Virus record (IMG/VR): IMGVR_UViG_3300031853_000003
Coordinates: 91,392-155,391 of that record
Source: a virus
Lineage: Duplodnaviria > Caudoviricetes
Length of the DNA: 64,000 nucleotides
Reading direction: 5' to 3' (one strand)
Shown: positions 1 through 64,000 of the stretch, in pieces
Position numbering within the stretch: position 1 is the stretch's first letter
How the letters are laid out: each line of letters begins with the position of its first letter
Position numbers and translations under genes: made by a program
The notes under the pieces: model-generated
The model's database searches: none
What the model was told of the DNA's origin: nothing
What the model saw: the letters and a program-made list of their open reading frames with translations, nothing else

Positions 1-837
1 CGTTCAAACTCAACCATCTGCAAGTTCGCAAATGAAAACAGCACCTATGCGAAAGACTCATACCGCATAGCCATTCACGGACAACGAGAAGGCGACCCTG
101 ACAGCGTACAGGTGTTCCGAGTAGACAAGGTAGGATACGGAAAAGAGCTTTCATCTGACACAATTGAGCTCCTAAACTCATTTCCTTGGGATACCGTCAA
201 AGGTACACTTGCTATCCTTGCGAGGAGCAACTCAGAGGTTGATGCACTCCAGGCCTATCTTACAGATCTAGGTGTACCCTTTGTGTCTGGTAGGAAGAAG
301 TTGGACAATGTATACATATTGAGATCGGTCATTGATTCCGAATTCATGGTAGACTGGTTGACTACTTATCTCAATGCAGATGATTATTCTAACTACATCC
401 GATACCTCGCTATTGAAGCTGACGAAAATCCGATAAATGTGCTCCTGAATCATTTCGGTCGTCATCCTAAAATTTCGTTCTTCTTAAGGAAGATAAGTAC
501 CATTCGCAAGATATTCCAGACAGATCTGCCTAGGATGACAAAGCTCTGCAATATCCTAGAGGTTTTAGATGTCAAAGACGTGATGATTGAAGAAGAGCCT
601 GAGAACGCAAGAGATGCTATTGATTATCTTATTCGGCTCATTGACGGTGATCCGGAATCAAACATCTATGTAGGCACAATCCACTCGTCAAAGGGCTTAG
701 AGTACGATACTGTTATACTCGTTGGAGTTGACAGTTACCACTTTCCGTTAAACACAGAAGAAAACAAGAACCTATACTACGTAGGTATAACAAGAGCAAA
801 GGAGAAGCTATATGTCTTCAAACAGCGTTACAGATAA
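1..837 (+). CDS. UvrD/PcrA-like SF1 helicase, C-terminal part (5' end outside window)
   Basis: Motifs AILARSN, TIHSSKGLEYDTVIL and LYYVGITRAKEKL. Confidence 0.9.
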   Translation, partial: RSNSTICKFANENSTYAKDSYRIAIHGQREGDPDSVQVFRVDKVGYGKELSSDTIELLNSFPWDTVKGTLAILARSNSEVDALQAYLTDLGVPFVSGRKKLDNVYILRSVIDSEFMVDWLTTYLNADDYSNYIRYLAIEADENPINVLLNHFGRHPKISFFLRKISTIRKIFQTDLPRMTKLCNILEVLDVKDVMIEEEPENARDAIDYLIRLIDGDPESNIYVGTIHSSKGLEYDTVILVGVDSYHFPLNTEENKNLYYVGITRAKEKLYVFKQRYR

Positions 838-1021
838 GGCAGACTACTGCGTGTACTCTGATGATCTTGAAAAGGTCATCCGTTGCAAGGGTTGCGACAA
901 GGAGCTGACATACGGTCAGTCTTACACATCAAAGAATCATCTCACATCTGCAGGTTTCGGCTACTGCATATGTGAAGAGTGTATGGAGAAGGAGTGGAAA
1001 GAAAGACATGCGAGGAAATAA
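812..1021 (+). CDS. Small Cys-rich (CxxC x2) hypothetical protein
   Basis: CKGC and CICEEC motifs; overlaps the helicase stop. Confidence 0.55.
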   Translation: MSSNSVTDKADYCVYSDDLEKVIRCKGCDKELTYGQSYTSKNHLTSAGFGYCICEECMEKEWKERHARK

Positions 1022-1403
1022 CTTAACCGAAGATCTGCTTCTTACTATATCAGATCATCTTTCCGGCAGAAAGGATTGCGTAGGTGTCGAGTATGTTGTC
1101 CGTATTGGCAAGACCGTATCTGACAAGCTGACAGATGAGGACAAGCACCATCTTGTACCATATCAAGACTATCCGGCAGAATCTATCTGTATGTATCCTT
1201 CCGTGAAAGTGTTCCCTGACATTCATCATAGGCACATTGACGACAAAGAACCGATATTGCAACACGTCATCAATCGACACTTTCCGGACCTTTCAACTAA
1301 CGCAGTAACATATACCGGTGTTGATATCACAAAGCTGATTCCGGGTACATACAAATATGTAATGAATCCTGGAGTTAAACGTCGCCAGTGGAAGCTGCTG
1401 TGA
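1008..1403 (+). CDS. Hypothetical protein
   Basis: ORF fills the operon gap; ATG at 1008 overlaps the previous gene. Confidence 0.55.
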   Translation: MRGNNLTEDLLLTISDHLSGRKDCVGVEYVVRIGKTVSDKLTDEDKHHLVPYQDYPAESICMYPSVKVFPDIHHRHIDDKEPILQHVINRHFPDLSTNAVTYTGVDITKLIPGTYKYVMNPGVKRRQWKLL

Positions 1404-1440
1404 TTCGTTAAATTTTCTAACAAAGGAGGAATTCACACAT

Positions 1441-3270
1441 ATGAAAATTCAATCTATCTACATGAAGAATCTTCATCGCGTTGATGAAGCGGCCTACACA
1501 TTTGATGGTCAGACATATCTCTACGGCCCGAACGGAGCTGGTAAGTCTACCATCCTCAATGCTATTCAGCTTGCCCTTCTCGGGTACATTCCGGGCACAA
1601 GTAAGAAGGTCGCTGATATCTTCAAGCACGCCAAGCGAAGCCCTATGATCGTTGAGATACGACTCGTCGGCGAGAACGGTCCGGTAACTATTCGCAGACG
1701 CTGGTCCGGTAAGAGTACAATCTCGACATCTGTCGAAGTATCACCCGAAGAGTACGACATCAAGTCAGTTATTAAGGATCTGGAACTTCCGGTCTTCAAT
1801 TTCGGAGAATTCGCAGGTATGACAGCCAACCAGCTGAAATCCTGGTTCATTCAGTTTCTGCCGGATGTTGATTCCGAAATCGACTGGAAGAGCATTCTCA
1901 CATATGAGGATGAAATCCGAGATAAGGATCTTATCCCTCAGATCCTTGCGGAGGTTGAAGCGTGCGGAAAGCATGGTGTAGACCTTGTTAAGCACATCAA
2001 CACCTTCCTCAAAAACAAGCTCACATTCGTGCAGTCAGAACTCACAAGACAGTCCGCTACGGTACAGTCACTGGTCTTCTATGATGAAGAGGATCTTGGT
2101 GCAGAGGATCCGTCCAACATCCGAGAGCAGATCAAATCTCTGACAGCTACGCGAAACAACATTGCGTCTCAGAGTAGACTTGTTGCTCAGAAGCAGTCAG
2201 TGCTGAAGCAGATCGCTGATCTCGAAGCTTCTCAGGGACTTGTTGAATCCCGGGATGCAGATGACCGTATCAAAGAGATAGATGCGAATCAGCCCAAGTT
2301 CGTCAAGATCATCGAGCAGAACGATGCTAAGATCGAAGAGCTCAACGCAGCTATGTCTGACCTGGATCAGACAATCCACGATATGCAATCAGTAATCAAC
2401 GGAAGTGGAGTATGCCCGTTCACCTCGAGCGTATGTCCGTCTATCCAGACTATGATCCAGGAGTACACTGGAAAGCTTCCGGAAATCACTAAGCAAAGAG
2501 ATGAGATGCTCGCTCAGCGTAATGCACTTCGCAGAGAAAGAGATGACGCATCTACTAAGATGCACACCGACATCCAGACGAAACTCGTACTGTCAAGTGC
2601 GTACGGACAGAGAAATGGCCTCAAGGACACGCTGGCCACTATGTCAGACGTTCCGGATACCGTTCAGACAACTGAGGAAATCGACAAGCAAATTGACCAT
2701 CTCCAGGACACACTCGTCAAACTCGAAGCGAATGAGAGGTACAATCAGCTCATTGACACCCTCACAGCATCTAAGTATATGCTCGAGCAAGATATCATCA
2801 TTCTCAAATCCTGGATCAAGGCAACTGATGCAAATGGTCTCCAGTCTCGAATGATGTCTGAGCCTTTCAAAGAGCTTGCCGACGATCTTGACAACTACAT
2901 CCTCGAGATGATGCCCGATAACGTATCCAAGGTCAACTTCAACGTATCCGAGAAAGCTAACAGCTTCAGCTTCGGCTTGACCCGCAAGTACGGCGACCAG
3001 GAAGTATACATCCCGTATGACATCTTATCAAGCGGAGAGAAGTGTATGTACACAATCGGATTGATGATGTATATCATTGATCACACCAATTCTCCTCTTA
3101 AGGTCATTCTCATCGACGACCTTCTCGACCATGTTGATACAAATCAGCTCAGTAAGTTATGGGATTGGTTGTCTACAACCGACATCCAGATGATCTTCGC
3201 AGGTGTTCGTCAGTGCGACGCTATCGGTGAAGACAGTCCCTGGAACATCGTCAATGTCGAAAGGAAGTAA
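1441..3270 (+). CDS. SbcC/Rad50-like SMC ATPase
   Basis: Walker A GPNGAGKS, long coiled coil with central CPFxxxxC hook, signature LSSGE, Walker B ILIDD; strong RBS. Confidence 0.88.
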   Translation: MKIQSIYMKNLHRVDEAAYTFDGQTYLYGPNGAGKSTILNAIQLALLGYIPGTSKKVADIFKHAKRSPMIVEIRLVGENGPVTIRRRWSGKSTISTSVEVSPEEYDIKSVIKDLELPVFNFGEFAGMTANQLKSWFIQFLPDVDSEIDWKSILTYEDEIRDKDLIPQILAEVEACGKHGVDLVKHINTFLKNKLTFVQSELTRQSATVQSLVFYDEEDLGAEDPSNIREQIKSLTATRNNIASQSRLVAQKQSVLKQIADLEASQGLVESRDADDRIKEIDANQPKFVKIIEQNDAKIEELNAAMSDLDQTIHDMQSVINGSGVCPFTSSVCPSIQTMIQEYTGKLPEITKQRDEMLAQRNALRRERDDASTKMHTDIQTKLVLSSAYGQRNGLKDTLATMSDVPDTVQTTEEIDKQIDHLQDTLVKLEANERYNQLIDTLTASKYMLEQDIIILKSWIKATDANGLQSRMMSEPFKELADDLDNYILEMMPDNVSKVNFNVSEKANSFSFGLTRKYGDQEVYIPYDILSSGEKCMYTIGLMMYIIDHTNSPLKVILIDDLLDHVDTNQLSKLWDWLSTTDIQMIFAGVRQCDAIGEDSPWNIVNVERK

Positions 3271-3473
3271 TATGTCACCTCAGGATATCTTGAATTCTGT
3301 GAAAGAAGCGATGCCGGGCCTTGATGGTCCGGCAAAGTACGCTGAATATGAAAGAGCAAAGCAACAATTGTTGTCACAAGGCTACTATGGATATGAGAAG
3401 GAGCTTGCAGACATACTCAACATCTAACCTTCCATATGAGTACAATATTGTTATATGGAGGAATACTATACAC

Positions 3474-3959
3474 ATGTTAGAGCTAACAATTGGTGAGAAG
3501 CACCGAGTGAAGGTGGTCAAGTATCTGTCTAAGGGCATACTTGTCAAAGTTGAGGGAGACAACAGTGATAACACAATGTTTATTCATCTGTCGAAGATAT
3601 CCCCTAAATTTGTCACAGACGTATCCGATTTCGTGACGATGGGAGAAGTCTACGAAGCAGAAGTCGTACCTAGTCCTATTCCCGACAAACCATTTGAGTT
3701 GTCGCTGCTTGCGCTGAATCTTCATTCCAAAGCACCTTACACACCTCGTGCTACTTATTCAGATGGTTCGTTAAATAAATCACAGCAATCACATAGAACC
3801 CAACCTCCTAGAGGACATTCTGATCACAAGCCAAAGTATAACAAACAGCGTTCCGAAAGGTCACTTGATGACATGATCAAAGACGTTGAAGCGTCGTACA
3901 ATGATAAGTTTCGTGGTAAGGGAGAACCTAGGGGAAGACGACGCAGAAGTCGTAGATAA
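3474..3959 (+). CDS. S1 RNA-binding domain protein (YugI/YabR-like)
   Basis: S1 pattern VKVVK..KGILV..FIHLSKIS..FV..GE and a basic C-terminal tail; GGAGG RBS before ATG 3474. Confidence 0.8.
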   Translation: MLELTIGEKHRVKVVKYLSKGILVKVEGDNSDNTMFIHLSKISPKFVTDVSDFVTMGEVYEAEVVPSPIPDKPFELSLLALNLHSKAPYTPRATYSDGSLNKSQQSHRTQPPRGHSDHKPKYNKQRSERSLDDMIKDVEASYNDKFRGKGEPRGRRRRSRR

Positions 3960-3970
3960 GGAGAATCAAT

Positions 3971-4363
3971 ATGTCCCCATACAGAGTATTGGCACGATCC
4001 AAAGATGGTAAGCATCTAGTCCTTGCCGCCATGTTGTCAGTAGACAAGAAGTCCCAAGAACGACGAATATTTATCGTTGAAAAGGTGGTTCCAATTTGGG
4101 GACAGGAGCCTAAGAAAGAACGAGTTGAAGAGCTCGCTGATATCGCACATGCGATGGTGACCCGAAAGAATTCATCTATTCTCGCTCAATACAAGATCAT
4201 AAAGACAGAGCAGATGACCAAACCGTATAAGGTTTCACGTGTCACATTCAGTAAGACTCTTTACATACTTTCCGGTATGCAGTATCTCCAGTCAGGTTGC
4301 TTAGTTGCAGCTATGGAAGACTTCTGCATCCGAGCAGGTTTTGACATTCTCTATCAATTTTAA
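3971..4363 (+). CDS. Hypothetical protein
   Basis: AAGGAG RBS; 130-aa ORF. Confidence 0.6.
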   Translation: MSPYRVLARSKDGKHLVLAAMLSVDKKSQERRIFIVEKVVPIWGQEPKKERVEELADIAHAMVTRKNSSILAQYKIIKTEQMTKPYKVSRVTFSKTLYILSGMQYLQSGCLVAAMEDFCIRAGFDILYQF

Positions 4364-4369
4364 GGACTG

Positions 4370-4624
4370 ATGACAATAGCTAGTTCCACACCTAACAACA
4401 TCGAGTTTGATCTGGATCAGATGACTCTGTTTATCGACACTGTACGTAATCAGAAGATTGCAGAGATCGATCAACTGGTATCTGAATTCGATGAATTACG
4501 GAAAGAATATATGTCTGAGATAGACAAATTGAGGTCTTTCTACGGGCCTCAATTTGTTGCAATCTTAGCACAGATACAATCTAACAACAGGTTCATAGGC
4601 GAGGTATCAGATGTTAACAAATGA
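4370..4624 (+). CDS. Hypothetical protein
   Basis: RBS and operon-like spacing. Confidence 0.55.
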   Translation: MTIASSTPNNIEFDLDQMTLFIDTVRNQKIAEIDQLVSEFDELRKEYMSEIDKLRSFYGPQFVAILAQIQSNNRFIGEVSDVNK

Positions 4625-4934
4625 TGATATGCAGATAATTGCGAAGATAGCAGCTGAATGCATTTCGCAAGCTAAGATAATGGAGAGTATTGACTCACTA
4701 TCAAGCTCGCAGAGTACTATATGTAAGCTACTTGACGGTGTTCGACAGCTCACAGAGAAATACAGATTCGAACTCGCAGCCAACGACCTCTTCTTGAGAG
4801 AAGTCATATTCTCAAAAGGTCTATCCTCTAAAGAAGTATATGACAACTGGATAAAGGAATTCTATCGAATCAACCAAGAACAGTATCAAGAGGCCATCAA
4901 ACCGTTATATCACGATGACGATTCAGAAGAATAA
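4611..4934 (+). CDS. Hypothetical protein
   Basis: GAGGT RBS; overlaps the previous gene. Confidence 0.55.
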   Translation: MLTNDDMQIIAKIAAECISQAKIMESIDSLSSSQSTICKLLDGVRQLTEKYRFELAANDLFLREVIFSKGLSSKEVYDNWIKEFYRINQEQYQEAIKPLYHDDDSEE

Positions 4935-4961
4935 ATTTTTCAAAATATTTTGAAAAATCGC

Positions 4962-4990
4962 TTGACTTTTTGAATCAATCCGTCTATAAT
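4962..4990 (+). promoter_or_regulatory. sigmaA/sigma70-type early promoter
   Basis: TTGACT-N17-TATAAT preceded by an AT-rich 24-bp palindrome (4935-4958). Confidence 0.85.
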
Positions 4991-5042
4991 ATACTTGTAA
5001 GGACATATAACACCTACTATTCAACACAAAGGAGATTACATC

Positions 5043-5654
5043 ATGGCTAAAGTACAACTTATCAAGAAAGCAAGAAAAGCTTGGTGCTGCCAGAAATGTC
5101 ACGCAGAGATCAAAGTCGGCGACCCGTACTACAGAGCAGAAGTCAACTTCGGTCCTGTATTCATCAGATGCACATCCTGCGGACTCAAGTCCTACGAAGC
5201 AACAACTTCCGAGTATACACAGCGTGTAGGTCAGCTCGTCAATGAGTGGGTCGACATCTACGGTGTCAACGAAGATGCTCTTGAAGACATAAAGTCCGAG
5301 ATCGAAGAGATCAGAGACGAAGTAGAGAGCCGTCTCGATGAGATGCCGGATCAGCTCAGAGATTCCAGTTCCTCAGGTGAGCTCCTCCAGGAACGTCTCG
5401 ACAATCTCGAGAGCGCATATGATGATCTCGATGCTATCGACGTCGACGACATGAAGCGTGAAGCTGTCCTGGAGTTTGACGATGATCTCGTTGAACACTA
5501 CAGAGTAGACCTGGATGAACATGACGACTTCGACTATGATGAGGTCATCGCGGACGACTCACTCGATGAAGACCTTAGAGAGCAGATCGAGTCCTCTTTC
5601 AAGGACACCCTTGAATCCGCTATCGAGGACGCCATCGGCTCGCTTGAGTACTGA
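5043..5654 (+). CDS. Zn-finger plus acidic coiled-coil early protein
   Basis: CCQKC and CTSC motifs, very acidic helical C-terminus; AAGGAG RBS. Confidence 0.7.
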   Translation: MAKVQLIKKARKAWCCQKCHAEIKVGDPYYRAEVNFGPVFIRCTSCGLKSYEATTSEYTQRVGQLVNEWVDIYGVNEDALEDIKSEIEEIRDEVESRLDEMPDQLRDSSSSGELLQERLDNLESAYDDLDAIDVDDMKREAVLEFDDDLVEHYRVDLDEHDDFDYDEVIADDSLDEDLREQIESSFKDTLESAIEDAIGSLEY

Positions 5655-5668
5655 GAGGAGAAGGCAAG

Positions 5669-6064
5669 ATGATCAAGAAGTATTATCATGCGACCAGCGA
5701 GGAGTGTGCTAAGTCGATTGTCCGTGACGGCAAGATCAAGTGCAACTACGGTGAGATCTTTCTCGCAGAGACAATCGACGATGCCCTCAAGTTCCTCTTC
5801 TTCCGACAGCTTGACAAGGTCGTCATATTCGAGGTAGAGCTTGATGAAGACAAGGTGGTTGAGTCATTTGACCATAACGCAGCATTCTTCGGCTGCAGAG
5901 CCTGGATGACGTTCGAGGACATACCTGTTACCTCTGAAACATCTGCTTACATCCAGGACATGTCGGAGATCTACCAACAGGTTAATCACAGAGTTACTCC
6001 TGATGAAAACAACGTCGCAGTTGTCGCGGGTGATGTACTGCAAGACGCTGTTTCAAACAGGTAA
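5669..6064 (+). CDS. Putative ADP-ribosyltransferase-fold protein
   Basis: N-terminal YHAT..A.SI..DG, then IFLA..DA..F and VIFEV, a pattern typical of small ART/Tpt1-like phage proteins. Confidence 0.45.
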   Translation: MIKKYYHATSEECAKSIVRDGKIKCNYGEIFLAETIDDALKFLFFRQLDKVVIFEVELDEDKVVESFDHNAAFFGCRAWMTFEDIPVTSETSAYIQDMSEIYQQVNHRVTPDENNVAVVAGDVLQDAVSNR

Positions 6065-6075
6065 CTATATTTCAT

Positions 6076-6498
6076 GGGCGTGCCAGGTTTCGACGGGGCG
6101 CGAGAACAAATAAGCTACGCTAGTATGCCACCGCTAAAGGGGCAACCTAAAAATAACTGACAAAGTTGTTTCTATTCACCCCGCTGCTATTGCTGCTCTT
6201 TTCGCAAGAAAGGCTGTAGCTTAATCAGCGATTTCGGGTACCAAAACGATATGGCCTGCTACTCGACGCATATCTGAGGTTCAAGGAAGTAGTAGCATCA
6301 CAGTTCGTCATCTCTGTAAAAGATGACTGGTGGAGCGATGAAACTTTTTCATCCCTAAGAGGGTAGCTGCCCTCAAGCTTCGGCTTGAACCAAACGACGT
6401 TGACAACCCGTACACAGCTTGAAATTTGTCTATGGCGTAAGAAATGCTTATTCAAGTATTCGTTTCGGACGCGGGTTCGACTCCCGCCACGTCCACCA
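6076..6498 (+). ncRNA. ssrA: tmRNA; tag ORF 6159-6224 encodes (A)DKVVSIHPAAIAALFARKAVA*
   Basis: 5' GGGCGTG..TTCGAC and 3' GCGGGTTCGACTCCCGC-CACGTCC-ACCA with the G3:U Ala identity pair; AATAACT-GAC resume context. Confidence 0.95.
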
Positions 6499-6680
6499 CA
6501 AGGCAAAGTGAGCCTTCTCTGATTTGCAAGTCAGGTCAATCACCGTGAGATGCGAACTCGTACAGGCCGAACTGCTCTAACGCGTGTACAAAAAGCTAAC
6601 CCGGGGTCACTGAAAGTTATAAAATACAGTGTCAAGAAACCTCGCCGGTGGGCTACGAGCAGCGCTGCACCGGCATACCT

Positions 6681-6755
6681 TGGGTAGTAGCCAAGCGGTA
6701 AGGCAACGGACTTTGACTCCGTCATCCGTGAGTTCGAACCTCGCCTACCCAGCCA
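6681..6755 (+). tRNA. tRNA-Gln(TTG)
   Basis: Full cloverleaf, anticodon loop CTTTGAC, T-loop TTCGAAC, encoded CCA. Confidence 0.95.
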
Positions 6756-6864
6756 TCGCAGTCGAGACCGCCTTCCTTCGACTGAGAACAAGCCGGTAGT
6801 GAGCGGACAAAAACAAGTTTGCCAAAGGCAGAGAACAAGTTGACTACCCAACTTGTTTTCACAT

Positions 6865-7028
6865 GGTTGATGTTTGTAGTGGCGGAATATGTAGACGCGG
6901 AGAAATGTTTGACAGGCCCTGTAGTTAAAGACTGATTGGCAGTAAGGGGCAAAGACGGTTCGAAACCCACTAATCCGAGCAGATACCGGCTCATGTGAGG
7001 TGCAAATCCTCACCTACAAACATTGACC
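6865..7028 (+). ncRNA. tRNA-like RNA with ~90-nt insert replacing the anticodon arm
   Basis: Acceptor TTTGTAG/CTACAAA (extendable to 15 bp), Leu-like D arm GGCGGAATATGTAGACGC, T arm GTGAGG-TGCAAAT-CCTCAC; no CCA. Confidence 0.7.
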
Positions 7029-7060
7029 TATTTCCTAGTTTATTTTAGGAGTGTTATCTG

Positions 7061-7552
7061 ATGTTACAACCTGCAATCCTTTATAAAGACGCAATTGAGG
7101 CCGCATTTAGCGCACAGTTATATACAGAAGATTTCTTCTATTATGCTGGATATAGAGGAGCCACTTATATCCCTGAAATAAAGCGCGAAGATTTCGTTTA
7201 CCAATATGCTATAGTAGATCCTACTAAGGACAAAGGTAACGAATTGATCGGATACTTTTCTTACCAATTTGACACACTCAACGATACAGCACGCAATTTC
7301 GGGTTGTACTCATTTGATCGAGGTAATAAGATCATCGGCAGAGACATAATCAAAAAGATGCGAGAGTTAGTACAGTCACATCATCGTGTAGAGTGGCGCA
7401 TGATAGGTGGCAATCCTGTGAAGCGACATTACGACAAGTTCTGCCGTCGATACGGAGGTAATGTTGTAAAACTACACGAAGTTGTAAAGTCTCCATCTGG
7501 AAAATATGTAGATGAATACCTGTACGAAATTGTCAATACCGACAAACATTGA
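7061..7552 (+). CDS. GNAT-fold acetyltransferase-like protein
   Basis: ELIGYFSY, HRVEW..IGGNP..HYDKF..YGG and GKYVD..LYEI, a RimJ/L-like layout. Confidence 0.6.
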   Translation: MLQPAILYKDAIEAAFSAQLYTEDFFYYAGYRGATYIPEIKREDFVYQYAIVDPTKDKGNELIGYFSYQFDTLNDTARNFGLYSFDRGNKIIGRDIIKKMRELVQSHHRVEWRMIGGNPVKRHYDKFCRRYGGNVVKLHEVVKSPSGKYVDEYLYEIVNTDKH

Positions 7553-7562
7553 GGAATTTCAC

Positions 7563-7973
7563 ATGATTAGACCAAAAGTTTGCCCAAATTGTGGCGGTCG
7601 AATTGATTTAGCTACATATAGATGTCAATACTGCGATACTCAGTTTTATCGAGATGACGAAGAAGACCTAGTTGAGTATGGGTACAATAACAACTTTCAC
7701 CCTGCGCTAGTTGACGGTGACTATGCAACAGTAGCTACACAGATACAGATGCGAGAAGAAGATATACTTCGATTTGAGCAAGATGTTGCGTTTAGAAATC
7801 AAGTGGCGGAAGAACTCGCTGCAAACTTGGCCAATGCGCTCATTAGATATATGTATTTCAATATAACTGATTCTGTAGACGATAATGAAAAAGGCATACG
7901 TGGGTATTTGAAGGTGAAGCGATATTCTGCGCCGCAAGAAGCTGACATACTTAAGAAATTTGGACTCAGCTGA
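7563..7973 (+). CDS. Zn-ribbon hypothetical protein
   Basis: CPNCGG..CQYC at the N-terminus; GAGG RBS. Confidence 0.6.
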   Translation: MIRPKVCPNCGGRIDLATYRCQYCDTQFYRDDEEDLVEYGYNNNFHPALVDGDYATVATQIQMREEDILRFEQDVAFRNQVAEELAANLANALIRYMYFNITDSVDDNEKGIRGYLKVKRYSAPQEADILKKFGLS

Positions 7974-8024
7974 CTCGTTACATAAGCGGTGCATTGGTGG
8001 AGAACGATATGATGATGAGGATAA

Positions 8025-8246
8025 ATGATGGATTATGAAGATTGGGCAAAAAGTTACGAACAAACAGCAGAACAACTAAGGCGAATCATAGTTCGTAATC
8101 AAGAGCTTCTCCGGCATAATGATTTATCTTCTAGTTGCAGAGAGCTAATATCTGCTCAGATACAGCAGCATAGAAAACTAGTTAAACACTGTTTAAGAAC
8201 AGCTAGGGAGCTAAGAAAGCAAGGAGAGACACATGAAATTCAATAG
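8025..8246 (+). CDS. Hypothetical protein
   Basis: GAGG RBS, downstream of a TCGTTA motif. Confidence 0.5.
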   Translation: MMDYEDWAKSYEQTAEQLRRIIVRNQELLRHNDLSSSCRELISAQIQQHRKLVKHCLRTARELRKQGETHEIQ

Positions 8247-8442
8247 AAAATGCCCAATCTGTCGGCGTAAAGCTACACACAGATTTGGTAAACTCGATTT
8301 CTGTGATGATCATTACAAAGATGTTCGGAAGTCGGATTGCTGCAAGCGCAGAAAAGCAACCACAGTTTGGGCTGAACGCTATGTAGGAATGTTCAGCTCG
8401 GATTGCAAAATCTATAGAGATTATCTCGTCAAGATTCACTAA
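8233..8442 (+). CDS. Small Cys-rich hypothetical protein
   Basis: CPIC..FCDDH; AAGGAG RBS. Confidence 0.55.
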   Translation: MKFNRKCPICRRKATHRFGKLDFCDDHYKDVRKSDCCKRRKATTVWAERYVGMFSSDCKIYRDYLVKIH

Positions 8443-8446
8443 TCTT

Positions 8447-8785
8447 ATGAGGAATAGGACGATGGAACGACTCAAGTGGCACAAATGGGAATATGCCGCA
8501 GGAGCAGATCGCAAAGAGACATACCTTTCCTTATTTGAATTGCGATATGCAAACAACAAGACGTTATTTTCTGTAGAATTTCGCATTGATGTTTATTATT
8601 CTGGAGCGCGACAGCATAGAGCTCCTGACATTTCTGTTTACTATGTGCTGGGTGCAGATGAAGATCGAAATGATTATGAACTCTTTTCACTTAATGCAAT
8701 CTCGTCTGTTGACATAGCTAAATCTCTATGTGAGCAAGAGTTACGAACGATGCTATTGCAACTACATCGAGGTTCTAAGGCATAG
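8447..8785 (+). CDS. Hypothetical protein
   Basis: ORF in operon. Confidence 0.5.
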   Translation: MRNRTMERLKWHKWEYAAGADRKETYLSLFELRYANNKTLFSVEFRIDVYYSGARQHRAPDISVYYVLGADEDRNDYELFSLNAISSVDIAKSLCEQELRTMLLQLHRGSKA

Positions 8786-8826
8786 AATCGTTATATTGAT
8801 CAGCTAGATTACAAGGAGATTTAGAT

Positions 8827-9009
8827 ATGAAAGATCATCTGCGATACGAAATATATTCTGATGAAGAGCAACGAGTGATCGACTACTGCTCAAATAAGCA
8901 AGGCGCCATTGCTCGCGCCTATGAACTTATGCGTAGATACGGTCCAATGTCCGTTATCAGAAGTAAGACAGGTGAGATAGTGTTCGAGACTCATCCCGAT
9001 TGGCCTTGA
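8827..9009 (+). CDS. Hypothetical protein
   Basis: AAGGAG RBS and upstream TCGTTA motif. Confidence 0.6.
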   Translation: MKDHLRYEIYSDEEQRVIDYCSNKQGAIARAYELMRRYGPMSVIRSKTGEIVFETHPDWP

Positions 9010-9112
9010 TCATTTCAGATCAGCTAAAGATGGCTGTATTTAATATATTGAAAGCTGCATCCGAGATAGATCATATTTGCATGAGTTGTACATTACTTGT
9101 GCAAACACATCT

Positions 9113-9188
9113 GCACCGTTAGCTCAGCTGGTAGAGCAGCAAACTCATAATTTGCAAGTGCAGGGTTCGAGTCCCTGACGGTGCACCA
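9113..9188 (+). tRNA. tRNA(CAT), elongator Met or Ile2
   Basis: Cloverleaf, GCAAA-CTCATAA-TTTGC, G1-C72 pair (not initiator), CCA. Confidence 0.93.
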
Positions 9189-9314
9189 TAAGATCCTGGC
9201 CGACAAAAACGACAGTAAAGACACAGATATGGGCAAATGCGTGTATTGGGATCAGGCGGGAACGCCAAAATGTAGTTGAAAATAGAGCGGGGAATATCAA
9301 CTACGACTTTATAT

Positions 9315-9399
9315 GCGGGTATGGCGGAACAGGCAGACGCCCCAGATTTAGGTTCTGGTATCTCTTGATGTGCAGGTTCAAGTCCTGTTACCCGCACCA
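9315..9399 (+). tRNA. tRNA-Leu(TAG)
   Basis: Type II cloverleaf, CCAGA-TTTAGGT-TCTGG, CCA. Confidence 0.93.
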
Positions 9400-9403
9400 A
9401 CAT

Positions 9404-9478
9404 GGCCAGGTAGTCAAGTGGTTAAGACACTACCCTTTCACGGTGGTAACCGGAGTTCGAATCTCCGTCTGGTCACCA
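9404..9478 (+). tRNA. tRNA-Glu(TTC)
   Basis: Cloverleaf, anticodon loop CTTTCAC, CCA. Confidence 0.93.
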
Positions 9479-9510
9479 ACATCTGCTTACTAAACTTTAG
9501 GAGGTTCAAT

Positions 9511-9855
9511 ATGGCTATTCATAGTTATTTCTTCAAGTATGACTTAAATTCAAAATCATTTAAGTTTTGTGCCGAAGCACACGGCGTTGAGGATGTGGAA
9601 GCCGTTAGGTTAGAGCAGAATCCTAAAGAAATGTATGTAGAATGGAGTTTCGATACTCCTCAAGATGATATAGATGATATCACGAGAAAGGTTAACTACA
9701 GGTATCAAGATAATAACTATTTCCGTTGCAAAGATTGCGGAGAGATAGTATATCTTACACCAGATGAAGAATGGTGGTTTAAGTCTAGGGGATTCAATAT
9801 TCCTAAGAGATGCTATGTCTGCAGAAAACATCGCAAAGGAGAAAACACAAATTAA
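9511..9855 (+). CDS. Protein with C-terminal zf-trcl-type zinc ribbon
   Basis: CKDCGE..LT..E..WF..RGF..PKRC..CR; AGGAGG RBS. Confidence 0.75.
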   Translation: MAIHSYFFKYDLNSKSFKFCAEAHGVEDVEAVRLEQNPKEMYVEWSFDTPQDDIDDITRKVNYRYQDNNYFRCKDCGEIVYLTPDEEWWFKSRGFNIPKRCYVCRKHRKGENTN

Positions 9856-9874
9856 AATCATTAGGAGGTCAAAT

Positions 9875-10411
9875 ATGGGCTGGATCAAGGCCATTTCGTC
9901 AAAACATCTCAATGATAAGATTCACTGCTATCATGGTACCTGGAATCCAGAAATGGATCGCTGTTGGATCCGAGAAGAGGACGGTCTCTGTGTGCAGTCT
10001 CGTCTTATCCGAGTACCAGAAGCGTTCGGCGGAAAAGTCGAACACGTTACAATCACTAAGAAAGGAATCTCAACAGACGGTTCCGGCGGCCTTACTTGGG
10101 CTGAGAAACAGCAGATCAAAGATGAGCTCTTCGGTGAGAACCGAACTGCTGTAGAGGTCTTTCCGAAACAGAAGATGCTTGTCGACGTTTGCGATGTATA
10201 TCATCTGTGGGTGTTCGACAAGAAGTTCGAGCTTCCGTTCGGAATTCATCCGAAGCAGTATACAAAAGCTATCAACAGAGGTTACAACATCACTCCCGAT
10301 GAGATGTGTACCCTCCAGGCCTACTACAAGAAGCGAGATGAGCTGGCCGCTGCTGCTAAGGCTGCTGCGCTTTCAGAGACAGCAGAGGTAACTGATGAAG
10401 CAGAAACATAA
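9875..10411 (+). CDS. Conserved phage protein (W.E.Q.IKDE.FG...AVE.FP...HLW family)
   Basis: Motif TWAEKQQIKDELFGENRTAVEVFP..VD..DVYHLW; AGGAGG RBS. Confidence 0.65.
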   Translation: MGWIKAISSKHLNDKIHCYHGTWNPEMDRCWIREEDGLCVQSRLIRVPEAFGGKVEHVTITKKGISTDGSGGLTWAEKQQIKDELFGENRTAVEVFPKQKMLVDVCDVYHLWVFDKKFELPFGIHPKQYTKAINRGYNITPDEMCTLQAYYKKRDELAAAAKAAALSETAEVTDEAET

Positions 10412-11090
10412 ATTCTCTACAGAGCTATCTTACGTCATCGGCCTCATTCTCATAGCTATCGGCACAGGTACTGTTACACGTTCTAATCTCGGTATTGGAA
10501 TTGTTGTAGCTCCGGCATACATCTTTCATAGATGGTTGTCTACTATCAATCCATTCTTCTCGTTCGGTGTGTGCCAATACCTGTTTCAAGCTCTGCTACT
10601 TCTCCTGATATGTACGATACGACGCAGATTTCGACTTACATATCTGTTTGCATTCATATCTGCGGTGATAGAAGGCTATCTTCTAGATGCTGTTATGTAT
10701 GTTGTACCTGAATGTAGTTCTCACATCGTCATACAACTTCTGATGTTTGCAGCAGGACAAGTAGTATGCTCCCTTGGAATAGCTTTCATGTTGAAAACAT
10801 ACATAACACCTGAAGTGTATGAAGTAGCTGTGAATGAATTTACAGAACAATTCTGTTGGGCAACTACCTCGTACACAATCAGTGTAGTGAAGACTATTTA
10901 TGATTGCGCAAGCGGCGTGATTGCAATAGGGCTTTCGTTCCTGATCTTTCATGAACTGATTGGTGTAGGTATTGGTACAATACTCAGTGCTATCGTCAGC
11001 GGATGGCTGATTGGTATGTTCACTAAGTTAGCAGACAGTCATCTTGAATTCACTGACACATTCAAACTACGCAAGCTCTTTGAGAAATAG
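10395..11090 (+). CDS. YczE/YitT-like polytopic membrane protein
   Basis: About 6 hydrophobic segments; SNLG and IGVGIGTILSA motifs. Confidence 0.75.
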   Translation: MKQKHKFSTELSYVIGLILIAIGTGTVTRSNLGIGIVVAPAYIFHRWLSTINPFFSFGVCQYLFQALLLLLICTIRRRFRLTYLFAFISAVIEGYLLDAVMYVVPECSSHIVIQLLMFAAGQVVCSLGIAFMLKTYITPEVYEVAVNEFTEQFCWATTSYTISVVKTIYDCASGVIAIGLSFLIFHELIGVGIGTILSAIVSGWLIGMFTKLADSHLEFTDTFKLRKLFEK

Positions 11091-11140
11091 CGTACTACAA
11101 AACCTTTATTGATATGGTGACACTCAATGGAGGTGATACA

Positions 11141-11299
11141 ATGAAAAAGTATACTAGTCCTTCGTTAAATGTGGTGCAGATACATCTGACGAAGGACATT
11201 TTATCTGGCAGCGTCGAAGAATTCAACTCTTACATAGACGGTCCAGGCGATTGGGGAGATGATCCAATCATTGACCCTGATGACGATATAATCTGGTAA
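11141..11299 (+). CDS. 52-aa peptide with YxxPxL leader-like N-terminus and acidic tail
   Basis: MKKYTSPSLNVVQIHLTKDILSGS...; GGAGGTG RBS. Confidence 0.7.
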   Translation: MKKYTSPSLNVVQIHLTKDILSGSVEEFNSYIDGPGDWGDDPIIDPDDDIIW

Positions 11300-11320
11300 T
11301 TCGTTAAACACAGTAGATTC

Positions 11321-11396
11321 CGGGGTGTAGCGCAGCCGGAAGCGCGCCTGGTTTGGGACCAGGATGTCGGGGGTTCAAATCCCTTCACTCCGACCA
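11321..11396 (+). tRNA. tRNA-Pro(TGG)
   Basis: CGGGGTG acceptor, CCTGG-TTTGGGA-CCAGG, CCA. Confidence 0.93.
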
Positions 11397-11399
11397 TAT

Positions 11400-11880
11400 A
11401 CTGACGCAGTTCTGTTTCTGTCTGCGTTACAGTCGAGCCTACCAATGGTGAAATGATATATCCGTGTAGGACAGGGCTGGCCTATCTCAACTAGGTGTGT
11501 ACAATAGTTAATAAGAAGAGTATTGCGAGAACCTTATCGCACCTGATGACGACGAAAGTATGTTGAGTAAACTAAGTGGACATCGGGAGTGCAAGCAAGT
11601 CCGAGGGGAGAAACACCATCTAACATATGAAGCTAGTAGCTGTAACTTCTGGCCAGGACGTTTCAGATGAAGTATTTCAACTTCCGTTTGAGATCCTTCA
11701 GCGGCTGTCTAGTAGCGAGAGTGGTAGCATTGCTGCAAGATTCATGAATCACTGAGTGAACGACTTCCGATGCTAGTTATTCATACCGGTATTCGATGTT
11801 AGATGACGAGGGACGTTAATTGGATACGCAAAGGAGCTGGAGTAACACCTCTGCCAGCTGTGTAGGACGAACTTGTATCT
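11400..11880 (+). ncRNA. Large structured RNA, probably ROOL-family
   Basis: ~480 nt without a credible ORF directly after tRNA-Pro; long-range helix CATCTAACAT(11617)/ATGTTAGATG(11796); blocks TAATAAGA..GCGAGAACCTTATCGC, GAGTAAACTAA and GTTAATT recall ROOL RNAs (from memory). Confidence 0.6.
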
Positions 11881-11893
11881 TAGGAGGTAACAC

Positions 11894-12151
11894 ATGTACA
11901 AAGTAAGATGTATAAGACCTGGATATTGCGGATACTCATCTAGGACGTATTTCAGAACATTCAATACATTGTCACAGGTAGCTGCCTTCATAGAAGATTT
12001 CACCAATCCTGTTTACAAGATAGAGAATCTTACAGCTAAAGAAAGAAGCATCTTATGGATGAAATGTCTTTCAATTGAGAAGAAAGAGAATCCATCGCTT
12101 CGTAACATTTGGCAAACAAAAGCAGCCGATAGATATAGACGCTGTGTTTGA
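11894..12151 (+). CDS. Hypothetical protein
   Basis: AGGAGG RBS. Confidence 0.65.
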   Translation: MYKVRCIRPGYCGYSSRTYFRTFNTLSQVAAFIEDFTNPVYKIENLTAKERSILWMKCLSIEKKENPSLRNIWQTKAADRYRRCV

Positions 12152-12156
12152 TACAT

Positions 12157-12228
12157 ACTACTATAGCTCAGTTGGTAGAGCAGCCCTCGGGAGGAGGGAA
12201 GACACTTGTTTGATCCAAGTTGGTAGTT
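12157..12228 (+). ncRNA. Degenerate tRNA / tRNA-like element
   Basis: Acceptor ACTACTA/TGGTAGT, canonical D arm TAGCTCAGTTGGTAGAGC, T arm ACTTG-TTTGATC-CAAGT; purine-only anticodon loop, no CCA. Confidence 0.7.
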
Positions 12229-12626
12229 GTCGGTCACGCACTTGGCCTACTGTCAGATGACAGACTCTCTGGAGATGTGCCAGTTGGTTTTGAAGTCCTG
12301 CCTGTAATAGCGATAGAGGGTACCAGCCTAGGAAAGACCCAACCTACAGGGAACATATCTTACTGGGAGATATGTAAACACACAATTTCATACCTAGTGC
12401 GATAATACAGTCGGCCTCATAGCTTGAGATACTTGTCCGCACGTGCACGCGGATATGGCCGCCGTATCCAGTAGTTATCGTTAAATGGAGTTAGACGAAC
12501 AGCTAGGCACACTTCCTTTAGCCCACCACACCTTATCTGATATTTTTCCCAACCCCACAGATGACCTCTTAATCAGGTGATTCGTTATTTATCACATAAC
12601 AAACACCTTATTAGGAGGTCATTTGT

Positions 12627-14654
12627 ATGTCACTCAAATCAGAACTCGAAAGAAAGATCCGTGAATCTTCGCAGAAGTATTACACAGATGGAACATCCGA
12701 TATGACTGATGCTGAATTTGATTCAGCGTTGGCGGAACTTAAGGAGATAGACCCTAAGAACTCGCTTGTGAATTCCGTAGGTCATGGATACTCCGTAAAT
12801 CAGGACACAACATACGGGCAGAAGAAGAAACACAAGTACGGAGTCGCTGGATCACTTCCAAAGTGTCATAACTGGAAAGAGATCAGCGGATTACTCAAAG
12901 AATCACTTGAGAAAGCTGAAGCAGCTGACTGGCTCAACGATATAACCGCTAGGATGAAGAATTCGCTGACGCTTTCGCTCAAACTCGACGGCCTCAGCTG
13001 CGTGTTATATTACAAGAAAGGCAAACTTGTTGAAGCTCTTACACGAGGAGACGGTACTACTGGTGTTGTCATTACAGATAAGGTCAAGATGTGCTTGTCC
13101 GATGTAAGCAAAGATTTCACACTCAACAAACACCTTGAAACACCTTGCACGTTTACAGGAGCAATTCGCGGTGAGATCATTATGCCGCTGGAAACATATG
13201 AAGAGTACAAAGAGGAGAACTCCGAAGCGAAGAATGCTCGCAATGTTGCAGCAGGCCTCATCAATGCCAAGACAATTTCTCCTTGGGTCAGCAGACTTGC
13301 ACTCATTCCGTACAATGTCGTAGGATATGAAAAGAGCGAAGACATCTATGACGGCGTCGCTTATGACTTCCATTACATTGAAGATCACTTCTCGTTCATT
13401 TCAAACTTCTTCTCTTATCCATATCAGACTCCTCACCAGGCTGTCTTTTCACTTCCAAAAACTGATGAAGGCCTCATTGACGCGTTGTCGAAGCTGTTCG
13501 ATAGTGCAAAAGAATTCATCAAGTCCGATGGTATCGTCATCAACCATCCTTGTTGCACAATTGACGAGAACGGATATGTTCAGCCTGTTGATGCACAGGC
13601 GTTCAAGTTCAAGTCATCTACAGCAAACGCAACAGTAGAGGATGTAGAATGGAGTCTTACAAAGACCCGATACCTGATGCCGAGAGTAAGGATCACACCT
13701 GTCGAGCTTGAAGATACAATCGTACAGTATTGCACTGGTTACAACGCACAGTATATTCGGGATAACAAGATAGGACCTGGAGCCATTGTAGAGGTGGAAA
13801 AACGTGGCGATATCGTGCCGAACATCAACAAGGTATTGCAGCCTGGTGTGACCTATATCCCTTCAAATTGCCCCGATTGCGGCCAGAAACTCGTATGGAA
13901 TGGCGTCCATCTGCAATGTGTCAACGAGGACTGCAGTAATGCTGCAATTCAAGATCTCAACATTTGGATTGAGAATATCGCACCTGTAGAAGGTTTCAAA
14001 GAGAAACTTCGTGTAAAGATGTTATCTGATATCTTTGGAGAGCGCCTAACTATTGAAGATGTTATGTCCGCCAAAGACATGACCATACAGTTTGGACGAA
14101 GTGGTCACAAGAAACTCCTTTCAGATATGTTCTATCAGCTCTATCATAGAAAAGACATTCCGCTCTCATCTGCATTGAAAGCCCTTAACATTCCACGACT
14201 TGGAGATAAGACTGCAGATAAGTTTGCGCAGTATCCTGTTATCATTCACGATATACTGAGTAATCTCAGAGTAGGTGTGGGACAACCTACCATTGATAGA
14301 CTAAAAGAATATACAGAGATTGCAATCGGTAAAGCGAATGCTGATTCTATCTTCAATAATCTCGATAAATTTAGACGAATGATGCTGATAGAAGATCGAA
14401 TTCAGTGGGATGTGATCTCTCAAGACAAAGCAGAGAGCAGAGGTAAAGTTGCTATCACAGGTAAGCTATCTGTAAAGAGGTCAGATTTCGAGAAGGAACT
14501 CAAAGCTGCTGGATTCACTGTAAGCGATATCAGCAAATCAACGGATTTTCTCATTACAGATGATCCGACATCTGCTTCTAGTAAAAATAAGAAAGCAGAC
14601 CAGTGGGGAATCGTTAAGATTACTGAAGCCGAATTCAGAAAGAAGTATCTGTAA
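12627..14654 (+). CDS. ligA: NAD-dependent DNA ligase
   Basis: YY..SD.TDAEFD, KLDG, TRGDG, RGE, RN.AAG, C4 Zn finger, HhH, C-terminal BRCT. Confidence 0.95.
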   Translation: MSLKSELERKIRESSQKYYTDGTSDMTDAEFDSALAELKEIDPKNSLVNSVGHGYSVNQDTTYGQKKKHKYGVAGSLPKCHNWKEISGLLKESLEKAEAADWLNDITARMKNSLTLSLKLDGLSCVLYYKKGKLVEALTRGDGTTGVVITDKVKMCLSDVSKDFTLNKHLETPCTFTGAIRGEIIMPLETYEEYKEENSEAKNARNVAAGLINAKTISPWVSRLALIPYNVVGYEKSEDIYDGVAYDFHYIEDHFSFISNFFSYPYQTPHQAVFSLPKTDEGLIDALSKLFDSAKEFIKSDGIVINHPCCTIDENGYVQPVDAQAFKFKSSTANATVEDVEWSLTKTRYLMPRVRITPVELEDTIVQYCTGYNAQYIRDNKIGPGAIVEVEKRGDIVPNINKVLQPGVTYIPSNCPDCGQKLVWNGVHLQCVNEDCSNAAIQDLNIWIENIAPVEGFKEKLRVKMLSDIFGERLTIEDVMSAKDMTIQFGRSGHKKLLSDMFYQLYHRKDIPLSSALKALNIPRLGDKTADKFAQYPVIIHDILSNLRVGVGQPTIDRLKEYTEIAIGKANADSIFNNLDKFRRMMLIEDRIQWDVISQDKAESRGKVAITGKLSVKRSDFEKELKAAGFTVSDISKSTDFLITDDPTSASSKNKKADQWGIVKITEAEFRKKYL

Positions 14655-15049
14655 TGAAGTACAACGCACTATCGCCTATTTTCAAGATCCGGTTTGAAGC
14701 TGCTAAGGAGCTGTATAGGCTGTGGTCAGACTCAAACATGACATTGACGGAGATAGCGAGAGCATTTCAAGTATCTGATACCACTGTAACAAACCGTGTA
14801 AAGTGGTATCGGAAGCTGACTGAATCCGAGTCAGAGTATCTTGATAGATCTGACCATATATTCAACCTAGATACAACTTGCAGGAACATGGAAACCCTGC
14901 TGAAGCACAACATACATTCCATAGAAACAATTCGTAACTATTCTACCACAACGCTGATGACCATATTCAGCCTGCCAACTCTTCAAGCTGAGTGGTTACG
15001 AAACGCTGTTACAAGGTGGGAGAAATCTCAGAAAGGTAAGAAATCATGA
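14654..15049 (+). CDS. HTH protein fused to RNA polymerase alpha-CTD-like domain
   Basis: MTLTEIARAFQVSDTTV HTH; IFNLDTTCRNMETLLKHNIHSIE resembles the alpha-CTD pattern IEELDLSVRSYNCLKRAGI. Confidence 0.55.
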   Translation: MKYNALSPIFKIRFEAAKELYRLWSDSNMTLTEIARAFQVSDTTVTNRVKWYRKLTESESEYLDRSDHIFNLDTTCRNMETLLKHNIHSIETIRNYSTTTLMTIFSLPTLQAEWLRNAVTRWEKSQKGKKS

Positions 15050-15789
15050 AACGTACTCCGTTCTTAGTATGCACAGTCATGATGAGACGTGACGAGGAAC
15101 AGACCATCCACGCTCGATGGGATACAGTCATGGCCATCGATGGGTCATTAGCGAAGCAACAACTTCTAACCGGCATCAGCTACGAGCTGAGAGATTGCGC
15201 TGCTGTTAGTCAGTATGCAATACCTCTTGCATCTGGGCCATCTCATTATCCACTCTCAATTAGTCATGCGGAGTTCTTCTCATCTCCGTATGGTATGAAA
15301 TGTAAGATGGTTTATGAATTCATGGTATGGGCTCTCAACAGCTTAGGATTCAAATTCGCGGATACGCCTGGTGAAAAGTACCAGATTGCTATCAACCTTC
15401 TTGCAAAGTACTATAATCTGACAGAGTCTGATGTCACATCTATGATGAGTGATTACTTATCGCTCGTTACCAGTATGTGCAGGTTGGAGCTGAAATCGAG
15501 ATATGCGATAACCTTCAACACAGCAGAAGAAGCTAGAAGAGCTAGATCGTCTGATTCTTATGACATCCACAAGACGATCGCAGTAGTACCATTTGAAGCA
15601 GAAGACTTCCGTACACTTGTGAACAATGATGTTCCTTCAGTTCAACAGCTTCTCAATATCCGAGACGAATATCATCTCAGGAAACTCCTTCAGCACATAG
15701 ATGATTCACAAGTGGATCGCATTTGGGACACTGTCAAATTCTGTGTTCTAATACCTAAAGACCTGAGAGGTATCATCTTCGATGACTAA
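15046..15789 (+). CDS. Hypothetical protein
   Basis: 247-aa ORF with ATGA coupling. Confidence 0.65.
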   Translation: MKRTPFLVCTVMMRRDEEQTIHARWDTVMAIDGSLAKQQLLTGISYELRDCAAVSQYAIPLASGPSHYPLSISHAEFFSSPYGMKCKMVYEFMVWALNSLGFKFADTPGEKYQIAINLLAKYYNLTESDVTSMMSDYLSLVTSMCRLELKSRYAITFNTAEEARRARSSDSYDIHKTIAVVPFEAEDFRTLVNNDVPSVQQLLNIRDEYHLRKLLQHIDDSQVDRIWDTVKFCVLIPKDLRGIIFDD

Positions 15790-15905
15790 CAAGACTGTAA
15801 AACATCCCTGTATCGGCTGCATATATTTCAAGACGTGCGGGAGCACAGGTCGTACAGTACCGTGTGAAGGAAGGACACTCAAATCTGATATCCGAGGTGA
15901 TAAAC

Positions 15906-16163
15906 ATGCGAGTACAGATTCACAAAAATAGTATTGTTGAGATCAAATCTGCGACTATAGAACGCGACAACGATTCTGGAGTAGATTACATCTTAGTTGA
16001 AAACTCCTCGGCAGTATACAGAATTCTTCCGTCTGTTCCCAGAGGATACATTCAGGACGTTGAACAATACAACAAGATCGTCAAGATGACATTCGACAAG
16101 TTACTTCGTCAAGGTTTCTTAGAGTGCGACGGACTTGATATAGTACTATGGGAGGAGAAATAA
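15906..16163 (+). CDS. Hypothetical protein
   Basis: GAGGTG RBS before ATG 15906. Confidence 0.55.
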   Translation: MRVQIHKNSIVEIKSATIERDNDSGVDYILVENSSAVYRILPSVPRGYIQDVEQYNKIVKMTFDKLLRQGFLECDGLDIVLWEEK

Positions 16164-16477
16164 CAGTGCGAATACTCTACATGCGAGAATCGTCTAGGAC
16201 AGGCTTGAAAGAGCTGCAAGTACGCGAATTCTCTCGTGCTGCAGCACATGTTGAGGGCAAAGAGAAATACATCGATTTCTGGGGAGGTCCGTCAGGCGGT
16301 TGTTTAAGATTCCGTCTATACGATGCATGCTGCCCAGACGTAATTCTCGAACACATTGCTGAATCAGGGTACACAGATATGACAATGTTCCCATATACAC
16401 GTATCTCAAGCCACAGCAATATCAGTCAGTATGATCAGCAAGTCGAGCAACCGCTTGATGAAGCTCTATCAGTATAA
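16148..16477 (+). CDS. Hypothetical protein
   Basis: ORF in operon; exact start uncertain. Confidence 0.5.
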   Translation: MGGEITVRILYMRESSRTGLKELQVREFSRAAAHVEGKEKYIDFWGGPSGGCLRFRLYDACCPDVILEHIAESGYTDMTMFPYTRISSHSNISQYDQQVEQPLDEALSV

Positions 16478-16496
16478 TACAAAGGAGTAGATTTCA

Positions 16497-17462
16497 ATGA
16501 GATTTATTGAACCGTCAGCTTCTGTTGTAGTAGAATCTAACCCTCTCAAGAAAATTGAGCGAGTAGGTCGAACCTGCTACAAGTCAGAATCCGCTATCAC
16601 AGAAGAAAGCGCCGAGAAGTTCGTCAACGGACTGGCCAGCAGAAAGCATTTCGCAATGCTTGAGCATGCAGTTATTCATTTCAAGTACGTTTCAAGCCCC
16701 GGTACCGCGATGTCTGTTGGACAGTTTATTCATGCGTTCGCCGATAGCAATGAATTCACAAAGTTTGATGAAGTTGCAAAATCCTGCGGCGACGGTGAAT
16801 GGGAGACTGTTCAATACCTGACGGTCAGCTTCTCCCACCTCTTCCGTCCTGACGTAGAGGATCCGATGATCCAAAAACAGCTCCGAGATATGGTGGACAC
16901 GTATCTCAAAGACGGAACAAACGTCTTTTCAGGAACCGAAGGCAAGTTCTATATCATCCCTGATGAAGATCTGAAGACGGAACTGCACGACTGGCCTAAC
17001 CTCTACGAAAAACATATGTTCTACACGTTCCATTTCGTCTGCGACCGAGGTGTATCTCATGAGCTGGTAAGGCACCGCTGCAGCTTCGGTCAAGAGTCAA
17101 CCCGCTACTGCAACTACGTCAAAGACAAATTCGGCAGCGAGCTATCTTTCATCTTGCCGTCTACCTTCAATGACTGGCCCGACACAATGAAAGAGCTGTT
17201 CTACAGAGAGCTAAACGTGATCGAGCAGGGCTACATCGACATGATCAAGGCCGGGTTACAGCCGCAGCAGGCTCGCGCAATCTTGCCGAATGCTCTCAAG
17301 ACAGAGGTCATGATGACTGCGCCTATCAAGCAATGGATCCATTTCACCAATCTTCGTAGCAAAGGTATAACAGGAGCTCCGCACCCTGATATGAAAGTCG
17401 TTGCTGACATGGTACTCAGCAAACTCGCTGAGCTCGAACCTGAGCATTTCACGGTTGACTGA
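16497..17462 (+). CDS. thyX: Flavin-dependent thymidylate synthase
   Basis: RGVSHELVRHR..SFGQESTRY ThyX motif; ARAILPN; AAGGAG RBS. Confidence 0.95.
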   Translation: MRFIEPSASVVVESNPLKKIERVGRTCYKSESAITEESAEKFVNGLASRKHFAMLEHAVIHFKYVSSPGTAMSVGQFIHAFADSNEFTKFDEVAKSCGDGEWETVQYLTVSFSHLFRPDVEDPMIQKQLRDMVDTYLKDGTNVFSGTEGKFYIIPDEDLKTELHDWPNLYEKHMFYTFHFVCDRGVSHELVRHRCSFGQESTRYCNYVKDKFGSELSFILPSTFNDWPDTMKELFYRELNVIEQGYIDMIKAGLQPQQARAILPNALKTEVMMTAPIKQWIHFTNLRSKGITGAPHPDMKVVADMVLSKLAELEPEHFTVD

Positions 17463-17479
17463 TAATATCATATGAATAC

Positions 17480-17516
17480 ATCACCGCCTGGACATTGCGC
17501 TGGGCGGTGATTTGTT
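17480..17516 (+). terminator. Rho-independent terminator
   Basis: ATCACCGCC..GGCGGTGAT hairpin plus T-rich tail. Confidence 0.8.
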
Positions 17517-17565
17517 GTTGAGAACCTTGTATATCAGTATCAAAATTGGAGGTGCAGATAAAGCT

Positions 17566-17799
17566 ATGTGTAACGCTTGCAAACTTCAAATTCCTGGAAC
17601 CTCTCAATACATCGAAGATGGATCAAGACTCAAACTTGGAAGGTTTGATACTGATAGATGGATTGCTCGACATGGATGGTACACCTGGGGAGGTAACCGA
17701 CCTGTATGTGGGTGGTACCTTACAGATCTAGACGGTGGCAACATCAAACCTCTACAGAAGACTGATCTTGATGACATCTATCTCGTAGAAAGGGGATAA
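17566..17799 (+). CDS. Small late protein, paralogous to the N-terminus of the next gene
   Basis: WIARHGWY..GWY here versus WISQHDWY..GWY in the next ORF. Confidence 0.65.
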   Translation: MCNACKLQIPGTSQYIEDGSRLKLGRFDTDRWIARHGWYTWGGNRPVCGWYLTDLDGGNIKPLQKTDLDDIYLVERG

Positions 17800-17802
17800 C
17801 TA

Positions 17803-18273
17803 ATGGCATCAACAGACAACTTCATCGCAACACAATTTCATCAGATGTTTTCTGGTGATATTGTAACCATAGATGGGTATGACGGAATAAAGTGGATCAG
17901 TCAACACGATTGGTACATCTACAACAATCAGCGACAGCTCGGATGGTACTTCATATCAATTCCAGAAGGAGTTATTCTGCCATTCAGCGAAGTATCGCTT
18001 GATAAGGTACATGTTATAACAGTCGATAGAATTCGACATTTCGACTACGGCGAAGAGAAGCCTGATCCATTTGTAGTATTTGATCAGACAATGCGATCTG
18101 CTTTTGTTACTGTAGATACGCTTGCTGACAGAGATGCAATCAAAGACCTTTATCCTATCCCGCACGGAAAGATGGTTAAGGTGAACGAAGTATCAAAGAT
18201 ATACTCCTACGATGAACCGACTTCAACTTGGGTAGAATGCTTACTTGTTGTACCCGTTAATTCTGAAACCTGA
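17803..18273 (+). CDS. Probable virion/tail-associated protein
   Basis: Shares the W..H.WY..GWY domain; C-terminal VDTLADRDAI..G..V.V...Y.Y...W tail-fibre-type module. Confidence 0.55.
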   Translation: MASTDNFIATQFHQMFSGDIVTIDGYDGIKWISQHDWYIYNNQRQLGWYFISIPEGVILPFSEVSLDKVHVITVDRIRHFDYGEEKPDPFVVFDQTMRSAFVTVDTLADRDAIKDLYPIPHGKMVKVNEVSKIYSYDEPTSTWVECLLVVPVNSET

Positions 18274-18284
18274 GGAGTGAAACA

Positions 18285-21200
18285 ATGGGTGTAAAAATCT
18301 ATAATGAAGGTAGAGTAGTAGGTTACAGTGCATACGAACTTTACGTCAAGCACTCACTGAGCGAAGATCCTAATACTCCACCTGCAACTGAGCTTGAATG
18401 GCTCTCATCTACAATAGCGATGGGCTCCTCAATGTTATTGAAGATCCCGACCGACGAAGTAAGCGGTCACCATCTTGTAGATTTTCAACTTCCTGAAAAT
18501 ACAAAACTTGCAGCTGCAAATACAATCCTTGGATCTCTCTTCCTAGGAGAAGCGGTAGTAGACGAAACCGGTTGGGCACAGAAAGTGACCAGTTACGGTC
18601 CACTTCTAACAAATTCAACTGCAAGACCTATATCTGGTCAGCATACTGCTGAAAGCACAGAGTATCCGACATCACTTTCGTCTCAGCTCAGTACTACACA
18701 GCAGAAACAGATTCTCAACTACATGAAGGTTGTAGATGGTATTGTTATTCAGCCAGGCAACTGGTCTGCGACAAATAGTACGCCTGCAAAGGATATGTCG
18801 CCTGTACTGTCTGAGAGACCTAGAGTGAGGATCTTCTTAAGTGACGCAGTCAAAGAAGCATTCTACGTTCTGCTAACAGGTTTCACACTACGCACAGTAC
18901 TTGCAGGAGTAAGCGGACTCGATGGTTCCACTGATACGTCAAATAACATTCCGGAAGACGGAGCATTCTTAGGACCTGGAATATTCCCGTGGGCAAACAA
19001 GATAGTATTCTCTATTCCGTCGATGTATGCTACATACTTCCTTGATAACAAGTATTCAAGAAAGATGTCAACAAACGGCAATCCGTCAACGAAGGAATCG
19101 TCAGCGAAAGAAGTTCATAGAATTCCTGTAGTAGATATGGAGACAACAGATCCTGCTACTTACTACTCGTCTAACTTCTCTGATAGCAGAGTACCTCTAG
19201 ATGTAGTAGATCTAAACAAGATCAACGGAGATGCTGTTTTAACTGTGTATCAAAGAGATGTAGCGTTCCCGCCTGCCCTCTTCGGTACAAAGGTCACAGC
19301 GACTGGCGAGCAGTATGCAAGTCCGCTAGATACAGTAGCTCCTGGAACAGTAAAGATGTTCAATGACACTGATAGAAGTGCTGCAGCTAGTAAGGCGATA
19401 AGTTTCCAGGATAAAATCAAGAATAACTACGCATTCTTCCGTGATACCCATGATTATGTAGTAAGGCAAATCAATCACACAGTATCCAGCAGTTCCAGCA
19501 ACTGGGTTGATATACCGGTAGCTGATACTTATGTAGATTCTATCTACGGAGCACTTGAAGATTCAGAAGTTATTCCGCCATTCTTCGTTAAACAATCAAA
19601 TAGTGGAGATCCATCAGATTATGCAGCGGTAACTACCATGTATACTCGTAGGATCCGAGGTAAAGTTTCAGATCAGTTTAGAACGGATTTTGGAATTGAT
19701 CCTGCAACTACGCAAGGATACAATTTCTTGCAATTGTTGATGCGGACAATCAACAGATCTGACACTAATCAGATAGATATATCAATAAACCATTCAATGT
19801 ATGATTACATCAAAGATGTCCCAGACTGGAAGTCGAAATATTTCTTCATCCTGCAAGGTAGCACAACTTTCAATGGAAATCATGTAAACAGCTTAACACT
19901 TGTTCCGGTAGCAAAACCTGTTGCAGGCGATGTTTCTCCCAGTAACACATTTGATTACATCTATAAATCCTATGGTCCTCAATTCAAGATACCTGTTTTA
20001 CTTCCTACATCTAGCACACTTGCAAATACTGCTGGAAGTTATGGACAGTACTTAGGCGGATATTGGAATGGAGAGGGTCCTACATCTCATAAGTCCATAC
20101 TTGAGTATCTGACAACAGTATGTGATATAAATCCAGTCGCCCTTATGGACTACAGACGTAAAGTTCCTGAGGTAGACGGATATACAGATTGGAGAGATGC
20201 ATACTCTGCAATAACTGTTAAGAATTTTGTATCCGCTGTAAGAGCAGATGCAGTAAACAGAGGAATAATTCCGTCTTCTGTAACACTTCAAAATATTCTG
20301 GATGGTGAATACACATATACATATCCGACTCCTGATGGTTCTGGAAATTATAGAAGCATCACCTTCCAGAAGATTGCAACACAGTATAGAACTAAGACAC
20401 TATCAGAGGTTTTTGAACTTGCAAAGTTCTACGATCTTAGCACAGGACAAGAGCTTAACAACGGTATCTCATTGAGGACACATTATGCTAAAGTAGCCAG
20501 CATTGAACTTACTGTAAATGGATCTGCAATGACATTGTCTGATGCACCTACATTGGTTATTGACTGGGATGACCAAGATTCACTGTATGAGCTTACAACA
20601 TCTGAACCGTCTGACTGGTCAACTAGATTCAGACATTATTTTACAAAGAGCGGATCTAATTACAGTAAAGTATCTGGTGATACTGCACCTGCATGGGCAG
20701 CAAGTACCTATTACAAGCCCATATATGAACTGTCTAACATCAAGTACACAGATACGTTGACATTCCAAACATCTGTACAGAAAGATTCTCCTGAGACCAT
20801 TGCACTTCCTTGGCCACAAGATTCTTCTCAGTATGTATTCAGTTCAGGTCCTCTCAACGTAACAAATGTTGCAGGTCTACATCAGACAAAGTCACTATCT
20901 GTTGCAGATAGCAGTGGTAAGATTTATGATATGTCAGGTGAAGGTGGAACTATCACAGATATGAAAGATGGTAACATTCACTGGGATGACATACTCAATG
21001 CACTTGTCAATAACAAGGCGATAGATGTTTTCAACACTACTCGATTCGCCAATGAGTTTTACAATCGTATTGTCGCAGGCGATGGCATCAAAGTAACACG
21101 TGACCCTAATGATGCTACGAAAACAAAGATATCAACTTATTTTGCTAAAGGACCCGGTATAGAATTATCAGCGGTAACAGACGCACACGGAGATACCTTC

Positions 21201-22085
21201 ATACAGATAACAAACACAGCAATGTACCCAGGTTCTGCAGCTGGATATCGAACCGTTGGTAGAAGTCATTACAATGCTGCATTCTTTGGAAACTTTGTAT
21301 CTGTTGATACAGGTACTAGCGAAGCACCTGGATTTGAAGATATTACACCAGCTTCCGGTAAGACGAAGTCTGCTATGTTAAGCTACTGTACTACATCTCC
21401 TAAGATAACAGTTAGTTTATTGCCTATTTTCAATGTAAATGGTGATGTAGATCAATGTTATATAAAAATAGCAGGTTCTGGATCAGAAGTTGATGGAAAC
21501 GGTAAAACACATCTGTATCATCTAGGAAATAAAGAATTCAGTGCTGATAAATTCCAGCTAGGACACTCTAATGGATATGACGGTCAGCCTCTATCTAAAA
21601 TATTCCATATACAGTTTAAGAATGAGGATTGGATTTACAAAGGTAAGTTGACAACTTCTCAGCCAGCTGATTGGGACACCAATTGGACAAACTATGCTAC
21701 ATATGTCAATGGTGAATACGTCAGGTTGTCTGGAAGCAAGCCTACTTGGCAAGCAAAGTCAGGCAGCTTCAACGGTTATTACAAGATAACTGATCATTTC
21801 AATTTATCTACATTACATTCAATGAGTTTCCAAGAAAACATGTCCGGTAATGATATCTGGAACATTCGAGGTATGTCAAGAGGATCTTGGACAGTTATCT
21901 GCGATCTAAACAAAACAAGTGCAAACGATCAGCACGAAAGTGCTGGATGGCTTGTATGTAACGCAGGATCAATCGCAGATGGGTTCAATAGCCAGCTAGA
22001 CGTTCTAGCTGCAACCGAAAGTAAGCAAGATAGCGATCTCTTTGCAGATTGGTTGAACCTGTTCCTACAAGGTATGTTCTACTAA
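18285..22085 (+). CDS. Large virion protein, probable tail fibre/receptor-binding protein
   Basis: 1266 aa rich in S/T/G/aromatics; N-terminal G.SAYE..V..EWL anchor motif; two LTTS.P.DW....Y repeats. Confidence 0.65.
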   Translation: MGVKIYNEGRVVGYSAYELYVKHSLSEDPNTPPATELEWLSSTIAMGSSMLLKIPTDEVSGHHLVDFQLPENTKLAAANTILGSLFLGEAVVDETGWAQKVTSYGPLLTNSTARPISGQHTAESTEYPTSLSSQLSTTQQKQILNYMKVVDGIVIQPGNWSATNSTPAKDMSPVLSERPRVRIFLSDAVKEAFYVLLTGFTLRTVLAGVSGLDGSTDTSNNIPEDGAFLGPGIFPWANKIVFSIPSMYATYFLDNKYSRKMSTNGNPSTKESSAKEVHRIPVVDMETTDPATYYSSNFSDSRVPLDVVDLNKINGDAVLTVYQRDVAFPPALFGTKVTATGEQYASPLDTVAPGTVKMFNDTDRSAAASKAISFQDKIKNNYAFFRDTHDYVVRQINHTVSSSSSNWVDIPVADTYVDSIYGALEDSEVIPPFFVKQSNSGDPSDYAAVTTMYTRRIRGKVSDQFRTDFGIDPATTQGYNFLQLLMRTINRSDTNQIDISINHSMYDYIKDVPDWKSKYFFILQGSTTFNGNHVNSLTLVPVAKPVAGDVSPSNTFDYIYKSYGPQFKIPVLLPTSSTLANTAGSYGQYLGGYWNGEGPTSHKSILEYLTTVCDINPVALMDYRRKVPEVDGYTDWRDAYSAITVKNFVSAVRADAVNRGIIPSSVTLQNILDGEYTYTYPTPDGSGNYRSITFQKIATQYRTKTLSEVFELAKFYDLSTGQELNNGISLRTHYAKVASIELTVNGSAMTLSDAPTLVIDWDDQDSLYELTTSEPSDWSTRFRHYFTKSGSNYSKVSGDTAPAWAASTYYKPIYELSNIKYTDTLTFQTSVQKDSPETIALPWPQDSSQYVFSSGPLNVTNVAGLHQTKSLSVADSSGKIYDMSGEGGTITDMKDGNIHWDDILNALVNNKAIDVFNTTRFANEFYNRIVAGDGIKVTRDPNDATKTKISTYFAKGPGIELSAVTDAHGDTFIQITNTAMYPGSAAGYRTVGRSHYNAAFFGNFVSVDTGTSEAPGFEDITPASGKTKSAMLSYCTTSPKITVSLLPIFNVNGDVDQCYIKIAGSGSEVDGNGKTHLYHLGNKEFSADKFQLGHSNGYDGQPLSKIFHIQFKNEDWIYKGKLTTSQPADWDTNWTNYATYVNGEYVRLSGSKPTWQAKSGSFNGYYKITDHFNLSTLHSMSFQENMSGNDIWNIRGMSRGSWTVICDLNKTSANDQHESAGWLVCNAGSIADGFNSQLDVLAATESKQDSDLFADWLNLFLQGMFY

Positions 22086-22118
22086 GGATCGCCATATAAA
22101 TTATAAGGAAGTGTATCT

Positions 22119-22370
22119 ATGAAGCGCAAAATAATTTCCGCAGAAGATCTCGGTTCAAAACAACTATTGAGTCAAGCGAATCAATCCCTATATGATACTT
22201 GGTACAATTACGCAGAAGACGGCGTATCGTATTCTTGGGTTGTGAAACATGTACAAGATACTGTGGAGCTTGCTTTTGAAGATGATGATATAGAACTACC
22301 AGCTAAATGGAGATCTCAAGTTAGAAAATATGTGAAAGATCATTATAATGACTATGATTGGAACTACTGA
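22119..22370 (+). CDS. Hypothetical (possible head-internal) protein
   Basis: AAGGAAG RBS; MKRKIISA N-terminus. Confidence 0.6.
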   Translation: MKRKIISAEDLGSKQLLSQANQSLYDTWYNYAEDGVSYSWVVKHVQDTVELAFEDDDIELPAKWRSQVRKYVKDHYNDYDWNY

Positions 22371-22380
22371 GGAGAATCTC

Positions 22381-22779
22381 ATGAAAATACTTTGCAAATC
22401 AGCACAACAGATTCCTGCAAGTACACAAGTGAAACGAGTAGGAAAGTATCTGTATAAACACCTCGAAACCTCATATGACTTCAATTCTGGTTCTAACATG
22501 TATGACGTGTATTTTACACTGTATTATCAGAAGAAGCATCCTAAACTTGGTATCGCTATCAATGGTATACAAGAGATACAGATCAACATCAACATAACTA
22601 CATATCAGAACAAATTGAGGGTGAACACTATAGAGGTTACACCTCAAGCAAGGACACTCGGATTTGATCTATTTACTCCGGATAAGCTCAATGATCTACA
22701 ATCTGCAATGAAACTGATTATGCAAAAAGTTGTAAGACGTGTAGAGAAAGCATATGAAGGTTTTGACATACTATTTTAA
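22381..22779 (+). CDS. Hypothetical protein
   Basis: GAGGAG RBS before ATG 22381. Confidence 0.65.
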   Translation: MKILCKSAQQIPASTQVKRVGKYLYKHLETSYDFNSGSNMYDVYFTLYYQKKHPKLGIAINGIQEIQININITTYQNKLRVNTIEVTPQARTLGFDLFTPDKLNDLQSAMKLIMQKVVRRVEKAYEGFDILF

Positions 22780-22815
22780 CCAACCCCTAACATTTCGATA
22801 GAAGCCGTAGCAGAA

Positions 22816-22850
22816 TTGCCCTTCAGTCTGACCGCTGAGGGGCAGTTTTG
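22816..22850 (+). terminator. Rho-independent terminator
   Basis: TGCCCTTCAG..CTGAGGGGCA followed by GTTTT. Confidence 0.75.
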
Positions 22851-22895
22851 TGTAAATTCGTTAAATATCATACAATGATCTAGGAGGTTGTTGAT

Positions 22896-23330
22896 ATGCC
22901 AAGTAGGATCAGTTGGAGCATAATCGGTCCTGACACAAATGGTTACACATACATTCTAGGCAAGTATGCTATCTATCTTCATATGATGAGATTCATGATA
23001 GGATTTCGTATAGTGTCGTATTCGCATAAGGTAACAGATATCGAAGTATCTGTTACACCTGGCGAAGCTATTTCAATCTACGATAGTACGAAATGTAATA
23101 CTGTAGAGCAGGCTATGCAGATGTGCGAGGATGAATTGAGCGAACTCTTTCGAGATGCTCAAAGCATCATGCGTGACCTCATTGCTGCGCTAGATGATCT
23201 TATTCATGAGAAATCAAATAACCTTGGCGTCGATGTTGATGATTCAGAGATTCAACAGCTTGTTTCAAAACGAGCTATCTGGGTGAAAGAACTCAACGAA
23301 CTGGAGAAAAATATCAGAAAGGACGGATGA
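22896..23330 (+). CDS. Hypothetical protein
   Basis: AGGAGG RBS; TCGTTA motif upstream. Confidence 0.65.
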   Translation: MPSRISWSIIGPDTNGYTYILGKYAIYLHMMRFMIGFRIVSYSHKVTDIEVSVTPGEAISIYDSTKCNTVEQAMQMCEDELSELFRDAQSIMRDLIAALDDLIHEKSNNLGVDVDDSEIQQLVSKRAIWVKELNELEKNIRKDG

Positions 23331-23331
23331 T

Positions 23332-23799
23332 ATGTCAACACATTATTCTGCATTATGCACAACAACTATGCCGTCGTTGGTACTCCCTACAGGAGAAATA
23401 TCTGAAGAATTCGCAAGATTTCTCACCGCATTTGAAGAGTGCATCAAGTATTCTAACTGGTCAGAGCTATACAAACTGACCGACATGGCATACTACGAAG
23501 ATGAATTCTGCGACGCTATCAAGTCTATGCACGGTAAACACTGGGACGAATATCGTTCATCATCGGAAAGATGTAGAGGCCTCTCCATCACAATTGATGC
23601 TGAAAGCTTCAACGAGATCAGCAGCTGCCAGCTTGCACGTATTCATGTAATCACATACATGTTGGTTGACGGTGAGGGTGGTCCCATTACACAGCAAGAG
23701 AAAACACTGCAACGTCATCATATGGACTGGTGGTTCACATATAAACGTGATAAATTCGTTATTGTAAGTGCGATACCTGAGGTGAAGATCATAACATAA
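23332..23799 (+). CDS. Hypothetical protein
   Basis: Coupled ORF. Confidence 0.55.
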   Translation: MSTHYSALCTTTMPSLVLPTGEISEEFARFLTAFEECIKYSNWSELYKLTDMAYYEDEFCDAIKSMHGKHWDEYRSSSERCRGLSITIDAESFNEISSCQLARIHVITYMLVDGEGGPITQQEKTLQRHHMDWWFTYKRDKFVIVSAIPEVKIIT

Positions 23800-23833
23800 C
23801 TTTCACCTTGTATAACTATCCAGGTGATGTCAT

Positions 23834-24097
23834 ATGAAGATGAGAGTTGAATACGTCAAAAGACGCCCTAATCAACTTGAGGAGGGCGTTTTATACATAT
23901 GCAAAGAATGTGAAGTTGCGTTTCATCTTTGCCCGTGCGGTTGCGGTGAGGAAGTAGTAACTCCTCTAGGTAATGAAGGCTGGCAACTGTTGGAACATGA
24001 AGATGGAGTAGTATCTCTGTATCCTTCAATCGGTAACTTCTCGTTCAGATGTCAAGCACATTACTTCATCATACAAAATGAAGTAGCGTTCGTCTGA
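23834..24097 (+). CDS. DUF6527-like metal-binding protein
   Basis: HLCPCGCGE.V..PL...W......VSL.PSIGN....C..HYFI pattern. Confidence 0.8.
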   Translation: MKMRVEYVKRRPNQLEEGVLYICKECEVAFHLCPCGCGEEVVTPLGNEGWQLLEHEDGVVSLYPSIGNFSFRCQAHYFIIQNEVAFV

Positions 24098-24223
24098 TGG
24101 AGAGGAGATGAGTAGAATGAAGAAGATCCTTATCTGATGTAAACATCATAGGCCACGCGGAGTTTTGTAATCTTCTGACAGCCTCCGCATACAACAAATC
24201 AAAAATAAAGGAGTAATTCAATC

Positions 24224-24970
24224 ATGAGAAAATTAACAACCGAAATCAAAGAAACACTCAGATCAATACCAGGGCTTGTCACGACGATATTCATCTTATC
24301 TTGCGTATGTATGAATCTCCTCGCCAACAAGTCTATTTTTAATACGCAGTACCTCGCGGTTACAGCTGGTATCTTCTTCTCCTGGATCGCTTTCCTCTGC
24401 ATGGATTGCGTCTGCAAGAGATTTGGATCGCGTGCTGCGACGATTCTCAACACTACGGCAACGGTCATTGCGCTGGTTACCTCTCTGCTGTTTGCACTCA
24501 TTGTCAAAGTTCCTGGTATCTGGGCATCTGTTTTCTCTGCACCGGAAGGTACCGGCGACGCTGTAAACACAGCCCTTGACGGAACATTTTCATCAACTTG
24601 GTACATTGTTGTAGGTTCTACTATCGCACTCTTCTTAGGTGGACTTACAAACTCTATCGTCAACAAGCTGATTGGCAAGAAAGCAGACAATGGAACATTC
24701 AAAGGATTTGCGATTCGTAGCTATCTGTCTACTGCGGCTGGCCAATTTGTAGACAACATCGTGTTTGCATTCTTCGTATCTTACATGTTCTTTGGATGGA
24801 GTATCCCTCAGGTGATCGGGTGTTCATTCTTCGGAATGCTTCTTGAGCTTGTTATTGAGATCGTCTTCTCTCCCCTTGGCTATCATGTTTCCAAGAAGTG
24901 GAAAGACGAAAACGTCGGCTCAGAGTATCTGAAGAAATATGCTTCCAAGGAGACAACTAATGCAGCTTGA
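24224..24970 (+). CDS. Queuosine precursor transporter (QPTR/VUT/YhhQ family)
   Basis: N.LANK, D....FG.R.A and RSY.ST..GQ.VDN..F motifs; about 6 TM segments. Confidence 0.88.
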   Translation: MRKLTTEIKETLRSIPGLVTTIFILSCVCMNLLANKSIFNTQYLAVTAGIFFSWIAFLCMDCVCKRFGSRAATILNTTATVIALVTSLLFALIVKVPGIWASVFSAPEGTGDAVNTALDGTFSSTWYIVVGSTIALFLGGLTNSIVNKLIGKKADNGTFKGFAIRSYLSTAAGQFVDNIVFAFFVSYMFFGWSIPQVIGCSFFGMLLELVIEIVFSPLGYHVSKKWKDENVGSEYLKKYASKETTNAA

Positions 24971-26417
24971 GACCTTATCAGCTGTGCAAATCGGGGACCT
25001 CGTCAACAAAGGCGAGGTCTCGCCGGTTGAAGTTATCAGATACTTCGCACAGCGTATTGATACACTGAATCCAAAGGTAAATGCTTTCACTTACACTAAA
25101 GTCGATGAAGCAATCAAAGAAGCTGAGAAGCTTGAATTGAGAATTCTAAAAGGCGAATACGGCGGACCGTTTGCAGGTGTACCTGTAGGCTTGAAAGACT
25201 TTCTCAACTCAAAGAAAGGCTGGTCAAACACTCATGGAGGAGTACCTGCTCTCAAGGCGATTGACACCTGCAACTCCAGGTTCTACTCTGCTGCGAAGAA
25301 GTTAGGAGCGATTGCTATCGGTAAGACCAATGCCCCTCCGTTTGGATTCAAAGGTACTTGTGATAACACAATGTACGGACCTACGCACAATCCTTACAAC
25401 TTGGAATACAATTCCGGTGGATCTTCCGGAGGTACTGCAGCAGCTGTTGCAAGCGGAATGATTCCTCTAGGAGAGGGCGGAGATGCCGGTGGATCCATTC
25501 GCATACCTGCAGCTTGGTGTAACTGTTTTGGCTTCAAGGCAGGCTTAGGATCTGTTCCGAGCGTATGCAGACCAGACGGTTGGACTGCTACACATCCGTA
25601 TTGCTTCAACGGCAGCATTACTAAGACGGTTGAGGATAGTGCAATCCTCTTCGATGCTATGAATCAGTATGACCCGCGTGATCCGATCAGCTTACCATTC
25701 AAGCACACCGCTAGATTAAAGATGAGTAATCCTATACGAGGAAGGAAAGTTGTTTTCACACCTGATTTTGGAATCTTTCCAGTTGATCCAAGGATCGCTT
25801 CCCTGGTAGAGTCGGCTGCGAAAGAGTTCCGACATGCCGGTGCAATCGTGCTGAATGACGACATCCACTTCCAGCACTCGTTGGATGAACTTGCTAGATG
25901 CTGGTGTAGATCTATTTCATTAGATACTACATTAGATATCCAAGAGTGGAAACGCAATGGGTTAGATCTGATAGGCGACCATAGCGATGAACTCACTCCT
26001 GAATTCATCTATTGGTATCATAAGACTCTTGAGACAGATATCTTCGATATTCGAGAGTTCAACGAAATCCGCACTGATGTCTTAGACACATTTGAGAATG
26101 CGTTCAAAGATGCAGATATCATCATCTCTCCAGTATCAGGATGTATGCCTCTTAAGAATTCAGAGCAGACTCCTGAGGCAATCCGAAAGATTGCAGGAAC
26201 CGAGTTAAGCAAAGATACAGATTTCATATCATTTGCAATGACGTTCCCGATCAACTTCGTCGGATATCCTGCAGCATCTATTCCGATCGGGTTCATTGAC
26301 GGACTTCCTGTAGGTATGCAGATAGTTGCACGTCAGTACCATGACGCAGATGTATTCATGTTTGCTCATGCGTATGAGAAGATGCATTCGTACTATCTTA
26401 CACGCCCTACCATCTGA
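24960..26417 (+). CDS. Amidase-signature family enzyme
   Basis: GVPVGLKD, GKTN, GGSSGG, GDAGGSIRIPAAW, GLPVGMQ; Lys-Ser-Ser triad intact; overlaps the QPTR stop. Confidence 0.92.
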   Translation: MQLETLSAVQIGDLVNKGEVSPVEVIRYFAQRIDTLNPKVNAFTYTKVDEAIKEAEKLELRILKGEYGGPFAGVPVGLKDFLNSKKGWSNTHGGVPALKAIDTCNSRFYSAAKKLGAIAIGKTNAPPFGFKGTCDNTMYGPTHNPYNLEYNSGGSSGGTAAAVASGMIPLGEGGDAGGSIRIPAAWCNCFGFKAGLGSVPSVCRPDGWTATHPYCFNGSITKTVEDSAILFDAMNQYDPRDPISLPFKHTARLKMSNPIRGRKVVFTPDFGIFPVDPRIASLVESAAKEFRHAGAIVLNDDIHFQHSLDELARCWCRSISLDTTLDIQEWKRNGLDLIGDHSDELTPEFIYWYHKTLETDIFDIREFNEIRTDVLDTFENAFKDADIIISPVSGCMPLKNSEQTPEAIRKIAGTELSKDTDFISFAMTFPINFVGYPAASIPIGFIDGLPVGMQIVARQYHDADVFMFAHAYEKMHSYYLTRPTI

Positions 26418-26480
26418 TACAACCTTCGTTAATAGTATAGTGTAAGCATCCTGTTTGCACTATACTATATTTATGATGAG

Positions 26481-27275
26481 GTGAATATCATGAATGGTAA
26501 ACACTGTAAGCCGAGACTGAGATCTCGAGTTACTGAGATAGGTTTTGTTATACTGATGTTTTGTGTTGTAGCAATACTGTTAGGCTTCATGATTAAAGCA
26601 GAGATCTATGACCAACCTGCAGAACCTACGCATGCAACTGATACTGCTACAATGTCAAAGGCCACCACAGAGTATCCAACAGAACAAGAGCTTCTGCAGT
26701 ATGATCTCCTACTTGTTAACAGAGAAAGTAAGTTACCACATGATTACACTGTCAACCTCGTGAAACTAGAAAACGGTCTACAAGTATCATCAGAATGCTA
26801 CGATGCATTACAGAAGTTATTAGATGATTGCATAGCTGCAGGTAACACACCGGTAGTTTGCTCAGCTTATAGATCTGTGGATGAACAGGCAGAATTGTTT
26901 GATGATAAGGTCTCAGAGCTGATGCGCGTATACAACTACTCCGAGAGCAAGGCGAAACAAGAAGCTGCGAAATCTGTTTCACCTCCAGGATACTCTGAGC
27001 ATCATACAGGTCTTGCAGTTGATATAGTTGATATCGACAACCAAAACCTCGAAACCTACCAAGAGGATACAGATACACAACAATGGTTGATAGCACATTC
27101 GTGGGAATACGGGTTCATTCTCAGATATCCAGAGGGCAAGAGTAGTCAAACTGGAGTTGGGTATGAACCCTGGCATTACAGATATGTAGGAGAGCACGTG
27201 GCTGCTGAATTACATGAGTCAGGTATGTGCTTCGAAGAGTATGTAGTAGGACCTGGATACTTTAACTATGAATGA
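26481..27275 (+). CDS. Membrane-anchored M15B D,D-carboxypeptidase (VanY-like)
   Basis: N-terminal TM, LLVN, SAYRS..Q, SEHHTGLAVD, GFILRYP, YEPWHYRYVG. Confidence 0.92.
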   Translation: MNIMNGKHCKPRLRSRVTEIGFVILMFCVVAILLGFMIKAEIYDQPAEPTHATDTATMSKATTEYPTEQELLQYDLLLVNRESKLPHDYTVNLVKLENGLQVSSECYDALQKLLDDCIAAGNTPVVCSAYRSVDEQAELFDDKVSELMRVYNYSESKAKQEAAKSVSPPGYSEHHTGLAVDIVDIDNQNLETYQEDTDTQQWLIAHSWEYGFILRYPEGKSSQTGVGYEPWHYRYVGEHVAAELHESGMCFEEYVVGPGYFNYE

Positions 27276-27466
27276 GATAATACAGATAGGCTACTGGGTC
27301 TATGAGATGCCTGATGAAGGTGTAGAGTTAAGAGCTTCTAATCGCATTGAACCAGATGACGTAGATATGTCACTAGTAGAATCGTTAAACTCAATACAAC
27401 AGCAACACATCAAAAACAATCAACAAATGTAAACAGAAACCAAATTCATGCTGTTGGGAGGAACTT

Positions 27467-28676
27467 ATGAGAAGCTACAATGTAAAACCCAGAAATTCAA
27501 CATCCAGAATCGCGGTCACATTTGATGACCACAACCTGCCGAGAGTACGCTTGGAGAATGTGTCGGAGGAGCAGTTACAGTCTGCTGGACTCTTCCTGCA
27601 GAACATCTCGCGAGATTACGTCATGCCGACCCCTCGCAAAAGAAAGCGTCGCTCTCTGAGAAAAGCGTTCATGAGAATGCTTCGTGCAATGACACAGGCA
27701 TTCACAGATCACAGCAAGTTTGTCAAAGAAACATCTCTTGCTGTCTATAAAGGTACACGGAGGTCTAGTATAGTTGACCAGTAAGGGCAAGCAACGCTGT
27801 AAGATGTGTAAGAGACGAGATTGTCTATACCACGCATCTCCAAAATCACATAACGCTTGTGATTACATTCTCTGCACAGGAAGGCGTAGAGATTGCCCTA
27901 CAGGTGAATTATGCAACAAATATGTTAAAGCAACTTCTGCGGAGCAGTCAGCTATTGCAGAACGAACCTGGAAACATTACAACTGGAACTACTCCGAAGA
28001 CGGAACACCATACTTGGAGGTATTTAGCAGATGGTGAATAACAACATCTTTCTTGTAATCGGACTTGTACTTGAGCTGATACTCCTGATAACAGCTATCA
28101 TACTGCTTGTAGCAGCTATCATCACTATCCGGAAGCTGCGTAAATCAGTAGAGGAATACTCAGAAGTATCATCAAAGTCGTTTTACCACACACAACAGCT
28201 TATCAGCGGCCAAATCCGGAAAGCTGAATCAGACATAATGAAACACTTAGACCCTAATTACATGAGGTGATATCATGAGGTGTTCATATTATCTGAGTCA
28301 TAAGAGCGACAGGAAGGGCAAGCTCAATATGGACGACATACTTCCGGGATTCTCAGAAAATCCTATGCTTTCCACAATGATGTTGACAGATGCACTTCAT
28401 CATAAGCACGCCGCAGATATGCAAGAACGTCGATTGGCAGTTGAAAAGCAGCTGTATCAACTCTACTATACAGAATCTGGTGAACTCAAAGAAGAGTATG
28501 CCGATAAGTCCTATCCGTTGATCCCGTTTCCGCTTATACATTCCAAAGGATGGAGATGTCCTGACTGCCAGATCAAATCATTTGACCCGGATACAATCGG
28601 CAAGATTGACAAATGTCCTAATTGTGGTCATCGACTTCAGTGGCCTGAAGGCAGCACAGATGCTGATAATGAATGA
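27467..28676 (+). CDS. Cluster of four small hypothetical genes (27467-27784, 27774-28037 Cys-rich, 28031-28270 single TM, 28275-28676 Zn-ribbon)
   Basis: Overlapping ORFs with GGAGG/GAGG RBSs. Confidence 0.55.
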
Positions 28677-28738
28677 TGTTCTTAGGTGGTTGATATGCCG
28701 TCAGCCACCTTATATATTTGTACGGAGGTGATTACTAG

Positions 28739-29521
28739 GTGAGCTACCTGCGATTCGATAAGATGACAATAGATAACATAGATTGCTACGTGCATGCAAA
28801 CATTTCAATCGTGCAAGATCTCGCGGATTCTCAATGGTATATCAGGATACGTGAAAACGGTGTGTGGAATTATCCGTCTTGGGAGCATCCATCGTTCAAG
28901 ACAGTTCAGGCCGCAACAAAATGGTTATCGACAAAAGACCTGGATACAATAACATCTTCTTCTGTATCAATGAATAGAGATATTCAAGATGTAACTAAGA
29001 TACTCGGGTTCAACGAAGTAGCCGACGGTGAATACGTACATTGTGATGATGACCCTAAGATGACGCTGTCTATCACTGCTAGCAGCTTCCGTCTTGACTA
29101 TCTGGGTACATATCAATCCATACATTCTTGCACCGCGCTGATACGCGTAGTAGAGGGTTTGATTAAAGCACATGGTCGACAGCTTGGAGGAGAAATACCA
29201 GTTGCACCAGTCATGGCTGCAATCAACACGCGTAACCTAGCACAAAACATTGTACGTGTAAAATCCTCTAACGTATGGGGATACACTATCAATGTGAAGG
29301 ATAGGAAATCCAAATTCGGGGACGTTATCGTGCAGTTCAAAGGCGAGCACGGTGGTCCTGGTGATATCTATATCTATTATGATGTACCTGTATTAACTTA
29401 TCGCAGATGGCATTCTGCGCCGAGTAAGGGGCATTACTTCTGGGTATACATAAGAAACAATTTCAGATACAGCAAGCTGACTGGCGATAAGCGAGGAAAG
29501 CTTCGTAATGCTGTAAATTAA
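28739..29521 (+). CDS. KTSC-domain protein
   Basis: C-terminal VKSSNV..V.F..Y.YYDVP..Y....SAPSKG.YF..IR. Confidence 0.8.
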   Translation: MSYLRFDKMTIDNIDCYVHANISIVQDLADSQWYIRIRENGVWNYPSWEHPSFKTVQAATKWLSTKDLDTITSSSVSMNRDIQDVTKILGFNEVADGEYVHCDDDPKMTLSITASSFRLDYLGTYQSIHSCTALIRVVEGLIKAHGRQLGGEIPVAPVMAAINTRNLAQNIVRVKSSNVWGYTINVKDRKSKFGDVIVQFKGEHGGPGDIYIYYDVPVLTYRRWHSAPSKGHYFWVYIRNNFRYSKLTGDKRGKLRNAVN

Positions 29522-29528
29522 GGAGGAC

Positions 29529-30281
29529 ATGATGACTAATTTCGGATATCTTATATCAAAGATTGTTGTATACAAACTTCGTCAGATGTTCGGAGCAGAT
29601 CAGGTGACATACGATGATGCTACTGGCAACATCTCAGTATCTGGTATAGACTTCGAGATTCATGAGACATCTGGTTTAACTGCACTCAATGCACTCGTAG
29701 TTGACCAGACACTCGGCTACTCAAAGGAGGTTCATGAAGACAGCGAAGCTAAGTTTGCTTCTGCGATAGCAGACTACATCTTCGATACAGCTTCGGAGTA
29801 TCTAGACGAGGGTCAGCATCAATCTATTGAAGAGTCACAGACGATCACAGCTGCACAGACCGTAGGAACTGTATTCTACCAGGTTACAGAAGATAACGTG
29901 AAAGACGCCCTTCACGGAGACAAAGGTAATATGTGGATGGCCGCTGAATTTGACAGATACAGCTGGGACTGCATTGATGCAGACAAGTCCCTATATGGAA
30001 GCGTAGTTGTAGACGATACGCTGTACCTTTGCGTCACAGACGGACAAGATATCTCTGTTGCTGGCGAGATGGTCAATCCTGAGGAAGCACTTGAGAAATA
30101 TGACCTGGAAACTCTTACATCTTACATTCAGGAATCTACGCCTGATATCATCTTGAGATACATCACCGAGTACGAGATCAAATTCAAGGACATTGAGGAT
30201 ACAGCAATATATCTCCTGGAGGACGGTAACTCCTTTGCTGATATCGTTGAGGCTGCTTCTGACATCGACATTATCGAGTAA
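29529..30281 (+). CDS. Acidic hypothetical protein
   Basis: AGGAGG RBS; 250 aa. Confidence 0.65.
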   Translation: MMTNFGYLISKIVVYKLRQMFGADQVTYDDATGNISVSGIDFEIHETSGLTALNALVVDQTLGYSKEVHEDSEAKFASAIADYIFDTASEYLDEGQHQSIEESQTITAAQTVGTVFYQVTEDNVKDALHGDKGNMWMAAEFDRYSWDCIDADKSLYGSVVVDDTLYLCVTDGQDISVAGEMVNPEEALEKYDLETLTSYIQESTPDIILRYITEYEIKFKDIEDTAIYLLEDGNSFADIVEAASDIDIIE

Positions 30282-30384
30282 TATCGTTCATTAGCCGAGG
30301 CAAAAGACGGTTATTGTAAAATCGTTAATTAGTGTGTAGATGACAAATCATAGTTGTCTACACACTATTTTACTGTAAGGAGAA

Positions 30385-31044
30385 ATGTATATGCCAAAAC
30401 AACACCCGTTATCTGATTTCGAGCTATCTGTTCGCAAGGCATATGGTGACGCTATCTTGCGTCTGAGATCTACTCTCGGCTGGACTCGCAGACAGCTCGC
30501 GGCCTGCACATCTCGGTCTCACAGTTCTATCAAGGACTACGAGATGAACCTCGCTGGTATGCGTTCAAATGTCATGAATCAGATCGCTCGTGCTTTCAAC
30601 TTTCCGATTTCGCGATTATTTCCTGATATCAAAGATGCATTTGATCTCAAGAAATATATCGAGGACATCGATGTGATGAACGACGAGATGCTTGCACGTG
30701 TTCGAGTTGCCGGAGGATGGATTGAACCACCTGTTATTGTTAAGAAGCTTGGGACAACTGCCGACGCTGATGCATCCGCAATCGGCTCAGATTCTACAGA
30801 ACCTTCTGAGGAGAATCCTTTCCAGATCATCGCCAAGCTGATTGATACAATCGGTGAAGTTAAACTCTGCAACACGACAGAGTCTAAGCAAGCTCCTGTG
30901 TATGGAACCTTTGCTACTTCGTATTCTATCATCGTAAAAATGCAGAATAAGAACATGATCTCCGACGACGTAGCTGTTGCCGCTAAGAAATCGCTCATCG
31001 AACACTATTCAAGAGGTGATGTTAAGTTTGACTCTGAATCCTAA
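30385..31044 (+). CDS. XRE-family HTH protein
   Basis: [13 protein letters not shown]....S.S.IKDYE. Confidence 0.75.
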
Positions 31045-32026
31045 ATCTATCAAGGCTCTGCTCGATAAAAGTATCGTCGGGCAAGACGACGCTAAGAAAG
31101 CTCTAAGCATCGCAGTCTACAATCATTGCATACGCTGCAACAATCCGTCAGCTGGTATTGAGAAATCAAACATCTTGATGATTGGACCTACAGGTACCGG
31201 CAAGACGCTGCTTGCAAAGACGCTTGCAAGTAAGTTAAACATTCCGATCGCTATTGCTGATGCAACATCTCTCACGCAGGCTGGATACGTCGGAGAAGAT
31301 GTAGAAAACTGCTTGCTGAGATTGTATCAAGCTGCAAACGGCAACCTGAATGCTGCCGAACACGGAATCTTATTCATTGATGAGATTGATAAGATAGGTC
31401 GTAAAGCTGAAAGTGCATCTATCACTCGTGATGTATCAGGTGAAGGAGTTCAGCAAGCTCTTCTGAAGATGCTTGAAGGATCTACCGTCAATGTTCCAGC
31501 ATCTGGAGGACGTAAAAGGCCTGACGGAGCTGACTACATAAAGATGGATACGTCTAACATACTTTTCATCTGCGCAGGTGCCTTTGAAGGTATCAACTAC
31601 AATAAGCCTATCACCACGTCAGAACTTCAGAAATTCGGCATGATGCCTGAATTACTTGGACGTCTTCCTGTTGTAACTCAGCTCAATCCGATGACTGAAG
31701 AAGATCTCATTCACATTCTGACTGTTCCGGAAAATTCAATCGTCAAGCAGTACCAGAAGCTATTTGAGTTGAATCACTGCTCTCTCAAGTTCGAAGCATC
31801 AGCCTTATCTTGTATAGCAGACTACGCTATGAAAAAGAAGATTGGGGCAAGAGGTCTTCGTACAATCATGGAGAAAGTCCTTCAAGATCACATGTTTGAT
31901 TTTCCAGATGCTGGATCTGTTTCTATCTCAAAATTTGATGTAATGTCGAAGTTCAGTGCTGAAATTGATGATACAGGTCTATATGCTGTAGATGTACCAC
32001 GTAACCTGAAATTCCTGAATCGTTAA
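31028..32026 (+). CDS. clpX: ClpX-like AAA+ unfoldase lacking ZBD and IGF loop
   Basis: [52 protein letters not shown]; start probably TTG 31028 (or ATG 31019). Confidence 0.92.
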
Positions 32027-32099
32027 ACAAAAGTGAGATAAGGTCAGTAGATACACAACTTGCTGACTACGTCATCTACAATATCAAGGAGGAATACAA

Positions 32100-33074
32100 A
32101 TGTCTGCAAACATTGACACTATGCTGTACGTAGGAGAGACTCCGTGGCACGGACTCGGCGTAAAGTATGACGCACCGCCCAAAACTTCAGAAGAGATCAT
32201 CAACGGTGCCTCCCTCGGCTGGGAAGTAGGCGCAGAGCCTATGAAGACAGATCTTCACGATAAGATCTACGGCTACCATGCTATCTATCGCAAAGACAAC
32301 AACGAGGTGCTCGGCGTTGTAAACAACGGCCACCCTCAGATCGTTCAGAACCGCGATACGTTCAACACCTTCAACAGAATGATCGGAAGTGATCTCGATG
32401 TTGAGACCGCTGCCAGCCTAGGACGCGGAGAAACCGTATTCGGCTGCTTCAAGATCAACGGCGGATTCAAGGTCATTGATGACGATGTAGACCATTACTT
32501 CGTCGTTCTCAACGACCATCTCCGACCCGACGGTAAGATCACAGTCCTCAACACTCCGGTACGTGTTGTATGTCAGAACACACTGTCTGCTGCGCTCAGC
32601 AACAGCGCCTACAAGCTGAGAATCCCGATCATAGATGATTTCAGCGTCAACGAGTCGATGGCCATCAAGCTCAAAGAGTCTGTCGGCACCGCTATCGACA
32701 GCCTGAATCGCAGAGCTGAAAAGATGCTCAAGATGAAGATTACCCGCTCCGAGATCGACACCATCCTCGACGAGCTGTTCCCGTACATGACAGGCTCCGA
32801 CGGAACTATGCTCGACAATGCAGCAAACATGAACCAGTCAGTTGTCCGCGATACGTTCACACAGTGCCTTGCTGTCGACAACCTCGCGAACTACAGAGGT
32901 ACTGCATGGCAGATCATGAACGCTCTGACAGACTTCACTCAGCATTATTACAAGAAGGTTGAGAAGAGCTTCGACCTCAACTACCGCATGAAGAAGCTGC
33001 CCGGCGTCGGACAGCCTACCGAGACAGATCTCGTCGCCAAGTATCTCAAGATGGCAGACAAGCTCGTCGCCTAA
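32100..33074 (+). CDS. DUF932 / TIGR03299-type phage-plasmid protein
   Basis: M.YV.ETPWHGLG, VQN, ETA.SL, TPVRVVCQNTL, GTAW..NA. Confidence 0.85.
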   Translation: MSANIDTMLYVGETPWHGLGVKYDAPPKTSEEIINGASLGWEVGAEPMKTDLHDKIYGYHAIYRKDNNEVLGVVNNGHPQIVQNRDTFNTFNRMIGSDLDVETAASLGRGETVFGCFKINGGFKVIDDDVDHYFVVLNDHLRPDGKITVLNTPVRVVCQNTLSAALSNSAYKLRIPIIDDFSVNESMAIKLKESVGTAIDSLNRRAEKMLKMKITRSEIDTILDELFPYMTGSDGTMLDNAANMNQSVVRDTFTQCLAVDNLANYRGTAWQIMNALTDFTQHYYKKVEKSFDLNYRMKKLPGVGQPTETDLVAKYLKMADKLVA

Positions 33075-33089
33075 CATACACAAAGAAAC

Positions 33090-33116
33090 AGCCGGTGGTA
33101 AGATAAACCACCGGCT
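33090..33116. terminator. Terminator between convergent genes
   Basis: AGCCGGTGGT..ACCACCGGCT perfect stem. Confidence 0.8.
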
Positions 33117-33131
33117 ATATTTATGTAAACA

Positions 33132-33902
33132 TCAATCTTCGATGAAATCAACCTGTTGTTGTAATGCTGTTCGGAGCTTCTTTTCTGCTCCTGGTAATAG
33201 TCGTTTCAGTTCCCAGAAGTCTAGACCGTATATGTCCGCCATCTCATACAGCTTATCATCTGTGAGTCTACACTCTTGAGAAACCATTTCATGTATAAGC
33301 AATTCTTCGAGCGAATTGTAATTGTCATTCATTGTATCAAGAATACTTGTGTGTTGTTTTGGAGCTTCTATAAACAATGCAGACGTTTCTAGATCTGCCC
33401 AGTACACTGTTCCGAATATGGCCTTGAGAGAGTTTAACTTATCAGCTGGTAGATTTACTTTACTGAGATCTTCGTAGCGTACTTTGCCCCAATGCTTGCC
33501 AAGCTGTGCACCTGCTTCCATACACAACGACCGTCTTACTGAATACTTGACTTCGTTGAGCTCTCGTTCAATCATCTCACCTACACGAGGTTTGAAAAAC
33601 ACTGTGAATGATAGATCCTGACGATATCCCTTATGATTCTCATCGCCTTTCCACTTGTACCACCACCAGCATTCACAAAAATGCATCAGAGCCGATTGAA
33701 ACTTATCCTCGTATGTAACAGATGAATTATGTATGTAGGTATGTGTAGCAACATATCCAAAGAACGCATAATTGAGTTCAACTATTTCATCCCGAGCATC
33801 TAAACACTTTATTCGCTGTTCTTTATCTTGTGGAAGTGAGTCATATATCTCAAGTGTTCGTTGTTTTACTTGTTCTGATTTTGATAACTTGTTATCCGCC
33901 AT
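33132..33902 (-). CDS. Divergent sigma70-family factor (candidate late sigma)
   Basis: ARDEIVELNY..YVA..YEDKFQ..SFTVFF.PRV..I resembles region 2; C-terminal EMADIYGL..KKLR resembles region 4. Confidence 0.7.
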   Translation of the reverse strand: MADNKLSKSEQVKQRTLEIYDSLPQDKEQRIKCLDARDEIVELNYAFFGYVATHTYIHNSSVTYEDKFQSALMHFCECWWWYKWKGDENHKGYRQDLSFTVFFKPRVGEMIERELNEVKYSVRRSLCMEAGAQLGKHWGKVRYEDLSKVNLPADKLNSLKAIFGTVYWADLETSALFIEAPKQHTSILDTMNDNYNSLEELLIHEMVSQECRLTDDKLYEMADIYGLDFWELKRLLPGAEKKLRTALQQQVDFIED

Positions 33903-34098
33903 ATACGTCTTTCCTTCACAATACACAAAGTACTTCGCCTAATTCTATAACGATTTCCATTCAATTATTCATCAATTTGTTGGTTTTCGCCAAAGTTTGA
34001 AGAATTGGCCAAAAACGCCAAAGTTGATAGATTTCATCAGAATCATAAAATTTTTCTTATGAAATTCAAATGAAAATTATCCATCTTCCTACAATAAA

Positions 34099-34127
34099 AT
34101 TATATAAAATTCTGGGTGAAAAGTCAA
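34099..34127 (-). promoter_or_regulatory. sigmaA-type promoter upstream of the sigma gene
   Basis: Minus-strand TTGACT-N17-TATAAT. Confidence 0.75.
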
Positions 34128-34133
34128 GTGGTA

Positions 34134-34763
34134 TCACAATATTTCTATATCAGATGGTTCTTCGCCATCAAGATAGAACTTCCGTAGTTGATCAATAGAC
34201 GACATAGTTTTGCCATATTCTATAACTTCTCCTGCACTTATGAATAGCCCCTTAGACGGATATACATAGGACCTGCTATCAAGGAATTCAAAATGATATC
34301 CAAAACAATGGTCCCCACTCTTGCAAGCAGCTTCAATGGCGTATCTCGGAATACCCAGTATAGCTTCTGCAGCCTGTAATGTTGTGAATACTTTATCAAG
34401 TTCTTTGCACAGAACTTGTTTACCAGTATACTGTCCAGTTCGATAACCATGAAGTGTATTTTCTGCATAAGTAGACCACTCTAAGTTGGTGACACAGTTG
34501 TTGGACTTGTTACCATCTATGTGGTTGACGACTTTCTTATTCTCAGGATTTGGTATGAACGCTGTTGCTACAAGTGTATGAACACGCGGTTGTTTACCTA
34601 GAATTGACACAGTTTGATATCCATCAGTTGTTTGGTGCAACTGTACATAAGATACACGATCTCCATAGTTGATGCGAATACGTCCTTTGTTGGATACCTC
34701 ATATCCTAGCGGATACCCTTCCATATGTTCCCAGTATTCTTTTGGCGCTACAGGTGAGCTCAT
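34134..34763 (-). CDS. NUMOD4-HNH homing endonuclease
   Basis: YEVSNKGRI, VH.LVA.AFIPNP, VNHIDGNKSNN...NLEW; GGAGG RBS. Confidence 0.9.
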   Translation of the reverse strand: MSSPVAPKEYWEHMEGYPLGYEVSNKGRIRINYGDRVSYVQLHQTTDGYQTVSILGKQPRVHTLVATAFIPNPENKKVVNHIDGNKSNNCVTNLEWSTYAENTLHGYRTGQYTGKQVLCKELDKVFTTLQAAEAILGIPRYAIEAACKSGDHCFGYHFEFLDSRSYVYPSKGLFISAGEVIEYGKTMSSIDQLRKFYLDGEEPSDIEIL

Positions 34764-34812
34764 AGTTATTCCTCCTAAATGATTGATATGTAGTTCTATG
34801 ACGAACAGCTTT

Positions 34813-34841
34813 ATTATAAGATATACATACAAATTTGTCAA
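34813..34841 (-). promoter_or_regulatory. sigmaA-type promoter of the HNH gene
   Basis: Minus-strand TTGACA-N17-TATAAT. Confidence 0.8.
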
Positions 34842-34849
34842 TACCTTTT

Positions 34850-35170
34850 TGGATGTTTTTTGTTGAATTTGTCAGACTCTTTATTGATTACAGTTGAAAG
34901 TTAAATGAGTAATTTGATTGAAAACGTTCAAATCTGTGTATACAAATTCGGCTGAAAACAGTAACACATGGTACAAATTCGGCTGAAAAACACCAAGTTG
35001 ACCACATAAATATAAAATATATATAATAAATAATATATAACAAACATTATATCAAAAAATAAAATAATTAAATTATTAAGTAAAATTAAGCCCTGGTGTG
35101 ATTTTACTAGTGATACGCATTGACGTTGTTTCATGCGGTTTTTCAAAAATTTTCTTGAGAAATTTTGATT
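34850..35170. other. Putative replication origin
   Basis: 18-bp direct repeat TACAAATTCGGCTGAAAA (34941, 34972) and an extremely AT-rich tract 35006-35089, between divergent promoters and upstream of the helicase operon. Confidence 0.55.
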
Positions 35171-35176
35171 TACCCC

Positions 35177-35205
35177 TTGACAAAATTCTTCGTAGGGCTT
35201 ATAAT
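35177..35205 (+). promoter_or_regulatory. sigmaA-type promoter
   Basis: TTGACA-N17-TATAAT. Confidence 0.85.
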
Positions 35206-35232
35206 AACACATGTAGTCAATAGACAGAATTC

Positions 35233-35394
35233 AGCGAAGTGAGGACGTTGGATTTGTGAAGCATGGTGAGATGGCGCCTCACTCGTCGTCTTACACGGTT
35301 TCAATTTTAAGGTATTCCGAATGTCCCGGGAACATTGTCGTGAGAAACCTGCCGGAAGAGAGTGCTTCATGAATCCAACGTCCTCACTTTTGCT
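35233..35394 (+). ncRNA. Rod-like structured RNA closed by a ~31-bp stem
   Basis: AGCGAAGTGAGGACGTTGGATTTGTGAAGCAT pairs with GTGCTTCATGAATCCAACGTCCTCACTTTTGCT using G-U pairs. Confidence 0.6.
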
Positions 35395-35443
35395 ATGTGC
35401 GATTCGTCATATACTATGAAGAGATTTAGAAAGGTGGTGTACT

Positions 35444-36340
35444 ATGGACATATACGGTGCAGAACAGAATGCAAAGAAACTGCTCAAATATGTTCAAGAC
35501 ATCGCTGCTAACAGACCAAGAATGTACGGACCTACTCGTGACAGATTGAAGCACGTTGCGTCAGTCTGTGAGAGTATTGTAGGAACTGTATCAGCATTCT
35601 TAGAAGAGGAGATCCTCGCTGCTGAAGATACAGAGGAATTTGAAAGAGATAATTCAGACATACAAGATGTTCTATCTAATATCCAATCCAGTATCTCGCA
35701 GTTGCAGAATTTCATCACACCTCAACCTGTAGTGAGTCAAACGTCAGAGGGTCAAACTTCAGATAAGTTGTCGTCGCAGAATAAGAAGAAACTGGTTTCT
35801 ATCTACTTCGATATGCTGAACAAGACTCGGTGTGACGAGAGTAAATCTGCTCAAGAGTGTGTAGATATACTTCGACTATGGTATCGAAGTAGATTCTTTG
35901 ATTCTAAGAATACTGGGTTCAGATACAATGTGCGTAGGATACCTTCTTGGATAATCAGCATTGTAATAGCATATGGCAAAAGCATACATGACGGAAATCA
36001 GTCATCATTTGTCTACACGTTTACAAGCTGGTGTGAGTCACTGAAGGAGAAAGATGCGTCTGTACCATATGCTGTTCCATATGATATATATCAGATATGC
36101 TCTAACATCTCCGCAGATGATATCACATTACAGGCTGTAATACTTTGGGACATCTTATGGAGTAATGGGTTCAATAGAATTGATCAGTCTGAGGATGATT
36201 CATATGAATCGGCGGTGTATCAGAAATGTGTCGAGTTGAATCCATCTGAATTAGATAAGTATCGGAACTATCAATCTGATTCATCTGTGATACGAGAATT
36301 TCATCTAGATTATTCATCATCAGGAGGTGAAGTCATATGA
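35444..36340 (+). CDS. Hypothetical protein (first gene of replication operon)
   Basis: 298-aa ORF with RBS. Confidence 0.7.
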   Translation: MDIYGAEQNAKKLLKYVQDIAANRPRMYGPTRDRLKHVASVCESIVGTVSAFLEEEILAAEDTEEFERDNSDIQDVLSNIQSSISQLQNFITPQPVVSQTSEGQTSDKLSSQNKKKLVSIYFDMLNKTRCDESKSAQECVDILRLWYRSRFFDSKNTGFRYNVRRIPSWIISIVIAYGKSIHDGNQSSFVYTFTSWCESLKEKDASVPYAVPYDIYQICSNISADDITLQAVILWDILWSNGFNRIDQSEDDSYESAVYQKCVELNPSELDKYRNYQSDSSVIREFHLDYSSSGGEVI

Positions 36341-37455
36341 ATATAGAATTCACTCAGATTCCAGACAAACTGAAGTACCCGCCTAGGCACAAAGCAATTT
36401 TATCTACTATGCACTCTGATGTAATCGCCTATGTGTCATCACATTTCAAGAATACGTATTCATATAGATCTAAAGTAACTGCTGTGATGAATACATTATC
36501 ATATATCATACTCAACGGAGAGGCTATGCCATTCAGTTGGAACCCTAATGCTCCGCTGAGTTTAGATACTGTAGATGAGTTTATGTGTAAGTCATCACTA
36601 GGTGATCTGTTTCTTGACGAGAGGAAAATCACTTGGGACATTGAACCAGTTGAAGAAGTCCCCGTAAGTGCAACTCGTGCTGCGGTGACAAAGAAAGTTG
36701 AAGAACCCGTTAGAGATAAACCCTCTGTACTTCCAACTCCTAAAGAGGATCTCTATATCAAACCACCTACTATACCTCAGTACAACAAGGATAAGGTGTG
36801 GATGTCAGGTTGGATGAACGGAGAACAATATGTCATATATGAGTCATTACCTCGTGTGCCTACTCGTCAGAATGAGATATCTGTAACCACTGACCTAACA
36901 TATTTTACAGATGATGATCTGCTCAGGTTGTTTCCGAATCATCTTATCAAGACTCGAGCAGCTTGCATGTATGAGCATATTGACGGAATAGATTTTGCTG
37001 AAGACATCGGTCTTATTCTCCCTATAGAGGGCTACACTCGAGAACAGCTGTTGAACAACATCATACAGTATCCTCACATATTCAAGCTAACTCGACTGAT
37101 TGAAGGTCAAATCGTTAGTTTCTATACATCAATTGAAGTTGACGGCGAACTGCGAAATGTTGCTGAGATATGGGATGATATTCCTGAATCTGCTGTAATA
37201 CCTCGTACTTCTGAATTTATCAAGGAGTATGTAGTGAGGAGGTATCTACTTGAGCGTGATGTCAAAGGAATACAACATAAGTATCCTATCTTCGGTAGAT
37301 TGGATCCATTCTTAACATTATTCACTACGCAAGATCACTACGCTGACTTAGGATTCAAAGATCCTATAGAGTTGGCGAAACAATGTGTGAGTTCTCGCGT
37401 AGCATACAAGCAGTCTCGAAATCCTATCATAAGGGGGTTGAGATCAAATGCATAG
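36337..37455 (+). CDS. Hypothetical protein
   Basis: 372-aa ORF, GGAGGTG RBS, coupled. Confidence 0.7.
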   Translation: MNIEFTQIPDKLKYPPRHKAILSTMHSDVIAYVSSHFKNTYSYRSKVTAVMNTLSYIILNGEAMPFSWNPNAPLSLDTVDEFMCKSSLGDLFLDERKITWDIEPVEEVPVSATRAAVTKKVEEPVRDKPSVLPTPKEDLYIKPPTIPQYNKDKVWMSGWMNGEQYVIYESLPRVPTRQNEISVTTDLTYFTDDDLLRLFPNHLIKTRAACMYEHIDGIDFAEDIGLILPIEGYTREQLLNNIIQYPHIFKLTRLIEGQIVSFYTSIEVDGELRNVAEIWDDIPESAVIPRTSEFIKEYVVRRYLLERDVKGIQHKYPIFGRLDPFLTLFTTQDHYADLGFKDPIELAKQCVSSRVAYKQSRNPIIRGLRSNA

Positions 37456-38074
37456 TTGCATCTTTGCAGCTCATTGCGTAGACGCAGTATGTGATAATTC
37501 TTGCCCTAAGTTTGTTGAAACATCTTATCTGCTTGAGCGTAACGGAATAACTGATAAAAGCTCAGTGTTCCAAGCTCCTCCAGAGAAGTTATCTACAATG
37601 TCTCGAATTCTTACTGAGTCTGATGGTAAGCTGAAAGTAATTGCTGCTGAGGATAGCACAGTTACAACAGCAGAGTTATTCACATATTGTGCGATATGCC
37701 ACAATTGGTCAGGTAGTAGGCTACATTGTAGTGTATACAATCTGAGATATTCTCTATACATGGAAGAACTCAAGAAGAGTTGGTCAATAAAGACTGAACC
37801 AGATTCTCTAGAGTACATGCGTATATGGGCGAAGTCTGCTAAGGTACTTATCATTTCTGGTATGGATTATGTCCACTTTGGAGATTTTGAATCTCAGACA
37901 CTTCTGAATATCCTTCAGGAAAGAGAGGGTACAGGACAAACTACTATCATCATACTTCCAAAGCCTATACGAAACAAACAGAATCTTCCTAATGATGTCA
38001 CGAGTGGCCTCATAGGTAAGAATAGCGACTTCTTCCGAAGGTTGACGATGAAGCTGAGGGAGGGCGCTAAATGA
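37448..38074 (+). CDS. Degenerate DnaC/IstB-like helicase loader
   Basis: Cys-rich N-terminus, KVLIISGMD...ESQTLLNILQER...TTII resembles the DnaC core; directly before the helicase. Confidence 0.55.
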   Translation: MHSCIFAAHCVDAVCDNSCPKFVETSYLLERNGITDKSSVFQAPPEKLSTMSRILTESDGKLKVIAAEDSTVTTAELFTYCAICHNWSGSRLHCSVYNLRYSLYMEELKKSWSIKTEPDSLEYMRIWAKSAKVLIISGMDYVHFGDFESQTLLNILQEREGTGQTTIIILPKPIRNKQNLPNDVTSGLIGKNSDFFRRLTMKLREGAK

Positions 38075-39438
38075 TATCGTCTATTGAACTCCAGGTTATA
38101 TCAAAAATTCTAACAAGCGACTCCATCTCAGATGTCAATGAGTTATGTGGGTTTGATCCGTCATACTATTCTGTATTCAAACCACAGATTGAATTCATCC
38201 TCAACCATCGCCTAGAATATGGTGATGTGCCAGACGTATTCACTTTCCAGTCGCAATTTCCAAGCATTGAACTCGTCTCTGTTTCAGAACCATTGCAGTA
38301 CCTTCGTCGAGAGATGGCGAAGAACAAACAGCACATACTTTTACTTGAAACATTCAACAAGTTGAAAGATCTCGGATCTGGAGACGTTACAGATGCTTGG
38401 GCATACTTATCATCTCAATGTGAAAAAGCACAGGAGTTAGATACTTCACAACCTCTTGATCTTATCAAAGACGCTAAACGTCGTAGTGATATGGTTGTAG
38501 AATTCAGTAAGCAATCTCGTATTCCGACAGGGTTCGCTGAGATAGACAAACTCATGTACGGCGGACTAAGTACTGTTGAGGAACTTGCTCTTATCGTAGC
38601 GAGAACCAATACAGGTAAATCTTGGGTCTGTGTAAAGATGATGGAGAGCGCACAGAAGAACGGATTTCCTGTCCTTTACTATTCTCCAGAGATGCAAGCA
38701 GCATTCTTAGGTACTCGTTTCGACACCTGGAGAGAGCATTTCCAGAACAGTCAGCTGTTCCAAGGAAATTATGATGCTGCTTATGTCAACTATCTTAGAG
38801 ATCTTGCTAAACAAGATACTAGTGCATTTGTCCTCGAGGACAAAGACGTATCGGGTGGAGAGGTAAATGTACCTGCACTTAGAACTCTTGTTCAGAAACA
38901 CGGAATCAAAGAATTGATAATAGACGGTCTTTCATATATGGAAGATACTAAGAGGTCTGATACAGATTACGTCAAATACAAGAATCTGTGCTTGGATCTG
39001 TTCAAGCTCAGTAAGCAGTTTGGCTGTGCTGTTGTTGTAGCACTCCAAGCCAACCGTGAAACAAAAGAGTCAAAAGACGATAAGGGTGACCCGTTCCCTA
39101 ATCTGTATAACATTGAAGGAAGTGACCATCCTGCACGAATTGCAACACAGGTCTTTTCATTACGTCAGGTTTTTGATAAACATGTGTTAGATATCCGCAT
39201 GGAGAAAGCTCGTATGGCCAACAACCAGAAGCCTATACTTTCTTATGCTTGGGACGTCAACACAGGTAACATGAATTACTTGCCTGGTGGAGATGAAAAT
39301 GATCCTGTAGGTCAGGCTATCACTCCTAAGATGGATGATTACAAGATAACAACAAACTTGACGCCGAATTCATCTACAGTGTCTGGATCCGGGTTTGATG
39401 ATTTAGACGATATTGATGATGACGACGTTGAATTCTAG
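38071..39438 (+). CDS. DnaB-like replicative helicase
   Basis: IPTGFAEID, ARTNTGKS, SPEM, IIDGL, QANR. Confidence 0.92.
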   Translation: MISSIELQVISKILTSDSISDVNELCGFDPSYYSVFKPQIEFILNHRLEYGDVPDVFTFQSQFPSIELVSVSEPLQYLRREMAKNKQHILLLETFNKLKDLGSGDVTDAWAYLSSQCEKAQELDTSQPLDLIKDAKRRSDMVVEFSKQSRIPTGFAEIDKLMYGGLSTVEELALIVARTNTGKSWVCVKMMESAQKNGFPVLYYSPEMQAAFLGTRFDTWREHFQNSQLFQGNYDAAYVNYLRDLAKQDTSAFVLEDKDVSGGEVNVPALRTLVQKHGIKELIIDGLSYMEDTKRSDTDYVKYKNLCLDLFKLSKQFGCAVVVALQANRETKESKDDKGDPFPNLYNIEGSDHPARIATQVFSLRQVFDKHVLDIRMEKARMANNQKPILSYAWDVNTGNMNYLPGGDENDPVGQAITPKMDDYKITTNLTPNSSTVSGSGFDDLDDIDDDDVEF

Positions 39439-39449
39439 CAGCAAGTGAG

Positions 39450-39944
39450 GTGTCTGTCATAGAAAACATAGAAAATCTACCTGAAGTAAAGATATACACT
39501 GATGGAGCCTGCATTGGTAATCCAGGTCCGGGAGGTTGGGCTGCAATCTGCATATCTGCGTCGGGTCGTGAGAAATCCTTTACAGGAAGATCACAAGATA
39601 CAACAAACAATAGGATGGAGCTGTCTGCTGTAGTAGGTGGGCTGTCTGCATTGAAACGTAAATGTCGTGTTACGTTATATTCTGATTCAAAGTATATAGT
39701 AGATGCTATCAATAAGAACTGGTTGTTCAATTGGGTCAAGAACCATTGGACAAATACGTCTGGTGACGTTAAGAATCAAGACCTTTGGCAACAGATATTG
39801 AATCTGATTACATATCACCATGTTACATTCAAGTGGGTCAAGGGTCATGCAGGCAACAAGTACAATGAGCGTTGTGATATGCTTGCAAGAGAAGAATCAC
39901 ATGTAGCTTGGGGTGCAAGGTATGGAAGTAATCAAAATACTTGA
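39450..39944 (+). CDS. rnhA: Ribonuclease HI
   Basis: IYTDGAC.GNPGPGGW, TTNNRMEL, SDSKY, WVKGHAG..NERCD.LA. Confidence 0.96.
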   Translation: MSVIENIENLPEVKIYTDGACIGNPGPGGWAAICISASGREKSFTGRSQDTTNNRMELSAVVGGLSALKRKCRVTLYSDSKYIVDAINKNWLFNWVKNHWTNTSGDVKNQDLWQQILNLITYHHVTFKWVKGHAGNKYNERCDMLAREESHVAWGARYGSNQNT

Positions 39945-40914
39945 GAAGCTACAGTCGTTTGGATACATCCGGCTGAATAAACAATCGGGTAATTATTTCC
40001 AGATATACTGCCCGTTTCATAATAGCGGTAATGAACGTAGACCGTCTTGCGGTGTTCTACTACACGAAGAGTACAGAAACGGTAGAAGATATCCGGAAGG
40101 GTTTGTTCACTGTTTCACATGCGGTCATGCGAGCACACTTCCTGATGCAATAACTGAGATACTTAAGTCAAGGTCTATCTCATCAACAGGCATTGAGTGG
40201 CTGAAAGAAAATGTACCTGGGTTCGAAGAATCACCTGATTTCGAGTCGCTTGTACCTGTAGATATGATGAAATCTGTGCAAAGTAAGTATGCAGTTGATT
40301 ATGTTGCATCACTGTCTAAGCCTGAGAAAGAATACGTGTCAGAGGAAGAACTTGCATCTTATAGATTCATAGTTCCATACATGTATGAGCGTAAACTCAC
40401 AGATGAGATAATTGAGAAGTTTGATGTGGGATACGATGCTAACTGGGTTGCACCTGGAAGGAAGAAACCAACTCCTTGCATCACATTTCCTGTAAGAGAC
40501 CGCCAAGGACGAACACTATTCTTCTGTCGTAGGTCAATCAAGGGAAAGTTCTTCAACTATCCTGAATACGCAGAGAAACCTGTTTATGGTATTGATCAGA
40601 TACCTCAAGGATGTAAGTCAGTTATCATCTGTGAGTCGGTTATAAACTGCTTGACGTGCTGGACATACGGATATCCAGCAGTTGCATTACTAGGAACCGG
40701 TAATGCACAGCAGATACAGCAGCTCAAGGAGCTAGGTGTTTCAGAATATGTCATCTGTATGGATGGCGATGATGCCGGACACCGAGCTACTAAGAAACTG
40801 CAGAATCAGCTGAAGCACATAGCTATCATATGGACAATGTCTATGCCTGATAATGAAGATGTTAACAGCATTGACAGAGCTACATTTGAAAAGCTGTACT
40901 CAGAAAGGAGCTAA
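39922..40914 (+). CDS. DnaG-like primase (CHC2 Zn finger + TOPRIM)
   Basis: CPFH..E.RPS..HCFTCG, ICES, DGDDAG. Confidence 0.9.
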   Translation: MEVIKILEKLQSFGYIRLNKQSGNYFQIYCPFHNSGNERRPSCGVLLHEEYRNGRRYPEGFVHCFTCGHASTLPDAITEILKSRSISSTGIEWLKENVPGFEESPDFESLVPVDMMKSVQSKYAVDYVASLSKPEKEYVSEEELASYRFIVPYMYERKLTDEIIEKFDVGYDANWVAPGRKKPTPCITFPVRDRQGRTLFFCRRSIKGKFFNYPEYAEKPVYGIDQIPQGCKSVIICESVINCLTCWTYGYPAVALLGTGNAQQIQQLKELGVSEYVICMDGDDAGHRATKKLQNQLKHIAIIWTMSMPDNEDVNSIDRATFEKLYSERS

Positions 40915-40916
40915 AC

Positions 40917-41327
40917 ATGAACACATCAGTTGAAAGTACCACACCTGTTATGTCTGAATCTATGAAGGCACCTAGGTGGGGCAAAAAGGACTACGACAGT
41001 ATCCAGATACTTGGCGTAACTTATAAGTTGATATTCAGTACAGCTGATAAGTATCCTCTTCTCAAGGATATGGATGGTTACTGCGACACTTCTACGAAGA
41101 CGATCGTCATAGATGATTGTACTGATGTCGACAAAGCTAACTCTAAGGGTGATCTTTCACGATACATCCGACAGGTAGTGCGACACGAGTGCATCCATGC
41201 AGCGTTGTTTGAAAGCGGGCTAGATAATTGCTGCGATTGGGCCAACTGTGAGCCTGCAGTTGATTGGCTTGCAATTCAATTTCCGAAGCTGTGTAAAATG
41301 TTTGAAAGCATCGAGGTAACAAAATGA
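40917..41327 (+). CDS. HExxH metallopeptidase-like phage protein
   Basis: DGYCD....I, RHECIHA...ESGL, E..VDWLA.Q.PK. Confidence 0.7.
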   Translation: MNTSVESTTPVMSESMKAPRWGKKDYDSIQILGVTYKLIFSTADKYPLLKDMDGYCDTSTKTIVIDDCTDVDKANSKGDLSRYIRQVVRHECIHAALFESGLDNCCDWANCEPAVDWLAIQFPKLCKMFESIEVTK

Positions 41328-41653
41328 AAGCAAATTACAAGTCCAAGGTTCCGAAGTTCGTCTTTACTCCTGCAGAGGACAAGGCTATGAAGGCAGAGAT
41401 ATCTCGTCAGATTGTCGAGATGAATGATAAGTATGCAATCGACATTGACGCGATGATCCTGTATACTCTTCATGAAAGATTTGGATTTGGTAAGAAGAGG
41501 CTGCGCGAATTCTACTTCGCTATGAAGGAAGAGCGGGACAAGCTCGAAGCACACTATGAGATGCCTGGAGAATTCAACTGGCTGGTGAGAGAGCAGTTAA
41601 AGAAAATTGGCATCGACATCCAAGAATGGTATGATGAAATCATGGTTTCATAA
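41324..41653 (+). CDS. Conserved phage hypothetical protein
   Basis: LY.LH..FGFGKKRL..F motif. Confidence 0.65.
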   Translation: MKANYKSKVPKFVFTPAEDKAMKAEISRQIVEMNDKYAIDIDAMILYTLHERFGFGKKRLREFYFAMKEERDKLEAHYEMPGEFNWLVREQLKKIGIDIQEWYDEIMVS

Positions 41654-41690
41654 ATAACTCAAAATTTCTTGAAAAATTTTCCAAAACCTA

Positions 41691-41719
41691 TTGACTTTTT
41701 TGGACAATCCGTCTATAAT
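41691..41719 (+). promoter_or_regulatory. sigmaA-type early promoter
   Basis: TTGACT-N17-TATAAT; near-identical to the promoter at 4962. Confidence 0.85.
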
Positions 41720-41800
41720 ATAAGTGTAGGTTAAGGAACAGACGTTCCTACATATCAAAACGTATCAACAGATCGGACGTATCAAGAAAGGAAGTTCATC

Positions 41801-42499
41801 ATGAAACATACCGAATCCGCTTTCACTACAAAGTGCATCAATTCCAAGAAGAAACAGTCTTACAGGAACTATACATCACCCTTCGGCGCCACACTTAAGA
41901 TGTTTGAGGAGTTTATCGGCTACACAGAACCGCTGTCGTATGACGAGTGGATGGCTGCTCCTGAGGATCATAAGGTGGCGATTTTATATGTTCAGTTCTA
42001 CGACCAGATCTCTCTTGCATGGTACAAGCTCAGAACCGACGCCGCCATCGAAGAAGAATGCGTCGAGGAGGTCATCCAGTACCTCATGAAGAATGTCGCC
42101 TTCCTCAAATCTCACCCGGACCGCTTCAAGCCCGGATACATCTATCGTATCTGCTACAATTGCATCTACTGCAAGAGCATCGACCCTTATAAGGGACAGA
42201 CTGCTAAGACCAGCTGGTACAACAACACATCGAGCCCGTACATCGTAACTGGCGAAGGCGAAGAGCTCAGCGTATTCGACACCATTGACGGCGGAGAAGA
42301 CGCAGACGAAGTTCTCGCGTCTGAAAACTTCTGGAAGATCATCGAGGACATGGGCGATGAAACACTCTCCGTAGTGTCTAAGTTGCTCGGCGATGGATAC
42401 ATTCCGGGACAGCGCGTCAACAAGAAGCGTTCTGCTGAAATCGTTGAGGAACTCAAGGTTGCCCTTGCTCCTTTTGCTCCGTTGTACTACGGAGACTAA
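41801..42499 (+). CDS. Divergent ECF-like sigma factor (candidate middle sigma)
   Basis: LYVQFYDQI..EECVEEV...F..YIYRICYN.I resembles ECF region 2; monocistronic between a sigmaA promoter and a terminator. Confidence 0.6.
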   Translation: MKHTESAFTTKCINSKKKQSYRNYTSPFGATLKMFEEFIGYTEPLSYDEWMAAPEDHKVAILYVQFYDQISLAWYKLRTDAAIEEECVEEVIQYLMKNVAFLKSHPDRFKPGYIYRICYNCIYCKSIDPYKGQTAKTSWYNNTSSPYIVTGEGEELSVFDTIDGGEDADEVLASENFWKIIEDMGDETLSVVSKLLGDGYIPGQRVNKKRSAEIVEELKVALAPFAPLYYGD

Positions 42500-42519
42500 T
42501 TTACATACATCGTCAAGTA

Positions 42520-42549
42520 CCGCCTCAATTCGTTGAGGCGGATATTTTG
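42520..42549 (+). terminator. Rho-independent terminator
   Basis: CCGCCTCAA-TTCG-TTGAGGCGG followed by ATATTTT. Confidence 0.8.
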
Positions 42550-42584
42550 TGAATCGTTATTGTAGATAGAAGAGAGGTGAGTAA

Positions 42585-43058
42585 GTGCCTAATACTAGAG
42601 TAGTACAGCGAAGTGAATTTGAGTGTGCGTATCTTATGCCGAAGGACAAGAGTAACAGAGACTATGAACTCAACGCACATTTCTACAAGATTGAAGCTAC
42701 TTTTGAAAATCGATCTGATGTAGAGGACTTTGTTCTCGATTTCAGAATCTGCAAACAGATCATGGACAGTGTGTTGCCGAATAACTGTTTCATCTATAAT
42801 GGCAGAGCAGTCACACCAAATGGTTCTGTATATACCATTGTAGAGTCTGCTGGAGAAGTAGAAGTAGCTGCTGCGATGGAGAAGGTAGGTGTTCCCGTCA
42901 AGCGATATGATTTCAAGATATCCGCGGAGACCCTCGCAGAATACTTCGCCTTGAGAATACAGCGTGAGCTCAATGCTCATGACTTAGCTAACATACAAGT
43001 ACGAGAGCTCAAGTTGCGAGAGACTGCTGATTCATTCGCCACTTGGTCACTCGTATAG
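42585..43058 (+). CDS. QueD/PTPS-like T-fold protein with degenerate metal site
   Basis: EFECAY, LNAH.YKIE, VLDF..K, SAE.LA, L.ET..S.A.W. Confidence 0.75.
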   Translation: MPNTRVVQRSEFECAYLMPKDKSNRDYELNAHFYKIEATFENRSDVEDFVLDFRICKQIMDSVLPNNCFIYNGRAVTPNGSVYTIVESAGEVEVAAAMEKVGVPVKRYDFKISAETLAEYFALRIQRELNAHDLANIQVRELKLRETADSFATWSLV

Positions 43059-43106
43059 TTCAAAAATCGTTATATTACATATCAAAAGAGAAAGGAAGAT
43101 CAATTC

Positions 43107-43802
43107 ATGGCTTTCAAGTCACTAAAAGATTACAACGAAGAGAAATTTGGCGGACTGTTCCTTCTTCGCAACGACGGCGATTACGCTGACGTAGTATTCC
43201 TGTACCCGAGCGAAGACGACGTGATGGTCGGAGACGTCCATTATATCAAGTCGTCCGAATACAGCGGATACGTTCAGTGTACTGGCAAGGGTTGCCCCGC
43301 TTGCGCAAAGGGCATCCGTGTCCAGACCAAACTGTTCATTCCCGTTTTCAACATCACTGCCGGCGAGGTCCAGTTCTGGGACAGAGGTATCCGTTTCGAG
43401 ACTCAGCTCCGCAACGACGTGTTCAAGAACTTCCCAAATCCTACAGAGTACGTTTTCCGTATCACCCGTCACGGCGTAGCGAACAGCGTAGACACAACGT
43501 ATGAGATCCAGGCCATCGGCAAGAACGGTTCATATCCGTATGCGCAGATTCTCGAAGAGAACCACGTCGAGTTTCCGAAGTATTACGAGAACATCTGCAA
43601 GGACTACACCTCGGCCAAGCTCTACGATATCATCAATACATCACCGTCAGCGCAGTCAGCGTCAGGAGATATGCCAACCTATCAGGTTACACCTCGTCCT
43701 GCACCTACTGTATCTGCTCCTCCGAGGTCAACTGAGGATGTACTTCCTCCGAGCCTCAATGCAGATGATTTCAACGACATCGACGGCGAAGTAGACTTCT
43801 AA
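43107..43802 (+). CDS. Single-stranded DNA-binding protein (gp32-like)
   Basis: VH...C..CP.C, F.ITR.G..DTTY, acidic/aromatic tail DIDGEVDF. Confidence 0.8.
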   Translation: MAFKSLKDYNEEKFGGLFLLRNDGDYADVVFLYPSEDDVMVGDVHYIKSSEYSGYVQCTGKGCPACAKGIRVQTKLFIPVFNITAGEVQFWDRGIRFETQLRNDVFKNFPNPTEYVFRITRHGVANSVDTTYEIQAIGKNGSYPYAQILEENHVEFPKYYENICKDYTSAKLYDIINTSPSAQSASGDMPTYQVTPRPAPTVSAPPRSTEDVLPPSLNADDFNDIDGEVDF

Positions 43803-43875
43803 GATAAGAATACAGTAGTCGAGTGTGCAATACTTTTGTGCATTCGGCTATTTGTTTTATAATGGAGGTGAAACC

Positions 43876-46449
43876 TTGGGACTATTCACAATGTCGCAAT
43901 TAGATGAAATCAACAAGGTTGCTGCAAAGAGTAAGGCTGCTTTGAAGCCGATGAAAGCACCTAAGACGAAATCTATCAGCGATGACTTGAATAGGATCTC
44001 GAAGAACGTAACAGAGTACTTCAAGGACTCAAAGGCAATCTGTATACATAGTCGTGATGAATTACATGACTATGTTACAGCGTGTATTAAATTCGGCTAT
44101 GCTGGAATAGATACTGAGACAACAGGCCTCGACAGAGTAAACGACTATGTTGTAGGTGCGTCTTTGTTTGTTCCCGGTATGCCTGAATGTTATATACCGA
44201 TGAAGCATCGAGTTCCTATCTTCGAGAATCCATATCCGGATCAGCTCAGCTACGAAGACGTAACTCCTGAGTTTCAACGTCTTGCTGACGAAGGCTGTAA
44301 GCTGATATTCGCAAACGCAGATTACGACTTGGCGATGATCAACAAAGATCTGAAAGTCGACCTCTGCGATGCATGTTACTATGATGTCATCCTTGCATGG
44401 AGATGCTTGAAAGAAGATGAAAAGGACAACACCTTGAAAGGTCTTTATAATAAGTACTTCTTGCGAGGTAAGGGAGATCCAAAGAAGTTTAGTGATTTCT
44501 TCTCTCCTGAGTTATTCCCCTATTGCAAACCTGATGTTGCAAAGTTGTATGCTGCAAACGATGCTAAGATCACATATGAGCTGTTTACATGGCAGTTACC
44601 ATATGTTACACCAGATAATCCGAAGTGTAAGAAGAGGCATCTTGAAAGCATTGCAAATCTGATCTGGAACGTCGAGTTCCCATTGATTAAGGTCTGCCAA
44701 CAGATGCACCGTACAGGTATGTATATTGACAATACTACCGCCCGCACCTTGAAGCAAAGATACAAAGGCCTCTATGATGCAGAGATGGATAAGTTAAGTG
44801 AGCTGGTGCAAGAGATCATCAGAACATCTGACTATTCATCTACTTCTAAACGTCCGTTCTCTTCTGGTAAGGATTTCAATCCGAAATCAACTACCCATGT
44901 AAAGTATCTACTGTATACAATGATGAAACTTCCGAGTGGAGGAGCTGGCAGAGGCGGCGGAGGAACTGGTAAAGACGTACTTGGTGAGTTGAACCTCCCA
45001 GTTACAAATCAGATACTTCGAGTTCGTAGCCTAGGTGTACTTATCAGCACATTTGTAGATAAGTTACCTGCTGCGGTAACACCTGACCAACGAATACATG
45101 GACAATTCAAACAGATTGGTGCAGCTACCGGACGATTCTCGTCTGCTGAGCCGAATCTACAGAATATTCCATCACACGCAACTGACATTCGCCATATGTT
45201 CCGAGCTACTCCCGGATATGTTATGCTATCTAGCGACTACAGCGCCCAGGAGCCGCGCATAACCGCTTATGTTTCACAAGACCCTGAAATGATAAAAGCG
45301 TTCCAAGAAGGCAGAGACGTATATGCAAGTATAGCAAGTCTGGCTTTCAATGTTCCATATGAAAAATGTCTTGAATTTCATCCCGAGACTGGTGAGTATC
45401 AACCAGATGGTAAAGCTCGAAGAAACGAAGCAAAGACGATCTTACTAGGTCTTACATATGGCCGTTCAGTTCCGTCAATCGCTGAGCAGTTGTACGGCAA
45501 AGATAAAACTATGACCGACGAGCAGAAGATTGAAGGCGCACAGAAGATATATGACTCCGTGCTGAACGCCTTCCCGAATCTTCGTAAGATAATGCTAGCA
45601 ACACAAAAGGCTGCTGCAGCAAATGGCTACACAGAAACCATTCTTGGTAGACGTAGACATCTTCCGGATATGCAGTTACCTGAATTTGAGTTTGTTGCAT
45701 TACCTGGATACGTCAATCCAGATGTAGATCCACTTGATGCTTCTACTCTACAGAATACTTCTGATATTCCTGCAAGAATCAAAGAAGAGCTTCTGAAGGA
45801 GTTTAAGGGCTACAAGTACTTCGGTCAGATTGCTAAACGTACAAAGGAACTGCACGATAATGATAAGATACGTGTAATCAATAATCGTCCTAAGATCAAT
45901 GACGCAACACGTCAATGTCTCAATGGTGTTATCCAAGGAAGCGCCGCCGACATGACGAAGTTGGCTATACTTCGACTCACTCAAAGTGAGGAGTGGAACG
46001 ACATCCATGGTCGGCTGCTTGTACCAGTACATGATGAGATAATCGCTGAAGTTCCAATGGATAAGTGGAAAGAGGGCGGCGAGATACTCAGTAAGATGAT
46101 GATCGACGCTGCAGATTTCCTCCCGTTCCCAAGTAAGTGTGATGTAACTACTACACTCAGATGGTATGGGTTAGAGTATCCTTGCAAATATCCTCAACCT
46201 TCGTCAATGGATAATCTAACACCGGATGAAGTCAAGTGGGTTCAGTACATGCTTACAGAGATGGAGTATCAACTTCCTGTATTCAAGGATGAAAACGGTG
46301 ACAAGCCAAGAGGCGATGCTGCCCTAGGTGTCAACGGAGTAGTTTCAGACCAGTACGAAGAAGCTATTCAAGATTACATGAATAGATACAGCATAACCAT
46401 TGAGCAATTCATTGATCACATAAGTACAAAAGTATACAAAGGAGAATAA
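43876..46449 (+). CDS. polA: Family A DNA polymerase with 3'-5' exonuclease, no 5'-3' exonuclease
   Basis: IDTETTG, TGRFSS..PNLQNIP, DYSAQEPR, R..AK...G..YG, IQGSAAD..K, VHDE; TTG start after GGAGGTG. Confidence 0.95.
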   Translation: MGLFTMSQLDEINKVAAKSKAALKPMKAPKTKSISDDLNRISKNVTEYFKDSKAICIHSRDELHDYVTACIKFGYAGIDTETTGLDRVNDYVVGASLFVPGMPECYIPMKHRVPIFENPYPDQLSYEDVTPEFQRLADEGCKLIFANADYDLAMINKDLKVDLCDACYYDVILAWRCLKEDEKDNTLKGLYNKYFLRGKGDPKKFSDFFSPELFPYCKPDVAKLYAANDAKITYELFTWQLPYVTPDNPKCKKRHLESIANLIWNVEFPLIKVCQQMHRTGMYIDNTTARTLKQRYKGLYDAEMDKLSELVQEIIRTSDYSSTSKRPFSSGKDFNPKSTTHVKYLLYTMMKLPSGGAGRGGGGTGKDVLGELNLPVTNQILRVRSLGVLISTFVDKLPAAVTPDQRIHGQFKQIGAATGRFSSAEPNLQNIPSHATDIRHMFRATPGYVMLSSDYSAQEPRITAYVSQDPEMIKAFQEGRDVYASIASLAFNVPYEKCLEFHPETGEYQPDGKARRNEAKTILLGLTYGRSVPSIAEQLYGKDKTMTDEQKIEGAQKIYDSVLNAFPNLRKIMLATQKAAAANGYTETILGRRRHLPDMQLPEFEFVALPGYVNPDVDPLDASTLQNTSDIPARIKEELLKEFKGYKYFGQIAKRTKELHDNDKIRVINNRPKINDATRQCLNGVIQGSAADMTKLAILRLTQSEEWNDIHGRLLVPVHDEIIAEVPMDKWKEGGEILSKMMIDAADFLPFPSKCDVTTTLRWYGLEYPCKYPQPSSMDNLTPDEVKWVQYMLTEMEYQLPVFKDENGDKPRGDAALGVNGVVSDQYEEAIQDYMNRYSITIEQFIDHISTKVYKGE

Positions 46450-46453
46450 CTAA

Positions 46454-47563
46454 ATGAAATTCATCACAGGTACAAAACCTCTTATCGACAGCTTGTCGTT
46501 AGGCGTAATCAACTCTAACGTCACAAAGTACTTCCAAAAGAGTACCATTGCTCAGGTATCGGCAAATAAGAGTACTCTTACCATCAACCTCGAAGCTGCT
46601 TTCATCTACACAGAGATTCAGCTCAAGGGTCAGGGAGACGAGGACGCAAATGTATCCATCTTCGTTGACAGCTTGCTGCTCAAGCAGCTTGTATCTACGT
46701 TTGAAGCAGCTACAACAACGCTTGAGTTCGGTGAGAACGGCTTGACTCTCTACGCAGGTAAGTCGAAGTTTACTCTGCCAAAGATTCTTTCCGATGTCGA
46801 AGCGAGCCTCCAGGCTCCTAAACACGTCACCGACGAGTCAAATGCTATTCCGATCTCAAAGGCGGATTGGAAGTTCGTCAAAGAGAATCAGATGTATGCA
46901 CTCGGTATGTCTTTCTCGCTTCCGGTATACACCAAGGTATGGGTGAGCGAAGCAGGCGATGTTATCGTCGGCGACTTCGATAACAGCATTTTTACACACT
47001 CTATGAAGGGCAATCTCGACAAGACCTGCCTTCTTTCAGATACCATCATCAATCTGTTCAACTCTCTCCCGGAGGGTGCAAAGCTCATCGCATATGATGA
47101 CAGCTACATCATCCATGTTGTCGTTGACAGCTATGAGTATACTTCACAGTTTACTCCTCAGTATGAATCTGATCCGGACGTCGGCAGCTACAAGGCTGAT
47201 ATCATCATGAGTCCCATGAGCAGAGATCTGGATGCTGCGGTGGAGTTCGATGCAACAGAGCTCAACAAGTTCATGACACAGTCCTCGCTGATTTCGAGCA
47301 ACTCCGAAGATTCTATCATGCTCGAGGTATCCAACGGAGAGTTGAAACTGTATGATGACAACGGTGACATCAAGCTCGCAGTCAAGAACGGCGAAGGCAT
47401 TGAGTATCGCATCGAGCTCAAGAAAGAGTCTATCAAATCCGTCCTTTCCAAGTATGGTGAACATACAATGCTTAGACCTACTGTTGACAGCGACGGCGAA
47501 GTAGGCGGCGTTACTATCTGGAATGACGACCTGGTTACAGCGTTAGGTGGAGTTGAGAACTGA
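46454..47563 (+). CDS. Beta sliding clamp (DnaN-like)
   Basis: MKF start, 369-aa acidic three-domain size, GKSKFTLP; lies between polA and dnaX. Confidence 0.7.
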   Translation: MKFITGTKPLIDSLSLGVINSNVTKYFQKSTIAQVSANKSTLTINLEAAFIYTEIQLKGQGDEDANVSIFVDSLLLKQLVSTFEAATTTLEFGENGLTLYAGKSKFTLPKILSDVEASLQAPKHVTDESNAIPISKADWKFVKENQMYALGMSFSLPVYTKVWVSEAGDVIVGDFDNSIFTHSMKGNLDKTCLLSDTIINLFNSLPEGAKLIAYDDSYIIHVVVDSYEYTSQFTPQYESDPDVGSYKADIIMSPMSRDLDAAVEFDATELNKFMTQSSLISSNSEDSIMLEVSNGELKLYDDNGDIKLAVKNGEGIEYRIELKKESIKSVLSKYGEHTMLRPTVDSDGEVGGVTIWNDDLVTALGGVEN

Positions 47564-48339
47564 TGGCTTTTCGTCCTGCAAATCTTGCACGTCTTGCAAC
47601 ATTCAATTCTGCAAACAGTTGTGAATTCTTGGAATTCTACGATGCGTTTGTAGATGAAAAGATCCGCGCAGAGAATGCAGAACCTAAGCATCAAACCTTC
47701 GCACCTTCGAGTTTTCGTTGTAGTCGAAAATCATGGTTTAGGCTGAGAGGGGTAGATCCTGATCAGCCTAAATCTATTGATAAGGTTCTCAACTTCTCTG
47801 CCGAGATAGGTACAGCGTGTCATAGAATAATTCAAACCAATCTGAAAGAAGCGCTCAAGGAGGATTGGATCGACGTAGGAGAGTATCTGCGTGAACTCAA
47901 TCCTTCATACAAGTACACTCTTTCAAAATCTGAGGACAGTTTAGAGACTCAAATTGAGATACTCGATCCGCCTGTGAGATTCGCCTGCGATGGCGTTATC
48001 AGATGGAAGGGTAAACTTTACCTTCTCGAGATAAAAACGTCAGAATACAGCAGTTTCACGGATCTAACAGACCCTAAGGACGAGCATATCGATCAGATAA
48101 GATGCTATGCTACACTTCTCAATCTTCCTAACGTACTTGTTCTCTATCAGGATAGACAGTACGGGGAATTCAAGTGCTATGAGAAGCAGATTTCGTTATC
48201 AGATATGGACGCTGTAATGCGGGAGTTCCAGTATGTACAAGATATGGTTGAAGCTAATCTTCCACCTAAGAGATTGCCTACTGGTGACGTCTGGTGTTCC
48301 AGATGTGAATATTCTAAGAAATGTAAGGAGTGGGGATAG
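47563..48339 (+). CDS. Cas4-like PD-(D/E)xK exonuclease
   Basis: PSS..C.R, GT..H, DG, LEIKT, Q...Y, C..C.Y...C Fe-S cysteines. Confidence 0.85.
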   Translation: MAFRPANLARLATFNSANSCEFLEFYDAFVDEKIRAENAEPKHQTFAPSSFRCSRKSWFRLRGVDPDQPKSIDKVLNFSAEIGTACHRIIQTNLKEALKEDWIDVGEYLRELNPSYKYTLSKSEDSLETQIEILDPPVRFACDGVIRWKGKLYLLEIKTSEYSSFTDLTDPKDEHIDQIRCYATLLNLPNVLVLYQDRQYGEFKCYEKQISLSDMDAVMREFQYVQDMVEANLPPKRLPTGDVWCSRCEYSKKCKEWG

Positions 48340-49383
48340 ATGAGTGCAACCATAACTAATCTAGCATCTAAGTATCGTCCTTCTACTTTTGAGGATATGA
48401 CTGAGCAAACGCTGATAGTTGATATCCTGAAATCTATGTGTAATGAAGATCCTCTGCGGATCAGAAATTTCCTTTTAGTCGGTCCTGCCGGCGTAGGAAA
48501 GACGACCTTAGCACGCATACTGGCCAACATGATAAACAAAGGCCAGGGAGATCCAATTGAGATTGATGCTGCATCTCACAACGGTATTGATACAGTAAGA
48601 GATATCGTACAGCAGTCTAAGCAGTACCCCATCGGCTGTAAATACAAAGTATTCATCTGCGATGAGGTGCACGCATTTTCTTCAGCTGCTTGGCAATCGC
48701 TTCTGAAGACATTAGAGGAAGGCCCGGCTCGGTCGGTATTTCTCTTGTGTACTACAAATCCAGAGAAGATACCTGCGACAATCTTGTCACGTGTGCAAAC
48801 ATTCCAGCTGTCTAAGATCAGTTTACAGGGAATATTCAATCGTCTTGTTACTATCATCAAGCGCGAGAACGAAGAAGGCAGGAACATCACATACACAGAT
48901 GATGCTGTTAACTTCATTGCTAAACTTGCTAATGGTGGTATGCGTGATGCAATCACCTTGCTCGATAAGGCACTTTCATACAGTACTGATATCACCTCTG
49001 AGAATCTTATGAAGTCCCTCAATCTCCCTGAGTATGACGACTACTTTGCATTGCTGTCTGCATACGCGAAGCACGATAACGTCGCTATCGCACGTATCAT
49101 AAATGATGTATACAACTCGGGTGTTAACTTCACAAAGTGGTTTGAAGGTTTCCATGCGTTTGTTATCAACATTGTGAAGTATATCTTCCTGCAGGAAATC
49201 AATGCCACGATGATTCCGGCGCATTACAGCGAAAAGATTGCAAAGTATGGTATGGCTCATTCCACCATCTGTTTGAAGCTTGCACATAGACTGGTCAAGC
49301 TCAATCAGGAGCTAAAAACAACTCAGTATCTACAAGAGGTTGCACTTACATACCTATGCAGTGTTCCGTCTAAGAAGGGGTGA
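48340..49383 (+). CDS. dnaX: Clamp loader gamma/tau subunit
   Basis: LASKYRP.TF, GPAGVGKTT, EIDAAS, DEVH, LLKTLEE, TILSR, GGMRDA. Confidence 0.93.
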   Translation: MSATITNLASKYRPSTFEDMTEQTLIVDILKSMCNEDPLRIRNFLLVGPAGVGKTTLARILANMINKGQGDPIEIDAASHNGIDTVRDIVQQSKQYPIGCKYKVFICDEVHAFSSAAWQSLLKTLEEGPARSVFLLCTTNPEKIPATILSRVQTFQLSKISLQGIFNRLVTIIKRENEEGRNITYTDDAVNFIAKLANGGMRDAITLLDKALSYSTDITSENLMKSLNLPEYDDYFALLSAYAKHDNVAIARIINDVYNSGVNFTKWFEGFHAFVINIVKYIFLQEINATMIPAHYSEKIAKYGMAHSTICLKLAHRLVKLNQELKTTQYLQEVALTYLCSVPSKKG

Positions 49384-49937
49384 TATCTATGATAGATTTA
49401 TCGAAGGCCTACTTAGAGAATCAGGAAGATCTTGATTCTGTATCTAATTGGTGTACGGATTACTATCAAGAGAACTTCGCTCAGTATTTCGTCAAGCAGC
49501 GAAAGCTGTATGATCGCATGAAGTCTGAAAGACGCCCTATCTCCGATGAAGAGCTTGAAGTGATACTGACAGAAATTCCTCTTGAAGTATTCACAGCTTC
49601 TGAGACGATTGGTAAGCTGAAGGTTCATCAGGAAACAATGAAGATCGCTATCAAGAAGAAGTTTGCTAAGATAGCCAAGGAGAGCGATCAATCTTCTGAA
49701 ACAAAGCGTAGAGAAGAGGCTGCTACTGCTATCCTAGACGACGAGCTTCTCAAGTATGCGTTTGGAGTTATCATCGAGCGCGTAGATAGAGAGATCTCTT
49801 ATTCCAGAGAGCTTATCATGGGAGCGAAAAAGATCTGGGATTCTCGTAGAGGTACCGAATCTTCTAACCCCATCGGAGAGTCTCCGGCATCTACAGAATT
49901 GCCTGAATACAAGCCTAAACAACAATACATCAAATAA
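49380..49937 (+). CDS. Helical hypothetical protein (possible recombination mediator)
   Basis: Coiled-coil ORF directly before recA. Confidence 0.55.
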   Translation: MISMIDLSKAYLENQEDLDSVSNWCTDYYQENFAQYFVKQRKLYDRMKSERRPISDEELEVILTEIPLEVFTASETIGKLKVHQETMKIAIKKKFAKIAKESDQSSETKRREEAATAILDDELLKYAFGVIIERVDREISYSRELIMGAKKIWDSRRGTESSNPIGESPASTELPEYKPKQQYIK

Positions 49938-49966
49938 TCGTTAAAATCTACAGAGGTGATCCATCT

Positions 49967-51151
49967 ATGGGTTCATATGCTGATATAATCAAAAAGAAGA
50001 TAAAGGACTGGGGCTACGAAGGTCTTATGCAAGGTGCTAAGGCTGCAAGAGGCCCTAAGATTCCATTCTCATCTCCGTTGATGAATTGGTGTACATATGG
50101 AGGTATTCCAAGAAGCCGAATTACTGAATTCTTCGGAGATCCGGGTGGTGGCAAGAGTACTACCGCCATTGACATCTGTAAGAATGCAGTAACTATCTTC
50201 GCAAAGGAACATGTTGACAACATACAGAAGCTGCAAGAATCTGCTAAGACCAGTAAAGCTGCTGCGATGGAGCTGGATGATCTACTTCAGTCAGGTCCTA
50301 AGAAGGTACTATACATTGACCTGGAACACGGTTTTGACGGTGCATGGGCATCGACACTCGGAATTGATGATTCTGTAATCGACATAATGCAACCGCCTGA
50401 TGTAGTTGCGGAGGACGTTTTACAGACCATCCAAGATCTTGTGCAGACAGGCGAAGTAGGCCTTATTGTACTTGACTCGCTTCCTTCATTAGTACCTCGT
50501 GCTGAATTGGAGAAGAAAATCGGTGAGCGTACTGTTGCAGCACTTGCAGGTATCTTGTCTGTATTCTGCAGAAAGATTGTCCCGATGCTTACTCGATATG
50601 ATACAACATTGTTGTTCATCAATCAGACACGCGATAATATGGACAATCCTTATGTTGTAAAAACACCTGGTGGTAATGCACCGAAATTCTACTCTTCGCT
50701 GAGAATTCTGTTCCAGATTGGTCAACCTGTCGATTTCCTTGGTAACGAATTACCTAAGAGTACAGAGAATCCTGCTGGTTACATCGTCAACGCGAAACTT
50801 ATCAAGCAGAAATCTGCACCCTGGGACAGGAAGAACGGTTCGTACTATCTGATGTGCCAGTCAGGTATTCGTGCTGATATGGACTTTGCACAGCTCGCCA
50901 CTAAGCGATACGGTCTAATCCGTAAAGGTGGTGCATGGTTTACATTGTGCGATCCTACAACAGGCGAGATACTGGAAGATGAAACCGGCAAGGCTGTGAA
51001 GCTGAACGGTATGGCCAAGGTATTTGAGTACCTGCAGAATCATACAGATTACTACGAGAAGCTTCGAACATATATCATCAATGATATCGAAGGACGCACA
51101 GATCAAGACGATGAAGGTGATGACAATGGCGAAGCCTACGAAACATTATAG
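49967..51151 (+). CDS. recA: RecA/UvsX recombinase
   Basis: GGIP..RITE.FG..GGGKST, IDLEH, LDS, FINQ.R, TPGG...KFYSS.R, KGGAWF. Confidence 0.93.
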   Translation: MGSYADIIKKKIKDWGYEGLMQGAKAARGPKIPFSSPLMNWCTYGGIPRSRITEFFGDPGGGKSTTAIDICKNAVTIFAKEHVDNIQKLQESAKTSKAAAMELDDLLQSGPKKVLYIDLEHGFDGAWASTLGIDDSVIDIMQPPDVVAEDVLQTIQDLVQTGEVGLIVLDSLPSLVPRAELEKKIGERTVAALAGILSVFCRKIVPMLTRYDTTLLFINQTRDNMDNPYVVKTPGGNAPKFYSSLRILFQIGQPVDFLGNELPKSTENPAGYIVNAKLIKQKSAPWDRKNGSYYLMCQSGIRADMDFAQLATKRYGLIRKGGAWFTLCDPTTGEILEDETGKAVKLNGMAKVFEYLQNHTDYYEKLRTYIINDIEGRTDQDDEGDDNGEAYETL

Positions 51152-51635
51152 TTCCTTACAAGAGAATATGATAGCTGATTATCTTGGATGGGAAGTTGTT
51201 TCAGGCAGCGGTGCCAGAGACTGTCATCCGGGAGATATCCGTTCAGATCAATGGCTGGGTGAATGTAAAACTCATACAGAACGAGGTCAGAAGATATCTT
51301 TCATGTATGATTTCTGGGACAAGATATGTGATGAAGCAGTATCCAAGTTCAAGGTGCCAGTACTGTTTGTAGATGACGGATCTCAATCTGCTGACCATAC
51401 TTGGGTACTCTATCCATATACTAGATTTGAGTATCCTGGACTCAAAGTTATCAAAGACCACGGAATCAAGCACAGGAAGAACATCATATTTGACCATCTT
51501 GATATATTCAAGTATCTGCTATCAGAGCAGAGGAAGAATGATTTGAGGCCAGTTGTGCTTCATTTTGATTTCAACGGAAAACCAGTAGGTGTAACTTCGC
51601 TGACAGCTTTCCGAGTTATGTTTGGAGAAAACTAA
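51126..51635 (+). CDS. Holliday junction resolvase-like nuclease
   Basis: QE..IA..LG...VSGSGA....GD......ECKT. Confidence 0.8.
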   Translation: MAKPTKHYSSLQENMIADYLGWEVVSGSGARDCHPGDIRSDQWLGECKTHTERGQKISFMYDFWDKICDEAVSKFKVPVLFVDDGSQSADHTWVLYPYTRFEYPGLKVIKDHGIKHRKNIIFDHLDIFKYLLSEQRKNDLRPVVLHFDFNGKPVGVTSLTAFRVMFGEN

Positions 51636-52564
51636 TGATATCAATACAAGAAGCTGGTCAGCAGATACTGACTGGTAATCCACTCAAATTCTATGCTATG
51701 GTAGGATGTGAATACGGAGTAAAATCTAAGTACTTAGATATACTCAAAAATCACTACGACGGTAGATGCATCGAAGCAGAATCTGTGCATGGAGTTCTCA
51801 ACATGATGAGGGTCAAGCGAATGATTCCACTCGAACCTACACTGTATGTAGTACGGTATGATGAAGAGTTCATATCCTCGTTAAACAAGGAGACTCTCAG
51901 CAAGATAAACTCTGCCAAGATCATAGGTACTATTGTATGTGTGTACGAGCAACAGAAGCACGCAAACAAACTAAGCAAGTATCTGGGAGAGTATACAGTT
52001 TCTATAGACGCGGTGAGTCCTCAATTCATTGCAAAGTATCTTCGTTCAGATTATCCTAAACTATCCGATCGCTACATCAATCTTGCAGTGAGTATTGCTA
52101 AGAACTACGGTCATGCGAAGAATATCTGTGCAGCCCTTTCATCAGTAAAGGAGTCAGAGATGGTGCAGTATTCCGATGAATCACTCAAGAAGCTGCTAGG
52201 ATATTCAAACACATCTAGTGATGCTCAGATAAAGCAAGGTGTAGCTGCAAGGGACTTCGCATTTCTAGTTGCTATGCTTGAAACTTATCCTGATGAGTAC
52301 GACAAGATACTCTATACTATCTTGGCTACTATGGTTGAGCTGGATAAGTTGATGGATAACAAATTCACTCAGTCGGAGCTTCGTCAATATGTAAAAGGCT
52401 GGACACGTGCAGACGTATATTATATGTTTATGCACACGTTTGATGAACTGGAGAAGCTGAGGACATTTTCGTCATATGACGCATCTAATAGCGTCTTGTA
52501 TCTATTTGGCCTGCTGAGGTTCTCACCTGTACCATCAACGGAGGTGATGTCTGATGGATTTTAA
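51635..52564 (+). CDS. Clamp loader delta-like subunit (HolA-like)
   Basis: I..G....FY...G.E N-terminus, matching size, adjacent to the delta'-like gene. Confidence 0.55.
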   Translation: MISIQEAGQQILTGNPLKFYAMVGCEYGVKSKYLDILKNHYDGRCIEAESVHGVLNMMRVKRMIPLEPTLYVVRYDEEFISSLNKETLSKINSAKIIGTIVCVYEQQKHANKLSKYLGEYTVSIDAVSPQFIAKYLRSDYPKLSDRYINLAVSIAKNYGHAKNICAALSSVKESEMVQYSDESLKKLLGYSNTSSDAQIKQGVAARDFAFLVAMLETYPDEYDKILYTILATMVELDKLMDNKFTQSELRQYVKGWTRADVYYMFMHTFDELEKLRTFSSYDASNSVLYLFGLLRFSPVPSTEVMSDGF

Positions 52565-53336
52565 GTGTCAATCATCTGCTATTGATCAACTACAGACACT
52601 GGCATCTGCGGATCGCCACAGTGTATTAGTATCAGGTATGCAGGGTAGCGGCAAATCATATCTTGCCCAAAGATATGCTGAGATGCTAGGCATAGAGGAT
52701 TTTCAGACAGTAAGTCCCTCTGTCAAATCTATCAAAGAATGTATGCAGGCCTGCTATAACATCGATACGCCTATTGTTCTATGTATAGAGAATCTAGATC
52801 AAGGAGTCAATGCAGCTGCATACTCGATACTCAAATTTCTAGAAGAGCCTATGCAACATGTATACATCGTTGTTACTTGTATCAATACAAATAACATACC
52901 TGATACTATCATCAGTCGATGTGTAGTTGTACCTTTAGGGCCTCCGACAGATAGTGACCTAGAAGCATTTGCAACTGCTGTAGATTTCACTAAGTTTCAT
53001 CCGCTCGAGAACACAGACCTTTGGAAGTGTGTTCGTACTTTCGGAGATGTAAACACTGTCTTGAATCTGTCATCATCTCAGATAGATTACTTCCGCTCCT
53101 TATCAGATATCTTGTCATTCAAAGATAATATATCAAGCTTGATGTGGAAGTTAGGCCATTATGATGATAATTCAGAAGCACCTACAGACCTTATATTAAG
53201 ATATCTCATTCATGTTTCTGATAATCCGCATGTTCGATGGGCTGGTATGGAGTGCCTTAAGAAGCTAGGTCAAGGTAGAGTAGCAGCTCATGCGGTAGTA
53301 GCAAGATTCTTGTTTGAGTGCAAGTATGGAGCGTAG
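52554..53336 (+). CDS. Clamp loader delta'-like subunit (HolB-like)
   Basis: HS.L..G..GSGKS, AA..ILKFLEEP, TIISRC. Confidence 0.82.
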   Translation: MDFKCQSSAIDQLQTLASADRHSVLVSGMQGSGKSYLAQRYAEMLGIEDFQTVSPSVKSIKECMQACYNIDTPIVLCIENLDQGVNAAAYSILKFLEEPMQHVYIVVTCINTNNIPDTIISRCVVVPLGPPTDSDLEAFATAVDFTKFHPLENTDLWKCVRTFGDVNTVLNLSSSQIDYFRSLSDILSFKDNISSLMWKLGHYDDNSEAPTDLILRYLIHVSDNPHVRWAGMECLKKLGQGRVAAHAVVARFLFECKYGA

Positions 53337-53338
53337 TT

Positions 53339-53719
53339 ATGGATGATTTAGATTTCAGAAACATTCCAGGATATTCTGGAGTATATCAGATTACTCGACA
53401 AGGCGTTATACGAAGCAACGGAAGAGACTGTGTGGTTCGCAATGTTAAACGTCGGGATGGCGCTGTTCGAGATGTTGAGATTTGGTACCGCAAGACAAAG
53501 ATACTCAAACCTATCTCTACTTTCAGCAAACCGCTTGTACATTTGCATAACACACATGGCAAACGCAAGAACTTCTATGTTGCACAGCTGGTAGCCATGT
53601 GCTATCTTACAGACGGAGAACTTGTTCCTATCAGAAAAATCGGCTATAAAGACGGAGATATACATAACGTCTCAGCTGATAATCTGATAATAAATCGTTA
53701 TAGTACTCAGGAGGAGTAA
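53339..53719 (+). CDS. NUMOD4/HNH-like endonuclease, degenerate
   Basis: IPGYSGVYQIT..G.IRS, V.QLVA, YKDGD..N...DNL (catalytic His replaced). Confidence 0.7.
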   Translation: MDDLDFRNIPGYSGVYQITRQGVIRSNGRDCVVRNVKRRDGAVRDVEIWYRKTKILKPISTFSKPLVHLHNTHGKRKNFYVAQLVAMCYLTDGELVPIRKIGYKDGDIHNVSADNLIINRYSTQEE

Positions 53720-53721
53720 CT

Positions 53722-54678
53722 ATGGTATATTATTTTTCTGGTGGACTCACTTATGAGATGGCCAACCTCTTGAAGGCGATGCCTGGATTTGAGCCCATCG
53801 ATGTTCTAGTTTCTCAGCTAGATAGATCTTCCGTTGACACTATGTTGAAGCATAAGGCCAACGGAGTCGTAAAGAGCTTGTTTATCGACAGTGGTGCATA
53901 TTCTGAGCATACTGGTAAGGGCAAGGTTGACTTAGAAGATTACATCAACTTCGTCAACTCTATCGATGAACACATTTCAGCTGTTGCACAGCTTGATACA
54001 ATTCCCGGTGAGTTCAACAAGCCGAAATCTCCAGAGGATTATGTCGAGTCTGCTGCAAAATCTTGGGAGAATTTCGAGTACATGTATGAGAAGCTGAAGT
54101 CCCCTGAGAAGCTGATTCCTGTATTTCATTTCGGAGAATCATTCAGTGTTCTCGAGAAGATGCTGTCCTGGAAAGACAAGAACGGCAAGCCGCTTACATA
54201 TGTAGGTATCTCACCTGCGAACGATTCTGCACAGAAGACCAAAAACAAATATCTACAGAACGTGTATGACGTTATCCGGGAGTCATCAAACCCAAATGTA
54301 CGTACTCACTTGTTCGGTATGACAGCACTTGATGCACTCTCCAAGTTCCCGTGCTACTCTGCAGATAGTGTTTCACATAGACTCATGGGTGCATACGGAA
54401 AGGTCCTTATCCCTGAGTTTGGCGTAATCTCTGTATCCAAGAAAACTCGTACAAGTAAGACTAAGTCCAACATGAGTTTCCTCGATACTGCGGACGATAT
54501 GGCCATGGCTCGTCTGAAAGCATATCTCGACAGCATCAACGTTACTGTAGAGGATCTCCAAGCATCTCATTCTGTCAGATGTGCTGTATCTATGTACAGT
54601 ATCATGAAGATACTTAAGGACAAGCCATACGATGCAAAGAATACAAAGCGTGTCAAGAAGCTTTTTGATTTGAGGTGA
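53722..54678 (+). CDS. TGT-fold transglycosylase (DpdA-like)
   Basis: LFIDSGAYS, QLD.IP, IPVFH.G, HLFG, YSADS.S. Confidence 0.8.
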   Translation: MVYYFSGGLTYEMANLLKAMPGFEPIDVLVSQLDRSSVDTMLKHKANGVVKSLFIDSGAYSEHTGKGKVDLEDYINFVNSIDEHISAVAQLDTIPGEFNKPKSPEDYVESAAKSWENFEYMYEKLKSPEKLIPVFHFGESFSVLEKMLSWKDKNGKPLTYVGISPANDSAQKTKNKYLQNVYDVIRESSNPNVRTHLFGMTALDALSKFPCYSADSVSHRLMGAYGKVLIPEFGVISVSKKTRTSKTKSNMSFLDTADDMAMARLKAYLDSINVTVEDLQASHSVRCAVSMYSIMKILKDKPYDAKNTKRVKKLFDLR

Positions 54679-54679
54679 T

Positions 54680-55210
54680 ATGATGCAGTCTACCGGATAC
54701 CAACCGACTAACGGTAATCTTGATTCATCGGACCTGCCTGCAGACAGCAACCGAAATGGCCCATTGAAGGATAGCGGTGCAAGACGCGAGTTCGAGACTG
54801 GAGCTGTTCGAGACATTCAGCAAGGTAAGGGTCGGTGCGATCTGCTACCACTTGCAGTAGTAGGAAGTATCGTCCAAGATGACATACTTGTTGCAATCGA
54901 CAACTTCCTTCATACAAAAGATGACAATCATCTGAAGAAGGCCATCGAGCAGTTCTGCTTCAAGGCGTATGGAGATCTAATCACAGGTTTCTTAGAAGTG
55001 GCAATCCATTATGAGCAAGGTGCAATCAAGTATGCACCGCACAACTGGGAGAAAGGCATTCCGCTCCATTGTTTTATCGACAGCGGTGTGAGACATTACC
55101 TTAAGTTTCTCAGAGGTGATACTGATGAACCACATGATCGAGCGTTTGTGTGGAACATGTTAGGAGCTATCTGGACACTTCACAACAAACCTGAGCTTGA
55201 TGACATCTAA
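54680..55210 (+). CDS. DUF5664 dATP/dGTP diphosphohydrolase
   Basis: SG.RREFETGAVRD..GKGR.DLLP, GA.KY...NWEKG, DS..RH, DE.H. Confidence 0.88.
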   Translation: MMQSTGYQPTNGNLDSSDLPADSNRNGPLKDSGARREFETGAVRDIQQGKGRCDLLPLAVVGSIVQDDILVAIDNFLHTKDDNHLKKAIEQFCFKAYGDLITGFLEVAIHYEQGAIKYAPHNWEKGIPLHCFIDSGVRHYLKFLRGDTDEPHDRAFVWNMLGAIWTLHNKPELDDI

Positions 55211-55302
55211 TATACAATATACATATCAGTGTAGTGAGGTTGACAAAACACCATTGTCAACCTTTTATACTTTCGTATAACACTATCGCTGAGGTGAAAA
55301 CT

Positions 55303-55964
55303 ATGGCACTGATTTCCCCAAACGACATGACGTTACTGCATAATGCGTCAGAAGTAGCAGCTGTAGCAGCATCTGCAGATCTCGAACACGAAATGATGAT
55401 CATTGCAAGCGTAATCAATACTGCTGCTAACACAGGTGCATACCAGGCAGGATACAACAAGCCCATCAGTGACGCTGCAAAGACAAAGCTGGAAGATGCT
55501 GGGTATGAAGTGATCGCTAACAACATCGCCGCTGTACCTGACCAGAATTATATTATCAGGTGGTCTGAGTAATGATACAGTTACCTGTATGCAAAGTTGA
55601 ATCGTGTGCTTTCAACGAACTCCCGATGCACACTCCGGTGTGGAACAGTAAGACTGTTGAAGAGCATATCTGGATCCATGTATTCCCTGAGATAACGCAG
55701 TCTGCAGAAGTATGTGGACTTCAATGTATGGAGAATAAGTCCTTCGTAGACGTGGAATACACAGGACATATGTCTCAGGATGCTTGCAAGCCCTGGTTTC
55801 GCATTGATAAGGATATACTGTCGATGGATCCAGGTCTGCACATCTACAGGCTCAAGTTCGTAACTACTATATCTCCGCTACCATTTTCAGTTTACTTTGC
55901 ATACATCATCCAAGAAGATGATCCTGAAAAGCCTTATATATACATGAATAGGAGTGATAGCTGA
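55303..55964 (+). CDS. Two late hypothetical genes (55303-55572, 55572-55964)
   Basis: GAGGTG RBS, TAATG coupling, downstream of an ACCTT motif. Confidence 0.6.
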
Positions 55965-57013
55965 TGGTTGAAGTATTTTCAGACTTGAAATACTATAATG
56001 CTAATGCCAACGGCAAGAATCACCCTGATTGCACACGTAGATCAATATCACTTGCATATGGTAGGCCTTATGAACAAGTAGCACTTGATTCCAGGCGTAT
56101 CGCAAGTCGTATGGGTACAACTTATCAAGACGACCGTGTCATGCATAGACTGCTTAAACAGTACGGATACGAGTGGCAAGTAAGGTATAAGGTTCTTGGA
56201 TTCACTAGTATGCCTACAGTAGCTGAGTTTGCAGAGGAATACTCCGTTGGTACGTACGTAGTCCATTGTGTGAATCCGAAGAATCCTAAATCACTTACAC
56301 AACACGCAGTCGCTGTTATAGACGGTACAGTATATGATAGTTGGGACAGTCAAGGTTGGTTATGTGATGAAGTCACATGCGTATCTGAGTCAGAATCTGA
56401 TGCTTTTCCGGAATCAGATATCAATGAGATGATATCTGAGCTGAATGATAAGTTACTTCCTTGGATACAGAGATATGCGAGGAAGAAGATACCTGATATT
56501 GAAGTAACAATATCAACTGAATGTTGGGACGAGTATTCAGGTCACATATATGTTTATCTGCAGTATCCGGATTGGTTAGTAGAAGGTCCTCCGAAGCTGA
56601 GGGGTAACAGAAGTCGCAAGCGATTCAGTGTCAAGATAAGCCCTACTGTAACATATGAGAACAACTATCAGGCCAACTATAAAAGACTTCAGCAGCAGAT
56701 AAGAGATTATCTTTGGGAGGCATTAGGTACTCTCATGGATGTTTACAACTCTTACAAGCTCGATGTAAATAAATCCTTCTGGGGAGATCGTAGACTGCTT
56801 GCGAAGATACCTAAATGGGCAGTTCCCTATGTTTGGCAGTTATGGCACAACACAGAGAGTTGGGCTGACTATCCATACTCCATATCAATGACTCCGCTAG
56901 AAGGCGACAATTTTAACAAGAACATGGTCAGCTTCTACGCAAATAGCATTAAAGATCTAAATGCTCAGTTAGAGGAGTACCGAGCTGATTGTGAAGAATC
57001 TGACGAGGGGTGA
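55964..57013 (+). CDS. Protein with papain-like peptidase-type N-terminal domain
   Basis: DC..R.IS.A and H.VAV.DG..YDSWD Cys/His/Asp pattern. Confidence 0.6.
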   Translation: MVEVFSDLKYYNANANGKNHPDCTRRSISLAYGRPYEQVALDSRRIASRMGTTYQDDRVMHRLLKQYGYEWQVRYKVLGFTSMPTVAEFAEEYSVGTYVVHCVNPKNPKSLTQHAVAVIDGTVYDSWDSQGWLCDEVTCVSESESDAFPESDINEMISELNDKLLPWIQRYARKKIPDIEVTISTECWDEYSGHIYVYLQYPDWLVEGPPKLRGNRSRKRFSVKISPTVTYENNYQANYKRLQQQIRDYLWEALGTLMDVYNSYKLDVNKSFWGDRRLLAKIPKWAVPYVWQLWHNTESWADYPYSISMTPLEGDNFNKNMVSFYANSIKDLNAQLEEYRADCEESDEG

Positions 57014-57019
57014 TCTAAG

Positions 57020-57760
57020 TTGAAAGCAATATACAGCTGTAAACTTTATAAAGCACACAAGAATAAGGCGAAGATACAAGCTGCACTAGGAGATCCAGCT
57101 AACAAGGGTCTTGTACAGCAGCTTCGTAGGTATCTTGATGATGAATATATCAAGCCAGAATATGTAGACCCGGATCTACTTGAAGAAGAGGTAGAGGAGC
57201 CTGCACCAGATGAAGAGAATGCTGGTACAGAGGATACTGCGCCTACTTCGCTTCCTCGTCGTTCTACGCCGTTGAGTTCTCCGTCTGCTCCTGCAGGCGG
57301 TCCGAGTAAGCTCGATGATCTGGCCGACAGGTTGTCAGAGGAAGAATCTGGTGGCAGCAATCTATCTATTGATGACACAGATGAAGAGCCTGCTCCTCCT
57401 GTAGCGGAATCTGTCAAGGTGAAGAAGTCTGCTATCAAAGGTAGCTACGTCCTTCCGCTATCGTCATCTTTCATCGCAGATACTTGTTCTGAACTGAAAG
57501 GTATGCTCAATATGCGTCAAGACACTTGCGGAGTTGACCGAGTTCAATTCAAAGATGACGAGGTTTGGGTATATTACAATGACAAGATCAATCTCAACAA
57601 TGTGATGAGCGTTGTCATCGAAGTACTCAACGCAGCTAACTACACGTATTTAGAATTCAATCGTCTTGCAAGATCTGATAATGCAATGGTCTTCCAGATC
57701 ACATTCAATGATTCCAACAAGGAAGTAGATCCTGCAAGTTTCGAGGATACTGCTGAATAA
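57020..57760 (+). CDS. Hypothetical late protein with acidic/Pro-rich linker
   Basis: 246-aa ORF with TTG start and RBS. Confidence 0.65.
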   Translation: MKAIYSCKLYKAHKNKAKIQAALGDPANKGLVQQLRRYLDDEYIKPEYVDPDLLEEEVEEPAPDEENAGTEDTAPTSLPRRSTPLSSPSAPAGGPSKLDDLADRLSEEESGGSNLSIDDTDEEPAPPVAESVKVKKSAIKGSYVLPLSSSFIADTCSELKGMLNMRQDTCGVDRVQFKDDEVWVYYNDKINLNNVMSVVIEVLNAANYTYLEFNRLARSDNAMVFQITFNDSNKEVDPASFEDTAE

Positions 57761-58098
57761 TGAAGTTACCTGTTTCTGAAGAGCTCGATTTTCACTATCT
57801 GCTAGAATTGATGAGGCCGTTACATGACGTCCCTCAATTTGCATGGTTACCGGAACTGTTCTCTATAATCGGTCATGAGAAGTTGATACTTCTTTGCAAA
57901 TATGCAGGCGGTGAGTCGATCACTATTCCTACGCTGGAACAGCTTTCTGAGAGTATAGAAGCTCTTCAATGGTTCTACGATGTAGAGATAAAGAAAACAC
58001 GAAGTGTTGAAGAGATGCCTTACAACATACAGTATCTCTTCTACAAGATAAAAGACGTGTATAACAATGCTGGAAACAATCAAACAGACAATAGCTGA
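57760..58098 (+). CDS. Mor-like protein
   Basis: EL..IIG.E.L..L....GGE.I.IP motif. Confidence 0.55.
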   Translation: MKLPVSEELDFHYLLELMRPLHDVPQFAWLPELFSIIGHEKLILLCKYAGGESITIPTLEQLSESIEALQWFYDVEIKKTRSVEEMPYNIQYLFYKIKDVYNNAGNNQTDNS

Positions 58099-58739
58099 AT
58101 TAGTCGATGAACCCTTTGACGTATATTTCACTAGATATGTGATTGAGGTTCAAGACATAGATATACAGAAAGAGATACAGTCTCTGCAGAATTGCAACTC
58201 AATCGACCTTGATATGATGAGTAAGGTCATTGAAGAAACTTATCGGAGGTTGTTGCAATGATAAGCTTCAACAAGCTACAAACATATTACATTAAACTAT
58301 ATACTCAGTTGAGGAATTATTCGTGGGATTTCAAAACTGTTGAAATCATCGCTGATCTTGAAACCTCTGTACATTGTGCGTTTCCAGATCTTGCAGAGGT
58401 CAGACGCAATCTTGTTAACCTTCGTACTCGCATGACAGATGTTATCAGAGACGATGAAGATCTGCAGAAGGCGTATGATAGATTCTACGATGTTCTACAA
58501 AATGAGACGGAAGTGTATGCAAAACTTCCCGAGGTACATGAGGTGATTCAATAATGAAACTGAATAAGTCCAATCTCAAGATGAAGCCTGCTGCGAAGCC
58601 TGTCGCAGCCTCTAAGAATGAAGCAGCTAAGAAGTACATCCGTGCTGCTATTGATGAACTCGGCAAGACTGCTAAGACCAACTCTGCTTCCCGAGAAGCA
58701 ATCGCTAATCTCGGAGTAGTCCTGCTCGATCTGGACTAA
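58067..58739 (+). CDS. Three small hypothetical genes (58067-58261, 58258-58554, 58554-58739)
   Basis: Coupled ORFs with RBSs. Confidence 0.55.
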
Positions 58740-58757
58740 TTCTTAGGAGGTATTTGA

Positions 58758-59270
58758 ATGTCTAACCTCAATACTTTTGAGGGTTCTGGTGCTCAACTTA
58801 ATTCTTTACAAGCTAAGCAGAAGGAATACATCGAGAAGATGCGAGCCAATCTGCTAGTATGCGGAACAGACTCAACGTCTACTGTAACCGCAATCAATAA
58901 TATAACAGTTCTCAGAATCTATCATCAAATTGATAGAATAATAAAATATCTGGATCTGATGGATAAATTAGAGGAGAAGATGTATAAGTCTATCGAGTAC
59001 ACGATAGATAAATCAAGCCCCGAAAGTACTGCCACATGGTTCACTCTGTTAGGTATCCAAGAAAGAATGCAGAAGCTAATGATAGAATCTCATAAGCTAC
59101 TGCAGCCCTACTTGGACATTGAGAACCTGACATTGACAGAGTTGATGCCTAAGCAGGCTGAGGCTGGTACATCGTCTTCTCCAATTTTGTTGAGTGCAGA
59201 ATCTAGAGAAAAGTTACGTACAAATGCACAGACTGTGCTGAATGGGCTTAAGATAGAAGATGCGGGGTGA
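58758..59270 (+). CDS. Probable terminase small subunit
   Basis: Helical 170-aa ORF immediately before terL; positional inference. Confidence 0.5.
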   Translation: MSNLNTFEGSGAQLNSLQAKQKEYIEKMRANLLVCGTDSTSTVTAINNITVLRIYHQIDRIIKYLDLMDKLEEKMYKSIEYTIDKSSPESTATWFTLLGIQERMQKLMIESHKLLQPYLDIENLTLTELMPKQAEAGTSSSPILLSAESREKLRTNAQTVLNGLKIEDAG

Positions 59271-59275
59271 TTTGA

Positions 59276-61627
59276 GTGTCCTTAGAGTATGACGCAAATC
59301 TCCCTGAAAGAATACAGAGTATATACAATTCGTGTTCCGCGGATGAACGAAGATACCTGGTGCAGATCTTACAAGAGATCAGCTCATATGGATACTCAGA
59401 AACATATGAACAAATCTGGTTGGCTGATTTCAAAGAGATTCCAGTTTCAATAGATGAATTCATCTGTAATCCATTGTACCTCGGTGAGACAAACCGAAAT
59501 GGTGATGCTGTATATCCGTTCTGGAGGGATACAGCTCGCGACATCTTTAGTCACGGAAATCAATACAATGAAATAATACTTAGCGGTGCAACTCGTATAG
59601 GAAAGACTTCAGAGTCAATCATCATATCTGCATACATGTTATATCGATTGATGCTATACAGAGACCCACATTCATATTTCCAGAAGAAGCAAGTATCTAA
59701 GTTTACAATCGCATTTGCAAACCTGACCAAGGAACTTGCAGAGGGTGTAGCGTTCCGTGAATTCAACGATACATTGAAGAACAGCCAGTGGTTCAATGAA
59801 CACGGAAAGTTCTCTCGAAGCGACAGAAAATTCTACTACATCCCAGAAGGCGATAAGATAGATATACTTGCCGCATCAGATGCAGCACATCTGCTTGGTA
59901 TGCAGATTTGGTGCTTAGTTGGAGACACTAAAATAATGACACCCGACGGTGTAATGACGCTTGAAGATGCTGCAAATTCATATCAAGAAATACTTCAACT
60001 AAATGCTCACGGTGAACTCGACTGGTGTGTTGCTCCTGTTCTAGAGACAAAGCGAGCTGAAGAAACAATCCGTATAACGCTAGAAGACGGGAGCACAATT
60101 GAGGGTACTCCTGAACATCAGGTTATGCTGTCAGACGGAACATATGAATCACTCGGAGATCTAACAGAAGACGACGATCTGCTAACTTTTAATACAGATA
60201 AGGCAGATCAGATGAAAGTAGCGAAAATTGAACGAATACATCATGAAACTCCTATTCCTGTTTACGATGTAATCAATGCCGGTGAATCGCATAACTTTGC
60301 TGTGGTTTTGGGTGATTCGTTAGCGATTTCTCATAATTGCTGTGTAATGGACGAAACCAACTTCGCCAAAGCTGGTATCAAAGATATCAACATAGCGAAG
60401 CAGCACATGAAGAATCTGTATGATACAGTCAATGCCCGTATATCTGGTACATTTAGAATCGGTGGTGAAGTTTATGGTAAGCTGATAGCTTCATCATCTA
60501 AGAATACAGATTCCGACTTCTTGTCAGATCACATAGAGAGTCAGCTCAATGCTGGAAATACTCATCTGTACCTAGTAGATAAACCTCAGTGGGAGGTACT
60601 GCCAAAGTCGATGTTCAGCGACAAGGTATTCCATTTCACTGTAGGAGATAGATACAAACGAGGGTTCGTCATACCCCCAGAAAACGATGACGCAGAACAT
60701 CATGAAGAGTATATTCGTCAAGGATATACTGTTATGGAAGCTCCTGAGGAGATGCGCAGAAACTTCCTTGCTGATTATGATATTTCATTAAGAGATATCG
60801 CGGGAATATCTGTCGTAGGTGCAATGGGCTTCATAACACAGGAAGCTATTACACCGAACCTATCACAAACTCGTCACAATCCATTCTACACAGATACAAT
60901 ACAGGTTGGTACAAAAGACAATCGCACTATTGAGGAATTCTTCAGAGTAGATGTTGTAGCACCTTCGTTGAAACGCTGCTTGATGAATATTCACCTTGAC
61001 TTATCTGAATCAGGGGACCGAACAGGTATAGATGGTGTATGTGTAGACGGATACAAGTTGATAACTGATTATGAAGGAAAGAAAGTCGAGATGCCATATC
61101 TTCGAGAAGTGTTTGCAGTAGGTGTAGAACATCCACCTGGAGATCGACTATCCTTCCAGAAAGTTGTTAACTTCCTACTGTGGTTGAGACGTACTGGATT
61201 CAACATTGGTACAATATCAACTGACCAGTATCAGTCAAGTTATCTACGAGAGTTACTGTCAGCTCAAGGGTTCAAGACAGAGAAGATATCTGTTGATAGA
61301 TCTGAAGAGCCGTATATAGGACTCAAGAACATACTATATGATCAGCGAATAGAGTTGATAAAGAACGACATAAGAGATTATGAGCTGGTCAATCTGCAGC
61401 GAGTGAACGGTAAGATAGATCATAAGACGAACGGATCTAAGGATATTGCTGACTGCTTATGCGGAGCTTGTTGGACACTGACAACAGAGCATGCAGTTCC
61501 TAAACCTTCACCCAAATCTGTAGCAAGTGTTATATCTAGTGTAAACGGTCGTAACTCACGACCTGGTATAGGAAGTTTACCTTCCGTATTTCAATCACCA
61601 TATCGCAATTATAATGGAAAGAGGTAA
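59276..61627 (+). CDS. Terminase large subunit containing an intein
   Basis: GATRIGKT Walker A, VMDE Walker B, IASSS, nuclease HLDLS..GD.TG, DQYQS, KIDH...SKDIAD. Confidence 0.92.
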   Translation: MSLEYDANLPERIQSIYNSCSADERRYLVQILQEISSYGYSETYEQIWLADFKEIPVSIDEFICNPLYLGETNRNGDAVYPFWRDTARDIFSHGNQYNEIILSGATRIGKTSESIIISAYMLYRLMLYRDPHSYFQKKQVSKFTIAFANLTKELAEGVAFREFNDTLKNSQWFNEHGKFSRSDRKFYYIPEGDKIDILAASDAAHLLGMQIWCLVGDTKIMTPDGVMTLEDAANSYQEILQLNAHGELDWCVAPVLETKRAEETIRITLEDGSTIEGTPEHQVMLSDGTYESLGDLTEDDDLLTFNTDKADQMKVAKIERIHHETPIPVYDVINAGESHNFAVVLGDSLAISHNCCVMDETNFAKAGIKDINIAKQHMKNLYDTVNARISGTFRIGGEVYGKLIASSSKNTDSDFLSDHIESQLNAGNTHLYLVDKPQWEVLPKSMFSDKVFHFTVGDRYKRGFVIPPENDDAEHHEEYIRQGYTVMEAPEEMRRNFLADYDISLRDIAGISVVGAMGFITQEAITPNLSQTRHNPFYTDTIQVGTKDNRTIEEFFRVDVVAPSLKRCLMNIHLDLSESGDRTGIDGVCVDGYKLITDYEGKKVEMPYLREVFAVGVEHPPGDRLSFQKVVNFLLWLRRTGFNIGTISTDQYQSSYLRELLSAQGFKTEKISVDRSEEPYIGLKNILYDQRIELIKNDIRDYELVNLQRVNGKIDHKTNGSKDIADCLCGACWTLTTEHAVPKPSPKSVASVISSVNGRNSRPGIGSLPSVFQSPYRNYNGKR
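59912..60337 (+). mobile_element. 142-aa mini-intein
   Basis: CLVGDT N-terminus, TPEH block B, VYD..HNF block F, SHN/C junction; no endonuclease. Confidence 0.92.
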
Positions 61628-61633
61628 TAATTC

Positions 61634-63199
61634 ATGTATGTTAGAAACTGTCTAATTGCAGGAGACCATCTTACTGTAATACCTGTAGGATTTCCACTGG
61701 TACTGCAGTACAACTCAAACGGAATTCTTGAACGAGCGTTCAAAGGGTTTGATGCTCTAGTAGAGAATGAAGTCACTGAGAAGGTAGTTCGCACCATTCG
61801 CAACTACCAAACATGTCCGATTTCTGTCCCCATCAAGACTGGTACATCTACTATTCACGGTGTGCTTTACACCTCGGATATCTACAAGGTTGAAGGTGAG
61901 CTGCCGGGATGTATTGAAGAGGCTCTGCTTGCAGACTTCGACAAGAATCCAGAGAAATTTAGATTCTACGCAACAGATGTATCTAGTACAGCAACACTGT
62001 TCCACGGAATCGCACCTACCCGTAACTGGTTGTCAATGTCACGATTCAATCTACTTCCGAGCTGGGTCATCCCGGTCAAGTTCGGCAAAGAAGAATTCAT
62101 CAAGATGATCGACACTGATCGTTACACCTTCAACTTCCCGATGATCACTCATTATCTTATCCATCGCAAGGATAAGGTCCTTGTGCAGCCTACTAAGCTC
62201 AAGCAGTATTTCGTCAAGTATGCTAGCATCTACACTGATGAAAACGGTTATATCAAATCTAAGATAGCATTCAGTGGAACCGATGAAGTAATCTACATCG
62301 ACTACTCTGATATGGTTTCGTACAACATCCATCCGGGAACAATGCTGGTGTTAGATATGTATAACACTATCATAAACGCATACAATACAGATGCAGATAT
62401 GCGTAATCCGTATCCACAGAAGTTGACCTGTAGAGTATGCGGTAACTCGTTTGTTGTACCTAGAGTAGGCGATGTAACCTGCCCAGATCCGCACTGTATG
62501 TCAAAGATGTACCCTGCACTCAATCACTTCCTGCAGACCTTGAAACTTCCTCCCATTGCGTTCACAGCATACCAAGAATACATCGACACAGGTAAGCTCC
62601 ACAAGGTGTCAGATATTTTCGACATGGATGAGTATAAGGACACCCAAGTAGAAGCTACTCTGTTCCAGATTGTGTCCGCACTGGTACCTGTATCGGTAGT
62701 GGCCAATACATCAGTTATTCAGTCACTGACCAATCAGTGCAACAACAATAAGAGCACACTTCTTTACTACATTCGACACGCTGACAGAATCGCACAGGAT
62801 ATTCAACTGCCTGACGTGTTTGGTCAGAGGTTGAAGCAATGGTTGATGGATCCATACAACGTCTCGGAACTTGAGAGTGTATTATCCTCTGAACATGTAA
62901 CTGTTATTGAAACCGACAAGAAGTTTGAAGGAGCTCCCATATTCCGCGGTAAGACCATTTTCATCACGGGTAACTTCGTACACGGATCTACAGCGGATAT
63001 CGTAGCTATTCTCAAGAGCTACGCTGCTCAGGTTTCTAACAACGTCTCGGATTGCCAGTGTGTTATCACCGGAGATTCGATGGAAGATCTAGATGGTAGA
63101 TCTATCAGATATGCAAAGCAGAACAACATCCCGGTATTCACTGAGAGCCAGTTCTTCGCCAAGTATGAAATCGACGAAGACCTCAGTTTGAACCTTTAA
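61634..63199 (+). CDS. Catalytically inactive LigA paralogue
   Basis: Colinear with LigA (adenylation, OB, C4 Zn finger CRVC..C...C, BRCT GKTIFITG), but KxDG is replaced by IPVG. Confidence 0.75.
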   Translation: MYVRNCLIAGDHLTVIPVGFPLVLQYNSNGILERAFKGFDALVENEVTEKVVRTIRNYQTCPISVPIKTGTSTIHGVLYTSDIYKVEGELPGCIEEALLADFDKNPEKFRFYATDVSSTATLFHGIAPTRNWLSMSRFNLLPSWVIPVKFGKEEFIKMIDTDRYTFNFPMITHYLIHRKDKVLVQPTKLKQYFVKYASIYTDENGYIKSKIAFSGTDEVIYIDYSDMVSYNIHPGTMLVLDMYNTIINAYNTDADMRNPYPQKLTCRVCGNSFVVPRVGDVTCPDPHCMSKMYPALNHFLQTLKLPPIAFTAYQEYIDTGKLHKVSDIFDMDEYKDTQVEATLFQIVSALVPVSVVANTSVIQSLTNQCNNNKSTLLYYIRHADRIAQDIQLPDVFGQRLKQWLMDPYNVSELESVLSSEHVTVIETDKKFEGAPIFRGKTIFITGNFVHGSTADIVAILKSYAAQVSNNVSDCQCVITGDSMEDLDGRSIRYAKQNNIPVFTESQFFAKYEIDEDLSLNL

Positions 63200-63225
63200 T
63201 ATCCGTAGGTAATGAGGTGAGATAA

Positions 63226-64000
63226 TTGGCTCGATGGTTTGATAGATTTCGTGCTCGCAATGATCAGTCACAGAGACGAAATCGTGTATCCTGGCTGAAA
63301 TCAGTAGTGTCTGGATCAATATTCAACAGATCCATGTTGAAAGGTGATACCAGTCTTGCTGATATAAAAACACAGATAGACACAATGCGAGCCCTTGCTC
63401 GCGATTCACAGATAAACACAGCTCTTTCATACTACGCAACTGATGCGACTACAGTTAATACGAACAACCAGATTATCTGGGCTACTTCGGATAAGCAGCA
63501 CGCAGATGTTGCGAAGATAATCAATGACATATTCAGGAGATATGACATCAATTCATATGCGCGTGATCATATTCTCGAACTTGCGACTATCGGAAACTTA
63601 TACATTCCGACAACACTGATGTATCGCGACGAAGGTAATCCAGTTTCGTCTGAAAGAGTTGTACTTGACAACAACACTATTCCAGATTGGGCATATGATA
63701 TAGTTCCATCGACAAAGATACCTCCTGAAGATATCGTACATATCTACAAAGAGGGCAGACCGTTTGGATATATCTACAAGCCTGAAGACGATTATGTTGG
63801 TGCTTCTAGAATCCCTGAAGATGGAGTAATCCATTTCTCTCTAGGTGGACTGTTAGGCGAATACACAATAGATGCTCGCATACAGCAAGGCGGCGATATG
63901 GAAACATTTGATATCAAGTTTGCTCAGCCATTGATGGATAAGGCGGTACAGCCTACCCAGACACTTACACTTCTCGAAGATGCAATGGTGCTGTCTTCGC
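63226..64000 (+). CDS. Portal protein, N-terminal part (runs off the window)
   Basis: TTG start after GAGGTG; MRALARDSQINTALSYYATDAT resembles the T4-gp20-like portal motif; follows the terminase. Confidence 0.75.
   Translation, partial: MARWFDRFRARNDQSQRRNRVSWLKSVVSGSIFNRSMLKGDTSLADIKTQIDTMRALARDSQINTALSYYATDATTVNTNNQIIWATSDKQHADVAKIINDIFRRYDINSYARDHILELATIGNLYIPTTLMYRDEGNPVSSERVVLDNNTIPDWAYDIVPSTKIPPEDIVHIYKEGRPFGYIYKPEDDYVGASRIPEDGVIHFSLGGLLGEYTIDARIQQGGDMETFDIKFAQPLMDKAVQPTQTLTLLEDAMVLSS

Follow-up and report, generated by a model that had tools for sequence, protein, structure and literature searches.

The window analysed here, a stretch of 64,000 nucleotides, is the terminal 64 kb of a 155,391-bp IMG/VR virus record from cattle rumen that carries direct terminal repeats and is rated complete. 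A tmRNA gene lies near its start (Table 1), called by ARAGORN at exactly 6076–6498 on the forward strand with the tag DKVVSIHPAAIAALFARKAVA followed by a stop codon. The Rfam model RF00023 matched end to end at the same coordinates (model positions 1–374, 72.4 bits, E 3e-26), well above its gathering score of 47. Given both checks were positive, the sequence-only reading of this region as a genuine phage tmRNA holds, and 6076–6498 is a full-length phage tmRNA.

The gene begins a cluster of RNA genes, continued according to ARAGORN by tRNA-Gln, Met, Leu, Glu, Pro and Ser. Upstream, the open reading frame at 5669–6064 has its stop codon only 11 nt before the tmRNA start, and a promoter-like site found by consensus scan could drive this frame, the preceding frame at 5043–5654 and the tmRNA together. 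Given the location of this site and the proximity of the stop codon, the 5′ end of the tmRNA is probably generated by RNase P-type processing. On the other side, a small hairpin and U-rich run directly after the CCA may terminate transcription weakly or serve in processing, with RNA contigs noted to extend past it into tRNA-Gln. The frame at 5669–6064 was considered as a hidden SmpB and rejected, given that its product is acidic, has no Pfam match and has a single PHROG match, itself of unknown function.

Table 1. Features of the tmRNA gene, its surroundings and the phage ClpX gene (positions within the window)
Feature	Position	Strand	Basis
Promoter-like site TTGACT-17-TATAAT, 11/12	4962–4990	+	Consensus scan only
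One-piece tmRNA gene, 423 nt	6076–6498	+	ARAGORN; Rfam RF00023; family covariation
Acceptor stem, 5′ strand GGGCGUG	6076–6082	+	7/7 pairs with 6488–6494
Helix 2, 5′ strand	6094–6122	+	Pairs with ~6433–6467
Pseudoknot 1 stem (~6127–6132 with 6139–6143)	6127–6143	+	5 pairs, 3 compensatory (helix 5)
A at −4 relative to the resume codon (A86 in E. coli)	6155	+	19/19 members
Tag frame: GAC resume codon, 21 codons DKVVSIHPAAIAALFARKAVA, TAA at 6222–6224	6159–6224	+	ARAGORN; family comparison
Invariant UGGUGGA motif	6328–6334	+	14/14 aligned sequences
Helix 2, 3′ strand, with conserved GCGUAAGAA	6433–6467	+	Family alignment
T-arm GCGGG UUCGACU CCCGC	6471–6487	+	Rfam alignment; canonical
Acceptor stem, 3′ strand CACGUCC, discriminator A, encoded CCA	6488–6498	+	Sequence
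Small hairpin, then U-rich run, directly after CCA	6500–6516	+	Consensus scan only
ClpX of the phage, lacking zinc domain and IGF loop	30977–32026	+	PDB phmmer E 4e-95, gap at IGF loop

RNA structure of the tmRNA

The tRNA-like domain displays a 7-bp acceptor stem (GGGCGUG/CACGUCC) with the alanine identity pair G3:U70, a discriminator A, an encoded CCA and a GUUCGA-type T-loop, with no anticodon arm. Among the relatives described below, acceptor positions 4–6 covary while G1–G3 are fixed, and the T-stem (helix 9) shows one compensatory change from G:C to A:U. The long helix 2, which connects the tRNA-like domain with the body, comprises 22 pairs in three segments (helices 2–4), 13 of which show compensatory changes; together with the stem of pseudoknot 1, immediately upstream of the tag frame, this amounts to 27 pairs, 16 of them compensatory (helices 2–5). 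We noted a 10-nt insert (CGCTTGCTTT) at 6131/6132, in the loop of pseudoknot 1, which occurs in a closely similar strain variant (L099) and in RNA-library contigs from two studies.

Covariation was assessed on the RNAalifold structure of a 14-sequence alignment, using shuffled alignments and slid pairing partners as controls. Paired cells made up 95.7% in the family compared to 86.0% in shuffles and 40–49% in the slid controls, and compensatory changes were present in 25 of 58 pairs, a level matched by none of 500 shuffles, indicating that the RNA structure is under selection. This support comes mainly from the acceptor stem, the helix 2 segments, the pseudoknot 1 stem, the T-arm and one stem downstream of the tag (helix 8), in which all five pairs show compensatory changes. 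The region of pseudoknots 2–4 aligns poorly to RF00023 (accuracy 0.51), and neither single-sequence folding nor RNAalifold recovered these pseudoknots, leaving the model of the central part incomplete.

The tag's Ile-His-Pro codons (~6175–6180) are complementary to the invariant UGGUGGA motif further downstream, which reads GGUGGUGGA in relatives. RNAalifold proposed a pairing between the two as well as a hairpin within the tag (helices 6 and 7); we rejected both, the former on account of zero compensatory changes and the latter for lack of compensatory support.

The tag reading frame and its peptide

In all 19 distinct members of the family, an invariant GAC opens a frame of 20–23 codons that runs to an aligned stop (TAA or TGA). 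Insertions and deletions within this frame are whole codons, and the +1 frame is closed after 4 codons in most relatives. Position −5 relative to the resume codon is U or G across the family, consistent with findings in E. coli, where A86 (position −4) is the main determinant of the frame and U85 tolerates C or G (PMC2481249). The frame in the window has no start codon and ends at an in-frame stop, encoding a hydrophobic Ala-rich C-terminus. That it is an artefact of ARAGORN is excluded by the conservation of frame, length and stop in 19 sequences, and the 21-residue tag read from GAC on sequence alone is thereby confirmed. Including the alanine, the appended peptide would be 22 residues, with VVSIHPAAIAALFAR and ...TVVMIHPAFAAFVANR as tryptic marker peptides.

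The tag consensus is D-x(1-3)-T/E-V-V-M-I-H-P-A-F-A-A-F-x-A-x-R-V/I-A-A, of which the core VVMIHPAFAAF is common to the family and the best-conserved part. Codons within the tag vary synonymously among members, including those for Arg (CGG/AGG/AGA), His (CAC/CAT), Pro (CCC/CCT/CCA) and the last two Ala (GCT/GCC/GCG), and the sole tag difference in a strain variant from RNA libraries is a synonymous T>C at 6191. This synonymous variation, alongside the frame, length and stop conserved in 19 sequences, indicates that the tag is translated and selected, and the codon pattern points to selection on the core at the peptide level.

The tag had also been described as roughly twice the usual length, which agrees with our sample of 17 Clostridia tags, comprising 9–11 codons (versus 21), rich in N/D and all ending in -AA. 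Judged against these sampled Clostridia, as likely hosts, the phage tag is about double the host length and carries a hydrophobic core with no host counterpart. The absence of a terminal AA, a further feature of the sequence-only reading, was correct for the window tag (-AVA) but is not a trait of the tag family, given that 10 of 11 distinct tags end in -AA (RVAA, RIAA or KAAA) and the -KAVA ending is confined to the window and its strain variant.

Relatives, hosts and expression

Relatives were identified by a conserved 3′ motif, after which a family HMM confirmed 22 more full-length copies on viral contigs. The family is coherent and comprises 28 loci, with 19 distinct sequences and 11 distinct tags, drawn from gut or rumen phage contigs and a prophage-like element of one cultured strain, the Clostridiales bacterium CCNA10. 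The relatives score 69–88 bits on RF00023, and the mean column identity of the family is 64%. The strain variant L099, on a metagenome contig, is 97% identical to the window tmRNA and has the same tag, with the 10-nt insert in pseudoknot 1. Two matches to tag-based DNA patterns (L150 and L151) were negative with the family HMM and were taken as chance, and a match in a Streptomyces genome (L096) contains no tmRNA. Among isolated phages, blastn of the tmRNA matched only 35 nt, in the TLD of the Xanthomonas phage XacN1, and megablast of 20 kb returned only tRNA matches.

ARAGORN missed three full-length members (L095:9867–10306, − strand; L093:4930–5333, − strand; L094:2665–3068, + strand) that score 79–81 bits on RF00023, such that surveys of phage tmRNAs based on ARAGORN would under-count them. 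In the L093 and L094 phages, we also noted a full-length ROOL RNA (RF03087, 398–405 bits; L093:6519–7117, − strand, and L094:1675–2272, + strand) ~1.2 kb from the tmRNA, within an array of 24 tRNAs. ARAGORN further called a 93-nt 'tRNA-Ile (anticodon tat)', unusually long for Ile, at L093:1158–1250 (− strand) and L097:3003–3095 (+ strand).

Phage-borne tmRNA is itself a known kind of gene, established in Bxz1-type mycobacteriophages and the Bacillus phage G (PMC4131195), found in 402 of 18,146 phage genomes (2.3%; 133 unique tmRNAs; PMC9004378) and carried by huge phages as well (PMC7162821). Like those of the Bxz1 group, phage G and the marine Melnitz-type phages, the window tmRNA is a complete tmRNA located beside tRNA genes in a large lytic-type phage. 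Unlike the two-piece Melnitz-type tmRNAs, it is one-piece and not permuted, and it differs from the known phage tmRNAs in its rumen/gut Clostridia host range, with similarity in phage collections limited to the 35 nt of the XacN1 TLD. As far as the papers searched go, the family is previously undescribed; none of them describes this tag family or deals with the length of phage tags. The family allows short host tags and long phage tags to be compared directly.

Among the closest known systems is the chromosomal one-piece SsrA of Clostridia. Its tag, like that of the window tmRNA, has Ala as the last residue, and the two RNAs also have in common the G3:U70 pair, ACCA end, T-arm, long helix 2, pseudoknot 1 and A at −4. 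Over the 3′ 36–90 nt, the phage RNA is 80–95% identical to some hosts. In contrast to SsrA of Clostridia, phage tags of 20–23 codons contain VVMIHPAFAAF where host tags are 9–11 codons, polar and N/D-rich; the phage gene belongs to tRNA arrays of phages and has no smpB close to it, and the middle of its RNA fits RF00023 poorly.

In the complete genome of CCNA10 (AP018533.1), we noted two tmRNAs (72145–72512 and 1055837–1056241, corresponding to L101:1501–1868 and L102:1501–1905). One of the two is of phage type with a 21-codon tag and lies in a prophage-like region, flanked by terminase, portal and exonuclease genes and within a tRNA array colinear with the phage contig L093. The strain's own tmRNA scores 143.5 bits and has a short tag (..NNDNYAYAA). 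With short host tag and long phage tag side by side in one strain, CCNA10 is a tractable organism and a possible experimental system. By BLAST of 399 Clostridia genomes, the phage-type tmRNA was found only in CCNA10, with the other genomes matching in only the 3′ ~36–60 nt; the 17 host tags above were drawn from this sample. The host tmRNAs nearest in the 5′ half (L109:1189–1536 and L114:1188–1536) have the tags DNDSVAVAA and DNKTVAYAA, share the AAAUUAAAC-GAC resume context with the phage family, and may represent the ancestral type. A phage tag such as DNTETVIMIHPAFAAFMAERIAA resembles a tag of this kind into which a core may have been inserted.

Contigs assembled from bovine gut metatranscriptomes in several studies match 6084–6491 exactly. 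In one run (X1), a 408-nt contig corresponds to 6084–6491 with no mismatch at a depth of 11.7, compared to 3–4 for the flanking contigs, and two further runs (X3 and X5) gave similar ratios, for an overall depth 3–8 times that of flanking contigs across three studies. This hints at a stable RNA, with the caveat that assembled contigs prove neither transcription nor ends and that DNA carry-over is possible; the phage tmRNA is probably expressed. The very high depth at 6463–6496 was discounted as a signal of this gene, as it derives from short mismatched contigs that are probably T-arm fragments of tmRNAs from other organisms, and adapter-joined ends at 6496 are not assignable to phage RNA.

ClpX, SmpB and the fate of tagged proteins

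The window also encodes a ClpX without a zinc domain, and the gap in its phmmer alignment bears out the earlier observation that the IGF-loop segment is missing. At the position of the RKH pore-2 loop this protein has RKR, and GYVG is retained. The sequence-only reading had coupled the tmRNA to this ClpX, a proposal that did not survive the check for co-occurrence. Among 25 other tmRNA-bearing records, only G005 has ClpX, and the five with a completeness of 90% or more all lack it. By ClpX, the three closest relatives (G001–G003; 67–68% identity, 55–84% complete) contain syntenic tRNA clusters with no tmRNA, which suggests that the tmRNA is dispensable in some lineages. Judging by this distribution, the tmRNA is not tied to the IGF-less ClpX of the phage; the -AVA ending is a quirk of the window's lineage, and neither this ending nor a link with ClpX defines the system. 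The notion that the tag and the IGF-less ClpX make up a single system, attractive as it is, lacks support and is corrected here.

SmpB, reported as missing from the window, was found neither in the whole 155-kb genome nor in the 25 related records. The description of the system as a 'private' one for ribosome rescue is therefore not supported, and the tmRNA would have to rely on host SmpB, AlaRS and EF-Tu.

We consider the probable explanation as a whole to be a functional phage-encoded one-piece tmRNA that serves host-dependent rescue with a long tag, probably followed by host proteolysis. From the observed gene identity, structure, tag frame, conservation and distribution, we infer charging, SmpB use, proteolysis and benefit as follows. 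The tmRNA would be transcribed together with the clustered phage genes for tRNAs and other RNAs, and its excision probably falls to the tRNA-processing enzymes of the host. Charging by host AlaRS would proceed via G3:U70, host SmpB and EF-Tu would bring it to stalled ribosomes, and translation would restart at GAC, appending Ala and the 21-residue tag. The likely benefit is additional ribosome-rescue capacity amid the many non-stop complexes that infection, host mRNA decay or RNA-cutting defences would create, and ribosome rescue with a phage-specified tag is, on the features of the gene, a sensible function. The tag has host-like ends (D-N/E/D-T..., ...R-V/I-A-A) around the hydrophobic core, and the Ala-rich C-terminus most likely still delivers tagged proteins to host AAA+ proteases, including ClpXP.

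Other explanations concern the fate of the tagged proteins. The core may make the tag a different address, read by another protease (of the Lon or FtsH type) or an adaptor, beside or instead of ClpXP, in which case phage-tagged proteins would differ in fate or kinetics from host-tagged ones. This is consistent with the core being the best-conserved part of the tag, under peptide-level selection and absent from host tags, and there is precedent in the Mollicutes, where long tags go with a switch to Lon (PMC8403727) and the protease in use is reflected in how long the tag is and what it contains. The Lon-read tags of Mollicutes (27 residues in M. pneumoniae; AANKNEENTNEVPTFMLNAGQANYAFA in M. florum) are likewise long with a hydrophobic middle containing Pro-x-Phe, and the P-x-F-hydrophobic centre in M. 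florum loosely resembles HPAFAA. However, this similarity amounts to four residues and may be chance, and the Mollicute tags end in -AFA in hosts without ClpXP whereas the phage family ends in -VAA or -IAA in Clostridia that have ClpXP. The canonical C-terminus of 10 of 11 tag types also fits plain delivery to ClpXP, and the complementarity between UGGUGGA and the Ile-His-Pro codons could reflect a constraint at the RNA level. We regard a different address as unlikely, and give the same low credence to the core being a phage-specific address that sends rescued proteins to a second protease, an adaptor or a phage factor; if true, phages would be rewriting the fate of truncated proteins and not merely adding rescue capacity. 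Far less likely still is the original proposal, in which the -AVA tag evades host ClpXP and forms, with the IGF-less ClpX, a private system for rescue and routing. In its favour, L099 from another metagenome keeps the -AVA ending, the IGF segment is missing from the phage ClpX while GYVG is retained, and G005 has both ClpX and tmRNA. Against it, the G005 tag ends in -KAAA, -AA closes 10 of the 11 types of tag, and the records above separate ClpX from tmRNA in both directions, with no SmpB encoded. Moreover, LVA at the C-terminus performs as well as LAA as a ClpXP degron in E. coli, where a penultimate Val does not keep ClpX from acting; FKLVA was the most enriched ClpXP-dependent degron of a large screen and GFP-FKLVA showed kinetics like those of YALAA (PMC10862746). 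The claim that tagged proteins are routed away from ClpXP is accordingly not supported.

Two further explanations, both of which we consider very improbable and to a similar degree, would leave the tag with little or no role. The tmRNA could act chiefly by competition, sequestering SmpB of the host or blocking its trans-translation, with tagging incidental, as might be suggested by the TLD-only tmRNA of the mycobacteriophage DS6A, such molecules being inhibitory to tmRNA (PMC4131195), and by the lack of a phage SmpB; yet conservation here extends to the whole mRNA-like domain, the resume context and the tag frame, with selection at the peptide level, and a pure decoy could do without these. 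Alternatively, it could be a neutral passenger recently acquired from a host chromosome with no phage role, for which the patchy distribution among related phages and the 5′ half, nearest to Clostridia tmRNAs whose tags start DN.., might be cited. Against a recent origin, the family spans diverged phage lineages (with the mean column identity given above) and shows compensatory changes, the sampled host tmRNAs match only ~40–90 nt at the 3′ end with weak 5′ similarity, and the phage tag is unlike all host tags seen.

Follow-up and report, generated by a model that had tools for sequence, protein, structure and literature searches.

In a large phage of the cattle rumen, a riboswitch-like leader RNA, a membrane transporter and an amidase-signature hydrolase probably form a preQ1-controlled salvage arm that feeds a DpdA-like enzyme, the amidase converting an amide-masked precursor to preQ1. 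In the proposed mechanism, the transporter would import a 7-deazaguanine compound from the rumen fluid, the cytoplasmic amidase would hydrolyze an amide bond in the imported compound to release preQ1, and the DpdA-like enzyme would swap the salvaged base into the phage DNA, most likely as dPreQ1. Binding of preQ1 to the leader RNA would let its loop pair with the Shine–Dalgarno sequence and turn translation off. What we infer is the identity of the leader's ligand, of the compound transported, of the amidase substrate and product and of the modified base in the virion DNA. The simplest candidate substrate is preQ1 acylated at its aminomethyl nitrogen, a hypothetical compound because preQ1 derivatives with an amide bond are not known to occur free in nature as metabolites. 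The phage genome is a complete record of 155,391 bp with terminal repeats, and all coordinates are those of the window, the 64,000-nucleotide stretch of this genome that was analyzed.

The transporter gene (24224-24970, plus strand) encodes a Vut_1/YhhQ-family protein of 248 amino acids that matches PF02592 (6.6e-23, 82.2 bits with a cut-off of 27.2, profile positions 1-151 of 152) and marginally passes the cut-off of TIGR00697, "queuosine precursor transporter" (57.1 bits, cut-off 50.95). Its orthologue in a related phage (L002) is 64% identical, and the protein is predicted to import a preQ1-family base or a masked form thereof. The amidase gene (24960-26417, plus strand, 485 amino acids) starts most plausibly at the ATG at 24960, with AAGGAG ahead of it at 24948-24953, and overlaps the transporter gene, whose stop lies at 24970, by 11 nt. 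Its product matches PF01425 from end to end (2.8e-83, profile positions 1-444 of 445), reaches the cut-off of none of the NCBIfam equivalogs and is predicted to be a cytoplasmic enzyme that converts the imported compound. An earlier note, made from the sequence without database searches, had described the 11-nt overlap and an intact amidase, and both are borne out by the open reading frames, the two Pfam matches and an invariant catalytic triad. A terminator-like hairpin with a 17-pair stem was identified by a consensus scan at 26432-26468 (plus strand), 15 nt past the amidase stop codon, and probably marks the 3′ end of the unit. Contigs from metatranscriptome runs of two studies stop at 26423 and 26428, which is a weak hint for the 3′ end of the unit, and the locus is present in bovine gut metatranscriptome assemblies, whose contigs are no proof of transcription, strand or ends and whose gaps are uninformative. 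A megablast search of positions 22000-28000 against the GenBank phages gave no match, and a tblastn search of the same phages with the amidase returned only distant matches (24-37% identity), most of them from records that are contaminated or lack annotation.

Within the amidase, Lys79, Ser155 and Ser179 are invariant among 25 aligned homologues and residues 153-158 form the Gly/Ser-rich signature GGSSGG; we take the three invariant residues to be the Ser-cisSer-Lys catalytic triad of the amidase-signature family. The best solved relative in a PDB sequence search is an aryl acylamidase (4YJ6/4YJI, 362 bits) that aligns over the full length, shares the catalytic triad and cleaves N-acyl amines, not primary aromatic carboxamides. 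This enzyme is known for acetanilide-type xenobiotics and, unlike the phage amidase, is neither transporter-coupled nor riboswitch-controlled. GatA structures scored 151 bits in the same search, which also listed ClbL among the matches, and an assignment as GatA was rejected based on the TIGR00132 score (201 bits against a cut-off of 481) and on the absence of conserved partner genes at the bacterial loci described below. A literature search found no paper that ties YhhQ, preQ1, queuine or phage deazaguanines to an amidase of this kind, in agreement with the earlier note, which had placed the enzyme outside the described phage deazaguanine pathways. The amidase is a candidate for an undescribed queuosine-precursor salvage enzyme.

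Besides the transporter and the DpdA-like gene, the only queuosine-pathway homologue in the genome is a weak QueD/PTPS-like protein in the replication module (42585-43058, plus strand; PF01242, 9.3e-9; phrog_2389 "QueD-like", 3.5e-6). No match to FolE, radical SAM/QueE, QueC, QueF or the TGT Pfam model was found in the whole 155,391-bp genome, so that the inventory given earlier for the window (a DpdA-like enzyme and a weak QueD, no folE, queE or queC) holds for the complete phage. The DpdA-like guanine transglycosylase (53722-54678, plus strand, 318 amino acids) has no Pfam match at E values up to 1, including PF01702, and no PDB match by phmmer, and was recognized as TGT-like through fold comparison only. 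An AlphaFold2 model (pLDDT 89.6) retrieved tRNA-guanine transglycosylases in all of the top 50 PDB matches of a Foldseek search (E about 2e-9, TM 0.5-0.6, probability 1.00). The protein carries an invariant Asp56-Ser-Gly motif, which resembles what we take to be the TGT catalytic motif. The DpdA-like enzyme is presumed to be the user of the salvaged base.

The transporter–amidase pair is not a phage invention and occurs as a self-contained cassette in at least 79 rumen and gut bacterial species. The bacterial set comprises 80 loci with an amidase 48-57% identical to the phage enzyme. Vut_1 is located directly upstream of the amidase on the same strand in every locus with room for it (76 of 76), downstream of the amidase in two others and 317 nt away in one. 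No third gene is conserved around the cassette, the commonest other neighbor being present in 8 of the 80 loci, and the cassette Vut_1 shows no linkage to que genes. In bacteria the pair is thus literally a common host cassette unlinked to DpdA, a finding that the earlier note had set against its salvage idea; the idea stands because the bacterial cassette would serve tRNA queuosine.

The carriers span three phyla and dozens of rumen species. All 44 carrier genomes that were checked contain Tgt and QueA, a genuine QueC is present in two (with a fragment in a third) and a genuine QueF in four; QueT is absent from 31 of the 44 and the cassette Vut_1 is the sole Vut_1 in most of them. Since the carriers have Tgt and QueA and nearly all lack QueC and QueF, they must scavenge preQ1, and it is reasonably likely that the cassette supplies it for tRNA queuosine. 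The proposed direction of the reaction follows from the closest solved relative, which hydrolyzes N-acyl amines, and from preQ1 being the sole useful product for organisms with only Tgt and QueA. The enrichment of QueC loss among the carriers is modest (p = 0.01, relatedness ignored) because this loss is common in the background, QueC being also missing in 113 of 150 sampled Lachnospiraceae. The cassette-type Vut_1 proteins form a divergent subgroup (72-92 bits, whereas canonical YhhQ proteins encoded beside queC or queF score 119-177 bits) and may have a substrate different from that of E. coli YhhQ.

The leader RNA (24153-24217, plus strand) was identified by a covariance-model match and by homology to other phage leaders. 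Its P1 stem (GCGGAG/CTCCGC, 24157-24162 and 24183-24188) encloses a 20-nt loop (24163-24182) with a CU-rich anti-Shine–Dalgarno stretch and is followed by an A-rich tail that runs into the Shine–Dalgarno sequence at 24208-24213. The hairpin itself had been pointed out before as possibly regulatory; it is present, and its membership in a family of regulatory leaders is supported by homology and covariation. Its significance comes from these two sources, and its stability was discarded as evidence, the thermodynamics being no better than chance (z = 0.09). When the window was searched with a covariance model of 37 bacterial cassette leaders, this leader was the only match (19.5 bits, E about 0.008-0.02). 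The same loop type and tail precede Vut_1 at 10 further phage loci and in one bacterium, and the leaders of this type have five different P1 stems that are all fully paired. The phage loci stem from a loop-motif scan of viral contigs with 39 matches, 28 of which lacked a stem and a downstream Vut_1 and were treated as chance. Among the bacteria, one motif is common to 65 leaders, with P1 100% paired and both sides changed in four of its six pairs, and the covariation score of 0.506 was reached by none of 500 shuffles (0.157 in shuffles).

Type I preQ1-I riboswitches are marked by three features (PMC11625349): the 5′ strand of P1 is followed by UU, its 3′ strand is preceded by UC, and the tail holds a conserved C. 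All three hallmarks are found among the bacterial leader variants; the window leader has the UU and the tail C, but its P1 3′ strand is preceded by GC in place of UC, so that its ligand may be a compound different from preQ1, or it may have none. The cassette leaders resemble type I preQ1-I riboswitches (RF00522; PMC11625349) in the short P1 hairpin and the A-rich tail behind it, which extends to the Shine–Dalgarno sequence, and differ from them in longer loops of 13-20 nt and in scores far below the threshold or no match at all, the window variant being further set apart by its conserved 20-nt loop and the GC before the P1 3′ strand. None of the leaders reaches the RF00522 gathering threshold of 39 bits. 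A Treponema variant scored 20.2 bits with the Rfam PreQ1 model (E = 0.032), which is below the threshold and was obtained only in very short search ranges, and the commonest bacterial variant gave no match to RF00522. Rfam searches likewise returned no match for the window leader at E values up to 10, no riboswitch at gathering thresholds in 20 bacterial loci and none at E values up to 5 in five bacterial loci.

Six phage amidases form a single clade (support 100) that is nested among Clostridia amidases in a phylogenetic tree, and a single capture of the cassette from Clostridia by a lineage of large rumen phages is the history that we favor with moderate confidence. The pair directly follows a QueF-QueC-QueD-QueE-FolE block in L002 and directly precedes the same block in L092, and it occupies the same genomic position without que genes in the window and in the phages L007 and L093. 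Fifty IMG/VR records with the same DpdA-like family, 23 of them complete, were compared. Vut_1 is encoded in 39 of the 50 records, QueC in 27 and the amidase in 14; among the complete records Vut_1 is present in 21, and it is located <3 kb from queC in 25 of the 26 records that have both. The earlier note had suggested looking for transporter, amidase and DpdA together in phages, and this combination is found in all 14 amidase records, with Vut_1 at a distance of 0.14-7.5 kb from the amidase and queC between the two in four cases. Among the complete records, four of the seven that lack queC encode the amidase, as do 2 of the 16 that have queC (Fisher p = 0.045; p = 0.02 with the window added). 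The amidase is absent from 25 of the 39 related phages with the transporter, so that import without it is evidently enough in many of them. The DpdA orthologues of the sister phages are 50-70% identical. QueF accompanies QueC in all seven phages tested, and the related phages with biosynthetic genes encode a true QueF with Cys55 and the NADPH motif, which indicates that the lineage makes preQ1; an ammonia-using QueF-like enzyme in the sister phages was ruled out by this motif. Separately, three 36-kb phages (L003-L005) encode a YhhQ that is 49% identical and located in the replication module, with no amidase near it and no member of this DpdA-like family.

The earlier note had combined a salvage arm for DNA modification by the DpdA-like enzyme with a new deazaguanine pathway in which the amidase converts ADG to CDG or supplies ammonia, and only the first part is retained. 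If ADG (7-amido-7-deazaguanine) were imported and hydrolyzed to CDG, DpdA would insert CDG and the phage would carry carboxy-deazaguanine DNA. ADG is the only well-known carboxamide-bearing 7-deazaguanine, and CDG would not be processed further in a phage that lacks QueC. However, CDG is a dead end for the at least 79 carrier species, which have Tgt and QueA and no QueC, QueF or DpdA-type context; CDG, ADG and ammonia are all of no use to them, and only preQ1 would help. Sister phages with an orthologous DpdA have QueC and a true QueF, some of them together with the amidase, and an ADG hydrolase would oppose QueC. With the nearest solved enzyme also acting on N-acyl amines and not on primary aromatic carboxamides, the conversion of ADG is quite improbable. 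A glutaminase-like role, in which the amidase supplies ammonia to an amidotransferase step (QueC or a QueF-like archaeosine synthase), is highly improbable. The idea draws on GatA, the glutaminase subunit of tRNA amidotransferase, belonging to the same superfamily, and is opposed by the low GatA equivalog score, by the far better match to the aryl acylamidase, by the absence of a partner synthetase from the phage genome and from about 90% of the bacterial carriers and by the QueF of the sister phages, which is of the reductase type and not of the ammonia-using type.

The substrate of the amidase might also be a polymer: in phage DNA the enzyme could take an acyl group off preQ1 that is already incorporated, or transfer one to it, as the undoing of a hypermodification or the hypermodification itself, and in bacteria it could act on bases bound in tRNA. 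Acyl transfer is a property of some members of the amidase-signature family, ClbL being among the PDB matches, and in four phages the amidase stands apart from the transporter among the que genes. The strict translational coupling to the transporter at all 76 bacterial loci and the absence of a nucleic-acid-binding partner or domain point to a small-molecule substrate instead and make a polymer unlikely. We assign a similarly low probability to a cassette that is unrelated to 7-deazaguanines, in which Vut_1 would import another amide (a vitamin amide such as nicotinamide, or a plant or xenobiotic anilide) and the adjacency to que genes would reflect a hot spot for auxiliary genes. The Pfam family is described merely as a "putative vitamin uptake transporter", the Vut_1 subgroup is divergent, the closest solved enzyme degrades acetanilide-type compounds, and three phages share the position of the pair with que genes absent. 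This explanation is at odds with the preQ1-I hallmarks of the bacterial leaders and the sub-threshold Rfam PreQ1 match, with the placement of the pair beside the que block in two gene orders, and with the proximity of Vut_1 to queC and its near-constant presence with the DpdA-like family. Finally, the transporter might import preQ1 itself and the amidase serve as a safeguard that destroys toxic amide-bearing deazapurine analogues entering by the same way. Many related phages have the transporter alone and carboxamide deazapurine antibiotics such as sangivamycin exist (PMC11625349), yet a safeguard gives no reason for an excess in phages without synthesis genes, where the amidase is commoner. 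The known producers of such antibiotics are soil actinomycetes and not rumen anaerobes, and a safeguard function appears improbable.

The salvage of an amide-bearing preQ1 precursor has parallels in known systems. In phages, a TGT-family DpdA swaps guanine in the DNA for a 7-deazaguanine, and some phages without synthesis genes, proposed to use host or imported precursors, as well as some that encode YhhQ have been described (Hutinet et al. 2019, PMC6884629). The closest of these systems are the dPreQ1-type modification of Streptococcus phage Dp-1 and that of the group termed "DpdA only". The phage described here differs from them in a DpdA too divergent for the TGT Pfam model, in a transporter of a distinct low-scoring Vut_1 subgroup and in the presence of a riboswitch-like leader and an amidase, neither of which is mentioned in that study; and whereas YhhQ was found there to correlate with no phage group, 21 of 23 complete genomes of this lineage encode the transporter. 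E. coli YhhQ (COG1738), a preQ0/preQ1 importer according to Zallot et al. (2017) as cited in PMC11625349, belongs to the same Pfam and TIGRFAM family as the phage transporter, and yhhQ is under preQ1-I riboswitch control in many bacteria (PMC11625349). The cassette-type transporter differs from it in a lower score (82 bits against 119-177 bits) and in being always coupled to a cytoplasmic enzyme. The salvage system of Clostridioides difficile, which consists of the QueK hydrolase and the QueL radical-SAM lyase (Yuan et al. 2019, as cited in PMC11625349), follows the same logic, a queuosine-related compound being imported and then converted to preQ1 for the bacterial Tgt; the cassette enzyme belongs to another class (a Ser-Ser-Lys amidase) and hence would differ in its chemistry and substrate.

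Most gut and rumen bacteria are unable to make queuosine precursors, which are micronutrients for them and whose recycling is only partly known. An importer with a dedicated amidase that is kept by rumen species and phages is a sign of a salvage reaction so far undescribed, and probably of an undescribed natural compound as well. A precedent for the proposed chemistry, by analogy only since proteins and cofactor are unrelated, is the salvage of the thiamine pyrimidine (ThiXYZ importer, YlmB deformylase, TenA), in which an N-formylated aminomethyl heterocycle is imported and amide hydrolysis yields the free aminomethyl precursor. The phage probably writes a modified guanine into its DNA, and a salvage route taken from the tRNA-modification economy of the host could provide a phage without synthesis genes with the base for a restriction-evading DNA modification.

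A wider and more tentative proposal, which we consider possible but doubtful, is that an amide-masked preQ1 such as N-acyl-preQ1 circulates in the rumen as a shared micronutrient that bacteria and phages import and unmask through the cassette, under the control of an uncatalogued preQ1-I-like riboswitch branch that includes a variant with a conserved 20-nt loop of its own, borne mainly by phages (one bacterial example). If true, queuosine biology would gain a compound, an enzyme and an RNA subclass that are all new, and phages would compete for a micronutrient to arm their DNA. Cultured carriers of the cassette include Eubacterium uniforme ATCC 35992 and the Lachnospiraceae strains XPB1003 and NC2004. 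Sister cassettes were also observed in which a low-scoring Vut_1 is coupled to a short-chain dehydrogenase in place of the amidase.

The window forms the last 64 kb of a complete virus record of 155,391 bp with direct terminal repeats, and nearly all of its genes lie on the + strand. The gene at 24224-24970 (+) encodes a Vut_1/YhhQ-family membrane protein of 248 amino acids (PF02592, 6.6e-23; TIGR00697, 57.1 bits at a cut-off of 50.95) and is followed by a gene for an amidase-signature enzyme of 485 amino acids (PF01425, 2.8e-83). The most plausible amidase start is the ATG at 24960, which is preceded by AAGGAG at a distance of six bases and results in an 11-nt overlap with the end of the transporter gene, exactly as an earlier note had described this pair. 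The amidase did not reach the cut-off of any NCBIfam equivalog (GatA, 201 bits with 481 required), and its nearest solved structure by far is the aryl acylamidase 4YJ6/4YJI (362 bits; GatA structures score ~150 bits). An alignment with 24 homologues shows no variation at Lys79, Ser155 or Ser179. A terminator-like hairpin (26432-26468) separates the amidase gene from the gene directly 3' of the cassette, which encodes a VanY-type D-Ala-D-Ala carboxypeptidase (26481-27275; PF02557, 6.2e-40) that is probably an endolysin or tail-associated lysin. A DUF6527 gene (23834-24097) is located just 5' of the leader, and a gene upstream of the cassette region (18285-22085) encodes a protein of 1,266 amino acids without a family match, probably with a role in the tail or in host recognition. 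The related phage L007 carries large genes at the matching position, one of them with a Flg_new domain.

Many studies of bovine gut metagenomes contain the cassette stretch, as do metatranscriptome assemblies. A single contig of 2,558 nt from one RNA run is identical to the window and covers 23866-26423, and contigs from a second study start at 23866 and end at 26428, just 5' of the terminator-like hairpin. This is only a weak hint that the leader, transporter and amidase share one transcript, as contigs of this kind leave strand and ends undefined and DNA may be present in RNA libraries. The common start of the contigs from both studies lies within the annotated DUF6527 frame and may reflect the start of the transcription unit or a later start of the DUF6527 gene.

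Homologues of the amidase number in the thousands, and the best (54-61% identical) belong to metagenome bins of Clostridia. When prokaryotes were scanned with one genome per species, 80 amidase loci were returned, almost all in rumen or gut Lachnospiraceae, Oscillospiraceae, Erysipelotrichaceae, Treponema and Selenomonadaceae, including cultured isolates. The Vut_1 gene lies immediately 5' of the amidase gene on the same strand in 76 out of 76 loci with upstream room; in two loci it lies 3' of the amidase gene, and in one it is 317 nt off. No other conserved gene was found in the neighborhood of the bacterial cassette, and the pair is located amid ribosomal-protein and housekeeping genes in a Saccharofermentans genome. 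A common host cassette unlinked to DpdA, which the earlier note regarded as grounds for abandoning salvage, thus literally exists, but the salvage idea survives because of what the carriers have in common, a need for preQ1. Tgt and QueA are each encoded in 44 out of 44 carrier genomes, genuine QueC in two (with a fragment in a third) and genuine QueF in four, and most carriers must therefore import preQ1 or a compound that is convertible to it in one step. Each of the 44 carriers contains exactly one low-scoring Vut_1 (72-92 bits), the cassette copy. A canonical Vut_1 (119-166 bits) is present as a second copy only in the few carriers with queC/queF, adjoining those genes, and QueT is absent from 31 of the 44 genomes; the cassette transporter is often the only recognisable import candidate. 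The enrichment of QueC loss among carriers is modest (p = 0.01, kinship ignored) because such loss is common in the clade: QueC is missing in 113 out of 150 other sampled Lachnospiraceae, none of which (0/150) contains the amidase.

The leaders of the bacterial cassettes are strikingly conserved, and a covariance model built from 37 of them matched 65 bacterial leaders at 60-78 bits. All 363 cells of their six-pair stem are paired and four pairs vary on both sides; covariation is 0.506 compared with 0.157 in shuffles (0/500 reach the observed value) and at most 0.149 with slid partners, in an alignment that was fitted to the model and is biased towards the structure. Common to the variants are UU following the 5' strand, UC preceding the 3' strand and a C within an A-rich tail that extends into the Shine-Dalgarno sequence; the UU, UC and tail C are hallmarks of type I preQ1-I riboswitches (PMC11625349). 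A Treponema leader matched the Rfam PreQ1 family at 20.2 bits (E = 0.032 in a 151-nt search, threshold 39 bits), the commonest bacterial variant was not recognised by Rfam at all, and these leaders are not catalogued in Rfam 15.

The only match of the bacterial leader model in the 64-kb window lies at 24153-24217, directly 5' of the transporter gene (19.5 bits; E about 0.008-0.02 by a rough calibration). The match contains a GCGGAG/CTCCGC hairpin (~24157-24189) that had been proposed as a possible regulatory element. Its folding energy is unremarkable (z = 0.09), but its homology is informative. The 20-nt loop is unlike that of the bacterial majority but recurs in one Lachnospiraceae cassette (L078). 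A pattern scan of viral contigs for the loop motif found 39 places, 11 of which are followed by a Vut_1 gene, and all 11 display the full architecture. Across the window, L078 and the phage loci, the loop is the same but is enclosed by five different stems of 6-9 bp, all perfectly paired, and the tails end alike at the ribosome-binding site. Each loop variant shows a stretch of pyrimidines that could pair with the Shine-Dalgarno sequence. The window leader has GC, not UC, before the 3' strand. The model match, the shared loop, the varied paired stems and the Shine-Dalgarno-pairing run identify the hairpin as stem P1 in a conserved leader that is related to the preQ1-I type, is carried mainly by phages and may still bind preQ1. 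Only the tail part of the leader in the related phage L092 (8424-8469) matches the bacterial model (16.5 bits) and a longer hairpin replaces the stem, which suggests rapid evolution of the leader in phages.

A search of the remaining genome for folE, queC and queE, suggested in the earlier note, found none; the whole-genome searches gave no match to FolE, radical-SAM/QueE, QueC, QueF or Pfam TGT. The sole QueD-like match is a weak one (42585-43058) within the replication module, where its neighbors, SSB (43107-43802) and a family-A polymerase (43825-46449), are replication genes unrelated to QueD; it lies far from both the cassette and DpdA, in a genome without other synthesis genes. Sequence methods found no relative of the DpdA-like protein (53722-54678). 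A confident AlphaFold2 model built from 29 homologues (pLDDT 89.6) was compared with the PDB using Foldseek, and the top 50 matches are all tRNA-guanine transglycosylases; the protein also has an invariant Asp-Ser-Gly motif. Based on the modelled fold, the motif and the negative que-gene searches, the phage is predicted to have a TGT-fold enzyme of the DpdA kind and no means of 7-deazaguanine synthesis. The gene directly 3' (54680-55210) encodes a dATP/dGTP diphosphohydrolase N-terminal domain (PF18909, 1.8e-13), and a dGTP-depleting enzyme beside a guanine-swapping one may affect the extent of guanine replacement.

The co-occurrence of transporter, amidase and DpdA was checked across phages. 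The DpdA-like family is present in 57 IMG/VR contigs, mostly of 120-200 kb; among the 50 searched, Vut_1 was found in 39 (21 out of 23 complete records), QueC in 27 and the amidase in 14. Vut_1 is located within 3 kb of queC in 25 out of 26 records holding both and 0.14-7.5 kb from the amidase gene in every amidase record. In four of these, queC intervenes between the two, so that separation from the transporter does not remove the amidase from the cluster. Of the complete records, 4 out of 7 without queC and 2 out of 16 with queC contain the amidase (p = 0.045; 5 out of 8 and p = 0.02 with the window added). QueF was present in all seven tested phages with QueC and absent from all three without it. 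The gene order is QueF-QueC-QueD-QueE-FolE-transporter-amidase in the related phages L002 and L006 and transporter-amidase-QueF-QueC-QueD-QueE-FolE in L092, and L007, L093 and the window carry the pair by itself, at a shared position upstream of KTSC and DUF932 genes. In a FastTree phylogeny (midpoint root, no outgroup), six amidases from phages group in a single clade (support 100) within Clostridia sequences, consistent with one capture and long vertical descent thereafter. The QueF proteins of L002 and L092 contain Cys55 and the NADPH-binding QueF motif, and these phages are accordingly predicted to make preQ1, not archaeosine. Directly 3' of the amidase gene, L002 encodes a 118-amino-acid protein (6117-6473) with a weak phosphoribosyltransferase-domain match (2.4e-6) and no homologue in the window's phage genome. 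In another IMG/VR record (G240), two partial Vut_1 matches (95445-95828 and 98661-99068) flank QueC (97361-98005) and may represent split or duplicated transporter genes.

Most likely, the transporter would import a 7-deazaguanine compound that the amidase would convert to preQ1 in the cytoplasm, to be installed by DpdA in the phage and by Tgt in bacteria, with preQ1 feeding back on the leader. PreQ1 is the expected product because no other compound is of use to carriers that have Tgt and QueA alone, and in the phage because sister phages are predicted to make preQ1 and an orthologous DpdA should accept the same base. Two other roles raised in the earlier note, conversion of ADG to CDG and supply of ammonia, fit poorly with the distribution of the cassette. 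With preQ1 as product and a nearest relative that cleaves N-acyl amines, the simplest substrate would be an N-acylated preQ1. Salvage of formylaminopyrimidine for thiamine is a chemical precedent for unmasking an amide; the presence of the transporter without the amidase in 25 related phages counts against N-acylated preQ1 as the substrate, which is not known as a free metabolite. DpdA systems and YhhQ genes of phages are already known, as are preQ1-I riboswitches; here, a proposed salvage arm supplies a known modification system, its enzyme being undescribed and its riboswitch relative uncatalogued. No paper was found that links an amidase with queuosine or deazaguanine salvage, in agreement with the placement of the enzyme outside the known phage pathways in the earlier note.

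In three Lachnospiraceae, a cassette-type Vut_1 is translationally coupled to a short-chain dehydrogenase of ~217 amino acids instead of the amidase (L089:3864-5308; L090:3337-4839, - strand; L091:3318-4800, - strand). At least one of these cassettes is preceded by a preQ1-like leader (L091, 4790-4840, 17.7 bits), and the arrangement looks like a second, parallel salvage unit for import and conversion.

Follow-up and report, generated by a model that had tools for sequence, protein, structure and literature searches.

ClpX is a textbook protease motor powered by ATP, with IGF loops that define its connection to ClpP. On its own, ClpX acts on MuA transpososomes and TrfA dimers. HslU has no IGF loop and docks HslV by its C-terminal tail. 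An S. aureus ClpX variant, reportedly I265E, is said to be unable to bind ClpP. A report on S. aureus describes a mutant expressing a ClpX variant that was made to separate the roles of individual ClpP proteases (PMC5603545). In E. coli ClpX, the IGF loop spans residues 263-283 with I268-G269-F270, supplies most of the buried ClpX–ClpP surface, and is inactivated for ClpP binding by I268L, F270L, or V274A; changes in this loop lower both ClpP affinity and degradation (PMC7112951). A second loop, the RKH loop, meets the substrate above the pore and influences specificity (PMC7112951). Yeast mitochondria contain Mcx1, the ClpX orthologue of an organism that has no ClpP. It is devoid of the IGF motif, is thought to be a pure unfoldase or chaperone, and activates its client ALA synthase by unfolding (PMC10886707).

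Full-text literature searches returned no description of an IGF-less ClpX in phages, and Mcx1 was the only analogue that they returned. The concept of a ClpP-independent ClpX is already known.

The gene was found in a complete phage record of 155,391 bp with direct terminal repeats (IMG/VR). The window, that is, the whole stretch of DNA that was analyzed, is the last 64 kb of this record. The gene of the minimal ClpX, which has neither zinc domain nor IGF loop, occupies 31028-32026 on the plus strand (stop codon included) and encodes 332 aa from a TTG start. The ORF lister gave a span of 30977-32026. The TTG at 31028 is most likely the true start, because a Shine-Dalgarno-like GAGGTG (31013-31018, plus strand, read from the sequence) sits 9 nt upstream and P0001, a homologue with 90% identity, shares this start residue (MTLNPKS). 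At most 17 in-frame codons precede this start.

The protein was compared with family models and with known structures. It scored 438.4 bits against NCBIfam NF003745 (cut-off 359) and 419.8 bits against TIGR00382 (cut-off 370.75), and both matches came in two stretches split at the deletion. The score against the hslU model (TIGR00390) was 207.6 bits, under the cut-off of 362.45. Pfam matches were AAA_2, AAA, and ClpB_D2-small. PHROG matches were phrog_4339 at 8e-98 and phrog_5534 at 7e-29; the stripped ClpX/HslU-like phage ATPases of phrog_5534 are far more distant and were set apart by this match score. An AlphaFold2 model built with 74 sequences had a mean pLDDT of 88.6. The best Foldseek matches of the model were ClpX chains of ClpXP complexes, with E-values down to 4e-34 and TM-scores up to 0.85. 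Sequence and predicted fold thus both identify the protein as a ClpX.

Alignment with E. coli ClpX (MG1655, locus L176) indicated that two regions, residues 1-62 (the zinc domain) and residues 258-287 (the whole IGF loop), have no counterpart in the phage protein. No Pfam match to PF06689 (zf-C4_ClpX) was obtained for the minimal ClpX, and its first residue falls exactly where the laboratory construct ClpX-deltaN (residues 62-424) starts. At the second deletion, HMMER matches to ClpX chains of known structure split in two; for the P. aeruginosa ClpX chain 9ndj_F, query residue 207 was aligned to chain residue 256 and query residue 210 to chain residue 288. Only 13 residues (189-201) separate GAFEG from KFG, and no IGF, LGF, or MGF tripeptide occurs in this linker. 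In the alignments and the model, a collapsed 15-residue linker (31586-31630, plus strand) replaces E. coli residues ~251-295, of which the 30 residues 258-287, including the IGF motif, are gone. The linker was predicted to be ordered (block pLDDT 94-95). Because the 258-287 deletion spans the published loop of 263-283, the alignment indicates that the entire loop is removed together with the ends of both flanking helices. The GAF...PELLGR segment was 28-34 residues long in every short cluster parsed by motif search vs 57-59 residues in ten full-length ClpX proteins of the same list. Judged from these sequences, the loop deletion is far beyond chance.

The AAA+ module was tested motif by motif. 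Walker A (GPTGTGKT, residues 53-60; 31184-31207), the pore-1 loop GYVG (residues 86-89; 31283-31294), Walker B (DEID, residues 118-121; 31379-31390), the pore-2 loop RDVSGEGVQ (residues 134-142; 31427-31453), the arginine finger (E. coli R307; 31661-31663), and the sensor-2 motif GARGLR (residues 273-278, E. coli R370; 31844-31861) were all present, each on the plus strand. They were 100% conserved in 69 members of the short clade. Invariant positions there included G, G, G, K, and T of Walker A, D118 and E119 of Walker B, the pore-2 core with SITRDV, the arginine finger R307, and R275 of sensor-2 (R370); for GYVG, conservation was 100% both here and among 81 cellular ClpX proteins. The original prediction, made from the DNA letters, had listed intact Walker A/B, GYVG, RDVSGEGVQ, and GARGLR motifs, and every one was found. 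Its further claims of a missing N-terminal zinc-binding domain and of a clean IGF-loop deletion leaving about 13 residues between GAFEG and KFG were borne out by the alignments above, as was its reading of RKR in place of RKH (R162-K163-R164). The alignment to ClpX and HslU that it had proposed as a check came out on the side of a ClpX-derived protein (438.4 vs 359 for ClpX; hslU below cut-off).

Conservation within the clade was as strong as in cellular ClpX, with 128 vs 130 columns conserved at 90% or more. Only seven positions were fixed differently from near-invariant cellular residues: F140I, E150Q, N195S, P224A, H230R, Q233G, and G248S. Most of these fixed changes lie in the pore and RKH loops. 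The RKR triplet (31511-31519, plus strand) replaces the RKH motif and belongs to an RKH-loop signature that marks the clade: P224A, H230R, and Q233G in E. coli numbering. The histidine of this motif was present in 100% of the 81 cellular ClpX proteins, and arginine took its place in 94% of the short clade. An active translocase with altered client choice accounts for this pattern better than an inert blocking subunit would. The original prediction had named a pure remodeller or a poison subunit for host ClpX; the invariant pore loops together with the clade-specific RKH-loop changes favour an active stand-alone unfoldase.

Compared with E. coli ClpX and the NF003745 and TIGR00382 families, the phage protein shares the AAA+ fold and the layout of large and small domains. 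Its Walker A/B, GYVG, pore-2, arginine-finger, and sensor-2 motifs are identical to those of E. coli ClpX. It differs in lacking the 30 IGF-loop residues that form the main ClpP contact, in carrying RKR, P224A, and Q233G, and in belonging to a phage without ClpP. Mcx1 resembles it as a natural ClpX relative without the IGF motif, a likeness drawn from its published description. Mcx1 differs as a eukaryotic organellar housekeeping protein with ALA synthase as its client, and the phage protein also lacks the N-domain and has a clean short linker. In engineered IGF point mutants (S. aureus; E. coli I268L, F270L, and V274A), loss of the IGF contact likewise separates unfolding from degradation (PMC7112951). 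However, those are laboratory changes in full-length host ClpX, whereas the phage clade lost the whole loop by evolution and the state is fixed. Among other AAA+ families, HslU (ClpY) comes closest (207.6 bits), and it too is without an IGF loop and a zinc domain. Unlike HslU, the phage protein has no I-domain, because the 65 residues from Walker A (53-60) to Walker B (118-121) leave no room for one; it also has no conserved C-terminal docking tail, and its phage has no HslV. An HslU-like docking tail was judged absent from the variability of the C-terminal tail within the clade and from its disorder in the AlphaFold2 model. As an IGF-less motor in a genome without its own ClpP, the phage protein falls into the class of ClpP-independent ClpX-type unfoldases, with its unfoldase activity predicted from sequence.

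To define the distribution of the short form, a database of 5.8 billion proteins clustered at 90% identity was searched and the best 120 clusters were taken. The short form accounted for 110 of them; these proteins had 268-357 aa and no zinc-finger Pfam domain, and were encoded on contigs of up to 125-219 kb. The short architecture was kept in more than 100 clusters at 57-91% identity. A tree was built from 203 sequences, comprising 69 short forms, 81 named cellular ClpX proteins, and 53 viral full-length ClpX proteins. All 69 short forms fell on one side of a single branch with an SH-like support of 99, and the branch kept a support of 98 in a second tree from which the loop columns were removed. 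By these trees and conservation patterns, the stripped ClpX is a conserved monophyletic phage clade under strong purifying selection. Its nearest sisters were rapidly evolving ClpX-like proteins, with the zinc domain retained and the loops already shortened. The cellular sequences closest to the minimal ClpX came from Bacillota (50-59% identity).

The short form was absent among the best 80 bacterial loci from a search of 185,579 species. It was also absent from 50,697 deposited phage records (INPHARED), in which the best matches were at most 53% identical and had match lengths spanning the loop. Among the best 80 loci in IMG/VR, 5 were short and 75 kept the loop. In the loop-keeping loci parsed by motif search, the loop segment had 53-64 residues and carried I/L/M-G-F.

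A peptidase partner was sought by six-frame HMM searches. PF00574 (ClpP) gave no match in the complete phage genome and none in five incomplete records of related phages; PF00227 (the proteasome/HslV family) gave no match in the complete phage genome. Of the viral records whose ClpX keeps the loop, 25 of 47 had a ClpP-family match, some of these presumably being ClpP-type head proteases or lying in bacterial flanks; the contrast is descriptive only, as the six ClpP-less records are related to each other and five are incomplete.

HMMER was run over all of 1.84 billion cluster representatives and recovered other ClpX-like lineages with lost or short loops. Three of them had neither zinc domain nor IGF motif: P0285 (308 aa, RKH kept), P0286/P0408 (318 aa, RKH lost), and P0299 (339 aa, RKH kept), the last on a 182-kb phage-like contig. 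P0286/P0408 had the same phage gene order with DUF932 present. The zinc domain was kept and the IGF motif absent in P0301 (443 aa, RKN), which has two DUF932 genes within 6 kb, and in P0379 (407 aa, RKRPD), located on a 44.5-kb phage-like contig. P0384 (411 aa, KKN) had no IGF motif and a cysteine-pair N-terminus, a putative zinc domain. On a quick tree (FastTree, long branches), the short-loop state needed 7 changes, at least 3 of which were forced by well-supported branches; loop loss therefore seems to be recurrent in phage-borne ClpX. P0286/P0408 (L183:8001-8957) is a divergent branch of the same phage lineage as the minimal ClpX, in which RKH is replaced (IQLSSYER) and DUF932 is preceded by an inserted gene of 141 aa.

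The genes around the minimal ClpX were examined. In all 12 same-clade contexts read, the order was kept as a KTSC-domain gene, a small gene, a variable slot, the short ClpX, a DUF932 gene, a convergent gene of ~260 aa, and replication genes, the last including a DnaB-like helicase and a primase. In the window, the variable slot holds an HTH (XRE-like) gene (30385-31044, plus strand) with weak HTH_19 and HTH_31 matches below the Pfam cut-offs and with PHROG regulator matches. The overlap of ClpX with an XRE gene, which the original prediction had pointed out, is real and measures 17 nt at the ClpX start, but outside the window both the XRE-like gene and the overlap were seen only in relatives of ~89% identity. 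An XRE protein as a conserved ClpX partner was rejected, with the slot occupied by unrelated genes in different sub-lineages. This slot directly upstream of the short ClpX was compared at 30385-31044 of the window and in loci L003, L083, L085, L087, and L183, and it looks like a hypervariable accessory slot in an otherwise conserved order.

The original prediction had also paired the ClpX with an odd tmRNA tag. A tmRNA is present in the window at 6076-6498, within a tRNA cluster, and its predicted tag is DKVVSIHPAAIAALFARKAVA, ending in ARKAVA. Rfam gave a tmRNA above the cut-off in only one of five related records (G005) and none in a relative that is 84% complete. ARAGORN did not call the Rfam-detected tmRNA in L088. 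The functional pairing of tmRNA and ClpX thus found no support and was dropped, because an Rfam tmRNA occurs in only one of the five related records.

The conserved downstream neighbor is a DUF932 gene (32100-33074, plus strand; PF06067 at 1.5e-26), which followed the short ClpX in 12 of 12 contexts and is probably co-transcribed with it. The original prediction mentioned neither this neighbor nor the family-wide spread of the stripped form. The DUF932 protein was as conserved as ClpX (53-77% identity across relatives), and its invariant residues include H140, D144, R155, C158, N160, and H282. Its AlphaFold2 model had a pLDDT of 84.6. Foldseek gave no match to this model at E <= 1e-3, and the best VIA Z score, 6.7 for the TnsE C-terminal domain, was at background level. 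The idea that DUF932 is a hidden peptidase is unsupported by these comparisons. The papers listed by full-text search did not address the function of DUF932. Many contig sizes were common to the lists of DUF932 and short-ClpX homologues. A consensus scan, which is pattern matching only, placed a terminator-like hairpin with a 15-bp stem before the XRE–ClpX–DUF932 unit (30330-30367, plus strand) and another one, readable from either strand, at the end shared by DUF932 and the convergent gene (33088-33118). The convergent gene (33132-33926, minus strand, 264 aa) was present in all relatives at 56-68% identity and had no Pfam, PHROG, or PDB sequence match.

Together, the sequence comparisons lean towards the minimal ClpX being a ClpP-independent unfoldase or remodeller of specific phage or host proteins, unable to dock ClpP and probably retuned in its substrate choice. 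The protein would assemble into a hexamer of its own, in the manner of the laboratory construct ClpX-deltaN. The hexamer would hydrolyze ATP and would bind, unfold, and translocate clients, which would be released in unfolded or remodelled form instead of being degraded. Client choice has probably been retuned by the clade-specific RKH-loop signature. Clients may well be early or replication proteins, because the gene sits just upstream of the replication module and by analogy with MuA and TrfA; the DUF932 protein is another candidate client. A rather unlikely alternative is that the protein counters proteolysis, either by forming mixed rings with host ClpX that are short of IGF loops or by competing with host ClpXP for degrons, and so shields phage proteins or labile host antitoxins. 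The phage protein is close to Bacillota ClpX (55-59% identity), and its seven fixed changes mostly avoid known ring contacts, the arginine finger and sensor-2 being invariant, both of which would suit mixed rings. Altered IGF loops do cut ClpP affinity and degradation (PMC7112951), and phages are known to manipulate Clp proteases, an example being an adaptor-like SPO1 protein that acts on ClpCP (PMC6873191). However, the clade-specific changes in the substrate-selecting RKH loop point to clients of its own, and mixing would presumably require new synthesis of host ClpX during infection. Docking to host ClpP or another ring peptidase through a non-IGF element is highly improbable. The pore-2 loops, which also contact ClpP, are intact, and HslU provides a precedent for docking without an IGF loop. 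Nevertheless, neither the 13-residue linker nor the C-terminal tail is constant within the clade, both are without a conserved hydrophobic motif, the model shows the tail as disordered, the hslU score of 207.6 stays under its cut-off, and the phage has neither ClpP nor HslV.

DUF932 proteins are common in mobile elements. It is doubtful that the short ClpX and DUF932 form a two-gene module in which DUF932 is a dedicated client, adaptor, or unrecognized catalytic partner. DUF932 lies downstream even where the upstream slot differs, many contig sizes are shared by the two homologue lists, terminator-like hairpins bracket the unit, and the separate IGF-less, zinc-domain lineage P0301 has its two nearby DUF932 genes. 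On the other side, the contexts of the main clade all belong to a single syntenic lineage of phages, and their adjacency may be no more than inherited order, and the IGF-less lineages P0299 and P0379 have no DUF932 within 8 kb. The protein database contains more than 2000 DUF932 homologues, far exceeding the short ClpX clusters seen, and the DUF932 model is without a clear fold match. Also possible, though speculative, is a broader scenario in which phages and possibly other mobile elements have repeatedly made captured ClpX into protease-free motors. Here, the motor and DUF932 would be a two-part module that neutralizes host ClpXP-dependent processes (antitoxin turnover, phage-protein degradation) or activates a phage replication or establishment factor by unfolding. 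Finally, the loss of two functional modules could be read as the decay of a functionless remnant of a captured host clpX. This reading is scarcely credible and is already contradicted by the conservation data, as the frame is open, the architecture is kept in more than 100 clusters, and there are about as many invariant columns as in cellular ClpX.

If the minimal ClpX is indeed a stand-alone unfoldase, these sequences suggest that phages use the bare ClpX motor for something besides degradation. A natural double deletion of N-domain and IGF loop is held under strong selection in this phage clade, and similar loop losses are seen in other phage lineages. The clade offers a natural system for asking what a lone ClpX ring does, what clients are picked by the changed RKH loop, and whether such rings serve phages to interfere with proteolysis in the host. 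The automatic annotation of the short forms as "ATP-dependent Clp protease ATP-binding subunit ClpX" is probably wrong in function.

A ClpX variant of Lachnoclostridium phocaeense (WP_076777866.1) was considered as a chromosomal IGF-less ClpX. It was rejected as a different variant, because a short AIGFG loop is retained and RKH is gone. The protein has 400 aa (L177/L179:10001-11203, LT635479.1), and its gene lies in a region that resembles a conjugative element, with TraG-like, SSB, topoisomerase, RadC, and PARP-like genes. The 312-aa gene that follows it is not DUF932. Another protein, P0241 (MCH2227926.1, 1238 aa, Candidatus Caenarcaniphilales), is annotated as "AAA family ATPase" and matched the query in four stretches (E = 6e-151). 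P0241 apparently holds several ClpX-like modules in one chain.

Follow-up and report, generated by a model that had tools for sequence, protein, structure and literature searches.

Modification of DNA with 7-deazaguanines by DpdA enzymes is an established anti-restriction strategy. Streptococcus phage Dp-1, whose DpdA is Gp7, makes preQ1 (QueF-QueC-QueD-QueE-FolE-QueT), and the dPreQ1 measured in its DNA amounts to about 1.7% of G (Hutinet et al. 2019, PMC6884629). Bacillus phage Flasso encodes the full preQ1 pathway (QueC, QueD, QueE, FolE, QueF). Enterobacteria phage 9g, Pseudomonas phage Iggy and Escherichia phage CAjan, which carry DpdA1 and use preQ0 or G+, have no QueF. DpdA-only phages (group 3 of Hutinet et al.), which encode DpdA without preQ0 synthesis genes, have been proposed to depend on preQ0 from the host or on uptake; YhhQ homologues have been noted in some phages. 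The bDpdA of Salmonella Montevideo (413 aa; PDB 7ui4; PMC10164549), which inserts preQ0 into DNA, contains a structural Zn site as well as a large insertion, Ins8, and needs the DpdB ATPase.

We analysed a 64,000-nt stretch (the window) of the complete 155-kb genome of an uncultured phage, in which the region 53722–55210 holds exactly two + strand ORFs. These ORFs and the features around them are as follows.

53318–53719, + strand: HNH/NUMOD4 homing-endonuclease-like gene (PHROG 959, E 1.8e-10; weak NUMOD4 match)
53695–53700, + strand: TCGTTA upstream motif, candidate phage promoter element
53722–54678, + strand: dpdA, 318 aa, DpdA-type DNA guanine / 7-deazaguanine transglycosylase of the Dp-1/Flasso branch, with GISPANDS at residues 162–169
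54680–55210, + strand: DUF5664 (PF18909) protein, 176 aa, putative dNTP diphosphohydrolase
55236–55264, + strand: terminator-like hairpin, an 11-bp stem followed by a T-rich tail (pattern match only)

In all relatives, dpdA is part of the replisome operon. Here the HNH gene is placed between the clamp-loader gene and dpdA, while in relatives its homologue is found on the other side of dpdA. The second ATG begins one nt after the dpdA stop codon (TGA, 54676–54678), and the DUF5664 ORF is translationally coupled to dpdA; the terminator-like hairpin is the putative end of this two-gene unit. The TCGTTA motif is located 27 nt upstream of the dpdA ATG, within the 3’ end of the HNH ORF. Its total number in the window is at chance level (30 observed vs 28.8), with 27 of the 30 on the + strand, and it is the commonest 6-mer at -60 to -10 of + strand genes over the whole genome, with 19 of 57 occurrences falling in that region as compared to 3.3 ± 1.7 for random positions. 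It also precedes dpdA in 12 of 47 related loci. The motif named in the original prediction is therefore real, and its role as a promoter is a plausible reading of this placement. Megablast of 53000–56000 against 50,697 phage records gave no match.

The first ORF encodes a DpdA-type DNA guanine transglycosylase with a TGT fold, with DNA as the probable target. It matched PHROG 887, ‘queuine tRNA-ribosyltransferase’, at E 1.4e-44, and a Pfam search yielded no family at E<=0.1, TGT (PF01702) included. In tblastn searches the top-scoring cultured homologue was the DpdA of Flasso (48% identity over residues 43–236, E 1e-49), with further matches to the DpdAs of Dp-1 (41.7% identity, E 2e-48) and Iggy (E 4e-13). 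Alignment of the DpdA family with 9g DpdA by hhalign was highly significant (probability 99.1, E 1.1e-18, 212 columns), whereas the same comparison with E. coli TGT was not (probability 0.2), with the DSG motif alone aligned. Sequence and profile searches against PDB sequences gave chance matches only. The AF2 model (pLDDT 88.3, pTM 0.86) found TGTs as all of its top Foldseek matches (E 3e-9), and the VIA structural matches were led by ArcTGT (1iq8, Z 18.8) and bDpdA (7ui4, Z 18.6, 276 residues, rmsd 3.8), followed by QTRT2, TGT and Cap10; all five best matches belong to the TGT superfamily, while generic TIM barrels reached Z <=14.2.

The catalytic motifs are intact, as had been predicted: D56-S57-G58, D92, H196-L-F-G199 and D215-S216 are invariant in an alignment of 24 family sequences and identical in the DpdAs of Dp-1, Flasso, 9g and Iggy, save for a Ser in place of G58 in Dp-1. 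H136 is likewise invariant in the 24 members, as are D56, D92 and D215, and these four residues together with H196 are identical in the same four phages. Judging by spacing alone, D56/D92/H136/D215 would correspond to D95/D130/H181/D256 of bDpdA (PMC10164549). H196 aligns with the His of 9g ‘KVHGFGIT’; the His at position 196 of 9g is conserved in DpdA and missing from DpdA2, which PSI-BLAST from 9g DpdA does not detect (PMC6884629). DpdA3 was described in a 2023 paper as a distant TGT/DpdA homologue, and both DpdA3 and DpdA4 were found by HHpred; by these published descriptions and by the 9g alignment, the protein is probably none of DpdA2, DpdA3 and DpdA4. The structural Zn motif CxCxxC...H, present in E. 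coli TGT as CDCYTC at 302–307, was not found in this DpdA, which has only two Cys, neither of them conserved. The protein has the bDpdA fold at 318 aa, and lacks both the Zn site and the large insertion of that enzyme.

Phylogenetic analysis placed this DpdA in a clade with 95/100 support, sister to the Dp-1/Flasso group and separated from the 9g/Iggy/Seuratvirus group with 100/99 support; its own branch is long, 0.35 vs about 0.07 for the two nearest relatives. The octapeptide GISPANDS is identical in Dp-1 DpdA, and Flasso shares the SPAND signature and the same type of replication module. QueF is encoded by all three of Dp-1, Flasso and phi47:1. Among small loci searched within 10 kb on either side, all seven G(I/V)SPAND loci with visible que genes had both QueC and QueF, while GGMVG was seen in 12 loci with QueC present and QueF absent, a correlation among related sequences. 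GG(L/M)VG is also found in 9g, Iggy and Greed, in 9g and its DpdA1 counterparts at the predicted 7-substituent pocket. SPAND lines up, by identical spacing, with the GGLAVGE segment of E. coli TGT, and thus is predicted to occupy the 7-substituent pocket; SPAND versus GGMVG is a possible specificity marker, splitting QueF-associated from QueC-only DpdAs. The modified base, which the original prediction had held to be beyond inference from known gene sets, is on this comparative evidence most likely preQ1, as indicated by the kinship with Dp-1, the shared GISPANDS, the link to QueF and the presence of QueC and QueF in 23 of 29 large relatives.

Searches of the complete genome gave no match to FolE, QueC or radical-SAM (QueE), the families that were covered, and no QueF was seen. 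This differs from Dp-1, with which the phage shares related replication genes (PolA about 35% identity) and a precursor transporter, in Dp-1 beside the pathway; the transporter is QueT in the 56-kb genome of Dp-1 and YhhQ/Vut_1 with an attached amidase here. Three genes of the window bear on the supply of the base.

24224–24970, + strand: YhhQ/Vut_1 queuosine-precursor transporter (PF02592, TIGR00697), proposed supply route for the base
24939–26417, + strand: amidase-signature enzyme (PF01425, E 3e-83), overlapping the end of yhhQ
42585–43058, + strand: QueD/PTPS-like T-fold paralogue (PF01242, E 9e-9), without the Zn-binding His and the catalytic Cys

All three genes had been pointed to before, as a QPTR, an amidase and a dead QueD, and all three exist. 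The transporter scored above the cut-offs of both families (TIGR00697, 57.1 vs 50.95 bits; PF02592, 82 vs 27.2 bits) and is present in 25 of 29 relatives. The QueD-like protein has CAY and NAH at the sites of AAH and HGH in three true QueDs and reached 21 bits against TIGR03367 (cut-off 89), and from these substitutions it is, as predicted, catalytically dead. It is not a remnant of the pathway: the gene is a conserved separate paralogue, present in 22 of 29 relatives, one of which, G008, has a true QueD besides. G008, the sole relative examined for the module, carries YhhQ-SDR-QueF-QueC-QueD-QueE-FolE and thus a complete FolE-QueD-QueE-QueC-QueF set. At the same time, all six relatives without QueC and QueF retain a full-length DpdA with intact catalytic residues, and in 6 of the 7 genomes lacking these two genes (this phage included) DpdA is paired with a highly similar YhhQ.

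Seven of 29 relatives encode the amidase, which reached no equivalog in NCBIfam, and in six of the seven a yhhQ match lies no more than 5 kb away. Genomes that lack QueC and QueF are enriched in it (5/7 vs 3/23, Fisher p = 0.0067, uncorrected for phylogeny). The amidase also adjoins yhhQ on two bacterial MAG contigs, in a search of genome contigs that gave three loci in total, too few for frequency or host. A search at E<=10 of 23750–24300, near yhhQ, revealed no preQ1 riboswitch, which speaks against supply of preQ1 by salvage, and none turned up in the window at gathering scores, in five related que/yhhQ loci or on the two bacterial contigs.

The DUF5664 protein matched PF18909 (dGTP_diPhyd_N, formerly DUF5664) with 50.7 bits (cut-off 27) over residues 104–175 and profile positions 22–98 of 99, and phrog_18716 at E 1.9e-43. 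Across 15 clade homologues 32 columns are invariant, including D31, R35, GAVR 41–44, GRCDL 51–55, K117, Y118, N122, W123, D134, S135, R138, H139, D149, E150, H152, W158 and N159, and by these residues the protein appears intact. Its C-terminal 70–120 residues are 29–37% identical to those of the stand-alone DUF5664 of Arthrobacter phage Wayne and the DUF5664-DUF550 fusion of Acinetobacter phage SH-Ab 15497, enzymes whose removal of dATP and dGTP supports 2-aminoadenine (Z) genomes (PMC12884076), whereas the neighbour here is DpdA and none of the features seen points to a Z genome. The Wayne enzyme converts dNTP to dNMP + PPi, preferring dATP > dUTP > dGTP (PMC12884076). The model is helical, at pLDDT above 85, for residues 46–176 and unconfident for residues 1–45. 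Foldseek found nothing at E<=0.001 in the PDB, sequence and profile searches against PDB sequences gave chance matches only, and a check for a MazG-like fold (VIA) returned 2p06_B as the best match (Z 5.5, 73 residues), too weak for a fold assignment. The predicted coupling to a putative diphosphohydrolase is thus borne out by the 1-nt gap, the family match and the activity described for a family member, but it is not general: 16 of 29 relatives have the DUF5664 gene and 13 lack it. It is also common in Arthrobacter, Faecalibacterium and Bacillus phages without a DpdA match. We therefore dropped DUF5664 as a dedicated partner of DpdA; the link between the two is optional and they do not form a conserved functional unit.

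With no match to FolE, QueC or radical-SAM, a dead QueD-like protein and no QueF seen, the base would have to come from the host or through import by YhhQ; since the synthesis genes are not found and YhhQ joined to an amidase is kept, preQ1 obtained by salvage is the best reading. Considering the family membership, the fold, the conserved catalytic residues, the gene content and the comparative pattern, we think it probable that DpdA writes salvaged preQ1 into the phage DNA, which would protect it from restriction, with DUF5664 acting as a pool enzyme of the replication module. After replication, DpdA would take guanine out of phage DNA and put in a free 7-deazaguanine base. The mechanism, by analogy with that of TGT and bDpdA, would be a double displacement in which Asp215 is the nucleophile and Asp56 the general acid/base. 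The inserted base, most likely preQ1 and at some guanines, would be drawn from the host pool or imported by the phage’s own YhhQ, the imported precursor possibly being processed by the adjoining amidase, and the modified DNA would resist restriction enzymes. The co-transcribed DUF5664 protein would serve as a dNTP diphosphohydrolase of the replication module with no obligatory tie to DpdA.

Several other explanations have to be weighed against salvaged preQ1. That the enzyme is a tRNA-guanine transglycosylase, acting on host GUN tRNAs and tuning translation during infection, would agree with its TGT fold and with the name ‘queuine tRNA-ribosyltransferase’ that annotators routinely give to the family. 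However, the missing Pfam TGT match and zinc motif, the significant similarity to the DNA-modifying DpdAs of 9g, Iggy and Dp-1 in the face of a non-significant hhalign result for E. coli TGT, and the place of dpdA within the replisome operon in all relatives make this very improbable. As predicted, none of the six tRNAs of the genome (TTG, CAT, TAG, TTC, TGG, GGA, all inside the window) has a GUN anticodon, but as a pointer to a DNA target this says little, because a tRNA enzyme would target host tRNAs. Alternatively, the phage DNA may be unmodified, or modified at trace level only, with DpdA kept while substrate is scarce or drifting after loss of the que module; no modification was detected in the DpdA-only phage Orion and only a trace in 7-11 (PMC6884629), and the longer branch of this DpdA would fit such drift. 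We consider this quite unlikely, given that every catalytic and family-invariant residue is intact, that a full-length DpdA is retained in each of the seven genomes that lack QueC and QueF, in six of them with the highly similar YhhQ, and that the position of dpdA is conserved, as is the motif upstream of it.

It is also conceivable that DpdA acts on DNA with another base, such as host preQ0, a product of the amidase (carboxy- or amido-7-deazaguanine) or an undescribed derivative, in which case the original prediction of a base beyond inference would hold. With no QueF seen, the phage itself could not reduce host preQ0, and the amidase, always in or near the deazaguanine module and enriched where QueC and QueF are missing, could convert the base after import into a compound different from preQ1; other phages are known to contain dADG and dCDG (PMC10516641). 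On the other hand, the GISPANDS identical to that of Dp-1 tracks QueF instead of QueC alone, and the amidase is missing from 22 of 29 relatives with the same type of DpdA and is therefore dispensable for DpdA function. Moreover, where yhhQ and the amidase are paired in bacterial chromosomes, the expected product is a tRNA-pathway precursor. A base other than preQ1 thus seems unlikely to us.

Within the salvage of preQ1, we can tentatively suggest, as a rather doubtful extension, that a complete preQ1 synthesis module has been exchanged in the clade, more than once, for a cassette of two genes, yhhQ and the amidase, which chromosomes of Firmicutes from gut and rumen also carry. YhhQ would import an amide-linked (N-acylated) 7-deazaguanine from which the amidase would release preQ1, and DpdA, with its preQ1-type SPAND pocket, would insert the scavenged base into DNA, while DUF5664 would bar stray deazapurine or purine dNTPs from replication. 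If true, this would be a salvage step undescribed for tRNA queuosine or DNA modification. The cassette standing in place of the pathway sets this phage apart from the group 3 DpdA-only phages, whose DpdAs form separate host-specific clusters; the loss here is recent, inside a clade that otherwise makes preQ1.

As 7-deazaguanine modification is already established as an anti-restriction mechanism, this gene adds a member and no new mechanism: the phage is most likely an added case of the known DpdA system, of a salvage type in which the synthesis genes were lost. If the distinction between SPAND and GGMVG holds, preQ1 or preQ0 would be predictable from the DpdA sequence alone, and such a marker would cover many ‘DpdA-only’ phages, in which modification cannot at present be predicted. 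Here a large phage lineage of the gut or rumen retains DpdA after the apparent loss of every synthesis gene, which makes it a natural test of DNA modification that depends on salvage, and of the unexplained pairing of yhhQ with the amidase.

Exactly two plus-strand ORFs occupy the interval 53722-55210, as originally predicted, within the final 64 kb of a 155,391-bp IMG/VR record whose 127-bp terminal repeat indicates a complete, closed assembly. They stand in the following setting:

53318-53719, HNH/NUMOD4 homing-endonuclease-like gene, preceding dpdA
53722-54678, plus strand, ORF1 (dpdA), 318 aa
54680-55210, plus strand, ORF2 (DUF5664), 176 aa
55236-55264, terminator-like hairpin (11-bp, T-rich tail), 3' of ORF2

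ORF1 has no Pfam match; it matches PHROG 887 (E 1.4e-44), and tblastn recovered 175 phage records labelled as queuine/queuosine tRNA-ribosyltransferase or DpdA, with Bacillus phage Flasso at the top (48% identity, E 1e-49) and Streptococcus phage Dp-1 as the other best match (41.7%, E 2e-48). Metagenomic homologues number more than 580, with a length of about 317 aa. A 24-sequence family alignment revealed invariant D56-S57-G58, D92, H136/G138/E139, D168, H196/G199 and D215-S216...H219-R220 and no conserved Cys, and the TGT Zn motif was not found in ORF1. The family profile aligned motif for motif with the DpdA of phage 9g (probability 99.1), including His196, the residue separating DpdA from DpdA2 (PMC6884629). 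The top structural matches of the AlphaFold model (pLDDT 88.3) were ArcTGT (Z 18.8) and the DNA preQ0 insertase DpdA 7ui4 (Z 18.6), followed by QTRT2, bacterial TGT and Cap10, all of the TGT superfamily, while generic TIM barrels scored at most 14.2. At the catalytic positions ORF1 has the same residues as relatives, whether or not these carry que genes, and as Dp-1, Flasso, 9g and Iggy; by spacing, the ORF1 residues would correspond to D95, D130, H181 and D256 of bacterial DpdA, two of which are essential by mutagenesis (PMC10164549). The PHROG match, the 9g profile match, the fold and the invariant residues thus bear out that ORF1 is a DpdA with intact catalytic motifs.

Upstream lie RecA, a Holliday-junction resolvase, two clamp-loader genes and the HNH/NUMOD4 gene; this order, the HNH gene excepted, is common to about 45 related large-phage loci, in every one of which dpdA directly follows the clamp-loader genes. 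HNH/NUMOD4 genes flank dpdA on one side or the other, depending on the relative (L006, L007, L010, L012 and L019 near 10975), and at another related locus (L081) a further homing-endonuclease-like gene parts queF from queC. Mobile endonucleases appear to target the dpdA/que module repeatedly. The TCGTTA motif before dpdA, originally taken for a promoter, is a genuine upstream element. Its total in the window equals chance expectation, yet the plus strand holds 27 of the window's 30 copies and 57 of the genome's 74. Roughly half of the copies are intergenic, although 90% of the genome is coding, and no other 6-mer is as frequent 10-60 nt upstream of plus-strand genes (19 vs 3.3 +/- 1.7 at random positions). 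It also precedes dpdA in 12 of 47 relatives with otherwise divergent surrounding sequence. The longer form (A)ATCGTTA(A/T), seen for example at 1405, 8788, 12582, 22858, 42554, 43067, 49938 and 53695, is likely a phage-specific promoter element.

The original prediction also coupled dpdA to the DUF5664 gene. At this locus the two are indeed close, with the ORF2 ATG 1 nt from the dpdA stop (TGA 54676-54678) and its ribosome-binding site within the dpdA 3' end, but the association is optional: only 16 of the 29 large relatives encode DUF5664. In all 16 it lies within about 9 kb of dpdA, often with an HNH gene or other insertions between, and in about five it is directly adjacent; its occurrence is indifferent to the presence or absence of que genes. 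ORF2 matches PF18909 above threshold as well as phrog_18716, and 32 invariant residues common to 15 clade homologues indicate selection on the gene. Bacillus, Faecalibacterium and Arthrobacter phages encode its nearest cultured homologues; these groups are not prominent among the DpdA matches. Residues 46-176 are modelled as a confident helical bundle and the conserved N-terminal motif is placed without confidence; comparison of the model with solved structures gave no convincing match. A stand-alone DUF5664 protein of Arthrobacter phage Wayne converts dATP, dUTP and dGTP to dNMPs (PMC12884076), and we read ORF2 as a putative nucleotide-pool enzyme that belongs to the replication module and accompanies DpdA only optionally.

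The original prediction was of a base that could not be inferred from known gene sets; placement with Dp-1 and Flasso, the sequence signature and the gene content of relatives instead point to preQ1. A maximum-likelihood tree put ORF1 within a clade of large-phage DpdAs (support 95/100) that is sister to the Dp-1/Flasso group, both being separated (100/99) from the 9g/Iggy/Seuratvirus/V07/Nadezda group. Dp-1 DNA contains dPreQ1 and no dG+ (PMC6884629). QueF is encoded by both Dp-1 and Flasso, the closest cultured phages, and the full records of 23 of the 29 relatives carry QueC and QueF. One relative studied closely (G008) has the order YhhQ-SDR-QueF-(HNH)-QueC-QueD-QueE-FolE, a complete preQ1 pathway. 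ORF1 residues 162-169 (window 54205-54228) read GISPANDS, an octapeptide identical in Dp-1 DpdA. Among small related loci with visible que genes, G(I/V)SPAND went with QueC plus QueF in 7/7 and GGMVG with QueC without QueF in 12/12; GG(L/M)VG also occurs in the DpdAs of the preQ0/G+ phages 9g, Iggy and Greed. By spacing alone (D143 to G213 in E. coli TGT and D92 to G162 in ORF1, 70 residues each), the SPAND segment falls at GGLAVGE of E. coli TGT, the stretch that lines the 7-substituent pocket. Placing SPAND at that pocket is a lead only, and G(I/V)SPAND versus GG(M/L)VG (QueF-associated versus QueC-only, preQ0/G+ type) is a candidate marker from which the inserted base might be predicted. 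QueC, FolE and radical-SAM proteins had no match in the complete phage genome. Because of this lack of que synthesis genes, the relatives' QueF, the tree and the GISPANDS signature, we conclude that the ORF1 enzyme is most likely of a preQ1-inserting kind and that the phage would obtain its base by salvage.

The transporter and amidase named originally are present, as is the QueD-like protein:

24224-24970, YhhQ/Vut_1 transporter, above the curated 'queuosine precursor transporter' cut-off
24939-26417, amidase-signature gene overlapping yhhQ (PF01425, E 3e-83)
42585-43058, QueD/PTPS-like T-fold protein, weak PTPS match (E 9e-9)

YhhQ occurs in 25 of 29 relatives. The amidase, which reached no equivalog cut-off, occurs in seven, six of them with a yhhQ match within 5 kb, and is commoner in genomes without QueC and QueF (5/7 vs 3/23, p = 0.0067, relatedness ignored). 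YhhQ is at least 58% identical to the window copy in five of six relatives without QueC and QueF (the exception, G009, has 44%), and pathway-bearing genomes have a variant at most 47% identical. An adjacent yhhQ-amidase pair sits among ordinary chromosomal genes (FtsW, GAPDH, cysteine-synthase-type PALP, Wzz) on two MAG contigs, from a Eubacterium sp. and from a Bacilli bacterium of roe-deer omasum (L095:4259-6461 and L096:3132-5463), which argues for a bacterial cassette picked up by phages. These patterns speak for loss of the synthesis module, with the transporter-amidase cassette now in its place. Our literature search found no link between any amidase and queuosine-precursor salvage. A short-chain dehydrogenase lies behind yhhQ in a relative's que module (L081:3771-4439), and one of the same Pfam families lies near a bacterial pair (L095:2273-2971).

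Compared with three true QueDs, the "dead QueD" of the original prediction does lack their His, Cys and HGH residues, and with them the Zn-binding His and catalytic Cys, but it is not a pathway remnant. Because 22 of 29 relatives keep it and G008, the one relative studied closely, has a separate true QueD elsewhere, it is a conserved non-catalytic T-fold paralogue rather than a relic; its gene adjoins SSB and polymerase genes, and it may be a ligand binder or accessory protein. The six phage tRNAs include none with a GUN anticodon, as noted, but this is weak evidence for a DNA target because the substrates of a tRNA enzyme would be host tRNAs. The six tRNA genes cluster beside a tmRNA (6076-6498; Rfam RF00023, 72.4 bits; ARAGORN tag peptide DKVVSIHPAAIAALFARKAVA). 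One relative (G012) has a tRNA with anticodon GUA, of the queuosine-substrate tRNA-Tyr type, just downstream of its que/yhhQ/amidase module (L083:10677-10749). Strong Shine-Dalgarno sites, together with the polymerase's nearest relatives, suggest that the host is probably a Firmicute.

Overall, the original observation is confirmed and its interpretation holds in part. The gene pair belongs to a known system, a Dp-1/Flasso-type DpdA in a genome of the "DpdA-only plus YhhQ" kind, which had been recognised by 2019 (PMC6884629). What is new here is evidence for a predictable base, preQ1, for loss of the pathway with a transporter-amidase cassette in its place and for DUF5664 as an optional partner, together with a candidate specificity signature.
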